Origin: Nitrospirota bacterium | Lineage (GTDB): Bacteria; Nitrospirota; UBA9217 | Reading direction: 5' to 3' | Assembly: GCA_963818475.1 (NCBI GenBank) | Contig: CAWFSF010000006.1 | Location: forward strand, 2,048,001 to 2,112,000 | Length of the DNA stretch: 64,000 nucleotides | In this document: positions 1 through 64,000 of the stretch, piece after piece | Layout: every line of letters begins with the position of its first letter | Position numbering within the stretch: position 1 is the stretch's first letter | Made by a program: the position numbers and the translations under genes | The notes under the pieces: generated by a model | Database searches by the model: none | What the model saw: the letters and a program-made list of their open reading frames with translations, nothing else | Told to the model about the DNA's origin: nothing

Positions 1-41
1 GCATATGCTCTGTCCCCTTTTTTAATGAATGGTGGTTCCGG

Positions 42-227
42 TTAGATCTCGGTGACCGTAATGGCCTGCGGCGGGCAATTCTCCACGCAGGTCAGGCAGT
101 TGATACATTCGGACATATTCACCGGCTCGGACTTGTCGCCCTCCAGCTTGAATACGGACTGCGGGCAAACGTTGACGCAGGTGCCGCAGCCATCGCACTT
201 GTTCTTGTCCACTGTTACCATGTACAT
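42..227 (-). CDS. fdx: 2x[4Fe-4S] ferredoxin (61 aa)
   Basis: MYMVTVDKNKCDGCGTCVNVCP...CINCLTCVENCP has two CxxCxxCxxxCP motifs. RBS AGGAGG lies before the ATG at 227; the ORF-track start at 338 is an overextension. Confidence 0.9.
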   Translation of the reverse strand: MYMVTVDKNKCDGCGTCVNVCPQSVFKLEGDKSEPVNMSECINCLTCVENCPPQAITVTEI

Positions 228-324
228 GGGCCTTGTTCCTCCTTCAGTAAAAGTATGATGCCAACAGGGGGACATAATACCTGCCTGGCTGACTAAAATC
301 AATAGATAAATGCTCGCAAAGATC

Positions 325-357
325 AAAAAAAGGCTCATCCCGGTCCGGGATGAGCCC
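325..357 (-). terminator. Intrinsic terminator after dsrP
   Basis: Minus strand GGGCTCATCCCGGACCGGGATGAGCC hairpin followed by T7. Confidence 0.75.
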
Positions 358-383
358 TGCTGTTTTCATCTGCATGATTCCTA

Positions 384-1564
384 TTAATGTTCTATTTCTA
401 CGCCTGCAGTCTCTTCCCTGACCGTAATGGCGATCTTGTAGAGCAGGGACAGGACCAGGAATCCGATGGCCCAGATTCCCATAGTGATCATGGCCTCCGG
501 CAGCGTCGGCCAGTAGGTGTGCACTTCCTCAAAGGGATTCGGCACGAAACCGCCGATGATCAGTCCGAAACCCTTGTCGATCCAGAGCGAGATGAAGAGC
601 ATGACACAGGCCAGGGCCAGCAGTACCTTCATTCTTCCGTATCGCCGGGACCCAGAGCATGGACAGAGAGACAAGCGCAAAGACCGTTGAGGTCCACATG
701 AGCGGAACGAGTTCAGTATGGCCTTCAAGCCCCGTATACAGATACACGAAGGAATGCGCATGGCCCGGGAATGCCGCTGTAGAACGCCGTAAAGAACTCC
801 AGTCCCAGGAAAAATACATTCGCGAACATGGCATAGGCCACGATCTTGCCGACTGCCTGGATGGCTTCCTTGCCCGCATCGAACTTGCTGATCTTGCGAA
901 CGATCAGGGCGAGGATGATCAGCAAGCGCCGGACCGCCGGCAAATGCCGAGGCCAGGAACCGCGCTGCCATGATGGCGCTGAGCCAGAAGTGACGTCCCG
1001 GGATACCGGCATACAGAAATGCCGTGACCGTGTGAATGCTGATCGCCCAGGGAATCGAGAGATAGATGAAGGGCTTGATCCACTTCGGCGGGGCAATGCC
1101 CTTCCGGTCCGAACCAAGGGTCACCCAGCCGACCAGAAGATTGATGAACAGGTAGCCGTTCAGCACCACCGTGTCCCAGAACACCATCGCGAGTCGGCGT
1201 GGGATGCAGGAATATGTTCATGATCCTCATGGGCTGGCCCATGTCCGCCATGATGAACAGAATGCACATGATGACCGCCGAAATCGCGAGAAACTCGCCG
1301 AGGATCACGATCTTGCCGAACGTTCTTGTAATCGTGCAGGTAGTGCGGAATGACCAGCATCACGGCCGAGGCCGCAACACCGACCAGGAACGTGAACTGG
1401 CCGATGTACAGGCCCCACGATACATCCCGGTGAAGGCCGGTGAGTCCCAGACCCGTAGGTAAACTGCTGGTAAGTAATAGTACACCCCGCACCAGTGACA
1501 GGGCACCGAGAAACATGAGCCATGCCCAGTATTTTTTACTTCCTACTAGTGCTTTCTCAAGCAT
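384..1564 (-). CDS. dsrP: DsrP, NrfD/PsrC-family membrane subunit (frameshifted in assembly)
   Basis: Joined ORFs 1160-1564, 919-1308, 384-1187 and others contain [43 protein letters not shown] and [17 protein letters not shown]. Located last in dsrMKJOP. Confidence 0.9.
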
Positions 1565-1576
1565 GCTCGCTCCCTC

Positions 1577-2404
1577 CTATCGAGATAGTAAATGGCCGGG
1601 CCGGTGCCCAGGTCGGGTTTGCGCCGGATCGTGTAGCTGGTTCGTCACGATCTTCCTGACCTCGGAGTTCTGGTCTTCCATGTCTCCGAAGAGCAGGCCG
1701 CCCTTGGGCGCCGCCTCAACGCAGGCTGGAAGTTTCCCCACCGCAAGCCGCTCGGTACAGAACGTGCATTTTTCCACCACGCCTTTTGTCCGCGTCGGGT
1801 ATTCCTTGTTCACATTCTTGATGAACGGCTCCCCGTTCGGATTTTTGCCGCGGGGATCTCTCCAGTTGAAGCTCCGCGCCCCATAGGGACATGCGGCCAT
1901 GCAGAACCGGCATCCGATGCAGCGATGCATCATCCTGCATCGTGATCCCGTCGGGCAGCTTGAACGTTGCCTTGGTCGGACAGACCCGGACACAGGGCGG
2001 GTTGTCGCAGTGGTTGCATAGTACGAAGAACGGCATCTCCTTGATGTGCTCGCTCATGTACTTGATTGTCCTGACCCGGGAAGGCGCGCTCGTACGCCGC
2101 CTTCCAGATCCACTTGATCTCGTCCTTCCTGTTGACGGACCCGTCAGGTTCCGGAAATCGGGTACATTGTGAGTCTGATGGCAGGCCGAAATGACCTTCT
2201 TAACGTCTTCGTCGGTCGTGAACTTGCTCATGTCCACGACCATGGCCCAGCGCTTCGCAGTCAGGGCCTCCTTGTTCGGTCCACCTCTGACGGATCCAGG
2301 CCCGGCGACCAGACGTTGTGCGTGGCTGATGCCACCGATGCTCCGAAGCCCAGGATGGAGGAAATGCCGGCAATTTTCAGGAATTGTCTTCTATCCATGC
2401 TCAT
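1577..2404 (-). CDS. dsrO: DsrO, Tat-exported Fe-S protein (frameshifted)
   Basis: Tat signal [13 protein letters not shown]; motifs [30 protein letters not shown] and VVEKCTFC. Confidence 0.9.
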
Positions 2405-2407
2405 GAT

Positions 2408-2832
2408 TTAACCTCCTCCTTCTCCTCGGCTGGATATGGCAGTCCCAGCAATACGGCTTGACCGACATATAGTTGTGGCATTCGTCGCAGAACTTCTTCT
2501 TGTTGGAATGGCACGTCATGCATCCGTTCTGAAGGCTCATGTTGAATCGTTTATGGCTCGCATTGCTCGATATATCCGCGATTGTCGTCGCGGACCACCG
2601 AATCCCGCCAGTTGTTCAGAAGCTGCATGTGCTCGGTCCGCATGAACTCCTTGGACTCCACGCACTCCTTCTTGCCGTTCAGTTTGCGACCCATTCCTGG
2701 ATCGCCGGAGTGTCCGTCTTCGGCTCAGGCTTCGCATTCACCTTCCCGATGTTGAAATAGAACGGGAAAGCCGCAAATGCCACGAAAGACGACGAGCCCG
2801 ATGAATATTTTTCCGCCGTCATAGAGTTTCAT
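2408..2832 (-). CDS. dsrJ: DsrJ, triheme cytochrome c (frameshifted)
   Basis: Manual translation gives MKLYDGGKIFIG..., MRTEHMQLLNNWRDSVVR and three CxxCH motifs (CMTCH, CDECH, CWDCH). Confidence 0.85.
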
Positions 2833-4457
2833 TAGGCTTTTTCCTCCTTCACTTGGACTGACGGAAGCGGTTCGCCGCGCAGATCGGTCGTTCTTTCCTT
2901 CTCGCCCGTCATGATCAGGGCGTTTGCCACGAGTTCATGGAGACCGCAGACACCCACACCGGGCACCCAGTATTCCATCAGGGCCTTGAGCGTTGCGCGG
3001 TCAATGGCGCAGACGTTGCCGAGCATATTCACGCCGTGGTGCTCGTGCACGAACTTGACCGCGTTCGCCCGGGGGAATCCGCCCTTCATCCGGAGATCCA
3101 TGTCTTCCGAGGCGTTCAGGCCGGTGCCGCTGCCGCAGCAGAAGGTCTTTTCGCGGATGGTGTCCTCGGGCATCTCGATGAAAGTTATTGCACCACGCTC
3201 TTGAGCACGTAGCGGGGCTCCTCGAGCAGGCCCATGCCGCGGGCAGTGTTACAGGAGTCGTGCCAGGTGACGTTGCAGGTGATCGTTCCGCTTCGGATCG
3301 AGCTTCAGCTTGTTGTTCTTGATCAGGTCGGCCGTGAATTCCGCGACGTGGACCATCTTCATCGATTTCGCGTTCTCGAACACCGTGCCCGGTGATCGGG
3401 GATTTCGGGACTTCGAGGAAATCGGCCGGACCGTTCCAGGTGTCCATGTACTGGGAGAGCACCCGCCACATGTGGCCGCACTCTCCGCCGAGGATCCATT
3501 TCACGCCGAGACGCTTGGCCTCGGCGTAGATCTTGGAATTGAGCCGTTTGCCCATCTCGTTCGAGGTGAAGAACCCGAAGTTGCCGCCCTCTGAAGCATA
3601 GGTGCTCCAGGTATAGTCGAGCCCCAGCTCCTCGAACAGCATCATGTAGCCCATGGCCGTGTAGGTGCCCGGGATCGGCGAAGAGGTCGCCCGAGGGCGT
3701 CACGAACAGGATCTCGGCGCCCTTGCGGTTGAAGGTGGGTTTGATCCTTTTGCCGGTGATGGTCTCGATATCGTCCAGCATATATTCGAGGTTGCCGACG
3801 ATCGTGTGGGGCTCGAGACCCAGGTGGTTGCCCTTCATGTAGCAGTTCGAGACCGGCCCCGCGATCCACTCGATGTTCAGACCGAGCAGATTGAGAAGCT
3901 CGCGGCCGATGATCGTGATCTCCGCCTGGTCGATGCCGTAGGGGCAGAAGACCGAGCAGCGGCGGCACTCGGTGCACTGGTAGAAGTAGTACCACCACTC
4001 CTTCAGCACATCGAGCGTCAGTTCGCGGGCTCCCGCCATCTTGCCGAAGATCTTGCCGGCCAGGGTGTATTCTTTTCGGTAGACCGAACGGATGCAGCTC
4101 GGCCCTGAGCACCGGCATGTTCTTGGGGTCGCCGGTGCCGATGAAGAAATGGCACTTGTCCGCGCAGGCGCCGCAGCGCACGCAGATGTCCATGAACAGC
4201 CGGAAGGACCGGTACTTTTCGAGGCGCTCCGCGATCCCGTCGAGCAGGATCTGCTTCCAGTTCTCGGGCAGTTTCCAGTCCGCGTCCGCCGGCCGCCAGT
4301 CCCGGGGGTTCGGGAAGCCGACGATCTCAAGGCTTTTCGGCTTCGAGCCATGGCAGAACATGCCCTCTTTGAACACCACGGGCGTATCCATCCAGCCCGT
4401 CTTCGGCGGCGTGTAATCTATCTTTGACAGTTCTTCTGGTTTCGGAAGTTTCGCCAT
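2832..4457 (-). CDS. dsrK: DsrK, HdrD-like Fe-S/CCG subunit (frameshifted)
   Basis: Motifs CVRCGACADKCHFF, CTECRRCSVFCPYGID, GGECGHMWR, WHDSC and FCCGSG across ORFs 3642-4457, 3359-4351, 3001-3654 and 2832-3173. Confidence 0.93.
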
Positions 4458-4459
4458 GA

Positions 4460-5464
4460 TTACTCCTTTTCTACCGGCAGGCCGGCGTCTTTCATTTTGT
4501 CCCTGAAATCATTCTCGTACTCTTCATAGGTATGAACATGGACGGGATAGTTCCAGGGATTGATGTGCCTCTTCTAGCGGCTGTTGTTCGCCAGGTTGCG
4601 GGTCGGGCTCATGAAGACACCGGCCATGTGCACCAGCTTGCTGAAGGGGAAATAGGCGAACAGCGTGCAGATGAGGAACAGATGGATGTAGAAGATCGGG
4701 CCGATTGCCCGCCGCGGGGGTTATCGGGCTGAAGCTGACCAGCGCTCATGGCCAGCATCTTCACGCTCACGATGTCTGTTTTGTGAAAGTATCGCATCAG
4801 GACGCCGGTGATGCCGATGCCGAGGATCAGGAAGAGCGGGAAGTAATCGGCGATAAGGGATATGTAGCGGACCTGCGGTAGTGCCGATCCTTCTGATGAA
4901 TAGATAGGTCACGGCGGCCAGGAGGACCAGATCGGTCATATACAGGAGCGGTGTGCCGATCTGGAGAAAGCTGTCCAGCCCCTCAACGATCTGGACCGGG
5001 AACGGCAGCGTCTCGGTGAAGAACCGAAGATGCCTGATCAAGATGATCAAGAAGGAGTAGTGAAACGCCAAGCCCGCCAGCCCAGAGCCACTTTGCTTCG
5101 CCGTAGGCAAGTCTGGTTGTCTTCCTCCAGTTCTGCGTTTTCAGGTTCCGGAAAAGCGAACGGAAGAAAAAGACTTCGAGCGCCATCCTGCCGAGCACAC
5201 CAAGCATGGTGGAAGGGTTTTCCAGTTTGCTCTGCTTGATCCAGGGAAGCGATTTCTGCTGTCCGCAGGTCGTCGGGATGCGGAACGGCACCGGAGAACT
5301 TCCCCATTTCAGAATACGGACGATCATGAAAATGATGAACGTGGCAACCGCTGCATAGGGAATGACCACTCCGAAGAGAAATGCATATTCTGCCATCGCC
5401 ACTCCCGCATAGGCAACCAGTACAAGCAGCAAGTACTGCGATGAAAGATAGTAATGACTTTCAT
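4460..5464 (-). CDS. dsrM: DsrM, NarI-like membrane cytochrome b (frameshifted)
   Basis: PVPFRIPTTCGQQKSLPW, FHYSFLIILIRHLRFF, YFPFSKLVHMAGVFMSPTRNLANN. Confidence 0.9.
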
Positions 5465-5519
5465 TTCGTTACCTCTTTTCGTTTAGGTTAACCGCGTTCG
5501 CCTGCAGAGAACGATAAAG

Positions 5520-6039
5520 CTACTCCTGAAACTCGGTGATAATTTTGGCCTGCTGGAGCAGCCTGAAGGTCGCTCGCCCGGCTTCTTTGGCCTTGATGTC
5601 GTAAATTCCTTCGCGACAGTGCATGTAGAGATCGAAGGCAAAAAGAGCAAGATCGTCGACGGCAGATTCCAAGTGCCACCAGTTCCTCGCAAAGCTTCCG
5701 GTCCTGCAGCATCTCGGTTCCCAGCGCAGCGCGCACGATATTCTTGAGCTGGAAGATGAACGCGACGCGCCTGCGCCGGAGTAAAATTCTGCACCGCGCG
5801 GATCCTGATCATGCTGTCAAGAAAAGACGAAACCGTATCCGGAAGCATGCCCTCCAGCAAGAGCATCGAACAGGGCCTCAACGCCTTCGGCATAGTGTAT
5901 AGCCCACCGGGTTGGCGAACTGGGCATCCTGCTTCCGGAGAGAACTGCGCGTGCCTTCCGGATAGGTCTCGACCAACGCCTCGAACCATTGTTTAACGAT
6001 CGCGGACTTCTTTTCCTGAAGAATATTCTTAAGGCTCAT
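5520..6039 (-). CDS. dsrT: DsrT (RsbRD_N-like) (frameshifted)
   Basis: MSLKNILQEKKSAIVKQWFEALVETYP...QFANPVG, IRIRAVQNFTPAQA, AFDLYMHCRE; immediately upstream of dsrM. Confidence 0.85.
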
Positions 6040-6075
6040 TGCATTCACCTTCCCGGCTGCAGGTCGGGTCCGTGA

Positions 6076-6490
6076 CTAGAAGAACAGCAGGTGCTTCACC
6101 GAATCCATTTCCTTCTGGATCTCTGCAAAGGAAACAAATTTCGTCTTCGAGGTCGGCGCCCATATCTTCGGCATTGGTGATCATCTGGTCTTCCTTCAGG
6201 CCGAGCCGCTCCATGTCTTCTTTGCAGACCCAGACAGGAAGATCGATCATCAGGCAGCTCTTGATATGGTTTTCCGTGCTGGTCACACCATAGACCTTCA
6301 TCGCCTGCTGGTCCTTTACTGCGTTCAGCACACCGTCACCCACAAAGACGATGGTCGGGACCACGGAGTCGCCGTCATCCATGTAGATCTCCGCGGTCTG
6401 GCTTGCAATGGCATGGGTGAGCGCAAGACGGGGATTCTCGCTCTTATACGGCGGCCTTTGCACAACGAACAATAAATTTACGGCACCCAT
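6076..6490 (-). CDS. dsrF: DsrF/DsrE-family sulfur relay protein (C-terminal frameshift)
   Basis: LLFVVQRPPY, VFVGDGV, VWVCKEDMERLGL; true end VKHLLFF-stop at 6076. Confidence 0.65.
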
Positions 6491-6850
6491 TTACTCACCT
6501 CCGATATGAAGCAGCCTGTCGGTCTTGACGGTCTTTGCCAGGTACCAGTCCATGCTGGCACGCTTCATGCCCTCGGGCACGTCTTCCTTGTGATAGCCGC
6601 GGGCCTCGGCACATGCCTCGCACACGGTGATCTCCATGCCCTTGCCCATCAGTTCCTTCATGAGCTTTTCATTATGCGAGTAATCTTTGAACGCCTTCTG
6701 TCCCTTTTTGGCCATCATCACGGCATTACCGGAAAGCCACATATTCACCTTGTGGCCCTTGGCAATTCCGGCCTCGGCAAGCTTGAATGCAAAATCAAGC
6801 GACATCGAGCCGACCAGGGACGGGAACACTCCCAATGTTAATTCTCCCAT
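6491..6850 (-). CDS. dsrE: DsrE/TusD-family sulfurtransferase
   Basis: GHKVNMWLSGNAV and VCEACAEARG carry the DsrE-type active-site Cys. Confidence 0.75.
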   Translation of the reverse strand: MGELTLGVFPSLVGSMSLDFAFKLAEAGIAKGHKVNMWLSGNAVMMAKKGQKAFKDYSHNEKLMKELMGKGMEITVCEACAEARGYHKEDVPEGMKRASMDWYLAKTVKTDRLLHIGGE

Positions 6851-6945
6851 GCTATCCTCCTTAACGTTCTATGATCGGACGAGCGACAGCAAGAATGCTT
6901 TGCATGCCTGCGATCAACGCAATCGTCCTTCATGAATTTAGAGTC

Positions 6946-7247
6946 CTACAACCAGGCAGTCTTCTCATAGTCGTTCATAATGAGATCGACGATATCGCCG
7001 TAGCTGATGACCTTCACCTTGGAGTTCACCTGTCGCCGCTGTAAAACCTCTGGTGGTCAGATCGTCCGCCAAAACGTAAAAGCTTGCGCCAGCCTTGGAC
7101 AGCACCGGCGAATCCTTGCCGTTCTTCTTTGACCACTGCATGATAGATGCCATTGCCCACGAGGATCACGCCCATTTTGTCGGCCTTCATTCTCTCGAAG
7201 GTGTCTTCGGTCCTTCTCCAGTCGCTTAAAAATACTGCTAGTTTCAT
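6946..7247 (-). CDS. dsrH: DsrH/TusB-family protein (frameshifted)
   Basis: Joined translation GVILVGNGIYHA...FYVLADDLTTRGF...VKVISYGDIVDLIMNDYEKTAWL is a typical DsrH/TusB pattern. Confidence 0.75.
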
Positions 7248-7278
7248 CGTTTCACCTCCCTGAGAGCACTGTTTTAAT

Positions 7279-7314
7279 AAAAAAACAGGGGATTAGTTAT
7301 TCAACTATCCCCTT
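7279..7314 (-). terminator. Intrinsic terminator between fdx and dsrH
   Basis: Minus strand AGGGGATAGTTGAATAACTAATCCCCT hairpin followed by a T run. Confidence 0.6.
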
Positions 7315-7342
7315 TGTTCGTGATGCATGTTCTCTACCGTCA

Positions 7343-7526
7343 TTATAGTCTCTTGACCGTGATGGCCTGCTGCGGACAGTTCTCAACGCAGGTCAGGCAG
7401 TTGATGCACTCGGACATGTTCACCGGGTCCGCCTTGCCGCCTTCGACCTTGAACACCGACTGGGGACATACATTGGCGCAGGTGCCGTCACCATCGCACT
7501 TGCCTTATCAATTGTTACCATATCAT
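7343..7526 (-). CDS. fdx: Ferredoxin paralog with CxxDxxC first cluster motif (frameshifted)
   Basis: Manual translation MVTID.GKCDGDGTCANVCPQSVFKVEGGKADPVNMSECINCLTCVENCPQQAITV; RBS GAGGAGG. Confidence 0.85.
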
Positions 7527-7634
7527 GGTGATCTGTTCCTCCTCATCAGGATTAGCCTCATCAACCGCCTGCATTCTTCCGACATCTCCCGCACAACGCC
7601 TGCTCTGCCGACAGCCATACTCCCATCAGCAGGA

Positions 7635-7679
7635 AGAGCGCGATATGCTGAGGGAACTCCCTCAGCATACCACCGCTCT
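7635..7679. other. Stem-loop downstream of dsrC
   Basis: Perfect inverted repeat ATGCTGAGGG-AACT-CCCTCAGCAT (7645-7668) flanked by AGAGCG/CGCTCT; no T tract. Confidence 0.55.
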
Positions 7680-7718
7680 GGTATCTGACAGATCAGGGGA
7701 ACGCCGCAACGAAAGGAA

Positions 7719-8054
7719 CTATACGCAGCCGGTCGGCTTCGGAAGGCCGGCGATCTTGCAGGCCTGCTTTGCCGGTCCGCCCGGATAGAGCTCATAGAGG
7801 TACTTGGTGTTGCCCTTCTCGGGCCCAAGCTTCTTGCCGATCTCTTTCACGAGGATCTTGATCATCGGCGCGATCTGATACTGCTTGTAGTAGTCGCGCA
7901 GGAAGTTCACCACTTCCCAGTGCTGCTCGCTCATATCGATGCCTTCGACCTGTGCGAAATAGTTCGCTACATCCATGTTCCAGTCGTCCAGATTCGCCAA
8001 AAATCCGTCTTCATCCACTTCGATCGTCTTGCCCTTTACGTCTATCGTTGCCAT
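7719..8054 (-). CDS. dsrC: DsrC, sulfite reductase co-substrate
   Basis: DEDGFL, HWEVVNFLRDYY; C-terminal CKIAGLPKPTGCV has both conserved Cys. Confidence 0.97.
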   Translation of the reverse strand: MATIDVKGKTIEVDEDGFLANLDDWNMDVANYFAQVEGIDMSEQHWEVVNFLRDYYKQYQIAPMIKILVKEIGKKLGPEKGNTKYLYELYPGGPAKQACKIAGLPKPTGCV

Positions 8055-8149
8055 TGTTCATTCCCCTTTCGTTAATGTAATCGGGCGCCACGCGCCACTC
8101 GGTTGTTGATATGTTCTGTGTAGATACGCTGTCCGATTGATCCGGCCAG

Positions 8150-8514
8150 TTACTTTTTTATCACCTTGAGGATATACAGCCTGCCATGCCCGATCCATCA
8201 CGCTCTTGGGGACTCCGGAAGACCGATGGGTCCCCAGATCATAACTCAGGATCTCGTCTTCGTAATCTTCGCCCGGATACCAGCGTCTGTCAGGTCTCGG
8301 CCCAGTTCCTCCGCCGCCAGCTGCAAGGCTCTGCATCATCACTTCTCCAACATTCTTGCTCGTGGGATCCACAATGATAAAGAGCATTGCAACCGTTACA
8401 GCGGCCGCTGAGCACAGTCTCTGTCGCGCTTAAACGCTTTTCTGTTGGCCGCGGCAGTGCTCCTTTGCAAAACGGGCACGTTGGTTCAATGCTTTCCCGT
8501 CTTCCCGTTCTCAA
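8150..8514 (-). CDS. Uncharacterised Zn-ribbon-like protein (frameshifted)
   Basis: Joined translation EPTCPFCKGALPRP...GRCNGCNALYIVDPTSKNVGEVMMQ...DYEDEILSYDLGTHRS...GRLYILKVIKK has CxxC...CxxC; RBS AGGCAGG. Confidence 0.7.
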
Positions 8515-8529
8515 AATATGACCTGCCTT

Positions 8530-9938
8530 CTATGCGGGCTGCTTATGCTTACGGTATTCCAACGCCTTTCTGACCATGGCCTTCGCCCACTGGGGTGTAC
8601 CGAGTGCATGAAGATGGGTATACGCCGCCAGCACATTTTTATAGACCAGGCCGTCACCCGTTCCGTTGATGCCGCCGCCTCGCGTTACATGATATGCCAT
8701 TGGCGACAGGCTGGTCAAGATTCACGATCCTCGAATAGTGAAATTCGTGGCCTCTTATGATCACGCCCTTGTCAAGGAAACGTGTTCTCGGCAACCGTTT
8801 CGAGTACCGTATAGCCATGCGCCTGCGGTTTTTTTTCAAGAACAAAATCAGCCGGCAGCACCGCGGTCATGGGATAGATCTCGTTTCGCCGACCGTGAGG
8901 CTCCTGCCAAGATAGATCAGGCCACCGCACTCTGCATAGATGGGCAATCCCTTCTCAGCCGCAGCCTTTACCGACCGGCAGAAACTTTCGTTCGCTGCCA
9001 GCTCTGCGGCCTGCGTCTCGGGAAATCCGCCGCCAATATAGAGGGCGTCGAGATCGGGAAGTGACCGCATCGGTCAATGCGTTGATCCGAACTGAATCCG
9101 GGCACCTTGCTGCTCGAGCGCTTCCAGATTATCAGGGTAGTAGAACTGAAAAGCAGAATCCCGAATGACCCCGATGACCGGCTGATCAGTCTTCCGGTCG
9201 CTTCCGGCAGGGTGAAACTTCTGCCGGAGCATCGATCGCCTGTGATGCTGCTTGCAATATCCCAAAGCGTGCCCAGGTCCAGATATCGCTCGGCAACTGC
9301 CGCTGATGCCTGTATGGCCTGCTCCACGTCGGGATGCTCTTGAAAGGGCGTGAGCCCCATATGCCGCTCGGGGAATTCGCCCTTCCGCTGCCGGGGCACA
9401 GCACCGACAACCGGAATACCGCTGCTCTGTTCAATGGCCTTCCGGATCACCGTTTCATGCCTGCCCGGTGAAACATTGTTTAGAATCACGCCCCCGATCT
9501 CAACCTCGGGATCATAGTCTCGGCAGCCGAGAACCACTGCAGCGACCGTACTCGATGCCTTCGTGCAATCAACGATCAACACAACCGGCGTTCGCAAGCA
9601 ATGTGGAGAGACGTGCCGTACTGTACGTTCCAGACTCATCGACACCGTCGATAGAGACCACGATTGCCTTCGATAACTGCTGCGTCGCACCCGGCGGCAT
9701 GACCGACGAAAGACCGAACGAGCGGTTCACGATCCATCATAAAAAGGTCGAGATTGTAGCACGGCCTTCCTGCTGCAGCTCCGAGCCACCCGGCATCGAT
9801 GAAATCCGGGCCTTTTTTAAATACCGCAATGCTTCTGCCCAGCTTCCGCCAGGCAGCAACAATGCCGAGCGTCAGAAGGTCGTTTTACCCGACCCTCCGC
9901 GCGTGGCTGAAATTACCAGCCTCGGCATCAATCGGCAT
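8530..9938 (-). CDS. dsrN: DsrN, siroheme a-amidase (cobyrinate a,c-diamide synthase family; frameshifted)
   Basis: [66 protein letters not shown]; follows dsrD. Confidence 0.9.
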
Positions 9939-10175
9939 TACGATTGCGGATTAGCCGAACCTTCCGTGTGCGGGATCTCAACGGCTGTTCCGCCAAAATA
10001 CGAATACACCAGCTTGCCGCCGTCGATCAGCACGCGAAGCGCCGCTTTGATCTTCAGCCTGGGTCGCACCTTCCGCCTCCATGGCATTGCTGATGTCCTT
10101 GGGCTTCAGCTTCTTTTTTCCCTGACTTTTTTCTACCAGGGCGTATACTTTTTTTTGCAGTTCTTCAGCGTCCAT
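9938..10175 (-). CDS. dsrD: DsrD, dissimilatory sulfite reductase activator (frameshifted)
   Basis: MDAEELQKKVYALVEKSQGKKKLKPKD...IKAALRVLIDGGKLVYSYFGG is a small winged-helix type protein directly after dsrB. Confidence 0.8.
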
Positions 10176-10213
10176 ATGCTCACCCCTCCGAATTAGTTTG
10201 TTCACGTCATCAT

Positions 10214-10243
10214 AAAACCGGCCCCGGTCCGCGACCGGGGCCG
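10214..10243 (-). terminator. GC-rich hairpin with short T tract between dsrB and dsrD
   Basis: Minus strand CGGCCCCGGTCGCGGACCGGGGCCGG followed by TTTT. Confidence 0.5.
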
Positions 10244-10260
10244 TGCATGACATTATACGA

Positions 10261-11335
10261 CTATTCCCACTTGAAGGTCGGGGTCATTCTGAACGTCTCA
10301 CGTGCAAAGGTGAAATCGTCGATATGCTGATAGGTGAACGGTATACCGGTCATCTTGAAGAAGCGCTCCCAGCCGATCCGCTCGATCCACTCGTCCAAAG
10401 CGCTCATGCTTCTTGGCATCCTTGGCGTAGACCTCTACCAGGTGCTTCACGGCCTTGACGACTTCCGGCCAGCGCGGCGGATTGTTCGGAAGGAACGGGA
10501 TGGCCAGCCGCGACATGCGTGCCGGACCGCGTGCGTTCGAAACCTTGCCGCCCACATAGATGGAGATACCGTCGCCAGTGCGCATCGGCGAGCGGGAGGG
10601 ACGGGCACATGGTGTAGCAGTTGCCGCAGTACATGCAGCGCTCTTCCTTGATCTTCACGGACTTCGCCGCCGGATTCGGGCGATAGCGCCGGTCGGGCAG
10701 GAAGCGATGGTCGTGGGGATCTCGCACTGGTTCGCGATGGTCGCCTCGTTCACCTTCGGCGGCTTGCGGTGAATACCGAGGATGGCGATGTCGGAGCAGT
10801 GCACCGCACCGCACATGTTGAGGCAGCAGGCAAGCGCGATGCGGACGCGTGCCGGCAGGGTCTTGGTGGTGAAGTATTCATGCAGCTCATCCATGACGGC
10901 CTTCACAACACCCGAGGCGTCCGTTGCCGGTGTGTGGCAGTGGATCCAGCCCTGGGTATGCACTACGTTGCTGATACCGTAGCCGATGCCGCCGACCAGA
11001 TGACCACGCTTCTTGAGCTCGGCCTGGAGCGGATCGACCTGTGCTTTGTCCGGGAAGAACTCGATGTTGTTCCGCGTCGTGAAACGAAGATGGCCGCCGG
11101 AGAACTTGTCGGCAAGTTCGCATATCTCGCGGATAAAATCAGAGCTCACGAGACGGGGCGATGCCATGCGCACGGTATACAGCTCGTCGCCGGTCTCGGA
11201 AACGTGCTTCATGGTGCCGTGGTTGATCTGTTCGTGATACTTCCATTTCCCGTAGTTCTTCGCGATCACGGGCGGCAGGAATTTGCTAAAGTGAGGAGCT
11301 CCAATATCTGTTATTCTCTTAGGTTTATCAGCCAT
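10261..11335 (-). CDS. dsrB: Dissimilatory sulfite reductase beta subunit (frameshifted)
   Basis: [73 protein letters not shown]. Confidence 0.97.
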
Positions 11336-11355
11336 TTTAAGTTATCCTCCTTGAG

Positions 11356-12536
11356 TTATTTCACGTCGTCTGCTGACCAGAATACGTACGGGTTCGATCT
11401 TGGGGCTTTCACCATCTGCGGCACGGGCGGCAGACCAGTTGATTCGAGCATGGATCTCATGCCAAGACGGTCAACAAGTTCGCCGATACGTTCGCGGTTC
11501 TTGCCATGGTCATCCCACCATTCCCAGAGCTTGCGGATAAGGTCCTCAAGGTTGTCGTACGGTGCTTCAAGCTTCATGAAAGGAACGATGACCCAGCTCA
11601 TGAGGGCACCGGTCACGATCGGGGCTTTGCCGCCGAGCATGATGGTTGCACCTTTTTCTTTGCCCGGGCGAAGCGCCTTCGGCATCTGATTGATGCAGTG
11701 CATGCAGCGGTTGCAATCCTTGTCATTGATCTTGAGCACAGCAGCCGTCGAAGCTCATGCACTTGGTCGGGCACATTTCGACGATTTCGGTCTTGATATC
11801 CATTTTTGAAGCATAGTTCTTTACTTCTGCTGCATCGATACGGATGGTGTCTCTCCAGGTGCCGATGATGGACATGTCAGCGCGGGCGATCGGCAGCGAC
11901 GCAGTCGTTGGCGCAGCCGGAAACCTTGATCTTGAACTTGTAGGGGAACGCGGGACGATGGAGCTCATCCTGGAACTTGTGGGTGAGCGTATCGCAGATC
12001 TCCATCGAGTCGATGTTCGCGAACTCGCAGCGGGACATACCTGCGCAGCAGCTCGGGGTGCGGAGGCAGGAGCCGGAACCGCCGAGATCCCAGCCCTTTG
12101 CCGTTGTTTCAGCAAAGATGGACTCAAGCTTGTCGGTCTGCGTACCGAGGAGGACCAGGTCGCCCGTGGAGCCGTGGAAGTTGGTCAGGCCGCTGCCGTA
12201 TTTGTCCCAGATGTCCATGAGATCGCGAAGAGCGCTCGTTGTATAGTAGAAACCGGCAGGCTGGTTGATACGGACGGTGTGGAAATGAGCGACACCCGGA
12301 TATTCTTCGGGAAGATCGCAGTAACGGCCGATAACGCCGCCGCCGTAACCAAGGACGCCGACGATGCCGCCGTGCTTCCAGTGGGTCACCTTGTCACGAT
12401 AGGAACGCTCAAGGATATTGAGCAGGTCTTGCGCGGTGTTGCTCTTCTTTGCGGACTTCTTGATCTCTTTTACGAAACTCGGCCATGCGCCTTTTTCCAG
12501 TTCATCAAGCATCGGTGTCTTTGCATCTTTGCTCAT
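11356..12536 (-). CDS. dsrA: Dissimilatory sulfite reductase alpha subunit (frameshifted)
   Basis: [72 protein letters not shown]. Confidence 0.97.
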
Positions 12537-12774
12537 GTAGGAAATCCTCCTTGGATAGAATTATCACACTGAAGCTAACTGCCTTGCTGCGATATAGTCT
12601 TGTACCTTACGAGAGTCGAGAACGGCCGCTACCCCTGGCAATGCAGGGGAGATAGAAACACGGGTCGTTCAGAATGATATAGGCCGCGTGGTCCCCCTTT
12701 CTAAATATTTTTTTTCAGTTTGGCGGGCACGTCTGGTGAGTCATTGATTACAAAAAAAACATGAAAGACGTATG

Positions 12775-12803
12775 ATTGTATGTGTACTACCCGTTTTAGT
12801 CAA
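12775..12803 (-). promoter_or_regulatory. sigma70-type promoter for the dsr operon
   Basis: Minus strand TTGACT-N17-TACAAT, about 230 nt upstream of the dsrA start. Confidence 0.65.
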
Positions 12804-13238
12804 ATAAAAAAAACTAATTAAAGCATAACTTAAAATAATTACACTGCGTACCGAAAATACAAAACAAAGTAATAATTACAGTAGGTTACAACAAATGCTA
12901 TCAGTAACTACAGGAGCAGACTGATAATGCAATATAGCTGCCATTTGGCAATATGCTCATTGAATCAACAATCCACTTAATAATCAAAATATTGCATTAA
13001 TAGCGTTCTGAAATATCAGGTTTAATTTTGGTAATCATACCATACAAATTATTAAAATTTGTATAATATTTTGTTTTTCCAGAATATTTTAAAAAGCCTT
13101 TTTTGGCATAATTGCCATATGCATTACTATTGATTGAGGAATGATGATCCGATATCAGATCATGTCGGACAACATAAGTCAACATATTGATTAAATGGTC
13201 TTTACAAACAAAAAGCACTTCTCCAGCCTGTATCTTTA

Positions 13239-13868
13239 TCATGCTACATACCATAATATGGCAATATAATGACTGATACTCCCGGCAAGCACGAAAATAT
13301 GAAATATGCCGTGGCCATTATGGATTTTTTTGTCAAAAACGTAAAAAATGACACCAACAGTATAAAACAAGCCACCTGCAACCAACCACACCATGCCCCA
13401 GACAGGCAACACTTTCATAAGCGGACGGACTGCAATAACGACGACCCAGCCCATGACAAGGTAGATCACTACTGAAAGTATGCGGTGCCCTGTTTGCAGC
13501 GCCAGTTCCTGGATGATGCCTACTGTCGCGAGCCCCCATACGATGCCGAAAATCGTCCACCCCCAAGTACCCCCCATGGTTACCAACGTGAACGGGGTAT
13601 AGGTACCGGCAATCAACAAGTAGATAGCCGTGTGGTCTATCTTTTGGAATAGGACCTTCGCTTTACCGCGAAGACTGTGGTAGAGCGTGGAAAAAAGATA
13701 AAGAGCGAACAGGGTAATACCATAGATACTGAAACTGACGATCCTCCAGGGATCACCCTTCAGACTGGCGGATACGACGAGAACAGCGAGCCCGACAAGC
13801 GCCAGCGTTGCTCCGATCAAATGGGTGATGCTGTTGAACTTCTCATCACGATACATATGATCACACAC
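13239..13868 (-). CDS. Hemolysin III / PAQR family membrane protein (TrhA-like)
   Basis: EKFNSITHLIG, STLYHSL, DHTAIYLLIAGTYTPF, HGIFHIFVLAGS; about 7 TM segments. Confidence 0.92.
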   Translation of the reverse strand: MCDHMYRDEKFNSITHLIGATLALVGLAVLVVSASLKGDPWRIVSFSIYGITLFALYLFSTLYHSLRGKAKVLFQKIDHTAIYLLIAGTYTPFTLVTMGGTWGWTIFGIVWGLATVGIIQELALQTGHRILSVVIYLVMGWVVVIAVRPLMKVLPVWGMVWLVAGGLFYTVGVIFYVFDKKIHNGHGIFHIFVLAGSISHYIAILWYVA

Positions 13869-14091
13869 TCAGAGAGTTCACCGTGAAAACGAGCTGACGA
13901 GCAAAGCCGCACAAGAACAAAGAAAATATAGCAGAAATCTTGCTATTTAGGTCATTTTATTTGGTGACTCAGGTTGTCCCTGTCAATTCTTTGTTGTTTT
14001 TCGTTCAGTGGCTAAAGTTCTTTTCAGTCAAAAAAAGCACGGATGTCAGCCAAACATCCTCCGACCGATTGAATGAGAGACAACCACCAAT

Positions 14092-14122
14092 AAAAAAAGG
14101 AGAGGCCTTTGAGACCTCTCCT
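14092..14122 (-). terminator. Intrinsic terminator after cooS
   Basis: Minus strand AGGAGAGGTCTCAAAGGCCTCTCC hairpin followed by T7. Confidence 0.75.
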
Positions 14123-14140
14123 GAAATTGCATTAACGTAT

Positions 14141-16120
14141 TTATACGACTTCGCCATGCGGCGTAGCAAAGGTCCCGCGGCGTGCGGCCATATCCATGAG
14201 CACGCGTTCCGTGCCAAATGCACCCTGTTCGTATTTGCGGATCTTCAGCTTTTCTCTCGCCGTGTCGATGAGCTTCAGCGCGAGTTCAAGGATCTTGCCA
14301 GGGTCTTCCTCGAAATAGAAGCCTGCCGTCACCATATCCCACCACTTGTTTTCCATGATATCGGTAAGCGTTTTGCTTGCGCTGACCGGCGATCCGGCGC
14401 CAAAGATGATCGGTACACCGGATGCTGCAAAGTAGGTGCCGATGGCGATGGCCTTTTCGCTCATCCACTCCGGACCGATACCGACCGCAGGAAGACCGCC
14501 GATGTCGTCGCCGAGACCGCCCGCTTCAGCGATATGAGATGCGATGGTCAGGATACGCGAGTTGTCAACGCAGGAACCGAGATGAAGCACCGGAGGAATG
14601 CCGATGGCCTCACAGACCTCACGAAGACCGGGGCCGGCGTTTTCAAGAGCCATCTCAGGCGTCATGTAGCCTGCCTTGGCCGAAGCATGGGCCGAGCATC
14701 CGGTCTGGACCACGAGCACGTCGTTCTTAATGAGCTCGCGGGTAAGAAAATTATGAATGCTGTCCTGGCTAATGCGGGGGTTGTTGCACCCCGCCAGGCC
14801 GACAACGCCGCGGATACGGCCCGCAATGATGGCATCGTTCAGCGGCCGATAGGAACCCCGGTACTGTCCGCCCTGCATGTATTCAATATATTCATCAGAG
14901 AACCCGGCGATCATGTCCGCGGGCTTGACGTTGGCGTGAGCAACATCTTCCTTTTTGCGGTTCGGGAAATTATCGATCGCGAGACGAACGACTTGTTTGG
15001 CCTGATCCAGGGCATGGTGCTCATCATATTCAATATGCACCGCATCTTTCATTTTGCCCTTATTCGTCGTCGTAACGATCTTGGTGTGGTATTTTTTTGA
15101 AAGCTCACCGATTGCAGGCATGATGCACTGCACGTCCACCACCATGGCCTCTACCATACCGGTTATGATGCCGAGTTCCTGCTGCAGGAATCCGCCGGCG
15201 GTGTCGATGCCGTGGCGGACAAGGATCTCGTTCGCGGTGCAGCACATGCCCACGAGGTTAACCCCTTTGGCACCCTTGGACTTTGCATATGCGGTGATCT
15301 CCGGGTCCTCCACCGCAACAACCAGCATTTCGGCGAACGACGGTTCGTGACCGTGAACCACGAGGTTCACATGGTCTTCCTTGAACACATCAAGGCTGGC
15401 CCGGGCCTTGAGCGGTCTGGGAGTGCCGAAGAGGATGTCCGAAATATCCGTCCCCATCATGGAACCGCCCCACCCGTCCGCGAGCGACGCGCGCATGGCG
15501 CCGAGCATGATATTGTTCACTTCCTGGTCCACACCCATGGTCGTGCGGTGCATCATTTCCACGACTTCACGGTCGATCGCGCGCGGCGCGATGCCGAGCT
15601 TCTTCCAGATCTCCTGACGCTTTTTGGGCGCCCGGGACAGGTAGGCGAGCTCTCCCCGCTGCTGACCGAACTGTTCGAGAAATTTCAGCGCCACCTTCTC
15701 GGCAACTTCGTTCACCTGTTTACCCTCTACATCGATGCCAAGGTAACCGGCAACGCGGTTCAGTTTGCGAACGTCCTTGATCTTGAAATCCTTGGCTTCA
15801 CCACGCGCTACGGCAAGAAGCGTGTTCGCCAGGTCTCTGGCGTGATCGGAATGCGCCGCAGTGCCCGCGGCGACCATACGGGCAAAATTCCTCGCGGTCA
15901 CGACCGGCAGCGATGCGCCGCATACACCCATGGCCTCGTCTTCCTTGCCAACCAACCGGCAGGGTCCCATGTGGCACATCTTGCAACAGGCGCCTTGGTG
16001 ACCGATGGGGCATGGTTTCAGCTTTTCAGCCCGTTCAAATGAAGTCTCATACTTTTTCAGTCCGGCAACTTTGAGCAGTGCCTGGGCACCGGGATCAACG
16101 GATTTTAGTTCTTCTTTCAT
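14141..16120 (-). CDS. cooS: Anaerobic Ni-containing carbon monoxide dehydrogenase
   Basis: D/B-cluster motif CPIGHQGACCKMCHMGPC, HSDH, and C-cluster ligands in HGHEP, GMCCT, DVQC, GCNN, GCSA, SCVD; WMSEKA. Confidence 0.96.
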   Translation of the reverse strand: MKEELKSVDPGAQALLKVAGLKKYETSFERAEKLKPCPIGHQGACCKMCHMGPCRLVGKEDEAMGVCGASLPVVTARNFARMVAAGTAAHSDHARDLANTLLAVARGEAKDFKIKDVRKLNRVAGYLGIDVEGKQVNEVAEKVALKFLEQFGQQRGELAYLSRAPKKRQEIWKKLGIAPRAIDREVVEMMHRTTMGVDQEVNNIMLGAMRASLADGWGGSMMGTDISDILFGTPRPLKARASLDVFKEDHVNLVVHGHEPSFAEMLVVAVEDPEITAYAKSKGAKGVNLVGMCCTANEILVRHGIDTAGGFLQQELGIITGMVEAMVVDVQCIMPAIGELSKKYHTKIVTTTNKGKMKDAVHIEYDEHHALDQAKQVVRLAIDNFPNRKKEDVAHANVKPADMIAGFSDEYIEYMQGGQYRGSYRPLNDAIIAGRIRGVVGLAGCNNPRISQDSIHNFLTRELIKNDVLVVQTGCSAHASAKAGYMTPEMALENAGPGLREVCEAIGIPPVLHLGSCVDNSRILTIASHIAEAGGLGDDIGGLPAVGIGPEWMSEKAIAIGTYFAASGVPIIFGAGSPVSASKTLTDIMENKWWDMVTAGFYFEEDPGKILELALKLIDTAREKLKIRKYEQGAFGTERVLMDMAARRGTFATPHGEVV

Positions 16121-16246
16121 GAGTGTGGTAAACTCCTTTCACATGGAGGGAACGGTCCCTCGTACAAAGCTTATGTATTATACGAAAATACACTTAAAAA
16201 ACCAGACTAAGTTCGTCTACAACGGTTCCGCGCCTGTGCCATGCAT

Positions 16247-18427
16247 TTATTTCTGCAGGACCGGCTGCTTGACTTCCATGACCGTGACCACGGCCGATCT
16301 GGAGAGCAGACCCTGGTTCATGGCCAGAAGAAGTATTGTCGTGGATATGCCATAGGGCTTTCCTGCTGCTGCTTTGACAGGCATTAACGCTCCAGCTGCG
16401 ATCTTGCCGGTTTTTGCCTTCTTTACGAGCGAAGAAACGTCCTTTGCACTGATCGCTTTGGTCTTACTCACCGCCGCCGATATTACTTCGGCGATCTCAG
16501 CGCCGTCCTTCGCATCACCGGCAGCAGACTGCGCCTGGGCAAAAACCTTCTGCTGGCCATAGGTGGTGATGATCGTGCCTTGTTTTTCGTAAAGGGCGGT
16601 CATTGGAAGCACCAGATCGGCCTTCTCGGTAAGTGCGTTCGCATGGCTCGCCTGAACGATCAGCGTGCCTGCCTTAAAATCACTATCCGGCACGTTGCCG
16701 GCAACGAACAGTACACCCATTCCGGACTTCATTGAGCCGTAGTTCTTTCCTGTTTTCTTGATCGCGGAAAAGCCCGGGCCCAGATCGGAAAGGCAACCCA
16801 TCTGCATGACACCAAGCGCATTCGCCTCGAGCATAAGCGGCATGACGCCGGCATTCTTCAGATTTGCGAGGTTCAGGGCCTGGAGCGATGCATCTTCGCT
16901 GGCCGAAATACCGGTGCCGAAGATGACCACGGGCTGCTTGGCTGCTGCATAGGCTTTTGCTGCCTCAACGATCTTTTCAACAGGTACGCCGCTGACCGAG
17001 GAGGCTTCGTCCGCAGCCACAAGATCTTTTTTGAGTGCTTCAACTTCTTTCGGTTTGGTGGTCAGACCCTCGGCCAGGGCCGCAGACATAACACCGGCCA
17101 GAAGCGCCGTATCCGTCCCCGGCTTCAGTTCAAGATGAATAGCATTCACATGGGTGGTAAGCCCGATCTTATCGGGGTTCACAACGATGATCTTTGCTCC
17201 TGCCTGCGCCCTGCGGCGGATCATGACGTCGATCTCCTGGAGCGACTGGCCTTTCTGCGACGGATCAGCGCCGATCACCACAACACAGTCGGCGGCTGCA
17301 AGGTCAGCTTTGGAGGCAATGGCAATGCCGTTATCACCGTAGACGGCACGCAGCGCAGCGATCGCGCCGCCCGCGTAGGCCGCTGCCGGCGTGCTGATGT
17401 TGGGGCTCCCGACAACATCGCGGGCCAGCAGCTCGAGCGCTGCAGCCTCTTCATTGGTAAGTGAACCTGCAACGATGAATCCGGCGCTGTCTCCGGCCTT
17501 CTTGAGCGCATCAGCCGCGATCTTCGATGCATCTTCCCAGGTTGTGGGAACCAGTTTGTTGCCCTGTTTTTTCATCGGCGCGGTGATCCGGTTCACTGAC
17601 GCAAGCGCATCGAAGCCGAAACGGCCGATGGCGCAGATATAACCATTGCTTTCTTTGGTGTTCACTTTAACGATACGGCCGTCCTTCTTGCTCACCACGA
17701 CGCTGCAGCCCGAAGCGCAGGCAGTGCAGACCGATTCGGACTTATCGAGGTCCCACTCCCGGCCATGCTGCCAGCGGTCGCGTTCCATGATCGTGTTCAC
17801 CGGGCAGGCTTCGACACAGGAACCGCAGAAGGTGCAGCCCGACTCATGGAGCGGTTTGTCCTGGGCCGTCGATACCTTGGTCGTGATGCCGCGGCCCATG
17901 AAATCAAGCACGTTCGTACCCTGCTCCTTGCAGACCCGTACGCACCGACCGCACAGGATGCAGTAGTTGTTGTCGATCGTGATGAAGGGGCTTTTATCGT
18001 TCAGCTCATAATTAAAACTCTTGCGGCCGAAGGATGACTCCCGGATGCCGAGATCGGCAGCATAGCGCTGCAGGTCGCAGTCGCCGGCCTTGGGGCAGGT
18101 CATGCAATCGAGGGGATGGAAGGAAAGCACCAGGTCGGTCACGAACTTCCTGATTTCCTCGACCTTGGGGGTCTTGGTCTGGACCTTCATGCCTTCCTTG
18201 GTCCTGGTCGTGCAGCCGGTGACGGGCGTCCTCATGCCCTCGATCTCGACCATGCACATACGACAGGCGCCCACGCCGCGCAGTTCCTTGATATGGCACA
18301 GGTTCGGGATGTGCACCCCTACGGTCGCGGCCGCATCAACAAGGGTCATACCCTCGGGAACAGAAACGGCCTTGCCGTCAAATTCCATATTTATCATCTT
18401 CATCATAGCATCCTCCGTGTAAAGCAA
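16247..18427 (-). CDS. NuoG/HydA-N-like Fe-S subunit with degenerate molybdopterin-oxidoreductase domain
   Basis: [2Fe-2S] motif IPNLC...GACRMC...GC, HPLDCMTCPKAGDC, CILCGRCVRVC, CTFCGSCVEACP, CTACASGC...ICAIG. No H-cluster motifs and no evident Mo-ligand Cys/Sec. The true start is probably a downstream ATG near 18406. Confidence 0.85.
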   Translation of the reverse strand: MLYTEDAMMKMINMEFDGKAVSVPEGMTLVDAAATVGVHIPNLCHIKELRGVGACRMCMVEIEGMRTPVTGCTTRTKEGMKVQTKTPKVEEIRKFVTDLVLSFHPLDCMTCPKAGDCDLQRYAADLGIRESSFGRKSFNYELNDKSPFITIDNNYCILCGRCVRVCKEQGTNVLDFMGRGITTKVSTAQDKPLHESGCTFCGSCVEACPVNTIMERDRWQHGREWDLDKSESVCTACASGCSVVVSKKDGRIVKVNTKESNGYICAIGRFGFDALASVNRITAPMKKQGNKLVPTTWEDASKIAADALKKAGDSAGFIVAGSLTNEEAAALELLARDVVGSPNISTPAAAYAGGAIAALRAVYGDNGIAIASKADLAAADCVVVIGADPSQKGQSLQEIDVMIRRRAQAGAKIIVVNPDKIGLTTHVNAIHLELKPGTDTALLAGVMSAALAEGLTTKPKEVEALKKDLVAADEASSVSGVPVEKIVEAAKAYAAAKQPVVIFGTGISASEDASLQALNLANLKNAGVMPLMLEANALGVMQMGCLSDLGPGFSAIKKTGKNYGSMKSGMGVLFVAGNVPDSDFKAGTLIVQASHANALTEKADLVLPMTALYEKQGTIITTYGQQKVFAQAQSAAGDAKDGAEIAEVISAAVSKTKAISAKDVSSLVKKAKTGKIAAGALMPVKAAAGKPYGISTTILLLAMNQGLLSRSAVVTVMEVKQPVLQK

Positions 18428-18560
18428 ATTCCAAAATTCAAATTACAAATCCCAAATACTATCCAAATCTCAAAATCCAATGACTGGTCTAAACGTTTGG
18501 GGCTTGATACTTGGTCATTGGTGCTTATTTGTAATTTGGTGCTTGGGATTTGGTGCTTGT
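18423..18560. repeat. Intergenic palindromic element of degenerate heptamer repeats
   Basis: AAATTCC/AAATTAC/AAATCCC/AAATCTC units followed by complementary TTTGGTG/CTTGGGA/ATTGGTG units; related copy at 26275-26392. Confidence 0.6.
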
Positions 18561-18561
18561 T

Positions 18562-19168
18562 TTAAACAGGGCATGTCCCGACCACATGCCGTACCGGCTT
18601 CGCGGGCTCTTCCTCGACCGTCGGGGCGGCTTCGTAAATATAGACCGCACCCTCGGGACAGACCTTTATACATTCGCCGCAATGGGTGCAGCGTTTCTGC
18701 CTGATGCGGTAGGGCGTGAAACCCGTTTTATAGGGTTGTTTCTTCTGGCCCTCAATGGCGAAGTCCTTGCACACTTCACGGCACTTGTCGCACATGGTGC
18801 AGCGGTTCGCATCGATGTTGTAGGAAACGAGGGCGGCGCATTCATTGATCGTACAGACCCCCTGGACATGACGTTCAAGCAAGCGCGGCATGGTCGTTCA
18901 GAAAGGCGGCCAGAATGTCGGCGTGGTCTTTGCCCTTCTTGCACATGCCGCCGTCCTTCACATCAACAGCGATCCGTTTGAGCTGTGCGATATGTTTTGT
19001 CACGCCCTTGCCGGCCTGGATCGTCTCGAAGATCTTTATGGCGTCGTAGATGCCGAGTTTGCAGGGATGGCATTTGGAGCACATGCCGTCCTTGGAGTCG
19101 TCGTTGTAGAATTTCTCAAGCTTGATTCTCGTCAGGTTGACCGGGCACTTACTTTCTTGCTGCGACAT
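18562..19168 (-). CDS. Stand-alone HydB/NuoF C-terminal-like Fe-S protein (frameshift near 18890)
   Basis: [10 protein letters not shown]...MCSKCHPCKLG...GMCKKG...EHVQGVCTINEC, then CTMCDKCREVC and CTHCGECIKVCP. Confidence 0.8.
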
Positions 19169-21050
19169 GGGCCCCTCCTTTTTCCACGACAATGGCCCTA
19201 GTGGGACAGACGGTGTAGCAGGCCTTGCACTTGGTGCAGTAGTCCTGGTCGATGAAGAACTTGTCCCGCAGTCTCGACCACCGCGTCGAAAGCGCAGGCA
19301 GTCTTGCACATGCCGCAGAGGATGCAGTGTTCGGGAAGGATGCGGAAGGTCCCGAGTCCCTGACAGCGTTTGGCCCGGCAGAACTTGTCGTTCACATGCT
19401 CTTCATATTCTTCGCGGAAATACTTGATCGTGGAAAGCACCGGGTTCGGGGCGCTGTTGCCGAGGCCGCAGAGCGATCCGGCCACGACCATCTTGCCCAT
19501 TTTCTCAAGCAGCTCGATATCGCCTTTTTCACCCTGTCCTGACGTGATTTTGTCCAGCAGTTCGTACATCTGCCACGTGCCGATCCTGCAGGGCGGGCAC
19601 TTGCCGCAGGACTCGCTCTTGGTAAAGGACAGGAAGTACTTGGCCACGTCCACCATGCAGTCGTCCTCGTCCAGCACCACCATGCCGCCGGAGCCCATGA
19701 TCGAGCCCACCGTCGCCAGGGTGTCGAAGTCGACCTGCATGTCGAGGAACTGGGCAGGGATGCAGCCGCCCGACGGTCCGCCGGTCTGGACCGCCTTGAA
19801 CTGCCTTGTCCGGGTTCAGCATGCCGCCGCCGATGTCGAAGATGATCTCGCGGAGCGTGATGCCCATGGGGACCTCGATGAGGCCCGTGTTCTTGATCTT
19901 GCCGGTCAGGGCGAAGACCTTGGTGCCCTTCGATTTCTCGGTGCCGATCGAGGTATAGTAGTCAAGCCCCTTGGTGAAGATCGTCGGGATGTTGGCAAAG
20001 GTCTCGACGTTGTTCAGGTTCGTGGGCATGTTCCAGAGGCCGCCGGCCGCTTCGGAGAGCCGCGGAGGACGGGGACGCGGCATGCCGCGTTCGCCTTCGA
20101 TGGAGGCAACAAGAGCTGTTGATTCGCCGCAGACAAAGGCGCCTGCGCCTTCCTTGATCTCCATGGTCGAAATCGAGGCCGCTGCCCAGGATGTTCTTGC
20201 CCAGAAGCCCCATCGCCTCGGCCTGTTTGATGGCAATGCCGAGGTTCTTCACGGCAAGGGGATACTCGTGCCGCACGTAGATATAACCGAATTGCGCGCC
20301 GATAGCGAAGGCATTGATGATCATGCCTTCCATGACGGAATGGGGATCGCCTTCCATGAGCGCGCGGTCCATGAACGCGCCCGGATCGCCTTCGTCGCCA
20401 TTGCAGACCACGGCCTTGATCTTGGCGCCCGATTTCTTGGTATGCTCCCACTTGAGCCCTGCCGGGAAGCCTGCGCCACCGCGACCGCGCACGCCCGACT
20501 TCTTGACGATGTCGATGACCTCGTCGGGCTTCATCTCGGTCAGCACCTTGGCCAGGCCGGCATAACCATCCTCGCGGATGGAGTCGTAGATGTTGCAAGG
20601 GTCGACGATGCCGTTCTTATGAAGCGCCAGGCGTTTCTGTTTTTTGTAGAACGGGATGTCCTGCATGGCCACATTGGGCTCAGCAAGCGGGACCTCGCGG
20701 TAGAGCTGCTTTCGGTACGGCACGCCCTGCAGTACAGATCCGGAGAACAGGGCAGGAATATCAGCCACCTTCACCTTCTGATAAAAGGTCTCCTGCGGTT
20801 CCTGAACAACGACCGGGCCGCGCTGACAGAACCCCTGGCAGCCGGTCTTGACGATCTCGAGGTTCTCACCCTTTGCCGCGGCTTCTTCCTCGAACTTCTT
20901 GACAAGCTTGTTCGAACCCGAGGCCTGGCATGCCGTGCCGCAGCAGACCCGGACCCGGTGAGTGTCCTTCTCTTTACGCTCGTTCTGCAGTTTGGTGCGA
21001 AGGGCCGCGAGCTCGGCAACGCTGTTTAGCCGCTTAAACGTGAGTTCCAT
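19149..21050 (-). CDS. HydB/NuoF-like FMN/NAD(P)-binding subunit (frameshifted)
   Basis: N-terminal CCGTAC...[65 protein letters not shown], and C-terminal [11 protein letters not shown] and [12 protein letters not shown]. Confidence 0.92.
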
Positions 21051-21524
21051 GTTCACTCCTCGCCATCGCAATGATATCATCCACCATCTTCGGCGTAAGC
21101 TCGCCGTAGAGGTCCTGGTCATTCACCGTGGCTACCGGTGCCAAGGCGCAGCAGCCCACGCAGCCCACGGTCTCAAGCGTGACCGAACGGTCAGCCGTGG
21201 TCTCGCCTTGCTTGATGCCCAGCTTGGCTTCCATCTCGGTCAGCACGTCCTTGGCGCCCCGCACATGGCACGCCGTACCCATGCAGACCTTGACGATGTT
21301 CTTGCCCCGCGGTTTGAAATGGAAGTGTTTGTAGAACGAAGCCACGCCATACACGTTGTTAATCGAAAGAGACATGCGGTCCGCAGATCATCGTCATCGC
21401 ATCCTCGGGCAGATAGCCCACCTTCTCCTGCACCCGCTGCAGCACAGCAATGAGCATGCCTCGCTGGCCTTGTGCATCGTCGAGGACAGTATTAACCTTC
21501 TTTCAGATCTTCTTGCTCGAGCAC
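21034..21524 (-). CDS. HydC/NuoE-like [2Fe-2S] subunit (frameshifted)
   Basis: LIAVLQRVQEKVGYLPE, VYGVASFY, VCMGTACHV, GCVGCCALAP; GTG start after RBS GGGAGG. Confidence 0.9.
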
Positions 21525-21836
21525 TGTATCAACCTCCCCTCACCTGCCGTACACTGGTGCATTCGGTACGGTAGATCGGATCCCTGACATAATTTTTGGT
21601 GATGGTACCGCGAAATGCGAATGTGCTACTTTTTGTAACTATTGAGAATATTTGCAATGATTTTTGCGCATTAGGGAGTGTGCATATTAGCAACCACTTG
21701 GTAAAAAATCAAGGGAAAATACTATAAATAAATTTCATATTGAAATTATATTTCTCTATTTATGCGGCTGCTCAATGCTTGAGGACCTCTCGTCCAGTGT
21801 GACGAGGTCCATCGAATACCGCGTTCCCCTGACTGT

Positions 21837-21865
21837 TTGACACACCCGGATTCGCCTGCTATATT
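21837..21865 (+). promoter_or_regulatory. sigma70-type promoter for glgC
   Basis: TTGACA-N17-TATATT with TG extension. Confidence 0.55.
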
Positions 21866-21902
21866 CAACGTACTATCAGCCTGTTGAAAGAGAGGATACA
21901 CG

Positions 21903-23157
21903 ATGAGCATTCTGGCAATGATCCTTGCAGGCGGCAAGGGAGAACGGCTCCACCCCCTCACGATTCACCGGGCAAAACCGGCCGTGCCCTTTGGCGGCAT
22001 TTACCGCATCATTGATTTTACCCTGTCAAACTGCATCAACTCCGGCATCAGGAAGATCGCTGTGCTCCCCCAGTACAAATCCCTCTCCCTGGACAAGCAC
22101 CTCCGCATGGCCTGGAACTTCTTTTCCGGCGAACTGAACGAATTTATCATATCGGTGCCGCCCCAGCAACGCGTGGGTGACAAATGGTACCAGGGAACGG
22201 CCGATGCCATCTACCAGAACATCTATATGATCGAAAAGGATGCTCCGGACCACCTGCTGGTGCTCGCTGGCGACCACATTTACAAGATGGACTACGCGGA
22301 AATGTTCAAGTTCCATAAGGAACACCATGCCGATGCAACGGTCGCGGCCATCGAGATCCCCCGGCAGAGCGCCACCTCCTTCGGCGTCATTGAGGTCGTT
22401 GATGACTTCCGAATAGTAGGATTCGAGGAAAAGCCGCAGGGAACCGAAGCACATCCCGGGCCGCCCGGACACGGCCTTCGCGTCCATGGGCATCTACCTG
22501 TTCAATACGAAGACCCTCCTGGAATATTTGAAATCAGATGCGCTCCAGGATACGTCCCACGATTTCGGCAAGAACATCATCCCCCAGATGATGAAGACGT
22601 CACGCGTCTGCGCCTACAACTTTAAGGATGAGAACAAGAAAGAAGCGAAATACTGGCGCGATGTCGGCACCATCGACGCCTACTGGGAAGCGAACATGGA
22701 CCTGGTGAGCGTCGATCCGCAGTTGAACCTGTATGATGGAGCATGGCCCATCCGCACCTATCAGTCCCAGAATCCTCCGGCCAAGTTCGTCTTTGCCCAG
22801 GAAAAAAAAGGCGGCAGGCTCGGCATCGCGCTCGACTCGATCGTTTCGCATGGGTGCATCGTGAGCGGCGGCCGTGTGCAGAACTCGGTGCTGTCGCCGA
22901 ACGTGCGCGTGAACAGTTACAGCGAGGTACATGAGTCAATTCTCATGGAGAACGTGGACATCGGCAGACATTGCCGCATCCGGAAGGCCATCATTGACAA
23001 GGACGTGATCATCCCGCCGGAGACCGAGATCGGCTATGACCTTGAAGAGGACAGGAAGCGTTACCACGTGACGCCATCGGGCATCGTGGTCATTGCCAAA
23101 GGAACGGAATTGCCGGAGGAGGCGAGAGCATCAGCCATGGCGGAAGAGCGGATATAA
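21903..23157 (+). CDS. glgC: Glucose-1-phosphate adenylyltransferase (frameshift near 22440)
   Basis: [66 protein letters not shown]. Confidence 0.95.
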
Positions 23158-23185
23158 AGAAGGAAATCAGCACAAGGACGAATGC

Positions 23186-23221
23186 AAAAAAGGCGGATGG
23201 GCAAACCCATCCGCCTTTTTT
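23186..23221 (+). terminator. Bidirectional intrinsic terminator
   Basis: AAAAAAGGCGGATGGGCAAACCCATCCGCCTTTTTT. Confidence 0.85.
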
Positions 23222-23528
23222 GTATTCCGACAGGTTGTTTAAAAGCTTCGACACTCCAAAAAATGCACCCTAACGGTGCGACTGCTCATTTTAAAATCAA
23301 TGCGTTACTATTTGGAGCCACAGAACCATATACACAGAATACACAGAGCATAAACATCGCCATAAGCCTTTTATCTGCTACAGCCTCTTTCACGCCAAAT
23401 TCTGGCGACGATACCAGCTAAAACCAGGATAATAACTGATCAATGAGGTTTGATTAATTTCCATTATTGTGATATACAACACAGAGAAAATATCACTCAT
23501 CCGAAAGTACATGCCGGGGGGACAGATC

Positions 23529-24491
23529 ATGGAAAAAGTCTGGGAAATAAAAGATCCCGATCAGTATCTTCATCCTCAGAAAAAGAAGCGCATAACGAGG
23601 GAATTACCCCCTTCAAAAAATCCTGCCAGGGCTTACACCCTTTCACTGTTTTTCTGGGGAGGGGGGCAGAGTTATAACGAGCAACGGGGGAAAGGCCTGC
23701 TGTTTCAATTGTCCTTGATCATTTTTTGCTTAGGCATTGCTCTTTCTCTCATTTACTGGAAACCCCTTCTTGAATTTCTGCACTCCCATGGCCTATCGAA
23801 TGCTGACACTTTCCTCGGGACTGAAGTCCTGTTCTTTTTTATATTGATCTTCTGGATGTACAATGCCGGCGATGCATACCATATGGCGGCAAAAACGGGA
23901 AGAAAACCATTTAGGGGTGTCCACAGTCGTGTGTATCCCTTTCTCTGTTCTTTGCTCATTCCCGGCTGGGGACAGTTCCTGAACGGACAACCGATAAAAG
24001 GAAGTATTTTCTCAGGCTTCTCGATTCTCGGTCTTTTTTCACTCGTATCTATCCCGTCCGTTTTCGTGGCCTGGCCCTTCCTGGAGATATCAGAAACCCG
24101 TTTTGTCGTTGAGGAAATCCTGTTACTCACCGTGCTTTTTGCGCCGCTGATACCGTTCATATGGCTCTTCGGCAGCTATGATGCCCTGAAAGTCAGCCTC
24201 GATGACCTCAAGAAGGAACCGTTCTTCGAAAGGATCAAGTCTGCGAACAACCGCCGCCGAACGCAGGGATGGGTAAGGGGCGTCTTTCCTCAGATCAAGT
24301 CAACCGTCGTACTCGGGCTCGTCCTCATCTTCCTCTTGATCGCCGCTTACCACTATGTACCCGCACTCCTGAACTACTATCAAGATCAGCTGTCAGATAT
24401 TCAGGCAGGAATGCAGAAGCAGGGAATGACAATCCTGCCGGAGCTTATCAACAAGTTGCTTTCACTGATGGCATCAGGGAAATATCTCTAA
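23529..24491 (+). CDS. Hypothetical multi-pass membrane protein with duplicated motif
   Basis: Two copies of an S..(W/P)GxGQx(Y/L)NxQxxKG motif each followed by TM helices; RBS GGGGGGA before ATG 23529. Confidence 0.7.
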   Translation: MEKVWEIKDPDQYLHPQKKKRITRELPPSKNPARAYTLSLFFWGGGQSYNEQRGKGLLFQLSLIIFCLGIALSLIYWKPLLEFLHSHGLSNADTFLGTEVLFFFILIFWMYNAGDAYHMAAKTGRKPFRGVHSRVYPFLCSLLIPGWGQFLNGQPIKGSIFSGFSILGLFSLVSIPSVFVAWPFLEISETRFVVEEILLLTVLFAPLIPFIWLFGSYDALKVSLDDLKKEPFFERIKSANNRRRTQGWVRGVFPQIKSTVVLGLVLIFLLIAAYHYVPALLNYYQDQLSDIQAGMQKQGMTILPELINKLLSLMASGKYL

Positions 24492-24686
24492 CGCTTCCCC
24501 TGGATTCAATCATACAAAATAGATCGGTCCATGGATGAAACGCAGCCCCTGCTGCTGATGGTAACCAACGAGAAGTAACCGTTTTCCACAACCCCAAAAA
24601 CCCGGGGAATAATATCCTCACATCAATGCCGAGCATCTCAGCTTATGGCGCTCACAGGCGACTGAAAACGCAGACGTTGCCGCTGT

Positions 24687-25460
24687 TTATTTCCCCTTAT
24701 ACAGCCCGTCAAATGAATCTTCATCGATAACGCGTGAGATCCCACAGGCAGGACACTCAAGCAGCAGGGTCGGTAAATAGGTTTCTTCATCATACAACGT
24801 ATCATCCTCCCGCTCCTTCTGCGCCTGCGCAACCATTTCCTTGAATTTAGTATAGGTCATGGCACTATAGACGTGATTGCAGGAAGGGTTGCTGCAGGCG
24901 ACATTTGCGAGCAAAAATTCCCCACCGCTCTCTTTGGGAGCAACGAACATGCCGAAGCTTCTCGTCCGGGGGATCTTGGGGGGCACGGGAATGGTTTTCG
25001 GATTTCCGTGCTCGATGACCGTAAGGCATATTTCATATTTCCCGCGCGGCCTGCCCTTTACATAGCATCCGATCTGCAGGGACGGGGCATAGGGAGATCT
25101 CGACTTGAGCGTGCCGTACCAGTCCCCGCCGGGTTCGACCAGCAGGCGCTGTACCAGCACCCGGCCGCCCAGGTATGCGCGCTGGCCCCGGTCCTTCCAT
25201 ACTTTCAGTTCGAACAGTATGTAGGCCCAGAAATGGTCATGGGGCATCGGCTTGGGGCGCTTGTTCTGCGGGAGCAGGCTGAGGACCTGTTCATAGGTGA
25301 AGTGCGTGGATTTGCCGCATTTGTCGCAAGCGAGACGAAAGATATATTTCGGCTCGTAGCGCAGGCGATACTCAAAGCGTGCACGCGCTTCACTCACCGT
25401 AATATGATGAGGAGTATCGCTGCATCCAGGCGTACCGCAGGAAAGACAGGCTTCTGACAT
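24687..25460 (-). CDS. Hypothetical Cys-rich (Zn-finger-like) protein
   Basis: CLSC, CDKC, CSNPSC and CPAC motifs. The start is uncertain (ATG 25460 chosen). Confidence 0.55.
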   Translation of the reverse strand: MSEACLSCGTPGCSDTPHHITVSEARARFEYRLRYEPKYIFRLACDKCGKSTHFTYEQVLSLLPQNKRPKPMPHDHFWAYILFELKVWKDRGQRAYLGGRVLVQRLLVEPGGDWYGTLKSRSPYAPSLQIGCYVKGRPRGKYEICLTVIEHGNPKTIPVPPKIPRTRSFGMFVAPKESGGEFLLANVACSNPSCNHVYSAMTYTKFKEMVAQAQKEREDDTLYDEETYLPTLLLECPACGISRVIDEDSFDGLYKGK

Positions 25461-25634
25461 AGGTGAATCGAATCCCTCTATGAACGAATTATTGCAAAAG
25501 TATATTCTCTCTTCGCATTCTTTACAAGAACTTTGACGGTGTAATTTCAGGGTAATAGTGCGATCGCAGGATTTCCGGAGAAACCGGGGCAGGAGAAATG
25601 CGGAGTGCGAAATCATTCTTCATGGCGGACCATA

Positions 25635-26267
25635 TCACAGGACAAACTTCATGATCTCATCCAGCGGTTTCCTGCTTCGTGCAGACGGGTCTTCGTCAGG
25701 CAAGCCGACGGGAAGCAGTGCGGCGATGAACGTTTCCTTTCCATAGCCGAGAAGTTTCCCGAATGCCTCCTGCGCCACGAGCGGCCCGGTCATCCAGCAG
25801 GAGCCGTAGCCGAGAGCATGGACCGCCAGCAGTATATGCTCGATCGCCGCTGAAACGCTCTGGAGCCCGGGCATGGGCCTGAGCCGCTTGATATCCTCCG
25901 GAGCATAGCCCATTCTGGCGAGCAGCAGGTCCGTTCCTGCGTCATACCCTTCCATGCAGACCGCGATCACGATTGGCGCATGCTCGAAAAAAGTGTAGTA
26001 GGTGCTTTTGTACGCCGCAAGCCGCTGCGCCTGTTTCTCGCTCTCGGCATAAGGGATCATCGTATTGACCATCTCACGGACAGCTTCCGCCATCTTCCGC
26101 AGAAGCTCGCGGTCCTTGATCACGATGAACTTCCAGGGCTGTGTATTGTTCGCAGACGGCGCGAGCCTGCCTGCGTCAAGGATCTTCTTGATGTCCTCGT
26201 CCGGCACCGGGGTTTGCTTGAACCGGCGGATGCTTTTTCTTCCCTGGATGGCGTCAAATAGGTCCAT
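25635..26267 (-). CDS. Nitroreductase family protein
   Basis: RKSIRRF, APSANNTQPWKFIVI, ALGYGSCW, RKPLDE. Confidence 0.92.
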   Translation of the reverse strand: MDLFDAIQGRKSIRRFKQTPVPDEDIKKILDAGRLAPSANNTQPWKFIVIKDRELLRKMAEAVREMVNTMIPYAESEKQAQRLAAYKSTYYTFFEHAPIVIAVCMEGYDAGTDLLLARMGYAPEDIKRLRPMPGLQSVSAAIEHILLAVHALGYGSCWMTGPLVAQEAFGKLLGYGKETFIAALLPVGLPDEDPSARSRKPLDEIMKFVL

Positions 26268-26274
26268 AGATTAC

Positions 26275-26392
26275 AGCAAGCTCGAAATCACAAGCACTAA
26301 ATAACAAATAAATTCCAGGCTCCAATCGGCAAATTACAAACGTTTCGGAAATTGGCTGTTGGATATTGAGCTTTATTTGGGATTTGCAATAG
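26275..26392. repeat. Second copy of degenerate heptamer palindromic element
   Basis: AAATCAC-AAGCACT-AAATAAC-AAATAAA...AAATTAC-AAACGTTT...ATTGG...TTATTTGGGATTTG; same architecture as 18423-18560. Confidence 0.55.
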
Positions 26393-27421
26393 TTACACCA
26401 TCTCCGCCAGATCGCGGATCAGTTTCTCCGAATCCTTCCACCCCAGGCACGGGTCGGTGATGGACTTGCCGTACACATTCTCCGTCACCTTCTGGCTGCC
26501 TTCCTCGATGAAGCTCTCGATCATGAAGCCGCGGATCATGTCCTTGAGCAGCGTTGCATGCTGACGGCTCTGCATCACTTCTATGGCGATCCGGGGCTGT
26601 TCCTTGTACTTTTTGTTCGAGTTGGCGTGGTTCGTGTCCACGATGATGGCGGGATTGACAAGACCTCGCTTCTTATAGGCCTCGGCAGCGGTCATCAGGT
26701 CCTCGTAATGATAATTGGGGATGTTCGTGCCGTGATGGTCCACGGCGCCCCGCAGAATAATGTGCGTCAGAGGATTGCCCGAGGTCTTGACCTCCCAGCG
26801 GTTATAGCTGAAGATATGCGCTGCCTGGGAAGCCTGCACGGAATTGAACATTACCTCGAGGTCGCCCGAGGTCGGGTTCTTCATGCCCACAGGAATATCG
26901 AGGCCGCTGCAGGTAAGCCGGTGCGCCTGGTTCTCGACCGAGCGGGCGCCCACGGCAACATAGCTCAGCACATCCTCAAGGTAGGGATAGTTGCCGGGAT
27001 AAAGCATCTCGTCGGCAGCCGGGAGGTGCGATTCCCGGAGTGCCCGGAGATGCATCTTCCTGATGGCGTTCAGGCCTTCGACGATATTCGGTTCTTCCTG
27101 GAGGTTCGGCTGGTGGGCCATCCCCTTGTACCCGATCCCGGTGGTGCGCGGTTTGTTCGTATAGATCCGCGGGATCAAGAGGATTTTGTCCTTTACCTCC
27201 GCCTGGACCTTTGCCAGCCTGCCGATGTAGTCGCACACCGCCTCTTCATCGTGGGCAGAACAGGGGCCGATGATAAGGACGAACTTGCTGCTCTCCCCGG
27301 TAAAGACGGCGCGGATCTCGGCATCACGTTTCTTCTTGATCTCCTGCAGTTCCGGAGAGACCGGCATGGCCGCGATGATGTCTCCGGGATTCGGTATCTC
27401 ACGTGTATAGACGAAGCTCAT
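26393..27421 (-). CDS. 3-deoxy-7-phosphoheptulonate (DAHP) synthase, class I-alpha
   Basis: IIGPCSAH, RIYTNKPRTTG, VGARS, GMKNPTSG, DTNHANS, GKSITDPCLGW. Confidence 0.93.
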   Translation of the reverse strand: MSFVYTREIPNPGDIIAAMPVSPELQEIKKKRDAEIRAVFTGESSKFVLIIGPCSAHDEEAVCDYIGRLAKVQAEVKDKILLIPRIYTNKPRTTGIGYKGMAHQPNLQEEPNIVEGLNAIRKMHLRALRESHLPAADEMLYPGNYPYLEDVLSYVAVGARSVENQAHRLTCSGLDIPVGMKNPTSGDLEVMFNSVQASQAAHIFSYNRWEVKTSGNPLTHIILRGAVDHHGTNIPNYHYEDLMTAAEAYKKRGLVNPAIIVDTNHANSNKKYKEQPRIAIEVMQSRQHATLLKDMIRGFMIESFIEEGSQKVTENVYGKSITDPCLGWKDSEKLIRDLAEMV

Positions 27422-27590
27422 AGGAATGGTATCCCCTCCCGTTGGTTTCTTTTTCGCTGGCAGTATAAAAGCCGCATCCGGTTAAGTCAAGCCAAAAAGC
27501 GGTTCAGCATCCTACTCTGCGGCTGAGTGCAGAGGTCTCATACAAAAAACTTCTGGTGTTTTTCATAGTAATATTGTATAAAAACATGCC

Positions 27591-28571
27591 ATGGCAAAGA
27601 AACCTGCAAAGAAACCACTAGCGGCTAAAGGACGCTCCGGCGGAAAAGGCGGCAACCTCGACCGATGGATCATCGTCGGTATTATCGTCGCGCTCATCGC
27701 CATCGGGCTTTCCCTCTGGGGGCCGCTGCGCAAGTACCGGCCGAGCATAGAGAAAAAGGCCATCGAGCAAACAAAAAAGATTGAACCGGCAATGCTAAAG
27801 AAGCCGGCAGCAGAAAAAACAACAGAAAAAATTAAGAAAAAAGAGCACAAGGAAACTAGAACTGCCAAAAAACAGGAGAACCTTTTCGTTGTCAGGCCCG
27901 CAGAAAAGACGGCGTTCATCGCGATCGTGATCGACGATCTGGGCCAGGACCTGAGATCAGCGCAGGAGGTCCTTGCCCTGCCCGGCATGGTCACCGTTGC
28001 GGTCATGCCTGGCCTTCCCCATTCGAAGAAAACCGCAGAACTGGCAAGACAGGACAAGCACGAAGTGCTGCTCCACCTGCCCATGGAATACCGGGGCAAG
28101 AACGGAAAGCCTGCCTTGGGCATGCTGCGCTCCACCATGACGCCCATGGATCTTCTGAACGTGATCAGCGAGGACATAGATTCGGTGCCCGGCGCGATCG
28201 GCGTGAACAATCACGAGGGCTCGTCGCTTACGGAGAACCTGGAAGCCATGAAATTCCTGATGGCTGAGCTCAAGGCCCGCGACCTGATGTTCCTCGACAG
28301 CCTTACCAGCGCGAAGAGCGTGGCCTATGCCACGGCCAAAGAGTTCGGCATGAAGGCGGCAAAGCGCGATGTTTTTCTTGATAATGAAAGTGAGAATGCG
28401 GAATACATACGCAATCAGCTGAATGAACTGGCACGTGTTGCGAAAGAAAAAGGCCACGCCATCGGCATCGGGCACCCGCATCCAGCCACGATCAGCGAGC
28501 TCAAAAAATGGCTGGCTGATGCTGAAAAACAGGGCATCACGATCGTACCGGTGTCGAAGCTGATGCAGTGA
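27591..28571 (+). CDS. Divergent polysaccharide deacetylase (YibQ-like) with N-terminal TM
   Basis: IAIVIDDLG, LLHLPME, GVNNHEGS, FLDSLT, RDVFLDN, AIGIGHP. Confidence 0.9.
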   Translation: MAKKPAKKPLAAKGRSGGKGGNLDRWIIVGIIVALIAIGLSLWGPLRKYRPSIEKKAIEQTKKIEPAMLKKPAAEKTTEKIKKKEHKETRTAKKQENLFVVRPAEKTAFIAIVIDDLGQDLRSAQEVLALPGMVTVAVMPGLPHSKKTAELARQDKHEVLLHLPMEYRGKNGKPALGMLRSTMTPMDLLNVISEDIDSVPGAIGVNNHEGSSLTENLEAMKFLMAELKARDLMFLDSLTSAKSVAYATAKEFGMKAAKRDVFLDNESENAEYIRNQLNELARVAKEKGHAIGIGHPHPATISELKKWLADAEKQGITIVPVSKLMQ

Positions 28572-28700
28572 ATCAGGGGCCGGGAGTCCAGGGTTAAGGG
28601 TACAGAAATGAGGACGACAAGAATTTACAACGAGAGTTTCTTCCCTGAAACCTGACTCCCTGCACCCATTGCACCACCATCAAATCCATCCCTAAAACCT

Positions 28701-29706
28701 ATGCTCACCCTCGGAATAGAAACCTCCTGTGATGAAACCGCTGCTGCGGTGCTCAGGGACGATATCGTCCTCTCCTCCATCGTTGCGTCACAGGTCAAAC
28801 TGCATGAGAAATACGGCGGCGTCGTGCCCGAACTCGCCTCGCGCGAGCATCTGAAGAACATCATGCCCGTGATCCGCGAAGCGCTGACCCAGGCCTCGGT
28901 GCAGCTTGACGACATCGGCCTCGTGGCCGCCACCTACACGCCCGGCCTGATCGGCGCGCTCCTCGTGGGCGTGTCCACGGCCAAGGCGATCGCGTACGCG
29001 CAGAGAGTCCCCTTCATCGGCGTGCACCACGGCGAAGGGTCATATCCTCGCCGCCCACCTCGAATATCCCGGCATCGGCTACCCCTATCTGGCCTTGCTC
29101 GTCTCGGGCGGCCATACAGCCCTCTATCATGTCAAAGGCCTGGGCGACTACCGGCTGCTCGGTCAGACGCGGGACGATGCTGCAGGCGAGGCTTATGACA
29201 AGGTATCAAAACTGCTGAACCTCCCCTACCCCGGCGGCCCCGTGATCGACAAGCTCGCACAGGAGGGGAATCCCCTCGCCGTGAACTTCCCCCGAAGCAG
29301 GCAGGAGGGGTATGACTTCAGTTTCAGCGGGCTGAAGACCGCGGTCAGGAACCATGTCGCTCTTTTTAAGAGCAAGGACAAGGGAATCGACCCGGCCCTG
29401 AACATCAGGGATGTTGCCGCAAGCTTCCAGGCAGCGGTCGTGGACACGCTCGTGGAGAAGACGATGAAAGCCGCAGTCGATACCGGCGTGGACAAGATCG
29501 TGGTTGCTGGCGGGGTCGCAGCAAACAGTTCGCTCCGCAGCAGAATGAAGCAGGAGGCGGAGCAACGCGGCATGACGCTCTACCTCCCGGGCATGAACCT
29601 CTGCATCGATAATGCCGCCATGATCGCCCTCGCCGGATATCTCCACCACAGACGCGGCGAGACCTCAAGCCTGGACCTGAACCCACGCCCGACCATGCCG
29701 CTTTAG
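28701..29706 (+). CDS. tsaD: tRNA N6-adenosine threonylcarbamoyltransferase (frameshift near 29040)
   Basis: [65 protein letters not shown]. Confidence 0.95.
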
Positions 29707-29959
29707 TTGCTGCTTGCTTCGAGACTCCTGCGGAGCCAGCAAATTGGACGTTGCCCTCCTCGAAGCGTTGGGACCAGTCATCAGACTTTTGTCACCAAAA
29801 AGGTTTCTGAAGAAGCAGCATTACCTCTCAGCCGGCAATGATAAAGCATACAAAAATGCTCCTCTTTCCCACATACCTGCTGATGTGTTATACTTATTAC
29901 ATGAGAATAACTTTGGAAGGGAGCAGGCGGTCCATTGCTCCCCCATGAAGGAGGCGGTT

Positions 29960-30271
29960 ATGGCAACCATTAAGAACATAAAAAATAATCTTTGTGATGA
30001 CGTATATAGCGGGCTCTCAGACATGAAGGAAAAACTCGTTGTTTTGCGGAACGATCTCGCACGCACGTACGGCGGTGAGATGAATGTCTTCGGGCTTTTC
30101 GATCGGCACCTCCGCGAGCTTGTCGACCAGGTCGATTGGAAGCTCCAGATACTCTCGCATGCCTGCCCCTATGAGTGGACAGGCTCTGCCGAGTATGAAG
30201 AGAACACCGTTTCAGTAGGTCCTGCCGATAAAACATTGTCCGACTTTTCCGGCGGATATCTCGGCGGGTAA
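29960..30271 (+). CDS. Hypothetical protein (103 aa)
   Basis: RBS AAGGAGG before ATG 29960; helical ORF ending FSGGYLGG; followed by a terminator at about 30287-30328. Confidence 0.7.
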   Translation: MATIKNIKNNLCDDVYSGLSDMKEKLVVLRNDLARTYGGEMNVFGLFDRHLRELVDQVDWKLQILSHACPYEWTGSAEYEENTVSVGPADKTLSDFSGGYLGG

Positions 30272-30484
30272 AGGCTTGCAATGTCAGGGAGAGGCCGGCG
30301 GAGATGCATCCCACGGCCTCTTTTTTTTGGCTTGACGCGTGGAACGGCGGTATCTTTATTAAGATCTCTGCCACCATGAAGCAAAAAAAGATGCCGCCCT
30401 TTCGGGAGGCATCTTTCTGTTTAAACACCTAATCATCAACCTCGCGCAGACAATATGCTTCCGCCTGACGATCCGCCGCTCTCG

Positions 30485-30808
30485 TCACGCAGCTTTGAGT
30501 TCCCGTTCAGGGACCTTATCGCGGCCCGTAAGGATCGTCTCGGCTTGCACTATGTACCGCCACGTACACTCCGGATCGCTATCACAATTGTATTTCTCGA
30601 AAATGCGATCGACCACAAAGGCGGAATCAGCGCTCGCAGGGCTGATGAAAAGTTTCTTGATCTGCGCGATTTTTTCCGGCGGGACCGCCAGCATCCCGTG
30701 ATCATCGCGAAGATGAAGCGCCACCAACTCGGCAAGCAGCTCTTCTGTTTGCGCTTTCAAGACTTCGCTGCAATTCGGCATTACACTTGAGCATGGGAAT
30801 TCTTTCAT
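30485..30808 (-). CDS. DUF1059-like small metal-binding protein with C-terminal extension
   Basis: MKEFPC...C...A.TEELL...HLRDDHGM matches the DUF1059 pattern; RBS GGAGGTG. Confidence 0.7.
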   Translation of the reverse strand: MKEFPCSSVMPNCSEVLKAQTEELLAELVALHLRDDHGMLAVPPEKIAQIKKLFISPASADSAFVVDRIFEKYNCDSDPECTWRYIVQAETILTGRDKVPERELKAA

Positions 30809-31027
30809 CGTATTTCACCTCCCTTTTACATCTGCTGATGAGAACCGTTTCTATTCAAATTATATCATAGGCCACAAAAAGACCCTTGGGCTTCTTGGCC
30901 ATGCCGCCATGAATCCTGTTTTTACCCCTGAAAAGCCGAATTTCAAAGTTAAATCCTGATAATTGGATATTCTGTTCTTTGGTTTTTTGCAGAAAAACCT
31001 GATACCTTTGTTTTTTTTAAATAGTTC

Positions 31028-31055
31028 TTGCTTTTTCAATAGAATACTGTATTAT
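31028..31055 (+). promoter_or_regulatory. Candidate sigma70 promoter of first DEAD-box gene
   Basis: TTGCTT-N16-TATTAT, about 370 nt upstream of the ATG. Confidence 0.45.
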
Positions 31056-31424
31056 GCACCTCGACTGTTTAACATTGTGGCAGGATTTGACTGAAGTACA
31101 TCCACACGTCACCATCTTTCTGCCCTTCATATCATCGATCACTAACCCCCCTTGCTTTCAGCCTCCGCTCTGAAATTGCATCAGCATATATGGTTGGCGA
31201 ACGATGTAGTTATGCCGGTCATATTTGTGCTGGCGCCGTCTTCGCTCTCAGGGACACTTGTGTGCTCCTGCGGCCTGCACGCAAACCTCTTTGACCATCG
31301 GGTCACGGAAAGAAACAGACGCGCGAAATTTCTTTTGCACTGATCGTCACTGGATCGGCGCCTCAGGACTTTTGATTGATGCTTCTTCTTTTTGTGACAA
31401 CCATGGTCGCGTGAAAGGAACACT

Positions 31425-32855
31425 ATGCCTTTTTCAAAACTGCAGCTCAACGAACCGATCCTCAAAGCAATAAAATTGTGCGGCTATACCGCGCCCACGC
31501 CCATTCAGGAGAAGGCCATTCCCGAAGCAATGGCCGGCCATGACCTGATCGCAACGGCCCAGACCGGGACCGGCAAGACCGCGGCCTTTGTGCTGCCGGC
31601 GCTCATGCGATTGAGCGTGCCGTCAGCCTCGACCAAAAGATCAAAAGGCCCCCGCGTGCTCGTGCTCACGCCGACGCGCGAACTGGCGAACCAGATCACC
31701 ACCGCGGTCAGCACCTACGGCAAGTTCATGCGCATCCGGAGCGGCGCCATCCTGGGCGGCATGCCCTACTTCGAGCAGCAGCGCCTTCTGTCGCAGCCGG
31801 TCGACCTCATCGTGGCAACACCGGGACGGCTCATCGACCATCTGGAGCGCGGCCGCATCGATTTCTCGCGCGTTGAGCTCCTGGTCCTTGATGAAGCCGA
31901 CCGCATGCTCGACATGGGATTCAGCGAAGCCGTGGACCAGATCGCGGCAGCAACACCGGAAAATCGTCAGACCCTCATGTTCACCGCGACCATGGACAAC
32001 GCCATGGCAAAACTTGCCCAGCGTCTGCTCAACAACCCGGTCCGGGTGGAGATCGCCGGCAAGAAGACCACGCTGGAAGCCATCGAGCAGCGTCTTCATG
32101 CCGCCGATGACATGCAGCACAAGAACCGCTTATTGAAGCACCTGATCGCCGACAGCGGCATGACCCGGGCGATCATCTTCTCCGGCACCAAGCGGAATGC
32201 CGATCAGCTGGCCAATGAGCTCTCAGCCCAGGGGCACTCGGCAGCGGCGCTCCACGGCGACATGAACCAGAACGCCCGCAACCGGACCATCATGAAGATG
32301 AAAAACGGAAAGATCAGGCTGCTCGTGGCAACGGATGTGGCTGCGCGCGGCCTCGACGTCACCGGCATCACCCATGTGATCAATTACGACCTTCCGAAGA
32401 ATGCCGAGGATTATGTGCACCGCATCGGCCGTACCGGCCGGGCAGGCGCTACAGGCATCGCCATCTCCTTCGCTTCAGGCAAGGAAGTGGACGCGCTCCG
32501 CGCCATCGAGCGCTACATCGGCCAGACCATCCCCCAGCAGGTGATCACGGGACTGGAGCCGATGCGCACGCTTCGCCGCACCGGCAGCAGCAGCCCCTCG
32601 TCGCCGTCAGCAGGAAAGCGCTGGCAGGGTGCATCGGCCGGAAAGCGCTACGGGCAGAACACGTCAGCACGACCCTCCTTTGGTGCAAAACCGGCACGGA
32701 AGTCCTATGATGCCAAGCCGGCGTTCGGCGACCGGGACCGGAAGTCCTTCGATGCCAAACCTGCATTCAGCGACCGGAAGTGGAGCGCGAAAAAAGAAGG
32801 CGGCAAGACCGGAGATTTCAATTCCCGGCCGGCCCGCCCGTCCCGCTGGGCATAA
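31425..32855 (+). CDS. DEAD-box RNA helicase (RhlE-like)
   Basis: PTPIQ, AQTGTGKT, PTRELA, TPGRL, DEADRMLDMG, TAT, ARGLD, HRIGRTGR; basic C-terminal tail. Confidence 0.95.
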   Translation: MPFSKLQLNEPILKAIKLCGYTAPTPIQEKAIPEAMAGHDLIATAQTGTGKTAAFVLPALMRLSVPSASTKRSKGPRVLVLTPTRELANQITTAVSTYGKFMRIRSGAILGGMPYFEQQRLLSQPVDLIVATPGRLIDHLERGRIDFSRVELLVLDEADRMLDMGFSEAVDQIAAATPENRQTLMFTATMDNAMAKLAQRLLNNPVRVEIAGKKTTLEAIEQRLHAADDMQHKNRLLKHLIADSGMTRAIIFSGTKRNADQLANELSAQGHSAAALHGDMNQNARNRTIMKMKNGKIRLLVATDVAARGLDVTGITHVINYDLPKNAEDYVHRIGRTGRAGATGIAISFASGKEVDALRAIERYIGQTIPQQVITGLEPMRTLRRTGSSSPSSPSAGKRWQGASAGKRYGQNTSARPSFGAKPARKSYDAKPAFGDRDRKSFDAKPAFSDRKWSAKKEGGKTGDFNSRPARPSRWA

Positions 32856-32887
32856 GCTCCTCTTCAACCGAAGTCATTTTATTCATC

Positions 32888-32916
32888 AAGCGCCTCTTCA
32901 CGAGGCGCTTTTTTTA
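32888..32916 (+). terminator. Intrinsic terminator
   Basis: AAGCGCCTCTTCACGAGGCGCTT followed by a T run. Confidence 0.8.
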
Positions 32917-32950
32917 TTATTGAAAGAAGCCGAACACCTCTCCCATTATC

Positions 32951-33033
32951 AACCGCGAATACACACGAATACACGCTAATAATTTCTCTTTGGTTTTCCT
33001 GATTTGTGTTCATTAGCGTCCATTAGCGGTTCC
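32951..33033. repeat. Palindromic element with tandem decamer repeats
   Basis: AACCGCGAAT-ACACACGAAT-ACACGCTAAT...ATTTGTGTTC-ATTAGCGTCC-ATTAGCGGTT. Confidence 0.65.
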
Positions 33034-33263
33034 AACGCTTATTTCCCAATACAGAACTCATTAAACCAGAAGTACGAACGACTGTCTCACGCAGAGCCTT
33101 AGAGAGCGCAAGGAAATCAACTACACGAACAGAGCAAACCTATCGTACGAAAGAACCGAATAGAACGGTGTTCCTTTGCATCCCTACTAATTTTTCATAA
33201 CTATTCTCACCTTTGCAAATGAATCCTCTGATGAGTTCGCCGTTAATTCAATCAGTTAAGATT

Positions 33264-33279
33264 TGGCACGCCTGATGCA
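33264..33279 (+). promoter_or_regulatory. sigma54 (-24/-12) promoter
   Basis: TGGCACGCCTGATGCA gives GG-N10-GC, 40 nt before ATG 33319. Confidence 0.7.
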
Positions 33280-33318
33280 ATAAGACAGGCAAGAAAGAAC
33301 GAAAGCGAGGAAACAATA

Positions 33319-33645
33319 ATGAAGACCACCATAGCAAAAAAAGCGGCATTCGGAGGAGCGGGAGCAGGCTTGGTACTGTTCGCACTCTTCGGACTGATCC
33401 CAGGAAGCCTGCTGGGCGGCGCAGCCGGGATCAAGCTTGCAGGAGCGTTCTACGGCCTCCCGCTGGAATCAGGACTCGCGGCTCGCGCCATGGTACTCGC
33501 ATCCATGCTTGTCGGCGTCATGGCGTCCGGCATCACGATCGTCACGGCAACCTCAGCAGCAGGGTGGCTCGTCGGCAACACTGCAGTAACAATGTTCAGA
33601 TCGCCGGCAGAAGCTGAAATGCAGGTTCTGGCAAAGAAAAACTAA
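33319..33645 (+). CDS. Small Gly/Ala-rich membrane protein
   Basis: RBS GAGG; hydrophobic with GLIPGSLLGG; paralog of the next gene. Confidence 0.8.
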   Translation: MKTTIAKKAAFGGAGAGLVLFALFGLIPGSLLGGAAGIKLAGAFYGLPLESGLAARAMVLASMLVGVMASGITIVTATSAAGWLVGNTAVTMFRSPAEAEMQVLAKKN

Positions 33646-33708
33646 CAGACGATTTAATAAAATCAACGTGATCCATCGAGATCACCAAACAGGTAAAAGG
33701 AGATTGTC

Positions 33709-34026
33709 ATGAAGAACGAAACAGTAAAAACGGGAATGAAGATCGGTGCAACAGTGGGCGGACTGGTGTTTGTGGTGGCGGGGATCGTACCGGGATTCTA
33801 CTTCGGCAGCTTCGGGACCCTGATCCTGCTCCAAAAGATCATGGGCGGCGCTGTTGAACCTACGCTCTTTGTGCGGGCCGCGATCGTGATGGGCATCGGT
33901 GTTGGGATCGCCTGTGCAGCCACGGTAAGCATTGTGGTCGGCGGACTGCTCGGCACGGCGGCCGGGTTCATCGCATCTGCCCCCGCATCGCTCCGCAGTC
34001 GGAAGGAAGCAGCTCAGGCAGCATAA
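33709..34026 (+). CDS. Small Gly/Ala-rich membrane protein (paralog)
   Basis: RBS AGGAG; GIVPGFYFGS; followed by terminator AAGGCGGTGAGCAATCACCGCC-T7 at about 34049-34078. Confidence 0.8.
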   Translation: MKNETVKTGMKIGATVGGLVFVVAGIVPGFYFGSFGTLILLQKIMGGAVEPTLFVRAAIVMGIGVGIACAATVSIVVGGLLGTAAGFIASAPASLRSRKEAAQAA

Positions 34027-34190
34027 GTGAGAGTGTGGATGCAAAACGAAGGCGGTGAGCAATCACCGCCTTTTTTTATTTTCAAGACGTCCTCCGCTCG
34101 CCCCATTGCCCTCTTTCCTGATAGGGAGATCGCTATTCCAGGGGAATGGCATGGCATCCTATCGGCACACTGCCTGCCCGGCTTGAACGG

Positions 34191-34382
34191 TCAGGCAGAG
34201 AACAGCGGCATCTGATTCTTGCTCGTTTCCTCTTTGCCTGCATGCCGTCCATATCGTTCTGCGATCTTGTAGATCCTGTCGTGGAACATGTTCTCATCGA
34301 TGGAGCCTGTCTTAAATTCCTCCACGATCAAATAGAACGTCTCAAGGAGTTCTTTTTCCACCCATCCTGAACCAGCACTCAT
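34191..34382 (-). CDS. Small hypothetical protein (63 aa)
   Basis: RBS AAGGAG before ATG 34382; MSAGSGWVEKELLETFYLIVEEF... Confidence 0.5.
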   Translation of the reverse strand: MSAGSGWVEKELLETFYLIVEEFKTGSIDENMFHDRIYKIAERYGRHAGKEETSKNQMPLFSA

Positions 34383-34626
34383 AATTCTGTATTCTCCTTC
34401 TCGATCCGACAAAGCGTTATTACAAGAGCGATAGAATACAAAAAAGCACAATAAATTGCAAGGAATTTTGGGAGCATCCCCCCAATAAATGTTCGGTCTG
34501 ATAAAAGCGATCATCAATAAAAATGCAACCAAAAAAAGAAATATCAACATCACCATCTTCCGCCAATAAAGGACTTTTTTTGTCTTATATTTGGTGTATA
34601 ATAGAGTAGAAAGAGAGGATGAAGCC

Positions 34627-35718
34627 ATGATCTCAAAAATACTCATAGGATCATTGATCCTTTTGCCGTTGCTGGTCACCCATATTGATGCCGCTGATGT
34701 CCCTTCCCTGCAGAAAGCGACCTTTGCAGGCGGCTGCTTCTGGTGCATGGAACCACCCTTTGAGAAATTGGACGGCGTGAAGGAGGTCGTATCGGGCTAT
34801 ACCGGAGGCAGCACCGTCAACCCGACCTATGAAGAAGTTACGGCCGGGAAAACGGGGCATCTCGAGTCCATTGAGGTGACCTTCGACCCGGCGAAAATGT
34901 CCTACGAAAAACTTCTTGATGTCTTCTGGAGACAGATAAACCCCACCGATGCCGGCGGGTCCTTCGTGGACCGCGGCACGTCGTACAAATCGGCCATCTT
35001 TTACCATACCGATGAGCAGAAGAGGCTTGCTGAGGCCTCGAAAAGCAAGCTCCAGCAATCGGGGCGTTTCGTCAAACCGATCGTGACCGAGATCCGTGCT
35101 GCCGGACCTTTTTACCGGGCCGAGGATTACCACCAGGATTATTGGAAAAAGAACCCGGTTCGGTATAAGTTCTACCGCTACAATTCAGGCCGGGACCAGT
35201 ACCTTGAAAAGGTCTGGGGAAAGGAGAAAGCCATGCAAAGTGGCAACGCTGCTGCCGGCACTTTTGTAAAACCGTCCAAGGATGAGTTGAAGAAAAAGCT
35301 GACAGCTACTCAGTTCAAAGTATCTCAGGAGAACGGCACCGAGCCTGCCTTTAAGAACGAGTACTGGAATAACCACCGGGAAGGTATCTATGTGGATATC
35401 GTATCCGGCGAACCACTCTTCAGCTCCCTGGATAAGTACGAGTCCGGCACGGGATGGCCAAGCTTTACCCGGCCGCTTGAACCCGGAAACATCGTGGAGA
35501 AGGAGGACCGGAGCTGGTTCTCGGTCCGTACCGAGGTCCGGAGCAGAGAGGGAGACTCGCACCTGGGTCATGTGTTCAATGACGGCCCAAAACCCACGGG
35601 CCTCCGTTATTGCATGAACTCGGCAGCGCTCCGCTTCATTGCAAAGGAAGACCTTGTCAAGGAAGGTTACGGAAGGTATGTGACGCTCTTCGAGAAGCTA
35701 TACAGGACGACCGGATGA
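34627..35718 (+). CDS. msrAB: Exported bifunctional methionine sulfoxide reductase MsrA-MsrB
   Basis: Signal peptide; MsrA motifs [20 protein letters not shown]; MsrB motifs GTGWPSF, HLGHVF, RYCMNS. Confidence 0.95.
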
Positions 35719-36133
35719 TCTCTCGAAGGCATCCTTCTCGTTATAGATATTTTCATGCTGATAGCCGCTTCGTGCTCGCTGACGGCTTCCCGGTCCCTTT
35801 TTTTGCGTTCCGCGGGCCTTCTGCCGCTAAGAGGGGCAGCCTACGAACAGCGCAAACCATTTCCCACGAATACCAAGAACCTGTTTCGCCCGACTGTACC
35901 CTTGCATGGCATATTGCAACCATGACCAGGGTCTGAACCTGCATTCATAAGAAGGAATTTTCATACACCAGGGAACGTCCTGTTATATCGAGCAAAGTCG
36001 TTCATATGTCGTTAATACGCACGTATTTACGCAGGAAATACCAGACAACTTCAGACCAGTCTCCAGACAGTATAAACCGGATGCGTACAACTTATACTCC
36101 GGGAATCAACAGGTTACGTCGCAAAATCACACA

Positions 36134-36149
36134 TGGCACAGCGTTTGCT
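36134..36149 (+). promoter_or_regulatory. sigma54 (-24/-12) promoter
   Basis: TGGCACAGCGTTTGCT is a near-perfect TGGCAC-N5-TTGC consensus. Confidence 0.8.
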
Positions 36150-36243
36150 TTATAGCGTAGAGGGAGGAGATAAGCGTGATCCGGCTCAACAGGCTCACTG
36201 GCCGAAGGTTCCGCGCTGTTGCAAACATTTCAGGAGGTGCCTT

Positions 36244-36501
36244 ATGAATCTCAGTTTTCTTCCAAACAGAAAAACTTTACGCCAAGAGAGAGAGACTATG
36301 CGCGAAGAGATTGAACAGTGGATCGCGCTCAGGAAACTGGACACCCTGCTGGGGGTGTGCAACAGCTGCATGTACAAGGTCTTCGACTTCATCCTTACCC
36401 AGGAATGCCGCACCTGCACGGTGCGGGATGGGATACTCAGGATCACGAAAGAAGAGCAGCGGGAAGCATGGAAGGAAGACGAGTTTCTGGGGGTTTGCTG
36501 A
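36244..36501 (+). CDS. Small CxxC-x12-CxxC protein (85 aa)
   Basis: RBS AGGAGG before ATG 36244; CNSC...CRTC; ends FLGVC. Confidence 0.65.
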   Translation: MNLSFLPNRKTLRQERETMREEIEQWIALRKLDTLLGVCNSCMYKVFDFILTQECRTCTVRDGILRITKEEQREAWKEDEFLGVC

Positions 36502-36666
36502 AAAGGGGACGAAAAGCTGAAATTCACGCCTCGGCCTGACCGGGTGCCACAGACTTGGTAGCATCCTATCGAGACGAGCATCTGAACGAATCATTGAGAC
36601 CTGTGCTAAGAAAATAGGGCCATCGGACAGATACAAACGTATTTAATACCAGAGATCACAGCACAT

Positions 36667-36708
36667 AAAAACGGCTGCCAGGGCATTCCCTGACAGCCGT
36701 TTTTTTTT
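36667..36708. terminator. Bidirectional terminator between convergent genes
   Basis: AAAAACGGCTGCCAGGGCATTCCCTGACAGCCG followed by T9. Confidence 0.75.
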
Positions 36709-36763
36709 ATATTCTTGAATCTTCTCGCCGTTACTGCTTGAGCCTTGCGGAACCTGGCGATAA

Positions 36764-38119
36764 TCAGCGGGTCGAGCCCGGTTTGCTGGTGTGCGGCCGA
36801 AACGACCGGGCGCCGGCGGGACGGGCCGTCGGCGTTGACGATCCCCCTGGTCCAGCGCTGCGCTGCTGATGAGCTGCATGCGTCTTCGGCCGTGCTCCTG
36901 CACCGTGCGATCCGCCATGCTCCGCTTTCGGCTGGGTTCTCCGGCGCTGCGGCTCACGCGGCGGGCGGGCGAATTCGGCATCGCGCGCAGGGGCTGATTT
37001 TTTGTAATCGAAATCCTTCAGCGTGCGCCGCTCGATCTTCTCGCCCAGCACCCGCTCTATGCTCCGAACCAGCGGCTCGTCCTCACGGCTGACGAACGTA
37101 AAAGCGTCGCCCGTCTTGGCCGCGCGGCCCGTCCTGCCGATGCGGTGCGTGTAAGCATCGGTCGTGTCCGGGATATCATAGTTGATGACGTGGGATATGG
37201 ACGAAACATCGATGCCGCGGGCAGCGATGTCCGTTGCCACCAGGATCTGGTAGGCGCCGCTCCTGAACCCGTCGAGCGCTTCCTGGCGTTTGTTCTGGGA
37301 CAGGTTCCCTTGGAGCGAGGCGGCCTTGTATCCTGCTTTTTCTAGCTGCTGCCCGATGCGCTTGGCGCGGTGCTTGGTGCGCGTGAAGATCAGGATCGAT
37401 TCCGTGTCCGTATGCTTCAGGAGCTCCATCAGGAGCCCGGTCTTCAGATGCTGCTCGACCGGATAGAGCGCGTGTGACACGGTGTTGGCCGGGGCCGTAT
37501 GGCCCACCTGGACCGTGACCGGGCTATGCAGCACTTCATGGGCCAGTTTCCGAATGTCGTCGGCCATGGTGGCCGAGAACATGAGGTTCTGGCGCTTCAC
37601 CGGCAGCTGTTTCATGATCCTGCGGATATCGGGCAGGAAGCCCATATCGAACATGCGGTCCGCCTCGTCGAGCACCAGGACCTCGAGATGCGAAAGATCG
37701 ATGGTCCGCTGATTGATGTGGTCCAGCAAGCGGCCCGGGCAGGCGACAACGATGTCGACGCCTTCGCGCAGCCGCTGGATCTGCGGGTTCACGCCCACAC
37801 CGCCGTAAATGGTGCAGCTTCGCAGCTTCGTGTCGCGGCCGAGCGCCACGATCGCGACGTGAATCTGCTCCGCCAGTTCGCGCGTGGGCGCGATGATCAG
37901 CGTGCGAACCTTCCCACGCGTGCCCGGGAGCAGGCGCTGCAGAATCGGCAGCACAAAAGCCGCGGTCTTGCCGGTCCCGGTCTGGGCAAGGCCCATGACA
38001 TCCTTGCCTTCGAGCACCGGCGGGATGGCCTGGACCTGGATGGGGGTCGGAGTGGTATAGCCGAGCGCCTTGACGCCCGTCATTATCTGCGGATGAAGCT
38101 TGAACGAATTGAAACCCAT
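36764..38119 (-). CDS. rhlE: DEAD-box RNA helicase RhlE-like
   Basis: TPTPIQ, AQTGTGKT, PTRELA, DEADRMFDMGF, SAT, FTRTKHRA, HRIGRTGR. Confidence 0.9.
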   Translation of the reverse strand: MGFNSFKLHPQIMTGVKALGYTTPTPIQVQAIPPVLEGKDVMGLAQTGTGKTAAFVLPILQRLLPGTRGKVRTLIIAPTRELAEQIHVAIVALGRDTKLRSCTIYGGVGVNPQIQRLREGVDIVVACPGRLLDHINQRTIDLSHLEVLVLDEADRMFDMGFLPDIRRIMKQLPVKRQNLMFSATMADDIRKLAHEVLHSPVTVQVGHTAPANTVSHALYPVEQHLKTGLLMELLKHTDTESILIFTRTKHRAKRIGQQLEKAGYKAASLQGNLSQNKRQEALDGFRSGAYQILVATDIAARGIDVSSISHVINYDIPDTTDAYTHRIGRTGRAAKTGDAFTFVSREDEPLVRSIERVLGEKIERRTLKDFDYKKSAPARDAEFARPPREPQRRRTQPKAEHGGSHGAGARPKTHAAHQQRSAGPGGSSTPTARPAGARSFRPHTSKPGSTR

Positions 38120-38366
38120 GGTACCTACTTTCTGTGCGACAACAGGTGAAAAGCGGCACAGACCCCTGTCGCTGGGGGAACGACCGCCTGGGCATAACGG
38201 CGGACAGGAAAAAGCTCCTGGCAGTCCTTAGCCCTATCGAAAAAACAGTGTAACATTGGTAGCTGAAGCAGGATATGACCGATGATCTTCGTGTTAGGAG
38301 GACGTTGTGAGCGGATAGCTGCAGAGAGTCTCTAACGACGGTTATGGCAGTCACTTCAATGCACTC

Positions 38367-38395
38367 ACTATAACCTTATACCAGCATACTGTCAA
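38367..38395 (-). promoter_or_regulatory. sigma70 promoter of second DEAD-box gene
   Basis: Minus strand TTGACA-N17-TATAGT, about 245 nt upstream of the ATG. Confidence 0.75.
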
Positions 38396-38588
38396 TGCAT
38401 TTGTTGCTGCGGGCGCCTAAACAAGAATGCAACCCCTTTTTTTCCTACTATATTAATGATTAATGCAGCATCTATCAGGATTGGGTTATTTTTGTCTGTC
38501 TCCAATTCACTGAAGGGCGGGGAGTACAGCGTTTTCTTTCAGGGCTGATCTTGGCGGCAATTCGGAACAAAGAGGAAGGCTTTGCATG

Positions 38589-38621
38589 AAAAGGCCCCTG
38601 GAATATCCAGGGGCCTTCTTT
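38589..38621 (-). terminator. Terminator at end of surface-protein operon
   Basis: Minus strand AAGGCCCCTGGATATTCCAGGGGCC-TTTT. Confidence 0.75.
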
Positions 38622-38655
38622 ACTTCGGGCCGGTCGTGTTCCCTTCCGGCTTCAT

Positions 38656-41600
38656 CTAATTTATCAACTCCAACAGGTACCACTTCCTCTCCCAGACCTT
38701 GAGCAGTTCATCGAGCCCGGTGCGTAGAGCGGGTGCATCAATCGATAGCATTCGCACCTCCTCGATTGCCTGGAGGATGAGCTTGATGTTATCTTCAGCA
38801 ACCCTCCTGGTTCCGGCATTCGTATCCACGAGCATCAGAAGGTCGATGGCTTTCGCGACCCGATCAGCATCGGAAACCGTTTTGACGGCCAAGGCACGCA
38901 AGTCAGCGAGGACCATCCCGAGCTGTTCGCCGGAGCTGTTCTGCACGGTGAGCATAAGCTCATACTGGCCGTACGTCCTGAAGAACCCGTTATTGTTGTA
39001 GGCCAATTCGGTTTTCGTCAGGTAGCTGCCGGCCGCATCCGGAAGGTTGAGATAGTACCCGAATCCGGCCCTTTCGTTCGCCGTCATGGATTTCTGCCAT
39101 GTTAATGTGTCATCCACAGGCGTTACCCGAGGAACGACGGTGTCAACGGTCGCACCGTAAGGGAGGCTTTCGATCATCTTCATTTCCACAGGTTCGGTTG
39201 AATTCGTGACGGTTATCCTGATGGGCGCGCTCCCCAGGGCACTCGACGTTTGCGCCGCAGGCCGTACGAAGTTGAGGCTTTCGATGAGCAGTGCGGAAGC
39301 AAGCGACTGATCGTCCGCGTTCAGAAGATCGAAGGTGTAGAGAAGAACCTTGCCTCGTTCATACTGGTTGAAAACGACGGCAGGATAGACATCCTTCTTA
39401 TCGAGAACCGAGCCAAACATCTGAGCTGTCGTGGAGGTGATCGCCGATACGATGCTCTTTCCGGTTGCCCGGAGAGATCCCTCGATGCTGACAGGACTCT
39501 CTTGCAACGTTATCGTCAGGTTATCGCTGGTCGTCTTGCCAGAGAATTTCAGGCCGAAGGCGTCGTCCAGGAATGGATCTGCATTCGGTTTTGTCTTGAT
39601 GAAGATAAGCCCGTCACCGGAGAACACCGATTCCCGGATTTCCCCGCCGATGAGCGGGTCCTTGACATCGATCAGGATGTAGGTGTTGTATCTTCCTGAT
39701 CGAAGCGCTATCGTAAAGTCGTCCACTGTTTCAGTGACAGTATAGGTCAGATTGAGTGACGTCAGGAGTCTGTTCAACATCTGCAAATCTGCCTGCTTCT
39801 GAGCAAGGTCCGAATTGTCGCTCTCAACGCCGACAAGGATGATCGAGTCGGCTGCTGTCTTCTTCTCCATCTCCATGATGATCAGCCGCACGGTGATCGA
39901 TGTTTCAGCCTCTTCGTTCAGGACGTTGTCCGTCGCCCTATAAGCTAGAGTATATTGCCCTGCCTTCATCCCGGCAAGGCTGAAGCTTCCCGAATACACC
40001 TGCCATGCGCCATTATTGATGCGGTACGCGGCTGTTCTTACGCCGGATAAGGCATCAGCCGGCATCAAGCTGAAAGATGTCGAAGGAGACACCGTATTGA
40101 TTACACCCTCAATCAACGGGTCTGACGCCGAAATCGAGGTCTGCGGCGCTGTTTTGTCAAGGATGACGGCGAGTTCTTCTATGTCCCCGCGATTATCCAG
40201 GTTATCGACGGACCGATATCTGATTGTGCGGGTTCCCTCATTATAGGAAGACAGCGTGAACATGGTCGTATAAGCGCTCCACGGTCCTCCATCGATACTG
40301 TATTCGACTTTACTTACTCCGCTTACCGCGTCCACGGCAGTAATGGTTACTCCGGTGCTGCTGCTCACATACAGTTTTCCCTCAGACGGGTATTGAGGAA
40401 CTCCAACCGTTACCGTTGATACCGGCGCGGCATTGTCCACGATCACGGCAAGCGTCTTAAAGGTCTCCGTATTCAATACATTGTCCCTGCTATAGTAGTC
40501 GATCGAATGCATACCTTCAGAGGCAATCGTGAACGGCGCATATGTCGTCCATTCTCCGCCGTCTATCCGGTACTCGGTCAGAGCAGCGCCGGAGATATTG
40601 TCCGTCGCGGAAAGGATGAACGTCGTGGAACCCGTTACATAGAGCTTCCCGTCAGCCGCGGTATACTTCGGCTCGCCGGTCATAATGGTCGTCACCGGCG
40701 GGGTTTTGTCTGCAAGCACGGCAAGCGTCTTGAAGGTCTCAGCGTTGGATACGTTGTCCTTGCTGTAATAGTCGATCGTGTGCGTGCCTTCCGTTAAAAT
40801 TGCAAAAGGCGAATAGGTCGTCCATGCTCCACCGTCGATCCGGTACTCGGTGGCCGCAATACCGGAGAGATTATCAGCTGCGGCAAGCGTAACGGTTGTG
40901 CCGTCCGTGATGTACAGTTTCCCGTCAGCGGCAGTGAACTGCTGTCCGTTTGTTGTGATCGTTGTCAGCGGCGGCGTGTTGTCCACAATTGCTGCAAAGG
41001 TCTTATCCGGCTCGGAATTGGCAACATTGTCCCTGCTGTGATAAAGGATCGTATGGCTGCCTTCTGCCGGGATCCAAAAGGGAGCAGCCGTGATCCACGG
41101 CCCGGCATCCAGCTTGAATTCGGCCATGGCCACGCCGCTCAGGGCATCCACGGTTGAAAGCGTGAAGGACGTGTTTTGCGTGACATAAACGGAGCCGTCC
41201 GGTCCGATATACCTGGGCTCGCTCGAAGCGAGCGTCGTCACGGGGACTGTTGTGTCCAGTGTTACGGCAAGAGTATGATACTCTTCGGTGTTGGTTGCCC
41301 GGTCGACGGCCCGATAGTCCAGAGTGAGCGGTCCATCACTCATTCCTGCAAGTGCTGCCGGCGTCTGGTACACGTTCCACGCCGCCTCATTCGTCCGATA
41401 CTCGAGTTTGTCCACGCCGGACATGATCGTGCCCGGATCGGACCCAGCCAGGGTCAACGGAGTCGCGCCGGCAACGTAAAGCAGTCCGTTGCTCTCGAAC
41501 GTCGGCGATCCTATGGTCATCGTACTGGTGGGCCTGGTCTTGTCTATGAAGAACGCATAGACTTCGCTCAAGCTGTTTCCCGCCTTGTCCCGGGCTTGTA

Positions 41601-43116
41601 TCCGCAGCTCATAGTTGTTCTCCGCGGTAATCAGCGTCCCGCTCGTGTAGGCGTCCCCGTTCAGGGAGGTCTCCACCATTTCCAGATCGGCATCCGTCAC
41701 CGAGATGATCGGGCTGAGGTCCGTATTATAGTAGATGCCTTTTGCAATGCCGGCCACGGAGATCGCAGGCGGGGTCTTGTCAACGGTAAATGCAATTTCT
41801 TTCACGCTGCTGTTTCCGGCGGTGTCGGTCGCGGTGACCTTCAGAAGGTAATTCCCTTCCACGCTTATCGGAAGTTGAGCATAGGATATGCCGTTCAGCG
41901 TAATCTCGTTGAATGCAAGATTTTCATCCTGAACGGTAATGACCGGCTGGACGTCGGAAGGATAGTACACATTGTTCGATATGCCGCTGACCGTGATTCT
42001 CGGGGCAACGTCGTCCACTGCCGCGGCGTAAACGATAACGCCGGAGCTCTCGTTTCCATGGGCGTCGTAAGCGGTTATCCTGACCGGTGATGCCTGGCCC
42101 AGAGCGAGCCCGGACATTTCAACGCCGGTTGAGGCGGCATTCACAATGTCGCTTACCCGGACGCCGGAGGCGTTATAAACGCGGTATCCTGCGGTATCCG
42201 AAGACGGCGAAGGAAGCCAGGACAGTACTGCCGTGCCGCTCTCGTCCCCGGCTTTGTCAACAGCGTGAACATTGGTAACCTCGGATGGCGCAGTATTGAT
42301 GGCAAGATCAACGGCTGTTTCGCAGAGAAGCGTGGTCCCCGCATTTACCGACTGAACCAATACCGCATTGAGCGCATGTGTTCCCGTCGAATTGTCCAAT
42401 TCATACGCAGTTCCGAGAGAAAGTTTTGCCGTGGTCAATGCAGCCGTTGCGTCCTCGCCCGACAGTCCGATCAGGTTCGGCGCTTGCGTATAGCACTTCA
42501 AATCCACGGTGGCCCCCGTATTATTCTCGACGGGATAAACAGTGCTCCCCTCAAGCAAGGCGACATCGACAAGAGATATAACGATCTTCTCGGCTGCCGC
42601 CTGGCTGCCGGCGTTGATCTGAAAACGGGCGACGGTACCGCTGCCTGATGGCAGTGCGGCTCCGTTGGTCTGGCCCAGCGTGTATAACGCGGAACCATTC
42701 TGAAGTATTTCATTGTCCATCACGAGGATCCCGTGGGATCCTTTCGAATTCCAGAAGAAGTCACCGACTCCTGAGCGGCTGGTTGTGGCCGGACCGACGA
42801 TGAGCGGCGAGGAAACCGAAATGTCCCCCGGCTGGCCTTGGGCAGTATCCGAAACCGGCGCTACCGTGGATCCGGGCGCGCTTACGTTCAGCCGGAACTG
42901 GATGGCGCCCAGGCCTTCGGCAGGGATGCCCTCGACCACAACATCGGCGTAAAAGCTCTCTCCGGGCGTTACCTTGGAAGCGGACGGAACGACCTTGATA
43001 CCGGCTGCCGACGCTGTTCCCGCCATACAGCACAGCGCGAACGCAGCCAGGCAGGACGTCAGCAGGAGAGTTCCCGCTGTTCCGGACAATCGTGCGATCG
43101 GTGATTTACTGAACAT
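38656..43116 (-). CDS. Secreted scaffold-like protein: cohesin + PASTA + FN3 + tandem Ig-like repeats (1486 aa)
   Basis: Signal peptide MFSKSPIARL...TASA. Cohesin-like VTPGESFYADVVV...GLGAIQFRLN...SGSGTVARFQI. PASTA-like APNLIGLSGEDATAALTTAKL...VLVQS. Repeated D.TPP.TT...DNLSG...TEYRIDGG.W...EG.H.I.YYS.DNV.N units. Confidence 0.8.
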   Translation of the reverse strand: MFSKSPIARLSGTAGTLLLTSCLAAFALCCMAGTASAAGIKVVPSASKVTPGESFYADVVVEGIPAEGLGAIQFRLNVSAPGSTVAPVSDTAQGQPGDISVSSPLIVGPATTSRSGVGDFFWNSKGSHGILVMDNEILQNGSALYTLGQTNGAALPSGSGTVARFQINAGSQAAAEKIVISLVDVALLEGSTVYPVENNTGATVDLKCYTQAPNLIGLSGEDATAALTTAKLSLGTAYELDNSTGTHALNAVLVQSVNAGTTLLCETAVDLAINTAPSEVTNVHAVDKAGDESGTAVLSWLPSPSSDTAGYRVYNASGVRVSDIVNAASTGVEMSGLALGQASPVRITAYDAHGNESSGVIVYAAAVDDVAPRITVSGISNNVYYPSDVQPVITVQDENLAFNEITLNGISYAQLPISVEGNYLLKVTATDTAGNSSVKEIAFTVDKTPPAISVAGIAKGIYYNTDLSPIISVTDADLEMVETSLNGDAYTSGTLITAENNYELRIQARDKAGNSLSEVYAFFIDKTRPTSTMTIGSPTFESNGLLYVAGATPLTLAGSDPGTIMSGVDKLEYRTNEAAWNVYQTPAALAGMSDGPLTLDYRAVDRATNTEEYHTLAVTLDTTVPVTTLASSEPRYIGPDGSVYVTQNTSFTLSTVDALSGVAMAEFKLDAGPWITAAPFWIPAEGSHTILYHSRDNVANSEPDKTFAAIVDNTPPLTTITTNGQQFTAADGKLYITDGTTVTLAAADNLSGIAATEYRIDGGAWTTYSPFAILTEGTHTIDYYSKDNVSNAETFKTLAVLADKTPPVTTIMTGEPKYTAADGKLYVTGSTTFILSATDNISGAALTEYRIDGGEWTTYAPFTIASEGMHSIDYYSRDNVLNTETFKTLAVIVDNAAPVSTVTVGVPQYPSEGKLYVSSSTGVTITAVDAVSGVSKVEYSIDGGPWSAYTTMFTLSSYNEGTRTIRYRSVDNLDNRGDIEELAVILDKTAPQTSISASDPLIEGVINTVSPSTSFSLMPADALSGVRTAAYRINNGAWQVYSGSFSLAGMKAGQYTLAYRATDNVLNEEAETSITVRLIIMEMEKKTAADSIILVGVESDNSDLAQKQADLQMLNRLLTSLNLTYTVTETVDDFTIALRSGRYNTYILIDVKDPLIGGEIRESVFSGDGLIFIKTKPNADPFLDDAFGLKFSGKTTSDNLTITLQESPVSIEGSLRATGKSIVSAITSTTAQMFGSVLDKKDVYPAVVFNQYERGKVLLYTFDLLNADDQSLASALLIESLNFVRPAAQTSSALGSAPIRITVTNSTEPVEMKMIESLPYGATVDTVVPRVTPVDDTLTWQKSMTANERAGFGYYLNLPDAAGSYLTKTELAYNNNGFFRTYGQYELMLTVQNSSGEQLGMVLADLRALAVKTVSDADRVAKAIDLLMLVDTNAGTRRVAEDNIKLILQAIEEVRMLSIDAPALRTGLDELLKVWERKWYLLELIN

Positions 43117-44101
43117 CGGTCCTCCCGTATTCCTTCGAGAATTTCGAAAAATCACGAACATCCACTTTGCCTCCCGTGTCAGCCACGAAATCATAATCCG
43201 GGTTGTAGATGCCGTCATCGCGCGTGGTCCTGTATTGGGCCTTGAATGCTGCAAAGTCCTGGTCGTCGACCTTCCCATCAAGGTTGCTATCGGCAAAGAA
43301 GCCCGGCACCGGACCGACAATCGAAACGAGCGAGCTGTTCTGCGGCGCTTTCCTGTAATGGACCAGGGTGGCAAGATTTCCTGCCCGATAGATGCGCAGC
43401 GTGATCGTTTCATTACCCGCTACAATACTATTCGAGCCGTCGTCACCGAAGAGATTGTTCAGGTCCAGCATGCCTTCCGGAGAGACCGCTCCGTCACCGA
43501 CAAATGCGCTGATCGGATACAGGGAAGCCTCCTCTTCAAGGACGACCAGATCGCCTAAACCGGGCTCGGCTGCCGTGTCTGAGGGCCGGATATATACGGG
43601 AAAAGTCACGAGATCATTTGCAAGTGCCTGAACCATGCCGTTCACGGGACGATACAGTACAATGTTCGAGGCGGTGGTTACCTGCTGGAGCGCCGAGTAG
43701 CTGACGCTGCCGGGATTCAGCGAATCTCTCGTAACGGTCCTGACAGAATAGGTTGTCGCAGGCAGAACGCCCGACACGCGAACCTTGACGATCCCCTTTT
43801 CCCGTGCTGCCTGCGCAGCCTTGCTGATCGCCGCCGGCATCGGCGTAATGAGTATTCCTTCGGTCAACCGCTGCTGCAGAGAATTATCCGCATACACCTC
43901 TACCGACGGATCGGCAACGACATCGGTCATCCAGATTACGGAAAAAGAGGAAGGTGTGACATCGCTGACACGGACAGCGCTGGTTTCAGGAACAGCGTAA
44001 ACCGGCGATGCACACATACAAAATGCCAGATAAAGAATGAGGCTTGCGAAATGAAAATTGAAGGACTCCCCTATTCTCTGCTTGCATGTCAATCTTTTCA
44101 C
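43106..44101 (-). CDS. Secreted FN3 protein with C-terminal dockerin-like domain
   Basis: GTG start coupled to the upstream stop; signal peptide ...PVYA; FN3 VRVSDVTPSSFSVIW; two Ca-loop repeats ADSNLDGKVDDQDFAAFKAQY and DFVADTGGKVDVRDFSKFSKEYG. Confidence 0.8.
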   Translation of the reverse strand: MKRLTCKQRIGESFNFHFASLILYLAFCMCASPVYAVPETSAVRVSDVTPSSFSVIWMTDVVADPSVEVYADNSLQQRLTEGILITPMPAAISKAAQAAREKGIVKVRVSGVLPATTYSVRTVTRDSLNPGSVSYSALQQVTTASNIVLYRPVNGMVQALANDLVTFPVYIRPSDTAAEPGLGDLVVLEEEASLYPISAFVGDGAVSPEGMLDLNNLFGDDGSNSIVAGNETITLRIYRAGNLATLVHYRKAPQNSSLVSIVGPVPGFFADSNLDGKVDDQDFAAFKAQYRTTRDDGIYNPDYDFVADTGGKVDVRDFSKFSKEYGRTDVQ

Positions 44102-44929
44102 CGCACACCTCCCGGGCAGGTCGGGCATGCCCCTGTTGTCTGCTGTTTGCGCAACTTCTCAGAAATCGTTGCCTCATATCCGCCGATCAGGTACCTGACA
44201 TCGTCTTTCGTACTCTGCAGTATCCTGTTGGTATATCCCTCAGCATCATCCGCAGCCGCAAAGATCAGGACCACAGGCAGCGGCTTCAGCATTTTCGCTG
44301 CAAGGTCCTTCTTTTTTCCCGTGCCCGCCAGCATGCTCTTCAGCTTTTCGACCCGTTCATCGAGGGTTTTGCCGGGAACAGGTTCGCTGTGTTGACTGGG
44401 CTGCTGCTTTTGTTTCTTTGCATCGCGCAGATCGTATACCTTCATCGGCACCGAACTGGCAATCGCCCATTTCAGGTCGGCGGCGGTCACTCCGCGGTCT
44501 GGCTCTTTGGTCTCGATAATCGGGAGGCCTTCTCTCTTCCATCCGGCAATCCCGCCCTCAAGCACAGACACCCGTTCATGCCCCTTTTTCACCAGCACCT
44601 GCGCCGCTTCACGTGCCGACTTCTGGCCGAGAGCATCATCAATGAGAATGAGCACCTTCTGCGGTGGAAATTTCTTGTGAATAAGAACGTCCGACGGAAT
44701 ATTGACCGAGCCTTCGATGTGGCCGGTTTCATAATTCGAGGCAGCCCGAACGTCTATCAGCCACAGGCCGCTCCCTTCGTTCATATAATTCATCACCCGC
44801 TGTCCGTCGACCCATTGCCAGCCGGTGGCGCGTGAGCGACGTCTCCAATGAGCAGAAGGGTTGTCATGCAAAGCAGCTGCACATTCAAAATTAGAAATTT
44901 AAAATTAAGATTTTCATTTTTGTATCCAT
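44098..44929 (-). CDS. Secreted rhodanese-like protein, probably non-catalytic, with C-terminal CPTC (N-terminal frameshifts)
   Basis: LIDVR...YETGHIEGSVNIP...LEGGIAGWK; active-loop position reads IDD (no Cys); second degenerate domain (YDLRD...YLIGGY). The signal peptide is reconstructed from ATG 44929. Confidence 0.75.
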
Positions 44930-45022
44930 AAAAAGACGTCAGCCGCAGTTCACCGAGAAGACCGCAAAAAAATTATATCATTGTCCAGATTTCCAAACGC
45001 ATTTAGATTCGTTACTGATTTG

Positions 45023-45072
45023 CCCCTCACCTTTGTCCTCTCCCCAGCGGGGAGAGGGTAGGGAGAGGGGGG
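45023..45072. repeat. REP-like CCCTCACC...CTCTCCC..GGGAGAGGG palindrome (intergenic)
   Basis: CCCCTCACCTTTGTCCTCTCCCCAGCGGGGAGAGGGTAGGGAGAGGGGGG. Confidence 0.7.
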
Positions 45073-45205
45073 ACTGTAACAATATTTAATTCGTTTGCAT
45101 TAATAAACATAAGACTAAAGTTGACTTCTAAATCAAAAAAAATATATTCGGGCCCCTCGTTTTTGTTCGTGCTTTGCCCACTCCACAAGCCGCACTGGAG
45201 TGGAG

Positions 45206-48200
45206 TTAGGGTTTCCACCCATCCACCCGGTTTTTCATGATAACGATCAGTCCGTCGCCATGGTTGAGCACGAAATCGGCGCCTGCGGCGGACACATTCC
45301 CCAGCAGCTCGCGACGCACAGCAGCCGTCTCCCAGAGACCCGTCTGGTTGTTGAATCTCCGCACACTCTGTACATTATCGAGACCGATTGACTCGAGCAG
45401 GGTGTATGCCGTGTATCCGTTCGGGAGGGTGAGCATTCCGATGTAATTCGTGCCCGGAAGCAAAGTATATAAACCCGTTTCGCCGCTGTCGGCGACCTCC
45501 AAAGAACCGCTGTTTTCGGCATACAGACCGATTGCCATGCCCTTTTGCAGCGCAATATCTGCACCCGCTGATGTGTCCATGAAGGTCCCGTTCTGGCTGC
45601 TGTAAGCCACGACCTTTTCAATCCCGATCCCGTTTGAATTCGCTGCTATCAGCGAACTGGTCGTGGGATATGCTCCGGCGAATTTGTTCCCTACCGCAAT
45701 GAGATTGAGTCCGGGTTTGATCTCCACCGCAAGGGGAACGGCTTCCACCTGGAAAGGCGACCAGTAGATCCGGCTGATACCATCCCGGTCGTCCTGCCAG
45801 GCCAGCACGCCGTTCCCGAGCGCCGGTTCCTCCTGCCGGGCGGGGTTTGCCGTGAGCAGCGCCCCGAGGCCCGATTGCGCGTCAAAAAATGCAAGGTTCG
45901 GGTTGTCGATCCCTGCCTCGTAGTCCGTGTAGACGACGACCTTCTCCAGCACGGTCGCCTGTGAATGATCGCCAGCGCCGTAGGTCACCCGTATCTCACT
46001 GTTCGGCGCGGGCGAGTAATAGATATCTCTCTGGTTGTTCCTCTGATCTGTCCAGACAAGGGCGTTGCCGGAAAGTGAAGGCAGCGTCTGGTTGTAACTG
46101 TCCACGGTGTACCGTACCTCCGGTCCGCTCGTCAGATCGTACGTATAGATCTCCCCGAGGCCGTGCCGGTAATCTTCCCAGCTCAAACTCGTGCCTGCCA
46201 GGGCCGGATGCATCTGGTCCCGCACATGACTGATCATCTGCGTCTGATTGTGCGTTGTAAGATGGTAGGCAAAAATGTCCCAGTTCCCCTTCCGGTCATC
46301 CTGCCACGCAACCCAGTTTCCTGCGACAACAGGCCGTTCCTGGTTGCCTGCATCGTTGCAGATCAGGAATTCCTGATTCGTCGTCAGATCATAACCGTAG
46401 ATGTCCCAATTGCCGTTCCGGTTGTCCTGCCAGACAATGATGTTGCCGTCGATGGCCGGGTACTGGTGGTCTGAAGAATTGGCAGTGACGGCAACTGAAG
46501 AAGAACCTGCTGACGTATCCTTGGTATATATCTGCCAGGCGCCGCTCCGGTCATCCTGCCATACAACGCGCGTACCCGAGATCCTGGGATGCTGCTGCGC
46601 GCCCGCGACATTCGGGTCAAGCGGCTGTCCCGTGAACCAGTCAGCCACCGTGATCGGGATCGTTCGTGTGGTCGTATGGCTGGTGGTTGGACTGCTGTCG
46701 AGCCCGTCGGTAACGCTCAAACGAGCGGTATACGTGCCGGTCGGGACGAGCGTTCCAACCGAATCCCTGGCGTCCCACGAGAGAACCGCCTCAACATCTT
46801 TGGTCAATGCTGTTTTCAGGGTCCGGACGACCGCTGTCGGGGAATAGGTTTCTCCTTTTGCGATATCGATCGTTGCCTGGAGTGCGCTCTGGTCATCGGT
46901 GGCCTTGACCGCGAAGTTCGTTGTCCGGGCAGCTGCAATCCCTCTCGGGGCATAAGGCGAGATGGTGGAGGGCGACGCCTGGAAGGTAAGGACCGTCGGG
47001 GCGTTATCGTCAACCACGATGGTCGCTGTCTTAGTAGTTTCCGTGTTCCCTGCCCGGTCCACGCTGTAGTATTCAAGCGTATAGGTCCCGGGATCTTCAA
47101 TAGTGAATGGATAGGCCGGGATAAAATCTTCATCTATCCCCGTAACCTTTTCGAACATCTGGCCGACGCCGCTTCCTTCGTCATTGTCCGTTCCAAGGAG
47201 AACGACCCTCGTTGCGGTCGTGATGTAGTACGTCGGATCTGTTCCGGTCGCAGGTCCATCAAAGATAACTCGCGTGCTCGGCGGGAAGGTATCTTCCGCA
47301 GGCTGAGTGAAGACGAGTTTATACGTGCCGGGGGCGGAGGCATCGGCCCGATAATCAAGTAAGTTCAGGCTGAATATCTGCTTATAGTTCGTGTCCAGGC
47401 CTTCCTGTATCCAGAAGTTGTTCGGATCGAGGTGAACACCGTCTGCCCGCACCACGTCGAGCAACGTGAGCATCCCCTGCGCCGGATCAGGGAGCCGCGC
47501 ATATAGCCATCCGGTCGTACCTGTCTGGAGCGACACCAGGACCTCCGGTGCTGATGGCGTGGGCCGTGCCGGAGGCGTCACCACCTGCATAACAGCGACG
47601 GGAGAGCGGGCATCGTCGGTTTTTCCCGTATTGCCAGGTATTTCGGATTCAAAGATCGAGTCCGGCAGACGATCTGTGTTTTTGGTCAGGTCCGTTGAAT
47701 AAGCGAGAAAATCAAGCCGGCTGTCACGGCCCGGCAGGTTCACCTTGACCCGGTGCGTCAGGTAGTGAGTATTTGTTTCCTTAAGAAGCGATGTAAGCTC
47801 GCCTCCGAGTTCGGAATCATGAGAGAACGTCGCCTTGAACTCGGTTATCCGGCCGCTCAGCGTCGAGATCATCTCCCAAAAGGCCGTCGCGATCTTCATG
47901 CTGTCGAGGGTCCCGATGGAAACGGTGAGCGATGGGGAAACGGCGCTGTCGTTGACGGCGGATCCGATAAGCTTGAAGTCTACGAGCAAACCCTGCTCGT
48001 TCTCGACGATCTTCGGCTGGGCTGATTCGATCTTGAGGTTGATCGCAGGTCCGTAACCGTCATTCAAAACGCGGACAGCCAAAGGATACGGGATCGGAGC
48101 TTCAACCTGGGAGGTAAAGGGGTTGTCCCCGAGCACTTCGTAGGGGGTGAAATAATCAAGAACAAGCTGCGCTTCGGGTTTTACGATGATCCGGTCGGGA

Positions 48201-48668
48201 TTCACGGTAACCACTTCCTGTTTGCCGGCAACAGTGTACGTCAGTGTTGCGCCCACCCAGTATATCTGGCCGGTCGATACTGTTCCGCCTGCGCCGGGCG
48301 ACGGAATGATCAGCCAGTGAATTTCTGCCGCGGTAGCCGCCTTCACTGTTCCCGTGCCGTCCACTGCCGCGATGTTTTGCACTGATGAAACCCGGGTGAA
48401 AAAAATGGGATTTTGCCACTTTCCCTTCGTCGTCCTTGATGGTCACATCTACGCGGATATTGGTAAGGTCCTTGTCGGGAACGTTGTTGGTGATGACCAT
48501 TTTCGCGTCGAATGCGATCCGTTCGAGAGTGAGTTCCTGGAGAATCTCTATTTTGACCTCGGAACAAGCTCCTATGGCGCAGGAGGTGCGGGGCGCAGCA
48601 AGGAATGATAGGACAAGCGCCGCGAATATGAGAAGCAGATTACGATATTTTCTTTTTTTAGCGTCCAT
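45206..48668 (-). CDS. Large secreted protein: conserved beta-rich N-domain + Ig + FlgD-Ig + beta-propeller (frameshift near 48400)
   Basis: Signal peptide MDAKKRK...TSCA; CSEVKIEILQELTLERIAFDA; FlgD-like LSWDARDSVGTLVPTGTY; repeats Q..P.I.G..(I/V)VWQD.R.G.WDIY (Methanosarcina-type surface propeller). Confidence 0.8.
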
Positions 48669-48827
48669 ATTCCCTTCCCTGCTGTAAGTTAGCCTCAAAG
48701 ACTCAATGAAATAATTTTTTCTGCCGCTATGCTTTATCCGTGTCCGATCGGTGCTCATCGTAGGGCTAACCCGATACTACATCTCTCTCATTCCGTACTC
48801 TGCATTCCAAATTCTGCGGTCTGATCG

Positions 48828-50183
48828 CTACTCCGAGAGTTGCCGCAGCACTTCGGCACCGGTTGAAGTGGCCATTGGTGTATCCAACCCTGATCCATTC
48901 ACCATATAAACAAACGCTATTTTTTTACCATCCATCCGATCGATGTATCCGGCAAGGCTATAGGCGTCGGCTACTTGTCCGGATTTCACTCGAATACGCT
49001 CGGACCGGTATCCGAAGTCCTGTAATCTTCCATCCATTCCCGGCCTCGACAGACTCTCATAGAAAACATTGAACCACGGTTTGACCGTTGAAACTTGCAG
49101 AAACGTGACCATCTGCTCGGCTGAAATCCGGTTCCTGTTTGAGACACCGCTACCATCAGCGATCACGAGTCCGCCTAGCTGGACACCCAGTTCGCTCAAA
49201 AAACTGTTTACGGCCCGGATTCCCTTTTCCTGAGTACCGGGAGCTCCGTATGCTAGAGCTCCTAGTAAGAAAAGCATATTGTCTGCCGCAACATTCAAAC
49301 TCTGTTTATTAGTGTCTCTGATCAATGCGTTAACGTCATACGAGCTTACACGAATAACTTCACTCGCGTGAGAAGGCAGAATTCCTCGTTTGGTCACTCC
49401 AGAGACCATAATTCCTTGTTTCCTTAGCAGTGTTAGGAAAGCGCCTGCTGCATAAAGTGCCGGATCGCGCAGCGAAAAACGATCGTGAAAAGCGGGAGTA
49501 TTCCCTACCTCGCCTGTTATTTCATAAGTAAGATCGTCGATCTGGCGTATCCTCAGTTTATTGGATGGATTAAGACTGACCTTGACCGCGTCATTCATTG
49601 GATCGACAACGATACGCTCTCCTTCAATTGCAATTGAAACTGTGTGCAGATCGAGACCTAGGGCAGATGGGACTCCATATGCAGGCCCGGCATATTTGCC
49701 GTTCCATCCCTTCACATCGAAGAGCGAATCGTCGACGATTACATCTCCGGCTACTTCCTTGATGCCCAATGACTTTATTTTCCCTACCGCGGCAAGCAAA
49801 TCTTTGGTCGAAAGCAATGAATTGCCGCTTCCTTTTATAATAACGTCTCCATGAAGCTTCCCACTTGAAATGCTTCCATGAATTGAGATGACGGTGGAGA
49901 AATCGACTGCTGAGCGGCTATTTTGCTCAAGAAGCGCTGCAGTGATAAACAACTTTAAAAGCGATCCGGGGATTAAAAACCGATTTTCTGCGTTTCCCGC
50001 ATGAATCACTTTTTTTCCTGATGCGATGTCTACTGCGGCTAGTGACCATTCTGTTTTATCCGAGAGTCGCGCTGCGACTCTGATCTTGAATGCCGAGCGC
50101 TTGTACAGAAAAAGAAACATCGACTCCTTCGTTGGCTCGTAGCAAAGAGGGAGCCAAGAGAATGAATAAGGCACAAAATACAC
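48828..50183 (-). CDS. dacB: D-Ala-D-Ala carboxy/endopeptidase, peptidase S13 (PBP4)
   Basis: SxxK (PGSLLK), SxN (SLN), DGSGVS.RNRIS and KSG motifs. Start uncertain. Confidence 0.85.
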   Translation of the reverse strand: MYFVPYSFSWLPLCYEPTKESMFLFLYKRSAFKIRVAARLSDKTEWSLAAVDIASGKKVIHAGNAENRFLIPGSLLKLFITAALLEQNSRSAVDFSTVISIHGSISSGKLHGDVIIKGSGNSLLSTKDLLAAVGKIKSLGIKEVAGDVIVDDSLFDVKGWNGKYAGPAYGVPSALGLDLHTVSIAIEGERIVVDPMNDAVKVSLNPSNKLRIRQIDDLTYEITGEVGNTPAFHDRFSLRDPALYAAGAFLTLLRKQGIMVSGVTKRGILPSHASEVIRVSSYDVNALIRDTNKQSLNVAADNMLFLLGALAYGAPGTQEKGIRAVNSFLSELGVQLGGLVIADGSGVSNRNRISAEQMVTFLQVSTVKPWFNVFYESLSRPGMDGRLQDFGYRSERIRVKSGQVADAYSLAGYIDRMDGKKIAFVYMVNGSGLDTPMATSTGAEVLRQLSE

Positions 50184-50207
50184 TGGTTCTCGCTCGCTTC
50201 ATTAGAT

Positions 50208-51086
50208 CTATTTCTTCTTTCTTAGTTCCGTTTCGATAATTGTCTCAAAACCATGCAAACTGCGGTCCTTCAGCTGCTTACCGTTTACAAAAATGGTAGG
50301 TGTGCCGTGCACGCCTGCTTGATTGCCCTCGGCAAGATCCCGGCTGATCAGTCCCTGAACCGCCGGGCCGTTCATGTCTTTACCGAACTTATCAAGATCA
50401 AGGCTCAGTTCCTTGGCGATATCCATAAATTTTGTTTCGCTCAGGCCTGACAAATTTTCAAATATCTTATGATGGTACTCCCAGAACCTTCCCTGTTTAT
50501 GAGCCGCAAGAGCTGCGGTTGCAGCCGTACGCGAAAGCTTGTGCATCGGAAGCGGAAAATTCTTTTCGACCAGTTTGACCTCTTTGGGATATTTCTCCAG
50601 CACCTGCTGGAGTAGCGGATCGAGCCGCGCGCAGAATGGTCATTGGTAATCGCTGAAGATCGCTATGGTCACCGGCGCGCTCTCAGGCCCTTTAAAAGCC
50701 AGTCCGCTCAAGTCGAATTTCTGCAGTACTTCCACACTTATGAGTCTGATCGTTTTTGTGGTACTGCTTGAAAGCATAAGAGTGTTTGCATTCGCCTGGG
50801 AGGAGTTAGAAATCCGATCGAACGATTTATCCACCGGGATTTTGCTCAGCACTTTGTCCTCGGCAATGGAATAGACCGTTATTTCTCCGGGTGTGAGAAT
50901 ATATGCCGTCTGCCCGTCTGTCGATAACGCCGTATCAAGCGGCGCGGCTTCTACGGTGAGCTGCTTTTTGAGCGTCCATTCCACTTCTGCAAAAACAAAC
51001 TGCGGCAGGATTAAAAGCACAATAACGGCAACTAAGAGTATGTTCAGGCTATTCATTCTATTTTTTAATGATCCTGTAGACTGCAC
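50208..51086 (-). CDS. DsbA/thioredoxin-family selenoprotein (in-frame UGA = Sec in UPFC)
   Basis: ORFs 50640-51086 and 50208-50603 are in the same frame, separated only by TGA at 50640-50642: APVTIAIFSDYQ-U-PFCARLDPLLQQVLEKYPKEVKLVEKNFPL...GVHGTPTIFVNG. Signal peptide present. Confidence 0.88.
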
Positions 51087-51175
51087 AACAACTCCTCCGA
51101 ATGTTTATTAAGTTCAAACAACACCACACGGCATACAATAATATCCTTAACATCCCTAGTCACTTGAAACGAAAT

Positions 51176-51889
51176 TCACTTCTTGACGCCCTTAATTTTG
51201 GATTGATTCAATATGTGATATATTTTTTCTCGGTTTTTTTCCTCGATTACTTCAGCCCGTAAACAAACATGTTCAAAAACAGAACGCCCTGCTTCGTCCT
51301 TTATCTCGACTGAAGCGCCGCTGTCTATTAACAATTTGACAATTTTATAATTGCACATCGCGGTAGCATGCATTAGTGGCGTCCATCCGTATGAACCTTG
51401 CAAGTTGACATTATGACCATTAGAAATAAGACTCTGAATCAGGTTGATGTCTCGGCCGTAAACAGCTTTTATCAGCTCTGGTTCTTTAGCAGGATCGAAT
51501 GATGCAGGTAAAGTCTCTAGCAACCGTGCCTTATCCAGCAATTTTACTATTGCCTGCTTTACGTCTGGGCTAGCAGTTTTCGGGTTAACGCATATATAGT
51601 TATATACGGTGAATCCTTTATTATCTATAACATTTACTTTTCCGCCATTGTTCAACAGAATCCTAGTTATTTCCAGATCACACTTAGCTGAGGCATGCAT
51701 AAGCGGAGTCGACCCATATTTATCTTTTAAATTTACATTCACACCCATTTCTAGTGCTTTTTCAACGTATTTGACATTACCTTTATCTATTGCTTCAAAC
51801 AATTCGGCGTCTTTACCTGCCCAACTCATGTTAGAGCTCCCTAGGCACATTATTATTAGCACCTGATATAATATTTTCTTCAAATACAT
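51176..51889 (-). CDS. Secreted ankyrin-repeat protein, candidate immunity protein
   Basis: Signal peptide ...SNMSWA; two duplicated ankyrin blocks (GSTPLMHA, GWTPLMHA), each with a Cys pair; AT-rich; directly downstream of the toxin-like C-terminus. Confidence 0.85.
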   Translation of the reverse strand: MYLKKILYQVLIIMCLGSSNMSWAGKDAELFEAIDKGNVKYVEKALEMGVNVNLKDKYGSTPLMHASAKCDLEITRILLNNGGKVNVIDNKGFTVYNYICVNPKTASPDVKQAIVKLLDKARLLETLPASFDPAKEPELIKAVYGRDINLIQSLISNGHNVNLQGSYGWTPLMHATAMCNYKIVKLLIDSGASVEIKDEAGRSVFEHVCLRAEVIEEKNREKIYHILNQSKIKGVKK

Positions 51890-51941
51890 TTATTAATCTC
51901 CTCGTTTATCATCTTTAGATTGTTTATATCTTTAATTAAAT

Positions 51942-54900
51942 TTAAAAACTGCTCAAACCGTCTTGTCCGGTTGATGGACTGGATCTACTGGTCGGATCAG
52001 AAGCCTCCAATGCGTCTATGCTCGCGGCTAATTCTCGAGGCGTTTCAAAACCGTACATGTCATCGGCATCGACATCTTCTCCGACAACAGTCATAATACA
52101 ATCTGATGCCCATGCAGCACAGGTATTGGTGATAGTCCAGTAACTTGGTGTATTGATATAACTAATCAAAGCCTGCTTTTCATCAGCAAACAGCATGTAG
52201 TATCTATTGTGATTGCCCGAGGATGACTCATAATTAACCCTGACATCGCTTCCGTCATTATTATCCCCTCTTTGGATGACAAGCCAGTGATCGTCAGGCC
52301 GACAGCCCATAGGTTGTTACAAGACCGGACGTAACGTCTGTCACTGTAATCCACGCATGACCATCAGTATAAGACGGATCTATTTCATTTTGTAATGATG
52401 AGTGAACACCTAGAACAGTGTCATAAACGAGAACGTTTAGTTTGACTCTATTGCCACATTCAGCCTCAATTGTCTTATAATCTGTTTTACTTGATGAGAC
52501 CGTATCGAAGGTCACAGTTATTGTTTCTCCTGACCCAGACGCGCCCGAACTTCCGCTCCAACTAGGTTTCCCATCTGGCCATGGAGCACTGGAAGGTGTT
52601 TTTGCAGCAGTGAAAGTAACTATTGATCCTTTCATTATAAAAATAGTTTTAGTAGTATCCGGACTATCAGTATCCGATGTTTTTCCACGACCACTAATAG
52701 AATCTATCTTTACAACATACGTTTGAAGCATATACATCGGCTGGTCGTTAAAGCAATTGCAGTTGGCATATACAGAGACATCGTAAACGCCTGGCGATGA
52801 ATATGAATGATTTATAGTCGTGCTTGTCGTTGAATCTCCTGATCCGTCTCCAAAGTCCCAGAAATAAGTAATATCACAGTTCCCAGTAGCAGTTACAGAA
52901 TAATTGACCGTTTGGTCTATTGGTACGACATCCGTCTCCTTTCCATCTGCATAAGCTGATGTAATTGTTAAACTTATCGTTTCGCACGTTTTATTCCCGA
53001 AAAGGTCCGCCTTACAAACGCCTGGATTTGGCGTATTCTGATTGCAGCATTCGCCTTCCGCCTTGAGATTACACTCGCTGCACTGCTGCGGATTGAGATC
53101 GAGTAAGCTGTTTGCGGACAGTGATAACGATCCCGCCTTTAAACTGCTAGTCTGAGTAGTCTGAGCGTCCGCACACGCAACGACTTCGACGGTATCCGAA
53201 GGCTGCGCATCGGTGCAATCGCAGTTCACGTAGACTGTGGCATTGTAGATGCGCGCCGATGGCAGTATAGGTATGCGATATGGACGAGGTTGTCGACATA
53301 TCACCCGATCCGTCGCCGAAATCCCAGAAGTACGTGAAGTTGCAATTTCCATCCGGAATTGCCGTGAAGCTCACCGGCTGATTGGTATACACGACCGCCG
53401 ATTTATTAAGATTAACGAGAAGACTGACGCTCGTTAAAACGACCGGCTCGCACGTTCCCGCTTTACAGATTCCATCAATATTGCAGCATGTCGCAGGATC
53501 ATCCGGCACAGGCACTTTAACCCCATCCTGGCACTGATTACACATGTCATCCGGGATGGGCCCTGTGATCGGCGTGTTCTCGCACCCATTCGCTCCGCAT
53601 GAATCCTCGGTGCACGGGTCACCGTCGTCGCAATCGAGCGGATAGGACTGGCAATCACCGTTTTCGCACCAGTTCACGGTGCACGGGTCGTTGTCTTCAC
53701 AATCTTTGGGCGTATTGACGCACCCGTTAGGTCCGCAAGAATCATCCGTGCACGGATCGCCGTCGTCGCAATCCAACGGGTAGGACTGGCAACCTCCGTT
53801 TTCGCACCAGTTCACGGTGCATGGGTCATTGTCTTCACAATCTTTGGGAGCGTTGACGCACCCATTGGGTCCGCAAGAATCATCCGTGCATGGATCGCCA
53901 TCGTCGCAATCCAGCGGATATGACTCGCAGCCGTTCGCGCCGCACCAATCTACCGTGCAGGGATCGCCGTCTTCGCAGTCCAGAGGATAAGACTGACAGC
54001 CTTCCCCCTCGCACCAATTGACCGTGCACGGGTCACCGTCTTCACAGTCGCTGGGCGTGTTGACACAGCTTCCCGATTGGCAGGAATCTGTCGTGCACGC
54101 GTTGCCATCATCGCAATCTTTTGGTGTGCTGATGCAGCCGCCGGACCCGCAGGAATCATCGGTGCACGGATTGCCGTCGTCGCAGTCAAGAGGATAAGAC
54201 TGGCATCCGCCGTTTTCGCACCAGTCAACCGTGCACGGATCGCCGTCTTCGCAGTCCAGAGGATAGGACTGACAACCGCCGTTTTCGCACCAGTTAACCG
54301 TACACCCGTCTCCATCATCGCAGTCAATGGATGTGTTGATACAGCTTCCCGACTGACAAGAATCGTCTGTGCACGCGTTGCCGTCATCGCAATCTTTGGG
54401 TGTGTTGATGCAGCCGCCGGACCCGCAGGAATCATCGGTGCATGGATTGCCGTCGTCGCAATCCAACGGATAAGACTGGCATCCGCCGTTTTCGCACCAG
54501 TCGACCGAGCACGGATCGCCGTCTTCGCAGTCGAGGGGATAGGACTGGCAACCCCCATTTTCACACCAGTTCACCGTGCATCCGTCTCCGTCTTCACAAT
54601 CGATGGACGTGTTGATACAGAGGCCGTCCTCGCAGGAATCATTGGTGCAGGAATTGCCGTCGTCGCAATCCCTGGGAGTGTTGATGCAGCCTCCGGACCC
54701 ACAGGAATCATCGGTGCACGGATTGCCGTCGTCGCAATCCAACGGATAAGACTGGCATCCGCCGTTTTCGCACCAGTTGACCGAGCAGGGATCTCCGTCT
54801 TCGCAGTCAAGGGGATAGGACTGGCAACCGCCGTTTTCGCACCAGTTAACTGTGCACCCGTCTCCGTCATCGCAGTCAAGGGATGTATTGATACAGCTTC

Positions 54901-57900
54901 CCGAGACGCATGAATCAGTCGTGCACGCATTGCCGTCATCGCAATCTCTGGGTGTATTGATGCAGCCGCCAGCCCCGCAGGAATCATCGGTGCACGGATT
55001 GCCGTCGTCGCAATCCAGAGGATACGACTGGCAGCCGTCTTCGCACCAGTTCACTGTGCACGGGTCGCCGCCGTCGCAATCTATGGGAGTATTGACACAC
55101 CCTCCGGAACCGCACGAATCGTCCGTGCACCCGTTGCCGTCGTCGCAATCCAGAGGATAGGATTGGCAGCCGTCTTCGCACCAGTTCACTGTGCACGGGT
55201 CGCCGCCGTCGCACACTACAGGCTCGTGGGTACATGCACCGTTTGAACAGGAGTCATCCGTACATGAGTTATTGTCATCGCAGTTCATGCAGCCGCAGTC
55301 ACCTGTCGGCAGAGGACCGGGCTGTCCAGGAGCACCCCCGCCGCTTCCGCCTGAACTACCGCCACCGCCACCGTACCACCCGCCGCCGCTGCCGCCACCG
55401 CTACCACCGTGCCGCCACCGCTTGTCGGACAGGTCGTTGGTACGCCGACATTCCCGCTGGTGCTCGCGGTTGCTGTCGCTCCTGACACAGGACATGTTTC
55501 CGCCGTACCGGATGCCGTTATGGGGAATGAGGAAACACATCCTGCTCCGTATCCGCGTACTTCTTCAAAAAGCGAGGACAAAGCTGAAGCAGCGAACAAT
55601 TGAAGTGAAGAATCGGGGTTACATGCGTCATTTCCTGCATCACGGAGGTTTAAGTTCGCGGCCACTGTTTGCCGTTTAGTGACCCTGAAGGGCATCGTTA
55701 TCTTCTGTTGCGCCCCAATTCTGGTCGGTATCGACGAAGTGAAGACTTCTACGTCGTAGTCCAAGAAGCTGGTCGGGAAAGTTATTTTAACGTCAACTAC
55801 AGCTATCAGCCCGTAGTTGGTGATGGTAAATTCGCCGTTAAAGACCTGCCCAGGCAGCATTTCGGGAAGATTAATGACTGGAGGCTCAGTGACGAGCACG
55901 GGTAACGGTACATTGGTAGCAAATGTCTGAGTGATTACGATCTCGTATTTGTCCTGTATTGTCGTCGGCACCACACTCCAGGTGACGTCGACAAGCTTTA
56001 CTTCCAAAATTATGGAGGCAGTGGTTGTTATTCCCGGACTTACGACAAATGTCCCGGAATAAGGCAAATGTCCCGGCGGAGGCGTCACATTAAAGGAATA
56101 TCTTCCCTCGGGTATGTCATTCTTCATGACGGTGCCGTCTGTACCGCTCTTTACGGTATAGATAAGATCCGTGAGCAGTTGATTCTGGAATGTGATCGTG
56201 GCATCGGGCATTTTTTCCGCCAGCATATTCTGCACGGTAAAATATACGCTGCCGACCGCGTTGCTCGATACGGTCACCTGGATGTGATACGTATAGGGTA
56301 TATGATTATCGGAGTAAATAACGATTTGATCGTCATAAACTCCTTGCGCAAGGGTGCTGGACGGCACTGAACATGAAGCTGACCGACTTGGAAGAACCCG
56401 GCAGAATATCGCCGATGGTTTTGTCCTGTGTAAGACTCATCCATGATGTGGACGGACCTTCGATCCGCGCATTTTTGAGGGTGTCCTCTCCCGTATTCGA
56501 GATCGTGAAGGTGGCAATCTTCTGGTCTCCCCGCACCATACCGGTATCGATATAGGACGGACTCGTGCTGATGATCGGGCTGAGGCTGACCATGATGATC
56601 GAAGCATTGAGCGTGACGGAGAGTCCTTCAGCGGTCGTTGCCTTCATTGTCGCCCAACCGGTATCAGGCGCGGACGTATCCGCCGTGAGACGAAGCGTGA
56701 TCGACTGCTTTTCCCCTGCGGTAAGCGTTGTGTCGCCGTTGTTGATAACTCCCGCGACGATGCCGCTGCTCGATGTGGTTTCAAACGCCAGACCGGTGAG
56801 AGCGCCGCCGCCGAAGTTGCTGATCGTGACCGGGATGTCGAGACTGCGGTTTCTCGCCAGTCTGACAGTCGCCGAGGTCGGATTGATCGGAGATTCCGGC
56901 TATGGAGAACGTGGCCTGGACGGTCCTGTCCTTGACATCGGGGTGCACCGCCCAGAGGCTGTAGGTGCCTGCCTCATTGCTTCCCGGCGTAAAGGTGTAG
57001 CTGAAATTGCCGGAGGCATCGGTCGTGACGGTGTAGAACCGGTCGAAGCCGTTCACGGAAATGCCGAGCTTCACCGGAACGTTCGGAACAAGCGCCCCCT
57101 CACCCCCGCCCTCTCCCGCGAGGGTAGAGGGAGTGTTAGAGATAGCCGAGCCGTTGATGATAACCGGCTGGGCCATGGCATAGAAGGTTTTATCAGGCGC
57201 TGCCACGGCGCGATAAGCAGTCTCCTGGATATAGGACTCCACTGAGCCTTTCATACCCGGCGCCGTGACCTGGTCGGACTTCGAATAATGATAATAGGTG
57301 TTCTCGATCACTGCCTCGATGATCACCTTATAAGGGGCGGAAACAGGCACGGGCAGCAGGATCGGATCGGTCATGAAGCTTTCGTTCGGGTTGATCCGCG
57401 CAACCGCGTATCCCGCACCGTTCACGATAGCAGCGCCTACGCGCTGGTCCAGGTAACCGGTGGACAGGAGGTTTCCATCCTGGTCCTTGAGATTGATCCT
57501 GACCTTTGTCGTCTTCGTATTGTTTTCGCTCGTGACGAGCTCCATCTGGCTCGTGCCGATGTTGTTCACCTTGAGCCGCACCTTCGCGTCCGTGTTCCGA
57601 ACAAGCGGATCATTGAAGATCTCCATGCTCGAACTCGATCCCTGGACCTCTGCCGACGTGGTCCTGGAGAGCTTAATGGCAACGCCGGGCGACGGCGACC
57701 AATTTGCCTGGATGAATACGGACACCGGAGAAAGAGCGTCCGCTGTCGTGGCCGCAACCTTTTCCAGCTGAAGCGTGGTGTTGGCGGCGAGGCTGAACGG
57801 TCCCAGGATCGTGCTTGCAGGAGCAGTACCCACCTTGACGTCGATTGAATCAATGCTCAGGCCAAAGCCAGAAGCTAATGATATGATGATGGGCACGGTT

Positions 57901-60900
57901 TCGAGCACACCCCTCCTGAGGGTAGTCCCCTCTTTCAGGCCGAGCGTTAGATCGGGTAGTGCTACCTCTTTGACCGGGCTTTCATTCTCCAGATTGTCCA
58001 CTGCGGAGACGCCGTAGGTCGTGTTCGACGCACCATAGCCATCGGTATAGGAGAGATCCAATACCGGGTACGGCGTAACGCGGCTTCCGTTCCGGTAGAT
58101 ATGATAGCCTGCAATAGTGCCGTCCTGCGGCGACTGCCAGGTGATCGTGGGAGCAGCATCATCGATACGCTGGAGCACCAGATTTCTTACCGGAGACACC
58201 GGGAAATCGATCTCCTTGATCTCAGACAGCAGGCCTTCATTCCCGAGGCTGTCCACGGCGGCAACTGCATAGAAGCGATAGGTTTTCGAAGGCGAAGCGT
58301 CCACTGCCGTCGAGATCGGGACCTTTGCCACGGGCGTGAGACCGGTTGATGAGGTAAACGCGGCGTTCGACCGGTACAGATGATAGCCCTTGAGAGGCAG
58401 TACGGATTGAGAATCGACCACTGCGTCCCAAGTCGCGGAGACGCCGCCGCTTCCGAGAGAAAGCGATAAATTCTGAGGAGCAGGAGGTCCTGTCCTGTCG
58501 GAGACTGCCTGCACTTCGGCAGAGAGCGGGCTCTCGCTTCCCATAAGGCCCACGGATGTTATTGCATAGTAGTAAGTGCCGTCATCCGGCGGCGTGTCCT
58601 GGGCCGGCGATCCTGCACTTCCGGTTATAACCTTTGTCGGGGACGATTCATTCTCCGCTCTGCGGTAGACGTTGTAGGTAATGGCAGAGCCGCCTATGTT
58701 GTTCAGCTGTTCGTACATGACCGGGTACCAGGTAAGCGTGACTGCGCCTGCCTTTTCCGATTTCGCTGCAAGGCCGTCCGGTATTCCGGGGGACGGCACC
58801 TGATCGCGGTACAGCAGGATATACCGGCCTGTAGAGACGATAGTGCCCACATTTCCGAGTGTATCTTGTGCTGAGTTCATGATGAACTCGGCCTTGCCCT
58901 CGGGCATGCTGGAGACATTGAGGGATCCCGCCCAATGAATGCCATTGTCCGTCGACGTCATGCCGCTTACGAGCGAGGTCGTTCCATCCGACCCCTTGAG
59001 GGTAATTTCAGGTGTCACGACTGAAGCTTCATTCAGGATGACGGCAACGGCAGCAGGATCGGACTTGATCTGCAAGGTCGCCGCTGGAGATTGGACTGCG
59101 GCTTCCGGTCCTTTGACGTCGATGGTGATGCCTGCCCCCTGCCCGTTCCCGCGATTTCCGACCATGTCCTTGCCCGAGAATTTGTACGTTGTCGCTCCCT
59201 GAGGGCTTTGTGCGGTGATCGTGAAGGCGCCGTCGTAGTGCGTGTCGTCCACCTTGTTCATCGTGACCACGATGGGAGAGCCTTCCTGCGGCTCGAGGCT
59301 GAAGAACGGCAGCTCCTTGAGCTTCTCGCTCACCGTGACCGCAACTTCCACGCTGCCCGGACCGACAGCCGAGTTCGGAGTTATGAGTTGTGAGTTCTGT
59401 TTGTATTGGATAGTTGCGACGGACGGCGCAGTCCCGTCCGTAGACAGTGCTGCAACATTCGATATCCCGCTCTCGTTGCCTGCGCTGTCCAAAGCCGTTA
59501 CGGCATAGTACCTGAAGCCGTCGTCTCCAGGGTTGTATTCCTTGTACTGGTACGTTATCGGAGAAGTGTTCGTCGCCGTCACCCCTGCGTCCGTCTTTGA
59601 ACTGAAGGAGGACGGACTCATATACAGGTTGTAACCTGAAGGCATCTCACCCGTCGGGCTCGTCCAGGTAAAGCGCAAAAGCCCTCCTGTCAGGACCTGT
59701 GCAGCAAGATTCTGAGGAGCGGGAGGTGCGCCGGTGTCGACCAGGATCTTGTAATCCGGCGCATAGGCGCTCTCGCCTCCGCGATGGCTCGCCTTGACTG
59801 CAAGGACATTGTCTCCTTCAACAAGTGCTATGGACGGGAAGGTGAATGTTCCCGTTCCTGTCGTACCTGCGGTCTGGGCCGTGTTGACAACGACACCGTT
59901 CACTTTAAGCGTGACGGTCGTGAAGAGCGGGGCCGTGCCCGTTGCGGTCACTATATAGCTGGGTGTCGTCTGTGTCTCGCTATGGCCCGTGATCTTCGGG
60001 GAAGCGGGCTGTGCAAGACTCACGATGACCTGTCGCGGGTCTTCGGTTGCGTTCCCTTTGCTGTCCGTTGCCCTGAGCTTGATCGTATGATTGCCGTCGG
60101 TCGCAGCAACCACATTCCAGAAGTAAGAAAGGCTGCCACCGTTCTGGGTCGCAACAACGGTGCCATCGATGGAAAGCTCCATCGAGCCCATCGTGCTTTC
60201 AACATCATACGCTGTTGCGGTGATCGTGATCGGCCCGGTGACCACCTGGCCGGTGATGATCGAGAAGGTATCGATGGCCGGTCCTGTTGAGTCGGCCAGG
60301 GGTGTCACGCTTATGCTCTGGACATCGGACCGCTCGGCGCCTGATGTGTTCAGTACCGTGACCGCGTATTGATAAGTGGTGTCGTTTGTGAGGCCCGTGG
60401 CGTTGTAGGTCGTTGCAGTCTTGGCAACATTACCGACCAGGGTCATCGTGCCGATGCTGGTCAGTTGCGCTGTCGAAGGTTTGCTGTAAATATTGTATTG
60501 CTTCACGTACGGCGAACTTACCGCGCTCCAGGAGAGTGCAGCCTTGCCGCTGCTTGTTGCGGCGGTGAGATTCGTGGGGTTCGCGAGCCGCGTTACCGCT
60601 TCGACCACAGCGCCACGGCTCTCATGACCGAGCGTGTCTTTGACCGTTATTTTGAACTTGTACTTCGTTGCGTCGGAGAGCCCCGTTTTCGTATAGGTCG
60701 CTGCCGTCTTTCCGAGCGGCGTTCCGGTGTCGTACCCTGTCCCGCCGTCCACGTACACGATATGGTCCGCGAGATCATTGGTGGAGTTAAGGCTGGCATT
60801 CCAGGTGATGGCAATGAAGTTTCCTTGCGTGTCTGCGTAATCGGCTGCCGCAGCAAGATTCGTGACATCTTCGGGAGCCTTTGTATCGGTCGGCACTGCC

Positions 60901-63900
60901 GATGCGATATTCACGGTATCGATCTGGTTCCCTGCCTGATCCACTGGCACGACTGCGAAATAGTAGGTGGTTCCCTGAGTAAGCGCCGTTGCGGTGTAGG
61001 TCCTGGTGCCGTTGTTCACCGTGCCGATGGGTATCATGCCGGCGACATCGCCAAAGACCGAGAGAGATTGGTAGACGACGTAGTAGCCGACGTCGGGCGT
61101 CTCGGGATAGGCCGTCCACGACAAGGTTGCCTCAGTGCCGTTGCCGCTGCCGTCCGCAATGAGCACACCGGGGCCGAGCGGCGCGGGAGGAGCGGTATCG
61201 TACAGAATATCGACCGTCCTGGTCGTGGTGTTTCCGAGCGCGTCGGCCGCGGTGAAGACATAGCGATTCGTAATACTCGATATCAGGTTTGCGTCATAGG
61301 ACCAGGTGTCGCTGATATCGGCCGGGCCGTAAAGCTGCGTGTCGCCGAGCTTCACGATACAGCCCGGCTCCTTCGTTCCGGTCAGGGTCTGCGTTGCCAC
61401 CGACGACGGGTTCTGATAGGTGTTCACGGTGAACGTCGGCGGAGTAGTGTCGAGCACGATGGCCGCGGTCGTGGGAACCGAATTGTTCCCTGCCGCGTCG
61501 CGGGCCGTGATGGAGAGTGCATTCGTGCCCTCGGAGAGGGGGTAGCTGTAGCTCCATGGTTCACCCGTTGTCGGGTTCGGATCTGCAGCAACCCGCTGAG
61601 TCCCATTGATGTAGATGGCTGAGCCGAGTTCTCTGGCGCCTTTCAGGATCTGGTTCCGGTTGTTGGTGGGCGTTGTGACGTTATCCAGGCCTGGTGATGC
61701 AGGCGGTGTTGTGTCGAGGACAAAGGTGCCGGTCGCGGCACTGGTCATCACGTTCCCGGCTATGTCTTGGGCTCCCGATACATTTACGGTATAGGTGCCG
61801 TCGCCAGTCCCGCTGCTGAACGTATGACTGCCGTTCCAAGTCTTGTTGTAGTTGCTCCAGCTTTTGCCAGTCCAAACTGGCGTTATGGTACAGAAGATGA
61901 GACAAGAAGACTTCACAAATGAAACCGACGGGTCGATGGTTGTGGACATCGGCTCATTGAATGTGATACTGAACTGCACGCTCTCGGTCTTGTGCGGGCT
62001 TGTGGGGCTCATGGTGAGAGACTGGACCGTGGGCAGTCCTGTATCCAGGGTGAAGCTGAAGGTAAGCGTTATCGTAGTTTCGAGCTGGTCAACGGGTTTT
62101 ATCTTGACCGTGTACACTCCGTCTCCCAAAACAGTACCTGGATCAGGCGTGAACACAATATGGCCGCCGGCTTGCGTGGTCCATGAACCGCTGATGACCG
62201 TGTTGTTCGAATACGTGACCTCATTGTTTTGGATCGACGCCTGAAGATCGACGCCTGAATTATCGTCAACCAAGACGATGTCGATTGATGCGAGCTGGTT
62301 CGTGAATCCGTTGATAGAAGGCGTTGTGGACGATATCCTCGGAGCAGTGGTGTCCCTGACAACATTCACGGTTACCGACTGACTCGGGTTGCCGGCCTCG
62401 TCCTGCGCAAAGACGACGAAAGCGTTATTCCCTTCGCTCGTGAGGTTAACGGGATAACTCCATGCACTATCACCATATGCCGCGCCGGTCTTGACATTGT
62501 TGACGAACAGGTATGAACCCGCTTCCTTCGTTCCGGCTAAGGTAATCGAACTCAGCTTCGTCGGCGTTGACTGAGGAGTGACGATTGGTGCAGCCGGAGG
62601 AAGCGTGTCCACGGTGAAGGTCATTTGCGCTGAAGGGCTCGGGTTCGCTGCCTGATCAACGGCATATGCAGTAACAGTGTTGCTTCCTTCGTCCAGTCCG
62701 GATACCGTGACGCTCCAGGTGAGGGCTGTAGGATAGGATACGGCGCCGACTGTCGCGCCTGCGCATGCGGCTATGATCTTTATTGAATCCAGGCTCTTCG
62801 TGCCGTTAATCGTCTTTGTGGTCGTGCGGCTCGGAACGAGTATGGGATCGATCGTCGGAGGCGGAGGCGGCGTGGCGTCAACCGTGAAGGTCATACTATA
62901 AGATGAACGGTTGCCCAGCAGGTCGGTCGGGTGTATCGTGGCCGTATAGGTTCCTTCGGTCATGGTATCGTCCGGTGTGAACGTTACTGCTGCAGTTGAA
63001 CCTCCGCCGGACGTGGCCCAGGTGCCCGAGGGATCGGCGCCGGATGTTTTTGTTACAGAAGCACCGGTCAGAGTTGCGTCCAGGTCGATGGTGGAGAACG
63101 GCTCACTGAGGTTGAATTTGATCGATCCGACCGATGTATTGAACAATCCATTGTTGACCGGGTCAGTGCTTAAAACATCCGGCGAACTCAGGTCGAGGGC
63201 AACGGGAACGAGGACAGCCTGACTATGGAACCCATCGGCATCCATTGCCGTGAAGCTCAGGTTGTTCATGCCAGGCTGCAGGGTATAACTCGCCTGCCAG
63301 GTAGTTTGACTGTCGAGCGGAACTATCGTTGTTCCATTCACGACGATGGCTGTTTCGGCAGGTTTGGAGCCGCTAAGCGTGATGGTCGAAGAAGTAGTCG
63401 GAGTCTGCACCGGTTCAACCGTCGGCGGCTGGATGCTGTAGGAGCGGTAGTTTTCCTGGATCTCCGTGTCCGAAAGCGCGCGGTTGTAAATGGCTACATC
63501 GTCGATTGAACCCTTATACGGCCCGTAGGTGGCAACATTGCCAAATGTTGTAGAAGCATAGACATTCTCCCGCAGGCTTAACAGTCCGGTTTTAACAAAT
63601 TGTCCGTTCAAATACAATCTAGGTTGCTTATTTTCGTACACCACCGCAATGTGATTCCAAGCGGCTAGCGATACGTTGTGGACAAGCAGAGACGGCAGAT
63701 AGCTGCTCCCATGTTCAAATACACTGATCCCGTTGGTTCCCACCGATATTCCCACTCCTGCATCGTTATTACCACCATGTGCAGGGCCAACAGCATATCG
63801 TTGAGCACTCGTGCCTGAAATACCCGAGTTGCTTTCGGAAGTAACATTGCGGGTGGCGGTAGGATATGCCCATAGCATGACAGTAAAAGTATTTGCTGCT

Positions 63901-63998
63901 CCGGCATAAGAACCGGCACCTGCCATTGCATAATCATCAACACCATCAAAACTTCCGGCATAGGTCCCGATCTTGGCGCTTGAGGTGAACGTAGCGCC
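51942..63998 (-). CDS. Giant secreted multidomain protein, over 4000 codons, 5' end outside window: LamG - Ig/FN3 array - Gly linker - 25 Cys-rich repeats - 2 PKD - C-terminal toxin-like domain
   Basis: ORFs 56781-63926, 56333-56647, 55285-56367, 53147-55540, 52294-53352 and 51942-52310 join through single-base shifts near 56890, 56370, 55420, 53255 and 52305. The frame is open to the window edge (GSFDGVDDY, WNHIAVVY, GSIDDVAIYNRALS = LamG). Confidence 0.8.
53564..55282 (-). repeat. 25 tandem coding repeats of 66-69 bp (CDDGNPCTDDSC-type; Dictyostelium CTDC / myxobacterial Cys-rich-like)
   Basis: Counted 25 units with 4 Cys each, of two subtypes (CT.DSC..GC.NTP.D and CTVNWCENGGCQSYPLD). Confidence 0.9.
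57095..57132. repeat. REP-like palindrome embedded in frame in the giant gene
   Basis: CCCCCTCACCCCCGCCCTCTCCCGCGAGGGTAGAGGGA, same family as 45023-45072; encodes PSTLAGEGGGEG. Confidence 0.7.
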
Positions 63999-64000
63999 GC

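What the first reader, a model, noticed from the sequence alone, without database searches (positions are those of the whole stretch)
14141..21524. Ni-CODH encoded behind a catalytically orphan HydABC-type module: candidate electron-bifurcating CO:NAD(P)+/ferredoxin complex
Seen: co-oriented hydC-like, hydB-like, extra Fe-S subunit, nuoG-like and cooS, with a terminator after cooS. There are no acsB, cooF or cooC genes alongside. The NuoG-like subunit keeps all Fe-S motifs but has no H-cluster or Mo ligand. HydB has AFM, GGPSG, VDFD and C-terminal 2x[4Fe-4S], features associated with bifurcating HydB. It has CGES instead of CGEE at the residue that discriminates NADH from NADPH in NuoF. Inference: CooS supplies the catalytic site of a HydABC-type bifurcating complex, possibly NADP-linked, next to the dsr operon. 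Caveat: a TATAAT near 16180 suggests cooS may also have its own promoter.
Basis: partly seen in the sequence, partly recalled or inferred. Interest (0 to 1): 0.7.

Follow-up and report, generated by a model that had tools for sequence, protein, structure and literature searches.

The report
Detached CODH carrying NADP-type Bfu module
Five genes encode a nickel CO dehydrogenase next to a flavin/iron-sulfur electron-splitting module that has no active site of its own; gene order and family trees show this is the CO dehydrogenase moved out of the acetyl-CoA synthase operon, and the module likely links that carbon-fixing enzyme to NADP(H) and ferredoxin, a predicted but untested enzyme type.

Summary
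hydC, hydB, an extra Fe-S gene, a nuoG-like gene lacking a Mo/H-cluster ligand, and cooS lie co-oriented before a terminator. Six single-base frameshifts in hydC, hydB and the Fe-S gene are probably assembly errors.

The reading needs correcting: this is probably not a stand-alone CO oxidiser. This CooS nests among Nitrospirota AcsA proteins encoded right behind acsB, usually followed by this module. This genome's acs operon lacks cooS, and cooS has a conserved promoter-like site (32 of 40 loci).

The module still follows cooS. CooS lies behind it in 30 of 30 informative loci, and 13 of 13 genomes with acsB but no cooS lack it. HydB has all Bfu motifs, and 48 of 51 orthologues carry Ser/Ala plus Arg, as in NADP-specific T. 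kivui HydB.

Best model: a CODH/ACS whose CODH exchanges electrons with NADP(H) and ferredoxin through a BfuABC module. Binding and bifurcation are untested. Codh-Bfu is already predicted (Firmicutes only); this is a variant. The scan reported the pairing twice before on other genomes.

The parts
21034..21524 (-). hydC/nuoE-like (BfuC), [2Fe-2S] thioredoxin-like; two single-base frameshifts (about 21500 and 21385), probably assembly errors
   Evidence: PF01257 and NuoE models; indels against relatives; GTG start
19149..21050 (-). hydB/nuoF-like (BfuB): N-terminal [2Fe-2S], FMN/NAD(P) domain, SLBB, B1 [4Fe-4S], B2 site with His, C-terminal 2x[4Fe-4S]; NADP-type CGES...RPPR; three frameshifts (about 20165, 19803, 19273); start overlaps the hydC stop
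18562..19168 (-). Extra Fe-S subunit: free-standing copy of the C-terminal third of BfuB (B1-like cluster, B2/Zn-site Cys/His, 2x[4Fe-4S]); one frameshift (about 18880); start overlaps the hydB stop
   Evidence: PF10589 + Fer4; best PDB hits are HydB C-termini; 15 Cys and 1 His invariant in 51 orthologues
18410..18561 (-). Intergenic long imperfect hairpin of heptad-like repeats, absent from the two closest relatives aligned
   Evidence: sequence; fold z = -2.0, 9 of 200 shuffles as good
16247..18406 (-). nuoG/hydA-like (BfuA) with clusters A1-A5 and a degenerate molybdopterin-type domain lacking the Mo/W ligand; no H-cluster
16177..16214 (-). Conserved promoter-like element for cooS: AACTT..TGTAG-T-tract, then TATAAT 62 nt before the start
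   Evidence: TATAAT in 32 of 40 upstream regions; shuffles mean 2.6, max 8; transcription not shown
14141..16120 (-). cooS, Ni-CO dehydrogenase with intact B-, C- and D-cluster ligands; orthologue of Nitrospirota AcsA
   Evidence: TIGR01702 above cut-off; ligand motifs; tree
14098..14122 (-). Intrinsic-terminator-like hairpin with T tail

Best explanation
This CooS is the orthologue of the Nitrospirota acetyl-CoA-synthase partner AcsA, moved out of the acs operon with its flavin/Fe-S module; it likely still pairs with the AcsB encoded on another contig, and the module likely couples it to NADP(H) and ferredoxin by electron bifurcation. Shown: gene content, orthology, linkage, co-loss and motifs. 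Inferred: CooS-AcsB assembly (about 0.85); the module as direct electron partner of CooS (about 0.7); bifurcation (about 0.65); NADP rather than NAD (about 0.75). Predicted electron path: C-cluster to B/D clusters, then the extra Fe-S subunit and/or the A3 arm of the NuoG-like subunit, then A2, A1, B1 and FMN of HydB. There a hydride would go to NADP+ and two electrons to ferredoxin via C1/B2/B3/B4. In acetyl-CoA cleavage or low-CO oxidation, NADP+ reduction would help pay for ferredoxin reduction. In CO2 fixation, NADPH plus ferredoxin (mean about -440 mV) would replace ferredoxin alone, possible only because ACS removes the CO. The internal promoter would let cooS also be expressed apart from the module, to match acsB.
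For: (1) Ancestral context: 37 of 41 more distant CooS loci (58-67% identity) have acsB directly upstream, and 31 of 41 have hydC downstream. 36 of 39 close loci have the module upstream instead, and none has acsB in the locus. (2) Trees: the window's CooS clade sits among acsB-adjacent CooS, far from the genome's second CooS (SH-aLRT only, midpoint root); its HydB nests among acs-operon HydBs, apart from Fdh- and Nuo-linked HydBs (FastTree). (3) The genome has one acsB, in a cooC-acsE-D-C-B-nuoE-nuoF-fdh-fhs operon with no cooS; 14 of 14 family acsB loci also lack cooS behind acsB. (4) 17 of 25 cooS-positive family genomes have only one CooS hit, the module-linked one, and all 25 have acsB. 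(5) The module depends on cooS: 30 of 30 informative metagenome loci. All 41 genomes with the Fe-S gene have acsB and cooS (40 scored, 1 fragment at a contig end), and 0 of 13 genomes with acsB but no cooS have it, three of them single-contig. In G044 the module again stays with cooS away from acsB, and in G106 it lies between acsC and acsB. (6) Bfu and bifurcation motifs per PMC9304861 and PMC7311640 are present. (7) NADP: 48 of 51 CooS-linked HydBs have CGE[S/A]...RPPR, as T. kivui HydB does (S320, R340; NADP-specific, PMC8578170; Arg340 contacts the nucleotide, PMC10021017). Five other solved BfuB have CGEE...PP[F/Y]. nfnAB-like genes adjoin the cluster in 12 of 80 loci.
Against: No biochemical or transcript evidence was obtained. 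CooS does not need the module: 16 of 56 other cooS-positive genomes lack the Fe-S gene, and L029 and L040 keep cooS and nfnAB without it. The separate promoter-like site weakens co-expression with the module. This genome has a second CooS that could in principle serve AcsB. Three HydB copies in duplicated loci have the NAD-type residues. The NADP inference rests on one characterised enzyme. CO oxidation (-520 mV) can reduce ferredoxin without bifurcation (PMC9304861, Table 1). Genomes are related, so counts are not independent, and the locus and genome sets overlap.
Confidence: 0.5

Rival explanations
1. CooS partners AcsB, but the module does not bind it. It is a co-inherited soluble NADP(H):ferredoxin oxidoreductase that serves CODH through free ferredoxin.
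For: cooS has its own conserved promoter-like site. The module is lost in several lineages that keep cooS and acsB. No CooF-type adaptor is in the cluster. nfnAB-like genes are frequent neighbours.
Against: A Bfu module needs a third substrate. Keeping the NuoG-like A1-A5 wire and an extra Fe-S subunit makes most sense if a catalytic partner docks. The module stays with cooS, not acsB, in separate rearrangements and is lost with it.
Confidence: 0.2
2. The module is wired to CooS but does not bifurcate: a plain NADP(H)-linked diaphorase, as in NAD-dependent formate dehydrogenases.
For: CO oxidation is low-potential enough to need no bifurcation (PMC9304861). With ACS pulling CO, NADPH alone may suffice (overall about -320 mV, from a recalled -38 kJ/mol for the ACS step).
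Against: HydB keeps the B2-B5 cluster motifs and the residues (A/M, F, GGPSG) that mark bifurcating subunits.
Confidence: 0.13
3. One reading: a stand-alone Codh-Bfu that oxidises external CO for sulfate respiration, independent of ACS.
For: No acsB nearby; conserved module-cooS order; the second CooS could serve AcsB in this genome.
Against: AcsA orthology. In 17 of 25 family genomes this is the only CooS hit beside an acsB operon without cooS. The module was never seen without acsB (41 of 41). dsr adjacency in only 2 of 39 close loci.
Confidence: 0.12
4. The module is a decaying pseudogene cluster in this genome.
For: Six frameshifts in hydC, hydB and the Fe-S gene.
Against: The same one-base insertions break dsrA, dsrB, glgC and acsB. 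Protein identity to intact relatives is 90-98% over most segments. Other runs' contigs lack three of the extra bases.
Confidence: 0.05

Closest known systems
Codh-Bfu / CodhABCSF, predicted only (Schut et al. 2022, PMC9304861; Feng et al. 2025, PMC12318220)
   Same: Ni-CODH encoded with a BfuABC module whose A subunit has no catalytic site; proposed CO : NAD(P)+ + ferredoxin coupling.
   Different: Theirs: 4 sequences, Firmicutes only, Type 2 (BfuA lacks A3 and A5), a CooF adaptor, CODH genes between bfuB and bfuA, NAD assumed, no ACS link stated in the passages read. Here: Nitrospirota, BfuA with A1-A5, no CooF but a BfuB-C-terminus duplicate, NADP-type residues, and the CODH is the AcsA orthologue.
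NiFe-HydABCSL of Acetomicrobium mobile (Type 3 Bfu; PDB 7t2r)
   Same: Best PDB match of HydB. Its HydA is also a roughly 690-residue NuoG-like subunit with A1-A5 and no catalytic site (PMC12318220).
   Different: Its third substrate is H2 at a NiFe site in subunits S and L; NAD-type CGEE...RPPF.
NADP-specific bifurcating [FeFe]-hydrogenase HydABC of Thermoanaerobacter kivui (PDB 8a6t; PMC8578170, PMC10021017)
   Same: HydB shares Ser320 and Arg340 equivalents.
   Different: Its HydA carries an H-cluster; no CODH.
Bacterial bifunctional CODH/ACS (Clostridium autoethanogenum 6ytt, Moorella thermoacetica 1mjg) and Wood-Ljungdahl clusters surveyed by Inoue et al. 2019 (PMC6344411)
   Same: CooS with full ligand set. 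Inoue et al. list NuoE/F/G-like COGs (1905, 1894, 1034) among genes associated with Wood-Ljungdahl CODHs.
   Different: Characterised enzymes use free ferredoxin (recalled; T. kivui value in PMC8578170) and acsA is clustered with acsB (PMC12827605). Here acsA is split from acsB family-wide and kept with the flavin module.

Membership tests
Ni-CODH (CooS) | TIGR01702 above cut-off; B-, C-, D-cluster ligands and catalytic His/Lys | tested here: met
   599.6 vs 478 bits; C37, C45; C46, C49, C54, C67; H258, C294, C332, C445, C475, C517; H90, H93, K556 present and invariant in 51 rows; ligand roles recalled from C. hydrogenoformans CODH-II
AcsA of bifunctional CODH/ACS | Orthology with acsB-adjacent CODHs | tested here: met
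   tree; 37 of 41 distant homologues directly behind acsB
AcsA of bifunctional CODH/ACS | Gene clustered with acsBCDE | tested here: not met
   acsB-E on contig C2 without cooS; this lowers formal membership by synteny, not the functional inference
AcsA of bifunctional CODH/ACS | Physical complex with AcsB and acetyl-CoA synthesis | not testable with these tools
   needs biochemistry
Bfu family (PMC9304861) | BfuB with FMN domain, SLBB, B1, N-terminal [2Fe-2S], C-terminal 2x[4Fe-4S]; BfuC [2Fe-2S] | tested here: met
   Pfam on the window fragments; motifs in intact orthologues
Bfu family (PMC9304861) | Conserved B2-site His and Cys | tested here: met
   [14 protein letters not shown] in the window and in orthologues
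Bifurcating beta subunits (PMC7311640) | A/E-x-M near the NADH site, Phe near FMN, GGPSG | tested here: met
   GAFMD, GAFVCGE, GGPSG
Bfu family (PMC9304861) | Strictly coupled reduction of NAD(P)+ and ferredoxin | not testable with these tools
   needs enzyme assay
Codh-Bfu as defined in PMC9304861 / PMC12318220 | Type 2 BfuA lacking clusters A3 and A5 | tested here: not met
   HxxxCxxCx5C and the fifth cluster motif are present
Codh-Bfu as defined in PMC9304861 / PMC12318220 | CooF subunit | tested here: not met
   no PF13247 hit in the cluster; the extra subunit is a BfuB C-terminal paralogue
Codh-Bfu as defined in PMC9304861 / PMC12318220 | BfuB in clade 49 | not tested
   reference clade sequences not fetched
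Fdh-Bfu / NAD-dependent formate dehydrogenase | Cys/Sec Mo/W ligand in the alpha subunit | tested here: not met
   NISTPAAAY aligned to NTDTCARVCHS; ligand motif absent in the CooS-linked orthologues where the site was located
Bifurcating [FeFe]-hydrogenase HydABC | H-cluster domain in HydA | tested here: not met
   hydrogenase models match only residues 1-270

The most novel reading that the evidence does not exclude
Anaerobic Nitrospirota use an uncharacterised electron-bifurcating CODH/ACS supercomplex. An NADP-specific BfuABC module docks on the CODH dimer through a free-standing duplicate of the BfuB C-terminus, so acetyl-CoA synthesis and cleavage are coupled directly to NADP(H) and ferredoxin. 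This would halve the ferredoxin cost of CO2 fixation and let ferredoxin be reduced during acetate oxidation.
Probability: 0.35. Interest if true: 0.75.

Novelty: new variant of a known kind. Interest (0 to 1): 0.5.

Why it matters
No CO-using Bfu enzyme had been purified as of PMC12318220 (2025), and characterised CODH/ACS enzymes use ferredoxin alone (recalled). A conserved, intact five-gene set in dozens of Nitrospirota genomes gives a concrete target for testing a bifurcating CODH. It bears on how Wood-Ljungdahl sulfur-cycling bacteria afford the low-potential CODH step in either direction. It also yields a two-residue predictor of NADP specificity in BfuB, and it warns that synteny-based rules would mislabel this AcsA as a monofunctional CooS.

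Tried and rejected
Complex prediction of the CooS N-terminal domain dimer (residues 1-240) with the extra Fe-S subunit gave no answer (score 0.10, mark 0.32); it is used neither for nor against binding. Sequencing runs: no run held half the words; the RNA runs were contigs of relatives, and neither covered bin 16088-16348, so they say nothing on co-transcription. The sigma-70 scan did not call the TATAAT at 16182, which has a weak -35. A profile of the cooS upstream element found no comparable site elsewhere in the genome (score 28.4 for itself, next 21.0), so co-regulation with the acs operon was not shown. A functional link to dsr was rejected. A paper on NuoF Glu183 and NADPH was not found, so that point is recalled only. 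Literature searches for this cluster returned no paper describing it; subscription journals are not covered. The Schut et al. supplement was searched as text only; its figures could not be seen.
Full report
Observation. The minus strand carries hydC (21524-21034), hydB (21050-19149), an extra Fe-S gene (19168-18562), a nuoG-like gene (18406-16247) and cooS (16120-14141), then a terminator-like hairpin. hydC/hydB and hydB/Fe-S overlap at their ends. CooS passes the curated CODH model and keeps all cluster ligands. The NuoG-like protein has five Fe-S motifs but no Mo/W ligand and no H-cluster domain. The extra subunit is a separate copy of the C-terminal third of HydB. Six one-base insertions break hydC, hydB and the Fe-S gene. 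Unrelated genes show the same defect and other runs' contigs lack three of the extra bases, so I read them as assembly errors. The closest named records are titled Nitrospirota.

The genome. It holds two cooS genes: this one and a 47% identical one at C2:799524 with no acs or module genes recognised around it. It holds one acsB, in the order cooC-acsE-acsD-acsC-acsB-nuoE-nuoF-fdh-fhs on C2, with no cooS.

Relatives. The scan returned the best 80 of 591 CooS loci. Of 39 close loci (at least 80% identity), 36 have the module directly upstream. Two have lost it and one has no upstream sequence; none has acsB and two have dsrA. Of 41 distant loci, 37 have acsB directly upstream and 31 have hydC downstream; where the locus is long enough the order is acsE-D-C-B-cooS-hydC-hydB-fes-nuoG*. 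In the one translated in full (L076) the NuoG-like protein also lacks the Mo ligand. The window's five genes are therefore the tail of the usual Nitrospirota acs cluster, detached and reordered. A CooS tree of 82 rows places the window's clade among acsB-adjacent proteins and far from the second CooS (quick method, no bootstrap, midpoint root). A HydB tree of 52 of 65 rows (close loci thinned) nests its HydB among acs-operon HydBs and apart from Fdh- and Nuo-linked ones. Fourteen of 14 family acsB loci fetched lack cooS behind acsB.

What the module depends on. Starting from the Fe-S gene, 30 of 30 metagenome loci with enough downstream sequence (of 80 returned) continue nuoG*-cooS. In 121 genomes of the phylum, 41 have the Fe-S gene, 57 cooS and 70 acsB (G000's broken Fe-S gene fell under the cut-off). 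All 41 have acsB. Forty have a cooS hit, and the last has a cooS fragment in front of hydC. None of 13 genomes with acsB but no cooS has the Fe-S gene; in four of them HydB and NuoG-like orthologues were also sought and not found. The reverse does not hold: 16 of 56 other cooS-positive genomes lack the Fe-S gene. In the family, 17 of 25 cooS-positive genomes have a single CooS hit, beside the module (16 on the same contig, 1 split at contig ends), and all have acsB elsewhere. These genomes are related, so the counts show a pattern and are not a statistical test.

Promoter. TATAAT lies 61-84 nt before cooS in 32 of 40 loci, against a shuffle mean of 2.6. It comes with a conserved AACTT..TGTAG element, and is kept in L029 and L040, which lack the module. 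cooS thus probably has its own start. Read-through from hydC is not excluded, since no terminator was called in that gap.

Cofactor. HydB meets the Bfu definition (PMC9304861; abstract, section 4 part 1, section 5 parts 1-2, section 6 part 1, passages and supplement text read) and the bifurcation markers of PMC7311640 (passages). T. kivui HydABC uses NADP+ and not NAD+ (PMC8578170, passages), and its Arg340 stabilises the nucleotide (PMC10021017, passages). PDB chain 8a6t_B, whose F205 and R340 match that numbering, reads CGES...RPPR, as the window does. Five other solved BfuB chains read CGEE...PP[F/Y]. Of 51 CooS-linked HydBs, 48 have S/A plus R. Ten of 14 Fdh/Nuo-linked ones have E plus F, and four did not match the pattern.

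Mechanism. Potentials from PMC9304861 Table 1 are CO -520, ferredoxin -500 and NADPH -380 mV. NADPH plus ferredoxin averages about -440 mV, too weak for free CO2 to CO. It would be enough if ACS removes the CO (about -320 mV overall, using a recalled -38 kJ/mol). In acetyl-CoA cleavage, splitting electrons between NADP+ and ferredoxin lowers the barrier to ferredoxin reduction. The direction used here is unknown. How the module docks is not shown.

Known systems. Codh-Bfu is predicted for 4 Firmicutes sequences and had not been purified (PMC9304861; PMC12318220, passages). This cluster fails two of its defining features (Type 2 BfuA, CooF), so it works like Codh-Bfu without being a member as defined. 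NuoEFG-like genes near Wood-Ljungdahl CODHs were noted in PMC6344411 (passages). PMC11033732 reports acsABCDE in anaerobic Nitrospirota classes (passages), and PMC12827605 treats unclustered AcsA homologues as outside the pathway (passages). Passages of PMC10689502 and bioRxiv 10.64898/2026.06.25.734504 added nothing. Searches found no paper on this cluster. The scan's own notes e1-5238659 and e1-2081353 reached similar readings on other genomes. My AcsA reading was logged before I saw them, and they are not counted as evidence.

Verdict. The feature is real and conserved, and it is a variant of a predicted enzyme type. The likely partner of this CooS is AcsB, and the module is its likely NADP(H)/ferredoxin gateway. 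Interest 0.5.

Noticed in passing
window 18410-18561: Inverted heptad-repeat hairpin between the Fe-S gene and the nuoG-like gene, absent from two close relatives; resembles the cassette arms in earlier finding e1-3317463.
   Followed up: partly
L052, L056, L057, L062, L066, L074, L101, L106 (hydB): Eight HydB orthologues are 761-780 aa; the two scanned carry a C-terminal CBS pair, which suggests adenylate-sensing control of the module.
   Followed up: partly
G063, G072, G077, G080, G089, G092, G095, G101, G109 (family f15); G002, G065, G075, G081: These genomes keep acsB but have no cooS hit; the four inspected keep acsBCDE. A CODH-less ACS, recalling Dehalococcoides (recalled).
   Followed up: partly
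L006:9894-10772 (G000 C2): The formate dehydrogenase behind acsB reads NVDHCARL then a stop, probably selenocysteine; it has its own NAD-type (CGEE) NuoEF module.
   Followed up: partly
L009 (G000 C6:2295000-2314999): Complex I operon with a HydBC-type input module, matching the predicted Nuo-Bfu of Nitrospirae in PMC9304861.
   Followed up: partly
L029:4578-11980: The module is missing between nfnAB-like genes and cooS; a TnpB gene and an unnamed ORF stand there.
   Followed up: partly
window 384-12536: dsrAB, dsrD, cobB-like, dsrC, dsrEFH-like and dsrMKJOP-like genes by inspection, many frameshifted; the direction of sulfur metabolism is unresolved.
   Followed up: no
L091, L092, L093, L102: The HydB behind acsB in these loci lacks the usual NADEGDPG and CGEE motifs, so it may have an altered nucleotide site.
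   Followed up: no
G006 C98 (L191): A second copy of the module ends at a contig end inside the nuoG-like gene; possibly a second strain in the bin.
   Followed up: partly
L045, L050, L088: cooS followed by hydC also occurs in records titled Desulfonatronospira and Ignavibacteriales, with acsB upstream in L045 and L088; the Fe-S gene was found in the two Desulfonatronospira genomes.
   Followed up: partly

Follow-up and report, generated by a model that had tools for sequence, protein, structure and literature searches.

A predicted exported selenoprotein that combines a two-blade propeller with a DsbA-like domain, encoded near a cysteine-rich secreted protein in a Nitrospirota bacterium

When TGA was read as selenocysteine (U), positions 51086 to 50208 of the window (the whole stretch of 64,000 nucleotides that was analysed) gave one minus-strand frame of 292 residues with a single internal TGA, U149, in the motif FSDYQ-U-PFC. 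The plus-strand reading of 50208..51086 yields no gene. An earlier note on this DNA had placed a TGA at the first Cys of this motif in an otherwise unbroken frame that gene callers split in two; both points were confirmed, as calling with table 11 breaks the gene into ORFs of 148 and 131 aa. That note did not mention the two-blade propeller domain described below. The features of the locus are as follows.

48828..50183, minus strand: peptidase S13 (dacB-like) gene, directly downstream of the selenoprotein gene and first of a gene run common to genome G048
50208..51086, minus strand: 292-codon gene for the selenoprotein, with a signal peptide, a two-blade propeller and an ScsC/BdbD-like thioredoxin-fold domain
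50211..50729, minus strand: DsbA-like catalytic domain (Thioredoxin_4 85 bits, DSBA 75 bits)
50298..50306, minus strand: G-T-P cis-proline loop; the residue preceding Pro is Thr in 98 of 100 parsed homologs
50595..50612, minus strand: hairpin 2, CTCCAGC-AGGT-GCTGGAG, likely SECIS; 7-bp stem, loop AGGU, -11.3 kcal/mol
50615..50628, minus strand: hairpin 1, GCGG-CTCGAT-CCGC, the candidate of the earlier note; loop CUCGAU, no G in loop positions 1-2
50640..50642, minus strand: in-frame TGA at the place of the nucleophile in U-P-F-C; inferred to code for selenocysteine
50730..50987, minus strand: pair of YVTN/WD40-like propeller blades, with seven strands paired and an N-terminal strand unpaired in the monomer model
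50988..51086, minus strand: signal peptide, predicted by inspection; basic n-region, hydrophobic core, V-F-A end
51092..51098, minus strand: ribosome-binding site GGAGGAG, seen in the sequence 5 nt upstream of the GTG start
51176..51889, minus strand: ankyrin-repeat gene in an immunity-like position, with the giant gene on one side and the selenoprotein gene on the other
51942..64000, minus strand, running beyond 64000: giant secreted Ig/FN3/LamG protein with a swappable C-terminus, in indel-broken ORFs
53147..55540, minus strand: Cys-rich block of the giant protein, 116 Cys, 13 Dicty_CTDC repeats and PKD; candidate client

Thioredoxin_4 and DSBA cover residues 133-285 of the selenoprotein, while Pfam matched nothing on the first 130 residues, and the propeller has neither a Pfam nor an NCBIfam match. 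No NCBIfam 20.0 model scored over its cut-off for the protein, the best being NF041057, whose 69.7 bits fall short of its cut-off of 190. A thioredoxin fold with a helical insert, a CxxC-type site and the cis-Pro loop were all found, and the DsbA-like fold proposed in the earlier note is thus supported by Pfam and by structure matches. Export, also proposed there, is likely from the predicted signal peptide, which forms a helix in the structure model. The promoter and terminator scan at the locus gave matches no better than chance.

The full-length gene was present in 17 of 401 genomes of the phylum (the carriers), in 8 of 64 genomes of the host's family and in none of the five of the same genus; a partial match in G034 (E 1e-11) and a 15-residue match (L159) were left out. 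Only two Nitrospiraceae MAG records were found among named full-length matches. In the Atlas, 20 of the 30 listed matches were clusters of a 'hypothetical protein' of about 140 aa, and the top three clusters had 52-104 members, mostly from Thermodesulfobacteriota. Genome G019 carries two near-identical copies of the gene 3 kb apart behind an RHS cluster (L136, G019:C30), flanking a transposase-like and an antitoxin-like gene.

The host genome was checked for selA, selB, selC and selD, and all four were present: tRNA-Sec was found, selA scored over cut-off, selB lies right behind selA in frameshifted pieces, and selD carries an in-frame TGA of its own about 21 kb from the selenoprotein gene. 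The assembly is prone to indels, with rnfC in six pieces and smc in seven; the breaks in selA and selB are attributed to the same cause, and because such frameshifts are frequent in housekeeping genes, split ORFs in this genome are not to be read as pseudogenes. Among the carriers, selA was found in 15 of 17, compared with 193 of 401 phylum genomes overall, and the two carriers without a selA match are 89% and 63% complete.

Alignment of 26 loci (18 genes of the 17 genomes and 8 metagenome contigs) showed TGA at the U149 codon in every one. Of 120 listed full-length matches, 113 had the N-terminal domain and carried Cys (96), Trp (16) or Ser (1) at this position. Three Trp homologs were placed in a tree group with TGA loci (the tree is a quick version, in which the mis-cut row G307 is to be ignored), indicating that the Trp rows are likely TGA read under another code. 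The best 150 matches in the 50% representative library included 60 under 600 aa, of which 40 stop exactly before the U149 position, 12 continue with Cys and 8 are fragments, as read from the proteins rather than from codons. An open frame thus continues beyond a UGA at the catalytic Cys, in a genome with sel genes and with a following hairpin that fits the SECIS model, and Cys homologs exist; it is nearly certain that the TGA is decoded as selenocysteine, and the hidden selenoprotein of the earlier note is supported. A sequencing error, or a true stop leaving a pseudogene or two separate genes, would have the error-prone assembly with its split rnfC, smc, selA and selB in its favour. The errors seen are frameshifts, however, and not a substitution of this kind; the conserved TGA, the covarying hairpin and the 96 Cys homologs that read through also speak against it, and a stop would cut the thioredoxin fold at its active site. 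An error or a stop is therefore extremely improbable.

The bacterial SECIS model has a loop of 3-9 nt with G in loop position 1-2 and a stem of 4-16 bp, at 16-37 nt from the UGA and with at most -7.5 kcal/mol (PMC13188914). The earlier note had proposed hairpin 1 together with an outer CTGC/GCAG pairing as the SECIS. Its start 11 nt after the UGA was confirmed and the outer pairing is possible, but hairpin 1 is probably the wrong hairpin, as it breaks the loop-G rule whereas hairpin 2 fits the published model. Hairpin 1 was paired in 85.6% of alignment cells, i.e. it is partly conserved, and is possibly accessory. The outer helix was 100% paired with zero compensatory changes, both of its arms being fixed by Cys and Gln codons, and it is mutually exclusive with the stronger hairpin 2. 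Hairpin 1 with the outer helix was set aside as SECIS, given the codon-fixed arms and the lack of covariation, and may remain as an alternative fold.

Hairpin 2 lies 34 nt from the UGA and falls within the loop, stem, distance and energy thresholds of the model. Its loop was AG(G/U)U in every aligned row, its six core pairs were kept in 156 of 156 cells, compensatory changes occurred in three of the six, and RNAalifold (18 rows) also picked it. A hairpin of this kind followed 1.5% of 4000 random TGAs and an equally stable one 0.2%, although these controls flatter hairpin 2, as its structure was derived from the same, related sequences. A like hairpin of the same layout follows the in-frame TGA of the host selD at 33 nt. 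Hairpin 2 is likely the SECIS, as judged from the sequences; Rfam gave nothing at E<=1 within 50400-50800. A different Sec-DsbA subfamily (L034 and L035, in G034 and G025) carries the same CCAGC-AGGT-GCTGG hairpin nearer to the UGA, over Q-Q-V-L codons. A motif-plus-hairpin scan of the genome returned at least 300 candidates, mostly spurious, and six were re-read. Likely selenoproteins elsewhere in the host are a shorter DsbA-like protein with FSDYI-U-PFC (G000:C6:2208929), a second exported DsbA-like protein with FLDFQ-U-PHC and no propeller (about 1907015), a DsrE-like protein with HL-U-GGC (2123707), a TlpA-like protein with TSW-U-TRC (1820173) and SelD (2120909).

The structure model had a pLDDT of 88.9 for the whole chain and 89.7 for the N-terminal ORF. 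Numbered from ATG 51056, residues 41-107 form seven strands, i.e. a complete blade plus three strands of the next, and residues 24-40 are confidently modelled yet unpaired. The best structure matches of the blades were YVTN and WD40 propellers (1l0q), and they fit two consecutive blades of seven-bladed propellers (Z 11, rmsd 1.6, 75 residues), with residues 30-40 in register with the outer strand of the preceding blade. Since two blades by themselves do not make a closed propeller, the selenoprotein probably oligomerises, and the free N-terminal strand is predicted by the model to complete the second blade of a neighbouring subunit. Two-blade WD40 fragments form eight-bladed tetramers (PMC6805158), and by this analogy four copies with eight blades would be the most likely assembly. 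Mean-field coevolution on a shallow alignment (183 sequences, Neff 108) ranked the pair W27-I106 ninth and gave no ladder; the coupling is compatible, at this depth, with the N-terminal strand lying beside the last strand. Only a few residues link the blades to the catalytic domain, unlike the flexible linker of PmScsC. A word-indexed search with residues 30-130 gave no match, which was a sensitivity miss, as homologs were found by other searches. The structure-match lists held no solved structure with a propeller and a DsbA domain, a weak absence.

The catalytic domain resembles 3gyk, Wolbachia DsbA2, BdbD and ScsC most closely (Z 21-23). This structural class spans monomeric oxidases (BdbD, TsdA) and trimeric isomerases (ScsC, DsbA2). 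Removal of the N-terminal oligomerisation domain turns PmScsC from an isomerase into an oxidase (PMC5524982), and ScsC proteins can work in both directions in cells (PMC11634996). The selenoprotein might be a DsbA/BdbD-type oxidase for Cys-rich exports that regains its oxidised state through VKOR, DsbB or small molecules, with the blades docking or binding substrate. BdbD and TsdA/DsbA oxidases are among its top structural matches, 90 of the 113 listed full-length propeller homologs have C-P-Y-C, and a client with 116 Cys needs net oxidation. A VKOR gene lies directly downstream of the selenoprotein gene in the metagenome locus L158, and a weak VKOR match lies 3 kb from it in G011. Neither DsbB nor VKOR was found in the host (91% complete), however, and of the carriers, with their incomplete genomes, only 2 of 17 have DsbB and 3 of 17 a VKOR over cut-off. 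Selenocysteine in place of Cys, moreover, tends to make a redox pair more reducing. Oligomerisation, too, hinders contact with DsbB (PMC11634996), and an oxidase is rather unlikely. The host has three DsbD_TM/CcdA genes and DsbD_TM was found in 17 of 17 carriers (carriers only were counted), which by itself says little because such genes also serve cytochrome c maturation; together with the few DsbB and VKOR genes, it leans towards an isomerase fed by a reductant. One Cys form, P0034, has a further C-terminal region of 300 residues that resembles an FKBP/SlyD-type foldase by eye (no Pfam match), which fits a folding role of the family.

A neighbouring protein with 100 Cys in its repeats had been named as the client in the earlier note. 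The count was corrected to 116, and the Cys-rich sequence does lie nearby, but it is a piece of the giant, indel-broken gene and the ankyrin-repeat gene lies in between. In G048 (100% complete) the giant is intact, with 4842 aa that are 72% identical over about 2400 aligned residues; its C-terminus is of RHS type with 28 Cys and without the Cys block, and the selenoprotein gene was not found in that genome. In G048 the downstream dacB-giant-rhodanese run is located on a separate contig, where it is preceded by a different gene. Within the window the GC content is 0.43-0.50 at 48-54 kb, the swapped part, compared with 0.54-0.58 beyond 54 kb. Because of this swap and the low GC, the selenoprotein gene appears to have arrived, and to travel, with the Cys-rich cassette at the host locus, as seen in one comparison across a contig gap.

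The giant protein with its swappable C-terminus looks like an interbacterial polymorphic toxin system, with Cys repeats, PKD, a tip and the ankyrin gene in the host and with RHS and another tip in G048 (L208, G048:C70); the His...Cys pattern of the host tip presumably recalls papain-like toxin tips. The conserved run at 38656-50183 (minus strand; also L203 and L205) was present in 3 of the 64 family genomes and comprises the dacB-like peptidase, a 1058-aa propeller/OmpL47 protein whose gene start (48156-48758) is detached by an indel, a rhodanese, a 340-aa protein and a 1585-aa Ig protein. At about 10388-12509 (minus strand) the window also holds dsrA in frameshifted pieces and a dsrB-like match. 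The description of the host as a strict anaerobe is unproven: dsrA is present, and so are three genes for subunit I of the heme-copper oxidase family.

Cys-rich neighbours were found in 4 of the 17 carrier genomes, host included, with unrelated repeat types. G019 has a 41-Cys protein in the RHS cluster with its two gene copies, in G347 tandem repeat proteins of 32 and 52 Cys end about 30 nt upstream of the selenoprotein gene, and in G353 an 87-Cys protein lies about 270 nt upstream. These genomes are scattered and ungrouped on the quick tree. In the other 13 carriers, the stretches examined (3-20 kb, some short) held no Cys-rich neighbour, and the gene lies beside housekeeping genes, e.g. surE/pcm, thiL, ispF and mutS. 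PF11617 repeats occurred in 10 of 17 carriers vs 36 of 384 other genomes (Fisher p 1.6e-6, a significance inflated by kinship); the host contributes just one weak match. When only selA-positive genomes were counted (by hand), the numbers were 10 of 15 carriers vs 19 of 178 others. The selenoprotein gene is absent from 36 of the 46 PF11617 genomes and from 7 of the 8 genomes that have Dicty_CTDC repeats (PF00526), and PF11617 in turn is missing from 7 of 17 carriers. These counts from sequence point to a link with Cys-rich proteins that is real but not exclusive. The view of the earlier note that the enzyme serves its neighbour gains support at the host locus, given the G048 swap and the three other genomes with unrelated Cys-rich neighbours, but dedication to it fails for the family, where 13 of 17 carriers have no such neighbour in the stretches examined and most Dicty_CTDC genomes are without the gene.

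The housekeeping neighbours would also suit a general periplasmic reductase or protector that acts in DsbG/ScsC-like thiol repair, copper binding or apocytochrome reduction, for which the Cys-rich adjacency would be incidental, and relatives of ScsC do act in copper resistance. Against incidental adjacency stand the G048 swap, the enrichment of PF11617, which holds up when only selA-positive genomes are counted, and the four separate placements beside Cys-rich secreted genes that are unrelated to one another; a general reductase or protector is considered improbable.

DsbA-like and DsbG-like proteins with UxxC are on record as selenoproteins (PMC1794560, PMC13188914), and PF01323 proteins with UxxC are listed as DsbA-like protein form 1 (Table 1, PMC13188914). 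Like form 1, the selenoprotein has a DSBA domain (75 bits vs a cut-off of 25.6) in which the U of UxxC stands where the first Cys would be; it differs in that its best Pfam match is Thioredoxin_4 and in its propeller, which no table entry in PMC13188914 names. The NF041057 DsbG-like/Rcas_1661 family (seleno)lipoproteins are likewise exported thioredoxin-fold proteins with UxxC, but the match to this model covers the catalytic part only, and the selenoprotein has no lipobox Cys and has a propeller. It is thus a member of the broad DsbA-like selenoproteins, outside NF041057. PmScsC, CcScsC and Wolbachia alpha-DsbA2 belong to the same catalytic class (Z 21-22, rmsd about 2.1) and likewise have an extra N-terminal domain, but their active site has Cys and their stalk is a helical coiled coil (PMC5524982), whereas the selenoprotein has selenocysteine, propeller blades and a very short linker, without a helical trimerisation stalk, and does not lie in an scs operon at the loci seen. 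By analogy, it most likely works like ScsC without the stalk of ScsC. The two-blade WD40/YVTN-type unit is shared with the WRAP/PkwA fragments, Pizza2 and Ika, which are engineered and carry no enzyme, whereas the selenoprotein would be a natural scaffold for a redox domain. No description of a propeller joined to a DsbA-like selenoprotein was found in the literature covered, which includes few subscription papers.

The reading favoured here, with a probability of roughly 55%, is an exported Sec enzyme, a blade-built ring of several catalytic domains, that acts as a disulfide isomerase on large Cys-rich secreted proteins. SelB and tRNA-Sec would read the UGA as selenocysteine through the AGGU-loop hairpin, as conservation, covariation and the host machinery strongly suggest, and the signal peptide would send the chain to the periplasm. 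There, strand exchange between neighbours is predicted to close the ring, and several U-x-x-C sites around it would attack disulfides between the wrong partners, as trimeric PmScsC does. By the same kind of analogy, the active sites may be kept reduced through a DsbD/CcdA-type carrier. The main client in the host is likely the 116-Cys block of the giant protein, and in other genomes the enzyme likely serves other Cys-rich exports in trans.

A broader proposal is put forward tentatively, with the odds against it as a whole. The selenoprotein would be a four-headed isomerase on a natural two-blade propeller, adding a third architecture to the dimer of DsbC and the coiled-coil trimer of ScsC, and would represent a widespread unannotated selenoenzyme family that travels with the Cys-rich C-terminal cassettes of the giant secreted proteins of sulfate-reducers. 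When selenium is scarce, the UGA would act as a stop and yield an exported blade-only subunit that co-assembles, which would determine how many active heads a ring has.

New and open to testing are the propeller-ring scaffold and the connection with Cys-rich exports. Cys forms that occur naturally can be expressed easily, and Sec and Cys can thus be compared directly. The finding accounts for no fewer than 20 Atlas clusters of 140-aa 'hypothetical proteins', as halves of a selenoprotein. If the ring is true, it would be a natural example of an enzyme joined to a propeller of two-blade subunits, such as has been proposed as a stage in the evolution of propellers, and would add a new design for multi-site disulfide isomerases. 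The finding also offers a handle on how sulfate-reducers that mostly have neither DsbB nor VKOR fold proteins of more than 100 cysteines.

Follow-up and report, generated by a model that had tools for sequence, protein, structure and literature searches.

The locus described here lies within a 64,000-nucleotide stretch of DNA from a Nitrospirota bacterium (the window, i.e. the whole stretch that was analysed) and comprises a giant gene, a putative toxin domain at its 3′ end, and a small gene directly downstream, all on the minus strand. The giant gene is about 4,640 codons long. Its 5′ two-thirds (56781..64000; ORF reading and domain scan) are unbroken and encode LamG, Big_13, Big_6, Big_7, and fn3 domains; its start is situated ~1.86 kb past the window end, where a Sec signal peptide is found (MKFRALLNILISYVLLFPAGVTNVGA...). 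The 3′ third (52294..56899; ORFs and Pfam) is divided into five frame pieces and encodes an Ig-like region, about 20 Dicty_CTDC cysteine-rich repeats (20 stretches, Pfam E 8e-101), and 2 PKD domains. The C-terminal toxin domain (~150–157 aa, VLGVHSS...DGLSSF, 51945..52416), delimited by ORFs, alignment, and predicted fold, ends at the stop codon at 51942–51944. A 52-nt spacer, read directly at 51890..51941, separates this stop codon from the start of the candidate immunity gene, and a GAGGAG ribosome-binding motif precedes the ATG by 9 nt. The candidate immunity gene (51176..51889; ORF and Pfam) encodes 237 aa with an N-terminal signal peptide (MYLKKILYQVLIIMCLGSSNMSWA) and two ankyrin-repeat blocks (Ank_2, E 6.9e-29). 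The signal-peptide ankyrin gene that an earlier note on this DNA had placed 52 nt downstream is therefore present as described.

The giant frame is broken at 52305, 53250, 55408, about 56355, and about 56895. The break nearest the toxin domain consists of one extra base, located at 52303..52307 (minus strand) by the ends of tblastn HSPs with an intact sibling, the metagenome protein P0002; the window reads TGTCGGCC where the sibling implies TGTGGCC. The frame at 52294–53370 (minus) runs into a stop codon after ...DGHAWITVTDVTSGLVTTYGLSA, and the frame at 51942–52316 (minus) carries on (...PDDHWLVIQRGDNNDGSDVRVNYESSSGNHNRYYMLFADEKQALISYINTPSYWTITNTCAAWASDCIMTVVGEDVDADDMYGFETPRELAAS...SSF, then stop). 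When one base is skipped (GCCT read as X), a single open reading of 188 residues results, and it contains all the strings that the earlier note had quoted for the tip after removing one base near 52305. The break reported there is present in the window sequence, P0002 reading straight on at this point (...TTYGLWPDDH...), but it is not the sole one, since five occur in the giant frame from 56900 to 52300. P0002 is 98% identical to the window protein and runs through three of them, at about 55408, 53250, and 52305 (tblastn), with no mismatch over 316 aa and four over 720 aa of the broken stretch.

Judged from these sequences, the single-base break at 52305 is probably an assembly error, because P0002 is intact across three of the breaks and because other conserved genes are split as well: the window holds a Fer4_11 and a NuoF-like gene, each divided across frames, and on the same contig selB is cut into five frame pieces or more, together with an EF-Tu-like N-terminus. 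The alternative, that in this genome the giant gene has truly become a pseudogene, with a tip that is unfused or unexpressed and an ankyrin gene that may be a functional orphan immunity gene, strikes us as unlikely, albeit with an appreciable chance. It draws its probability from the clustering of the five breaks, which crowd into 4.6 kb, whereas the frame stays open over the 9 kb before them and in rpoB and rpoC, and from the nature of the breaks, since two of the three that P0002 resolves are non-homopolymer (four inserted nucleotides, GCGC, at about 53250 and the single C at 52305); the two upstream breaks are not pinned to the base. The ankyrin ORF, moreover, is unbroken and comes with a ribosome-binding site of its own. 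Decay is opposed by the amino acid identity of 99–100% with the sibling over the broken stretch, a ratio of indels to substitutions far above that of natural decay, and by the split conserved genes elsewhere in the assembly. For annotation, the locus also draws attention to frame errors in this assembly, by which real genes are split. A DsbA-like gene at 50208–51104 was considered as a sixth frameshift and rejected, its stop being an in-frame TGA in the CxxC motif.

Base composition changes along the giant gene. In 400-nt windows, GC content is 0.345–0.458 across 51000–53199 and 0.53–0.63 across 53000–55599 and 56400–61999, i.e. in the body of the giant gene, and the first impression of a cassette visibly more AT-rich than the gene body was borne out (0.35–0.46 versus 0.53–0.63). 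The AT-rich block reaches ~700 nt beyond the toxin domain on its upstream side, taking in the last PKD domain as well as a conserved pre-toxin segment (52417..52720, minus strand, boundaries approximate; ...WPDGKPSWSGSSGASGSGE...SKTDYKTIEAECGN...), which was recognised by eye directly upstream of the toxin domain in five related proteins (P0007, P0008, P0009, P0012, and P0013). A swapped cassette would fit the drop in GC at about 53100, and the AT-rich module, consisting of the pre-toxin segment, the toxin, and the immunity gene, was probably acquired horizontally. Among 40 related genomes, one has a match to P0002, which is partial and covers the N-terminal part only.

In the toxin domain, a histidine (GHAW) precedes a cysteine (NTCAAW; TCAxWA), the arrangement pointed out in the earlier note, and both residues (H20 and C99) are conserved without exception in the 18 aligned domains as well as in 25 X-Tfe-type sequences. 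D116 and T125-P126-R127 are also invariant in the 18 sequences, and the candidates for a third catalytic residue in that alignment are D57 (nearly invariant) and D116. The family also has an invariant acidic block, DVDADD..G.ETPRE. Pfam scans of the read-through domain and 18 members matched no model at threshold; below the cut-off, DUF6950 appeared in 5 of the 18 (best E 0.0032), DUF3750 in 1 (5e-4), and TseH in 1 (0.32). An NCBIfam scan of the same domain and 18 members likewise gave nothing at threshold, and a tblastn search of plasmids gave no match. Sequence and profile searches of the PDB with the toxin domain returned only DARPin-like matches to GEDVDADD..G.ETPRELAA (E 3e-4 by sequence, 0.017 by profile), which were rejected as motif resemblance, not homology. 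The family itself amounts to about 700 representative clusters at E<=1e-3, several members of which look eukaryotic (EGF domain, PT repeats, GT-microsatellite flanks). Language-model look-alikes of the domain, to be taken as leads only, bear IcsB_M, TseH, and Lnb_N.

The fold of the domain was predicted with AlphaFold2 (pLDDT 88, pTM 0.85). According to DSSP, Cys99 of the model stands at the start of a helix (99–111) and His20 just before a strand (21–26), with local pLDDT >=90. When the model was compared with 48,161 chains by VIA-align, the best eight matches were all His-before-Cys papain-like folds: TseH (6v98; Z 8.7, 126 aligned residues, rmsd 4.0, 10% identity), YiiX (2if6; Z 8.2), 3kw0 (Z 6.3), MARTX RID (5xn7; Z 6.0), Aichivirus 2A (Z 5.7), DeSI-1 (Z 5.3), CLN5 (Z 4.5), and PLAAT4 (PDB 7zot; Z 4.0). 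Unrelated folds begin at Z 3.3, and a Z of about 8 is middling in this method and can reflect a common arrangement. Foldseek against the PDB found nothing at E<=1e-3, its top rows being the same folds at weak values (E 0.04–1.3). A permuted papain-like fold, as the earlier note had proposed, is well supported by the model and its matches; TseH, which the note had named as an example of such effectors, is the nearest by fold (Z 8.7), but by sequence the domain falls outside the TseH family, whose Pfam model hits a single one of the 18 members (E 0.32). The predicted fold likewise gives good support for regarding the toxin as an unnamed family within the permuted NlpC/P60 (papain-like) superfamily, with no significant sequence-level link to a characterised family.

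The domain is found in several delivery contexts. It occurs on RHS proteins (P0004, P0005, and P0100), one of which carries it right after the RHS ...DPTGL end (P0004) and another has the architecture SpvB + FG-GAP + RHS (P0100); on a protein with Calx-beta, PA14, and LamG domains (P0143); and on the Dicty/PKD giants, namely the window protein and P0002. An XVIPCD follows the toxin domain in 11 of 25 N-terminal-type representatives (X-T4SS effectors), and a stand-alone toxin domain (L003) lies between tssE-like and tssF-like genes, which were named by eye. The question raised at the outset, whether the tip also occurs on RHS, T6SS, or T4SS effectors, is thereby answered in the affirmative, and it is the sharing of one domain by RHS, X-T4SS, and T6SS-linked proteins that marks the toxin, on the evidence of sequence context, as a polymorphic interbacterial toxin, i.e. 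an interchangeable warhead.

Partner genes were surveyed at related loci collected with a degenerate DNA pattern (34 in metagenome contigs) and with a shorter pattern (at least 3 in genome contigs). In 34 of 36 motif-ORF loci, the gene that follows codes for a lipoprotein or for a protein with a signal peptide, and in 34 of the 36 a small exported ORF starts −11 to +159 nt from the toxin stop codon. Classified by eye from their N-termini, the partners comprise one family of ~120-aa lipoproteins (25 loci), a second lipoprotein family (3), signal-peptide ankyrins (5), and one other lipoprotein-like ORF; the 2 loci with no partner are a contig end and a eukaryote-like contig. The pairing of toxin and exported ankyrin, observed in the window by the earlier note, thus recurs with related toxins, the ankyrin lying directly downstream, in five further loci, which represent three distinct sequences (L015, L027/L034, and L035/L036), with ankyrin repeats confirmed by Pfam in L015, L027, and L035.

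All ankyrins downstream of related toxins have hydrophobic N-termini. The window ankyrin is 29–30% identical to them over most of its length (209–244 aligned residues); the 29–32% identity that the ankyrins share is near the level of any two ankyrin proteins, and a search for relatives of the window ankyrin found none closer than about 33% identity outside its own cluster. The toxin tree has a 91/99 branch with the window toxin and every toxin linked to an ankyrin together on one side of it; the branch that groups the ankyrin-linked ones falls below the star threshold of the tool. Prediction of a toxin–ankyrin complex gave a score of 0.45 (runs 0.48, 0.45, and 0.44) versus 0.01 for the best control, which lends weak support to the pairing: 58 of 80 solved complexes attained the mark set for this score, as did 2 of 110 mismatched pairs, and scores <=0.60 were found for only 7 of the 80 solved complexes, plus both of the passing mismatches. 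Contacts agree between the runs by >=97%, and the pLDDT of the partner is >=82. The exported ankyrin is probably the antidote of the toxin.

The reading that we favour, and consider likely as a whole, is that a Sec-exported giant protein ends in a probably acquired toxin–immunity module, in which a permuted NlpC/P60 interbacterial toxin, periplasmic and likely lipid-directed, is paired with an exported ankyrin blocker, the frame break likely being an assembly error. In this scheme, a repeat-rich giant exported by the Sec pathway would carry the toxin at its tip, and the toxin would act in the periplasm of the target cell. Periplasmic action is suggested because the partner gene, in the loci examined, codes in almost every case for an exported lipoprotein or a protein with a signal peptide, and the envelope as target is read solely from such export signals on neighbouring genes. 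The exported ankyrin would most likely bind and block the toxin in the periplasm of the producer. What the data show directly are the features of the sequence, the predicted fold, how the family is distributed, and which genes neighbour it; toxicity, compartment, substrate, ankyrin binding, and delivery route are all points that we infer. It speaks against the scheme that genes dedicated to secretion or delivery did not turn up within about 10 kb. The chemistry would most likely be a cysteine-mediated cleavage of an acyl ester or amide in a membrane lipid, as by a phospholipase or acyltransferase, and is favoured because of the analogous permuted NlpC/P60 toxins Tox-Act1 and TseH.

A peptidoglycan amidase or endopeptidase would be the second choice. 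NlpC/P60 enzymes are best known as cell-wall hydrolases, and NlpC/P60 effectors have classically been so read, including by implication in the earlier note. The same toxin–immunity pair directed at peptidoglycan rather than lipid has, in our estimate, a rather small probability. An exported immunity protein would suit either substrate, and MepS is among the structural matches, though only at Z 2.7, whereas the strong structural matches all belong to the permuted group. TseH, the top structural match, was first proposed as an endopeptidase (PMC12994826); the same text describes the characterised permuted members as acting on acyl-lipid or acyl-protein bonds and assigns phospholipase activity, in place of peptidoglycan hydrolysis, to permuted NlpC/P60 toxins, namely to Tox-Act1 and, in one assay, to TseH (PMC12994826).

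A toxin aimed at other bacteria is also preferred with regard to the kind of target. An anti-eukaryote effector (an acyltransferase or deacylase like MARTX RID, IcsB, or PLAAT) accompanied by an ankyrin as co-secreted host-interaction factor would accord with the structural matches to RID (Z 6.0), PLAAT4, CLN5, and DeSI-1, the IcsB_M-bearing clusters among Atlas look-alikes, the eukaryotic-looking family members, the NCBIfam Legionella Ank models that match far below cut-off, and the frequent role of bacterial ankyrin proteins as host-directed effectors, but it is very improbable given that the partner in 29 of 36 loci is not an ankyrin but a small lipoprotein or lipoprotein-like ORF, such partners being the hallmark of periplasmic immunity, and that the domain is carried with bacteria-killing X-T4SS signals and on RHS proteins.

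The interbacterial, lipid-directed reading can be extended further. The family might be an undescribed, widespread family of periplasmic lipid-directed cysteine acyl-hydrolase or acyltransferase toxins, with DVDADD..G.ETPRE as a metal, membrane, or substrate site, one subclade blocked by exported ankyrins (and thus the first class of ankyrin immunity to act in the periplasm), and a tip position on a Sec-exported fibre of ~4,600 residues that would amount to contact-dependent killing by giant surface fibres, the family having also moved into eukaryotes. We regard this extension in its entirety as doubtful. Its route of killing by giant fibres is pointed to because no targeting domain of T4SS, T5SS, T6SS, or T7SS type was detected on the giant protein or within about 10 kb.

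To our knowledge, attack on membrane lipids by permuted NlpC/P60 toxins has been shown only recently, and Tox-Act1 and TseH are so far the only ones studied. The window family would be a third group, distinct in sequence and apparently larger (about 700 representative clusters). A warhead common to RHS proteins, bacteria-killing T4SS effectors, T6SS loci, and giant Sec-exported proteins is unusual and would make a good model for warhead movement, and the three kinds of ready toxin–immunity pair (two lipoprotein families and exported ankyrins) would set unrelated scaffolds against one enzyme. For annotation, both the end of a giant ‘adhesin-like’ protein and many hypothetical proteins gain a putative function.

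Among known systems, TseH, the Vibrio cholerae T6SS effector VCA0285 (PDB 6v98, Pfam PF25218), is the top structural match; like the window toxin it has a permuted papain-like core in which His comes before Cys, and it is an interbacterial toxin whose immunity gene lies next to it. The window family is also represented in a T6SS cluster (L003). The two differ in that there is no significant sequence similarity (the PF25218 threshold is not reached, and 6v98 is absent from the profile-versus-PDB matches), in the 79-residue His–Cys spacing and invariant DVDADD..G.ETPRE block of the window family, and in their carriers, TseH being a small T6SS cargo and the window toxin the tip of a Sec-exported giant. 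YiiX/YaeF-like and LRAT/PLAAT enzymes (2if6, 3kw0, and 7zot) resemble the toxin in predicted fold and order of catalytic residues but serve in housekeeping or lipid metabolism rather than as toxin cassettes, and have no sequence-level match to it.

The best mechanistic precedent is Tox-Act1, described as a toxin of the Salmonella SPI-6 T6SS and of Rhs type and as a periplasmic permuted NlpC/P60 phospholipase acting on PE and PG, with His and Cys essential (PMC12994826). Like the window toxin, it is a permuted NlpC/P60 toxin domain tied to conflict systems (T5SS, T6SS). Its catalytic residues, H43 and C151, are given there with a spacing of 108 (PMC12994826), versus 79 in the window toxin, a difference that speaks against the two families being identical. 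Tox-Act1 is also presented as sister to DUF4105/Lnb (PMC12994826), whereas 0 of 18 window-family members matched DUF4105/Lnb at E<=1.

In overall layout, the locus is akin to the polymorphic toxin systems with Imm-ank, as far as these are set out in the consulted part of Zhang et al. 2012 (PMC3482391): an exchangeable C-terminal toxin, an immunity gene directly downstream, and immunity through ankyrin repeats. In that part of the text, however, Imm-ank is paired only with the Tox-AHH nuclease, and the papain-like toxins Tox-PL1, PL-2, PL3, PLOTU, PLC39, and PLDMTX all have Cys before His (PMC3482391). The window system departs from those Imm-ank systems, so described, in that its ankyrin has a signal peptide and its partner is a predicted His-before-Cys hydrolase.

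The C-terminal 150-157 residues or so of the giant protein (51945-52416 on the minus strand, which carries all features of interest in the window) are supported as a permuted papain-like fold with His before Cys, as the earlier note had proposed, by the uniform list of top structural matches, the conserved His and Cys, and their placement in the secondary structure, taken together. No Pfam or NCBIfam model reaches threshold for this toxin domain or for members of its family. H20 (of GHAW), C99 (of TCA), D116 (in DVDADD) and T125-P126-R127 (of ETPRE) are invariant in an alignment of 18 members, and the AlphaFold2 model built on it (pLDDT 88, pTM 0.85) places C99 at the start of helix 99-111 and H20 just ahead of strand 21-26, a predicted arrangement that is papain-like, but with the His-bearing sheet preceding the Cys helix in sequence. 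Foldseek matches against the PDB are weak, the top rows still being Aichivirus 2A, TseH and YiiX. An exhaustive VIA-align search of 48,161 chains, in which a Z near 8 is middling by the program's own caution, ranks TseH first (6v98; Z 8.7, 126 aligned, rmsd 4.0), followed by YiiX (2if6; Z 8.2), a Bacillus cereus cysteine peptidase (3kw0; Z 6.3), MARTX RID (5xn7; Z 6.0), Aichivirus 2A (7zv6; Z 5.7), DeSI-1 (2wp7; Z 5.3), CLN5 (6r99; Z 4.5) and PLAAT4 (7zot; Z 4.0), with the first unrelated folds at Z 3.3. All eight we take to be circularly permuted papain or NlpC/P60-type enzymes with His before Cys (partly also from PMC12994826). Language-model look-alikes with IcsB_M, TseH and Lnb_N serve as leads only.

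Within the domain, the invariant stretch GEDVDADD..GFETPRELAASI (residues 138-171 of the family protein P0001; window ~52000-51900, minus strand) hits designed ankyrin repeat proteins when searched against PDB sequences (DARPin-type match, E 3e-4 with the single sequence and 0.017 with the family profile). Its likeness to the ankyrin consensus G.DVNA.D..G.TPLHLAA may be chance or structural mimicry; the lipoprotein-paired clades conserve the stretch too. In many members a conserved DPT motif follows the catalytic domain, and the protein then ends in a short Ser/Gly-rich tail (alignment columns 201-239) that closes with SSSF, SSSL or SSWxWP and may be a processing or sorting signal.

One extra base near 52305 splits the domain, as had been noticed, and an X placed at the break yields a single open reading with every string quoted earlier. 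In a stop-to-stop listing, the giant frame enters the window at 63998, stays open to 56781 and continues in pieces at 56333-56899, 55285-56436, 53147-55564, 52294-53370 (ending ...DGHAWITVTDVTSGLVTTYGLSA) and, last, 51942-52316 (reading ...PDDHWLVIQRGDNNDGSDVRVNYESSSGNHNRYYMLFADEKQALISYINTPSYWTITNTCAAWASDCIMTVVGEDVDADDMYGFETPRELAASIDALEASDPTSRSSPSTGQDGLSSF), all on the minus strand. P0002, a sibling protein of 1,340 aa from a metagenome assembly that came up in a word-indexed search for longer proteins, is 98% identical over the query region, is uninterrupted at the break (...TTYGLWPDDHWLVIQ...) and has exactly the residue predicted there. By tblastn against the window, P0002 also spans the breaks at ~55408, where a Gly-rich stretch has a G-run short by one base, and at ~53250, where there is a 4-nt GCGC insertion, with 0/316 and 4/720 mismatched residues across the bridged stretches. 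Conserved genes are broken as well: in the window, two overlapping frames each hold part of a Fer4_11 domain, and a NuoF-like gene is disrupted (1580-2243 and 18878-21122), selB on the same contig lies in at least five frame pieces (G000:C6:1737669-1739560), and an EF-Tu-like N-terminus occupies a separate frame there; rpoB and rpoC, which lie on another contig, are unbroken. A pseudogene with real breaks in this genome, in favour of which stand the non-homopolymer type of two of the three breaks resolved by P0002 and the concentration of all five within 4.6 kb, is unlikely, given that the indels come without accompanying substitutions and that conserved genes elsewhere in the assembly are likewise broken. 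For these two reasons, the breaks point to consensus indel errors of the assembly and not to gene decay. Such errors are many, at least on the window's contig, and ORF calls in the window are therefore to be read with them in mind.

A profile search over 1.84 billion representatives returned 700 clusters at E<=1e-3, 377 at <=1e-10 and 143 at <=1e-30; in the best 150 representatives, whose lengths run from 125 to 4,161 residues, the domain mostly sits at the C-terminus. A check for its occurrence on RHS, T6SS and T4SS effectors was positive for all three. It is carried by RHS proteins (P0004 and P0005; in P0004 it begins immediately past ...NDPVNLTDPTGL, the canonical end of the RHS shell), by a protein with SpvB, FG-GAP and RHS (P0100) and by one with Calx-beta, PA14 and LamG (P0143). 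In a second architecture the domain is N-terminal and followed by ~130 residues; XVIPCD, the secretion signal of bacteria-killing effectors of the Xanthomonadales-type T4SS, occurs at E<=1e-3 in 11 of 25 such representatives hand-picked from the profile-search list. A gammaproteobacterial MAG (L003) has a stand-alone copy between tssE-like and tssF-like genes, named by eye. On these sequence contexts, the domain would be a polymorphic toxin warhead.

By eye, L003:2257-3165 also holds a phage-type lysozyme-like ORF and then a small signal-peptide ORF resembling a lysozyme-inhibitor-type immunity gene, which would be a second effector-immunity pair of the T6SS cluster. Five family proteins (P0014, P0015, P0017, P0018 and P0019) look eukaryotic, with EGF domains, PT/PS repeats, Lys-rich tails and a common ...FPTNFLSQCNYI end, and a further locus (L009) has GT-microsatellite DNA and no immunity-like gene downstream; these cases may reflect a transfer of the domain to protists or other eukaryotes.

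The carrier in the window is unusual. Assuming read-through of the frame breaks, the giant gene has ~4,640 codons, and its start beyond the window, MTESQRTLMKFRALLNILISYVLLFPAGVTNVGA..., encodes a Sec-type signal peptide. Pfam recognizes two Laminin_G_3 domains, Ig folds of the Big_13, Big_6, Big_7 and Glucodextran_B types, fn3, a HYDIN/VesB-like Ig domain, ~20 Dicty_CTDC cysteine-rich repeats (E 8e-101) and two PKD domains, and nothing similar to a T5SS TPS domain, PAAR, LXG or a T1SS signal. None of the neighbouring genes, which encode another Ig-repeat protein, an SLT transglycosylase, PBP4, a DsbA-like protein and a rhodanese, is related to secretion machinery. As far as the consulted part of Zhang et al. 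2012 (PMC3482391) goes, 'T2SS/Sec-dependent' polymorphic toxins are a class without a defined entry route. The region abounds in surface-repeat proteins, including a further large Ig-repeat protein ~8 kb downstream (38656-43413, minus strand; 1,585 aa; Big_3_3, Big_13, Big_7, PASTA) and one of 496 aa just upstream of the giant gene (L044:5089-6576, beyond the window end).

The ankyrin gene (51176-51889, minus strand; 237 aa, Ank_2 E 6.9e-29) starts 52 nt past the toxin stop codon, with a GAGGAG motif 9 nt before its ATG, and its N-terminus, MYLKKILYQVLIIMCLGSSNMSWA, is by eye a typical signal peptide; the earlier note's observation of a signal-peptide ankyrin gene is confirmed. Its claim that both the tip and the ankyrin gene are more AT-rich than the gene body is borne out by a GC of 0.345-0.458 over 51000-53199 vs 0.53-0.63 across most of that body. 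The AT-rich block starts near 53100 and takes in the last PKD domain, a pre-toxin segment, the toxin and the ankyrin gene. The segment (...WP..KP.W.G..G..G.GE...SDTDYKT...CG...), directly upstream of the domain, is kept by eye on the ankyrin side of the toxin tree, and this conservation, in agreement with the start of the GC drop, suggests a mobile unit of pre-toxin, toxin and ankyrin.

Just downstream lies a DsbA-like thioredoxin-fold gene (50208-51104, minus strand) with an in-frame TGA (50640-50642) exactly at the first Cys of CxxC (...FSDYQ-TGA-PFC...). A frameshift reading was rejected, the stop being this TGA within the motif; the gene probably encodes a selenocysteine (UxxC) protein. 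A 7-bp hairpin with an AGGU loop follows ~30 nt downstream (fold energy non-significant, z -1.07). L044:9119-9907 holds a SelD-like AIRS gene, and the fragmented selB shares the contig.

Searching metagenomes with a degenerate DNA pattern for DVDADDxxGxETPRE gave 34 loci, which with L003 and L005 make 36 with a motif ORF, several of them duplicates (nine toxin sequences are identical to another). The next same-strand gene, classed by eye from its N-terminal 60 residues, encodes a ~120-aa lipoprotein (...CGG.MKQY...YYCPG) at 25 loci, a second lipoprotein family (...WWYAG...) at three, a signal-peptide ankyrin at five (L015, L027=L034 and L035=L036; repeats confirmed by Pfam in L015, L027 and L035) and another lipoprotein-like ORF at one (L025); two loci, at a contig end and on a eukaryote-like contig, have no downstream partner. 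The lipoprotein partners have no Pfam match. The partner carries an export signal in 34/36 loci, which is most simply explained if the toxin has to be neutralised in the periplasm; periplasm-acting effector-immunity pairs of the X-T4SS (X-Tfe/X-Tfi) are described likewise in the consulted portion of PMC6536674.

That the ankyrin is the toxin's cognate immunity protein is likely, on the ankyrin alignments, toxin tree, pre-toxin segment and complex prediction taken together. The four ankyrins (window, L015, L027 and L035) have a two-block layout and hydrophobic N-termini in common and are 29-32% identical over 209-244 residues, most of their length, which in repeat proteins is by itself weak evidence. 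In a maximum likelihood tree of 34 toxin domains (four short rows and nine duplicates dropped, L004 left out), a branch separates the window toxin and every ankyrin-linked toxin from all lipoprotein-linked toxins, with support (91/99) below the tool's star threshold. The predicted complex of toxin domain and mature ankyrin scores 0.45 (runs 0.48, 0.45 and 0.44; best control 0.01), a verdict of weak support; the mark is reached by 58/80 solved complexes and 2/110 mismatched pairs, and scores <=0.60 comprise only 7/80 solved complexes and both passing mismatches. The runs share at least 97% of contacts, with a partner pLDDT of at least 82.

The earlier observation is confirmed and its interpretation supported in the main, with the fold borne out and the check for RHS/T6SS/T4SS occurrence positive; an envelope or periplasmic target and ankyrin immunity we only infer. 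According to the excerpts consulted of PMC12994826, Tox-Act1 is a permuted NlpC/P60 T6SS toxin that works in the periplasm, depends on its His and Cys, and removes acyl chains from PE and PG; a liposome assay showed phospholipase activity for TseH, and in the authors' argument permutation gives rise to a hydrophobic pocket suiting lipids. On this precedent, the toxin would most likely be a Cys-nucleophile acyl-hydrolase or acyltransferase attacking a membrane lipid from the periplasmic side, and the main alternative chemistry, that of a peptidoglycan amidase or endopeptidase, is unlikely.

In the literature searched we found no account of this family or of an exported ankyrin serving as immunity protein against a papain-fold toxin; as the family is nameless and hard to search, this is only a weak sign of absence. 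The family appears to be new, large and sequence-distinct within a toxin superfamily that is already known, to pair with a new type of immunity and to be borne by an unusual carrier. Although such systems are an established paradigm, this family lacks a name, is widespread and common to four delivery contexts, and its three alternative immunity scaffolds are directly testable. TseH and Tox-Act1 belong to the same superfamily and work similarly, but by sequence the TseH family model is not matched; DUF4105/Lnb, LRAT and YiiX models likewise have no match in the family. Tox-Act1 differs in its His-Cys spacing (108 vs 79 here), and a link to its clade may still exist. In every papain-like toxin listed in the consulted part of Zhang et al. 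2012 (PMC3482391) the Cys precedes the His, whereas in this family the His comes first; and Imm-ank is listed there only with Tox-AHH, whereas here an ankyrin pairs with a papain-fold toxin.
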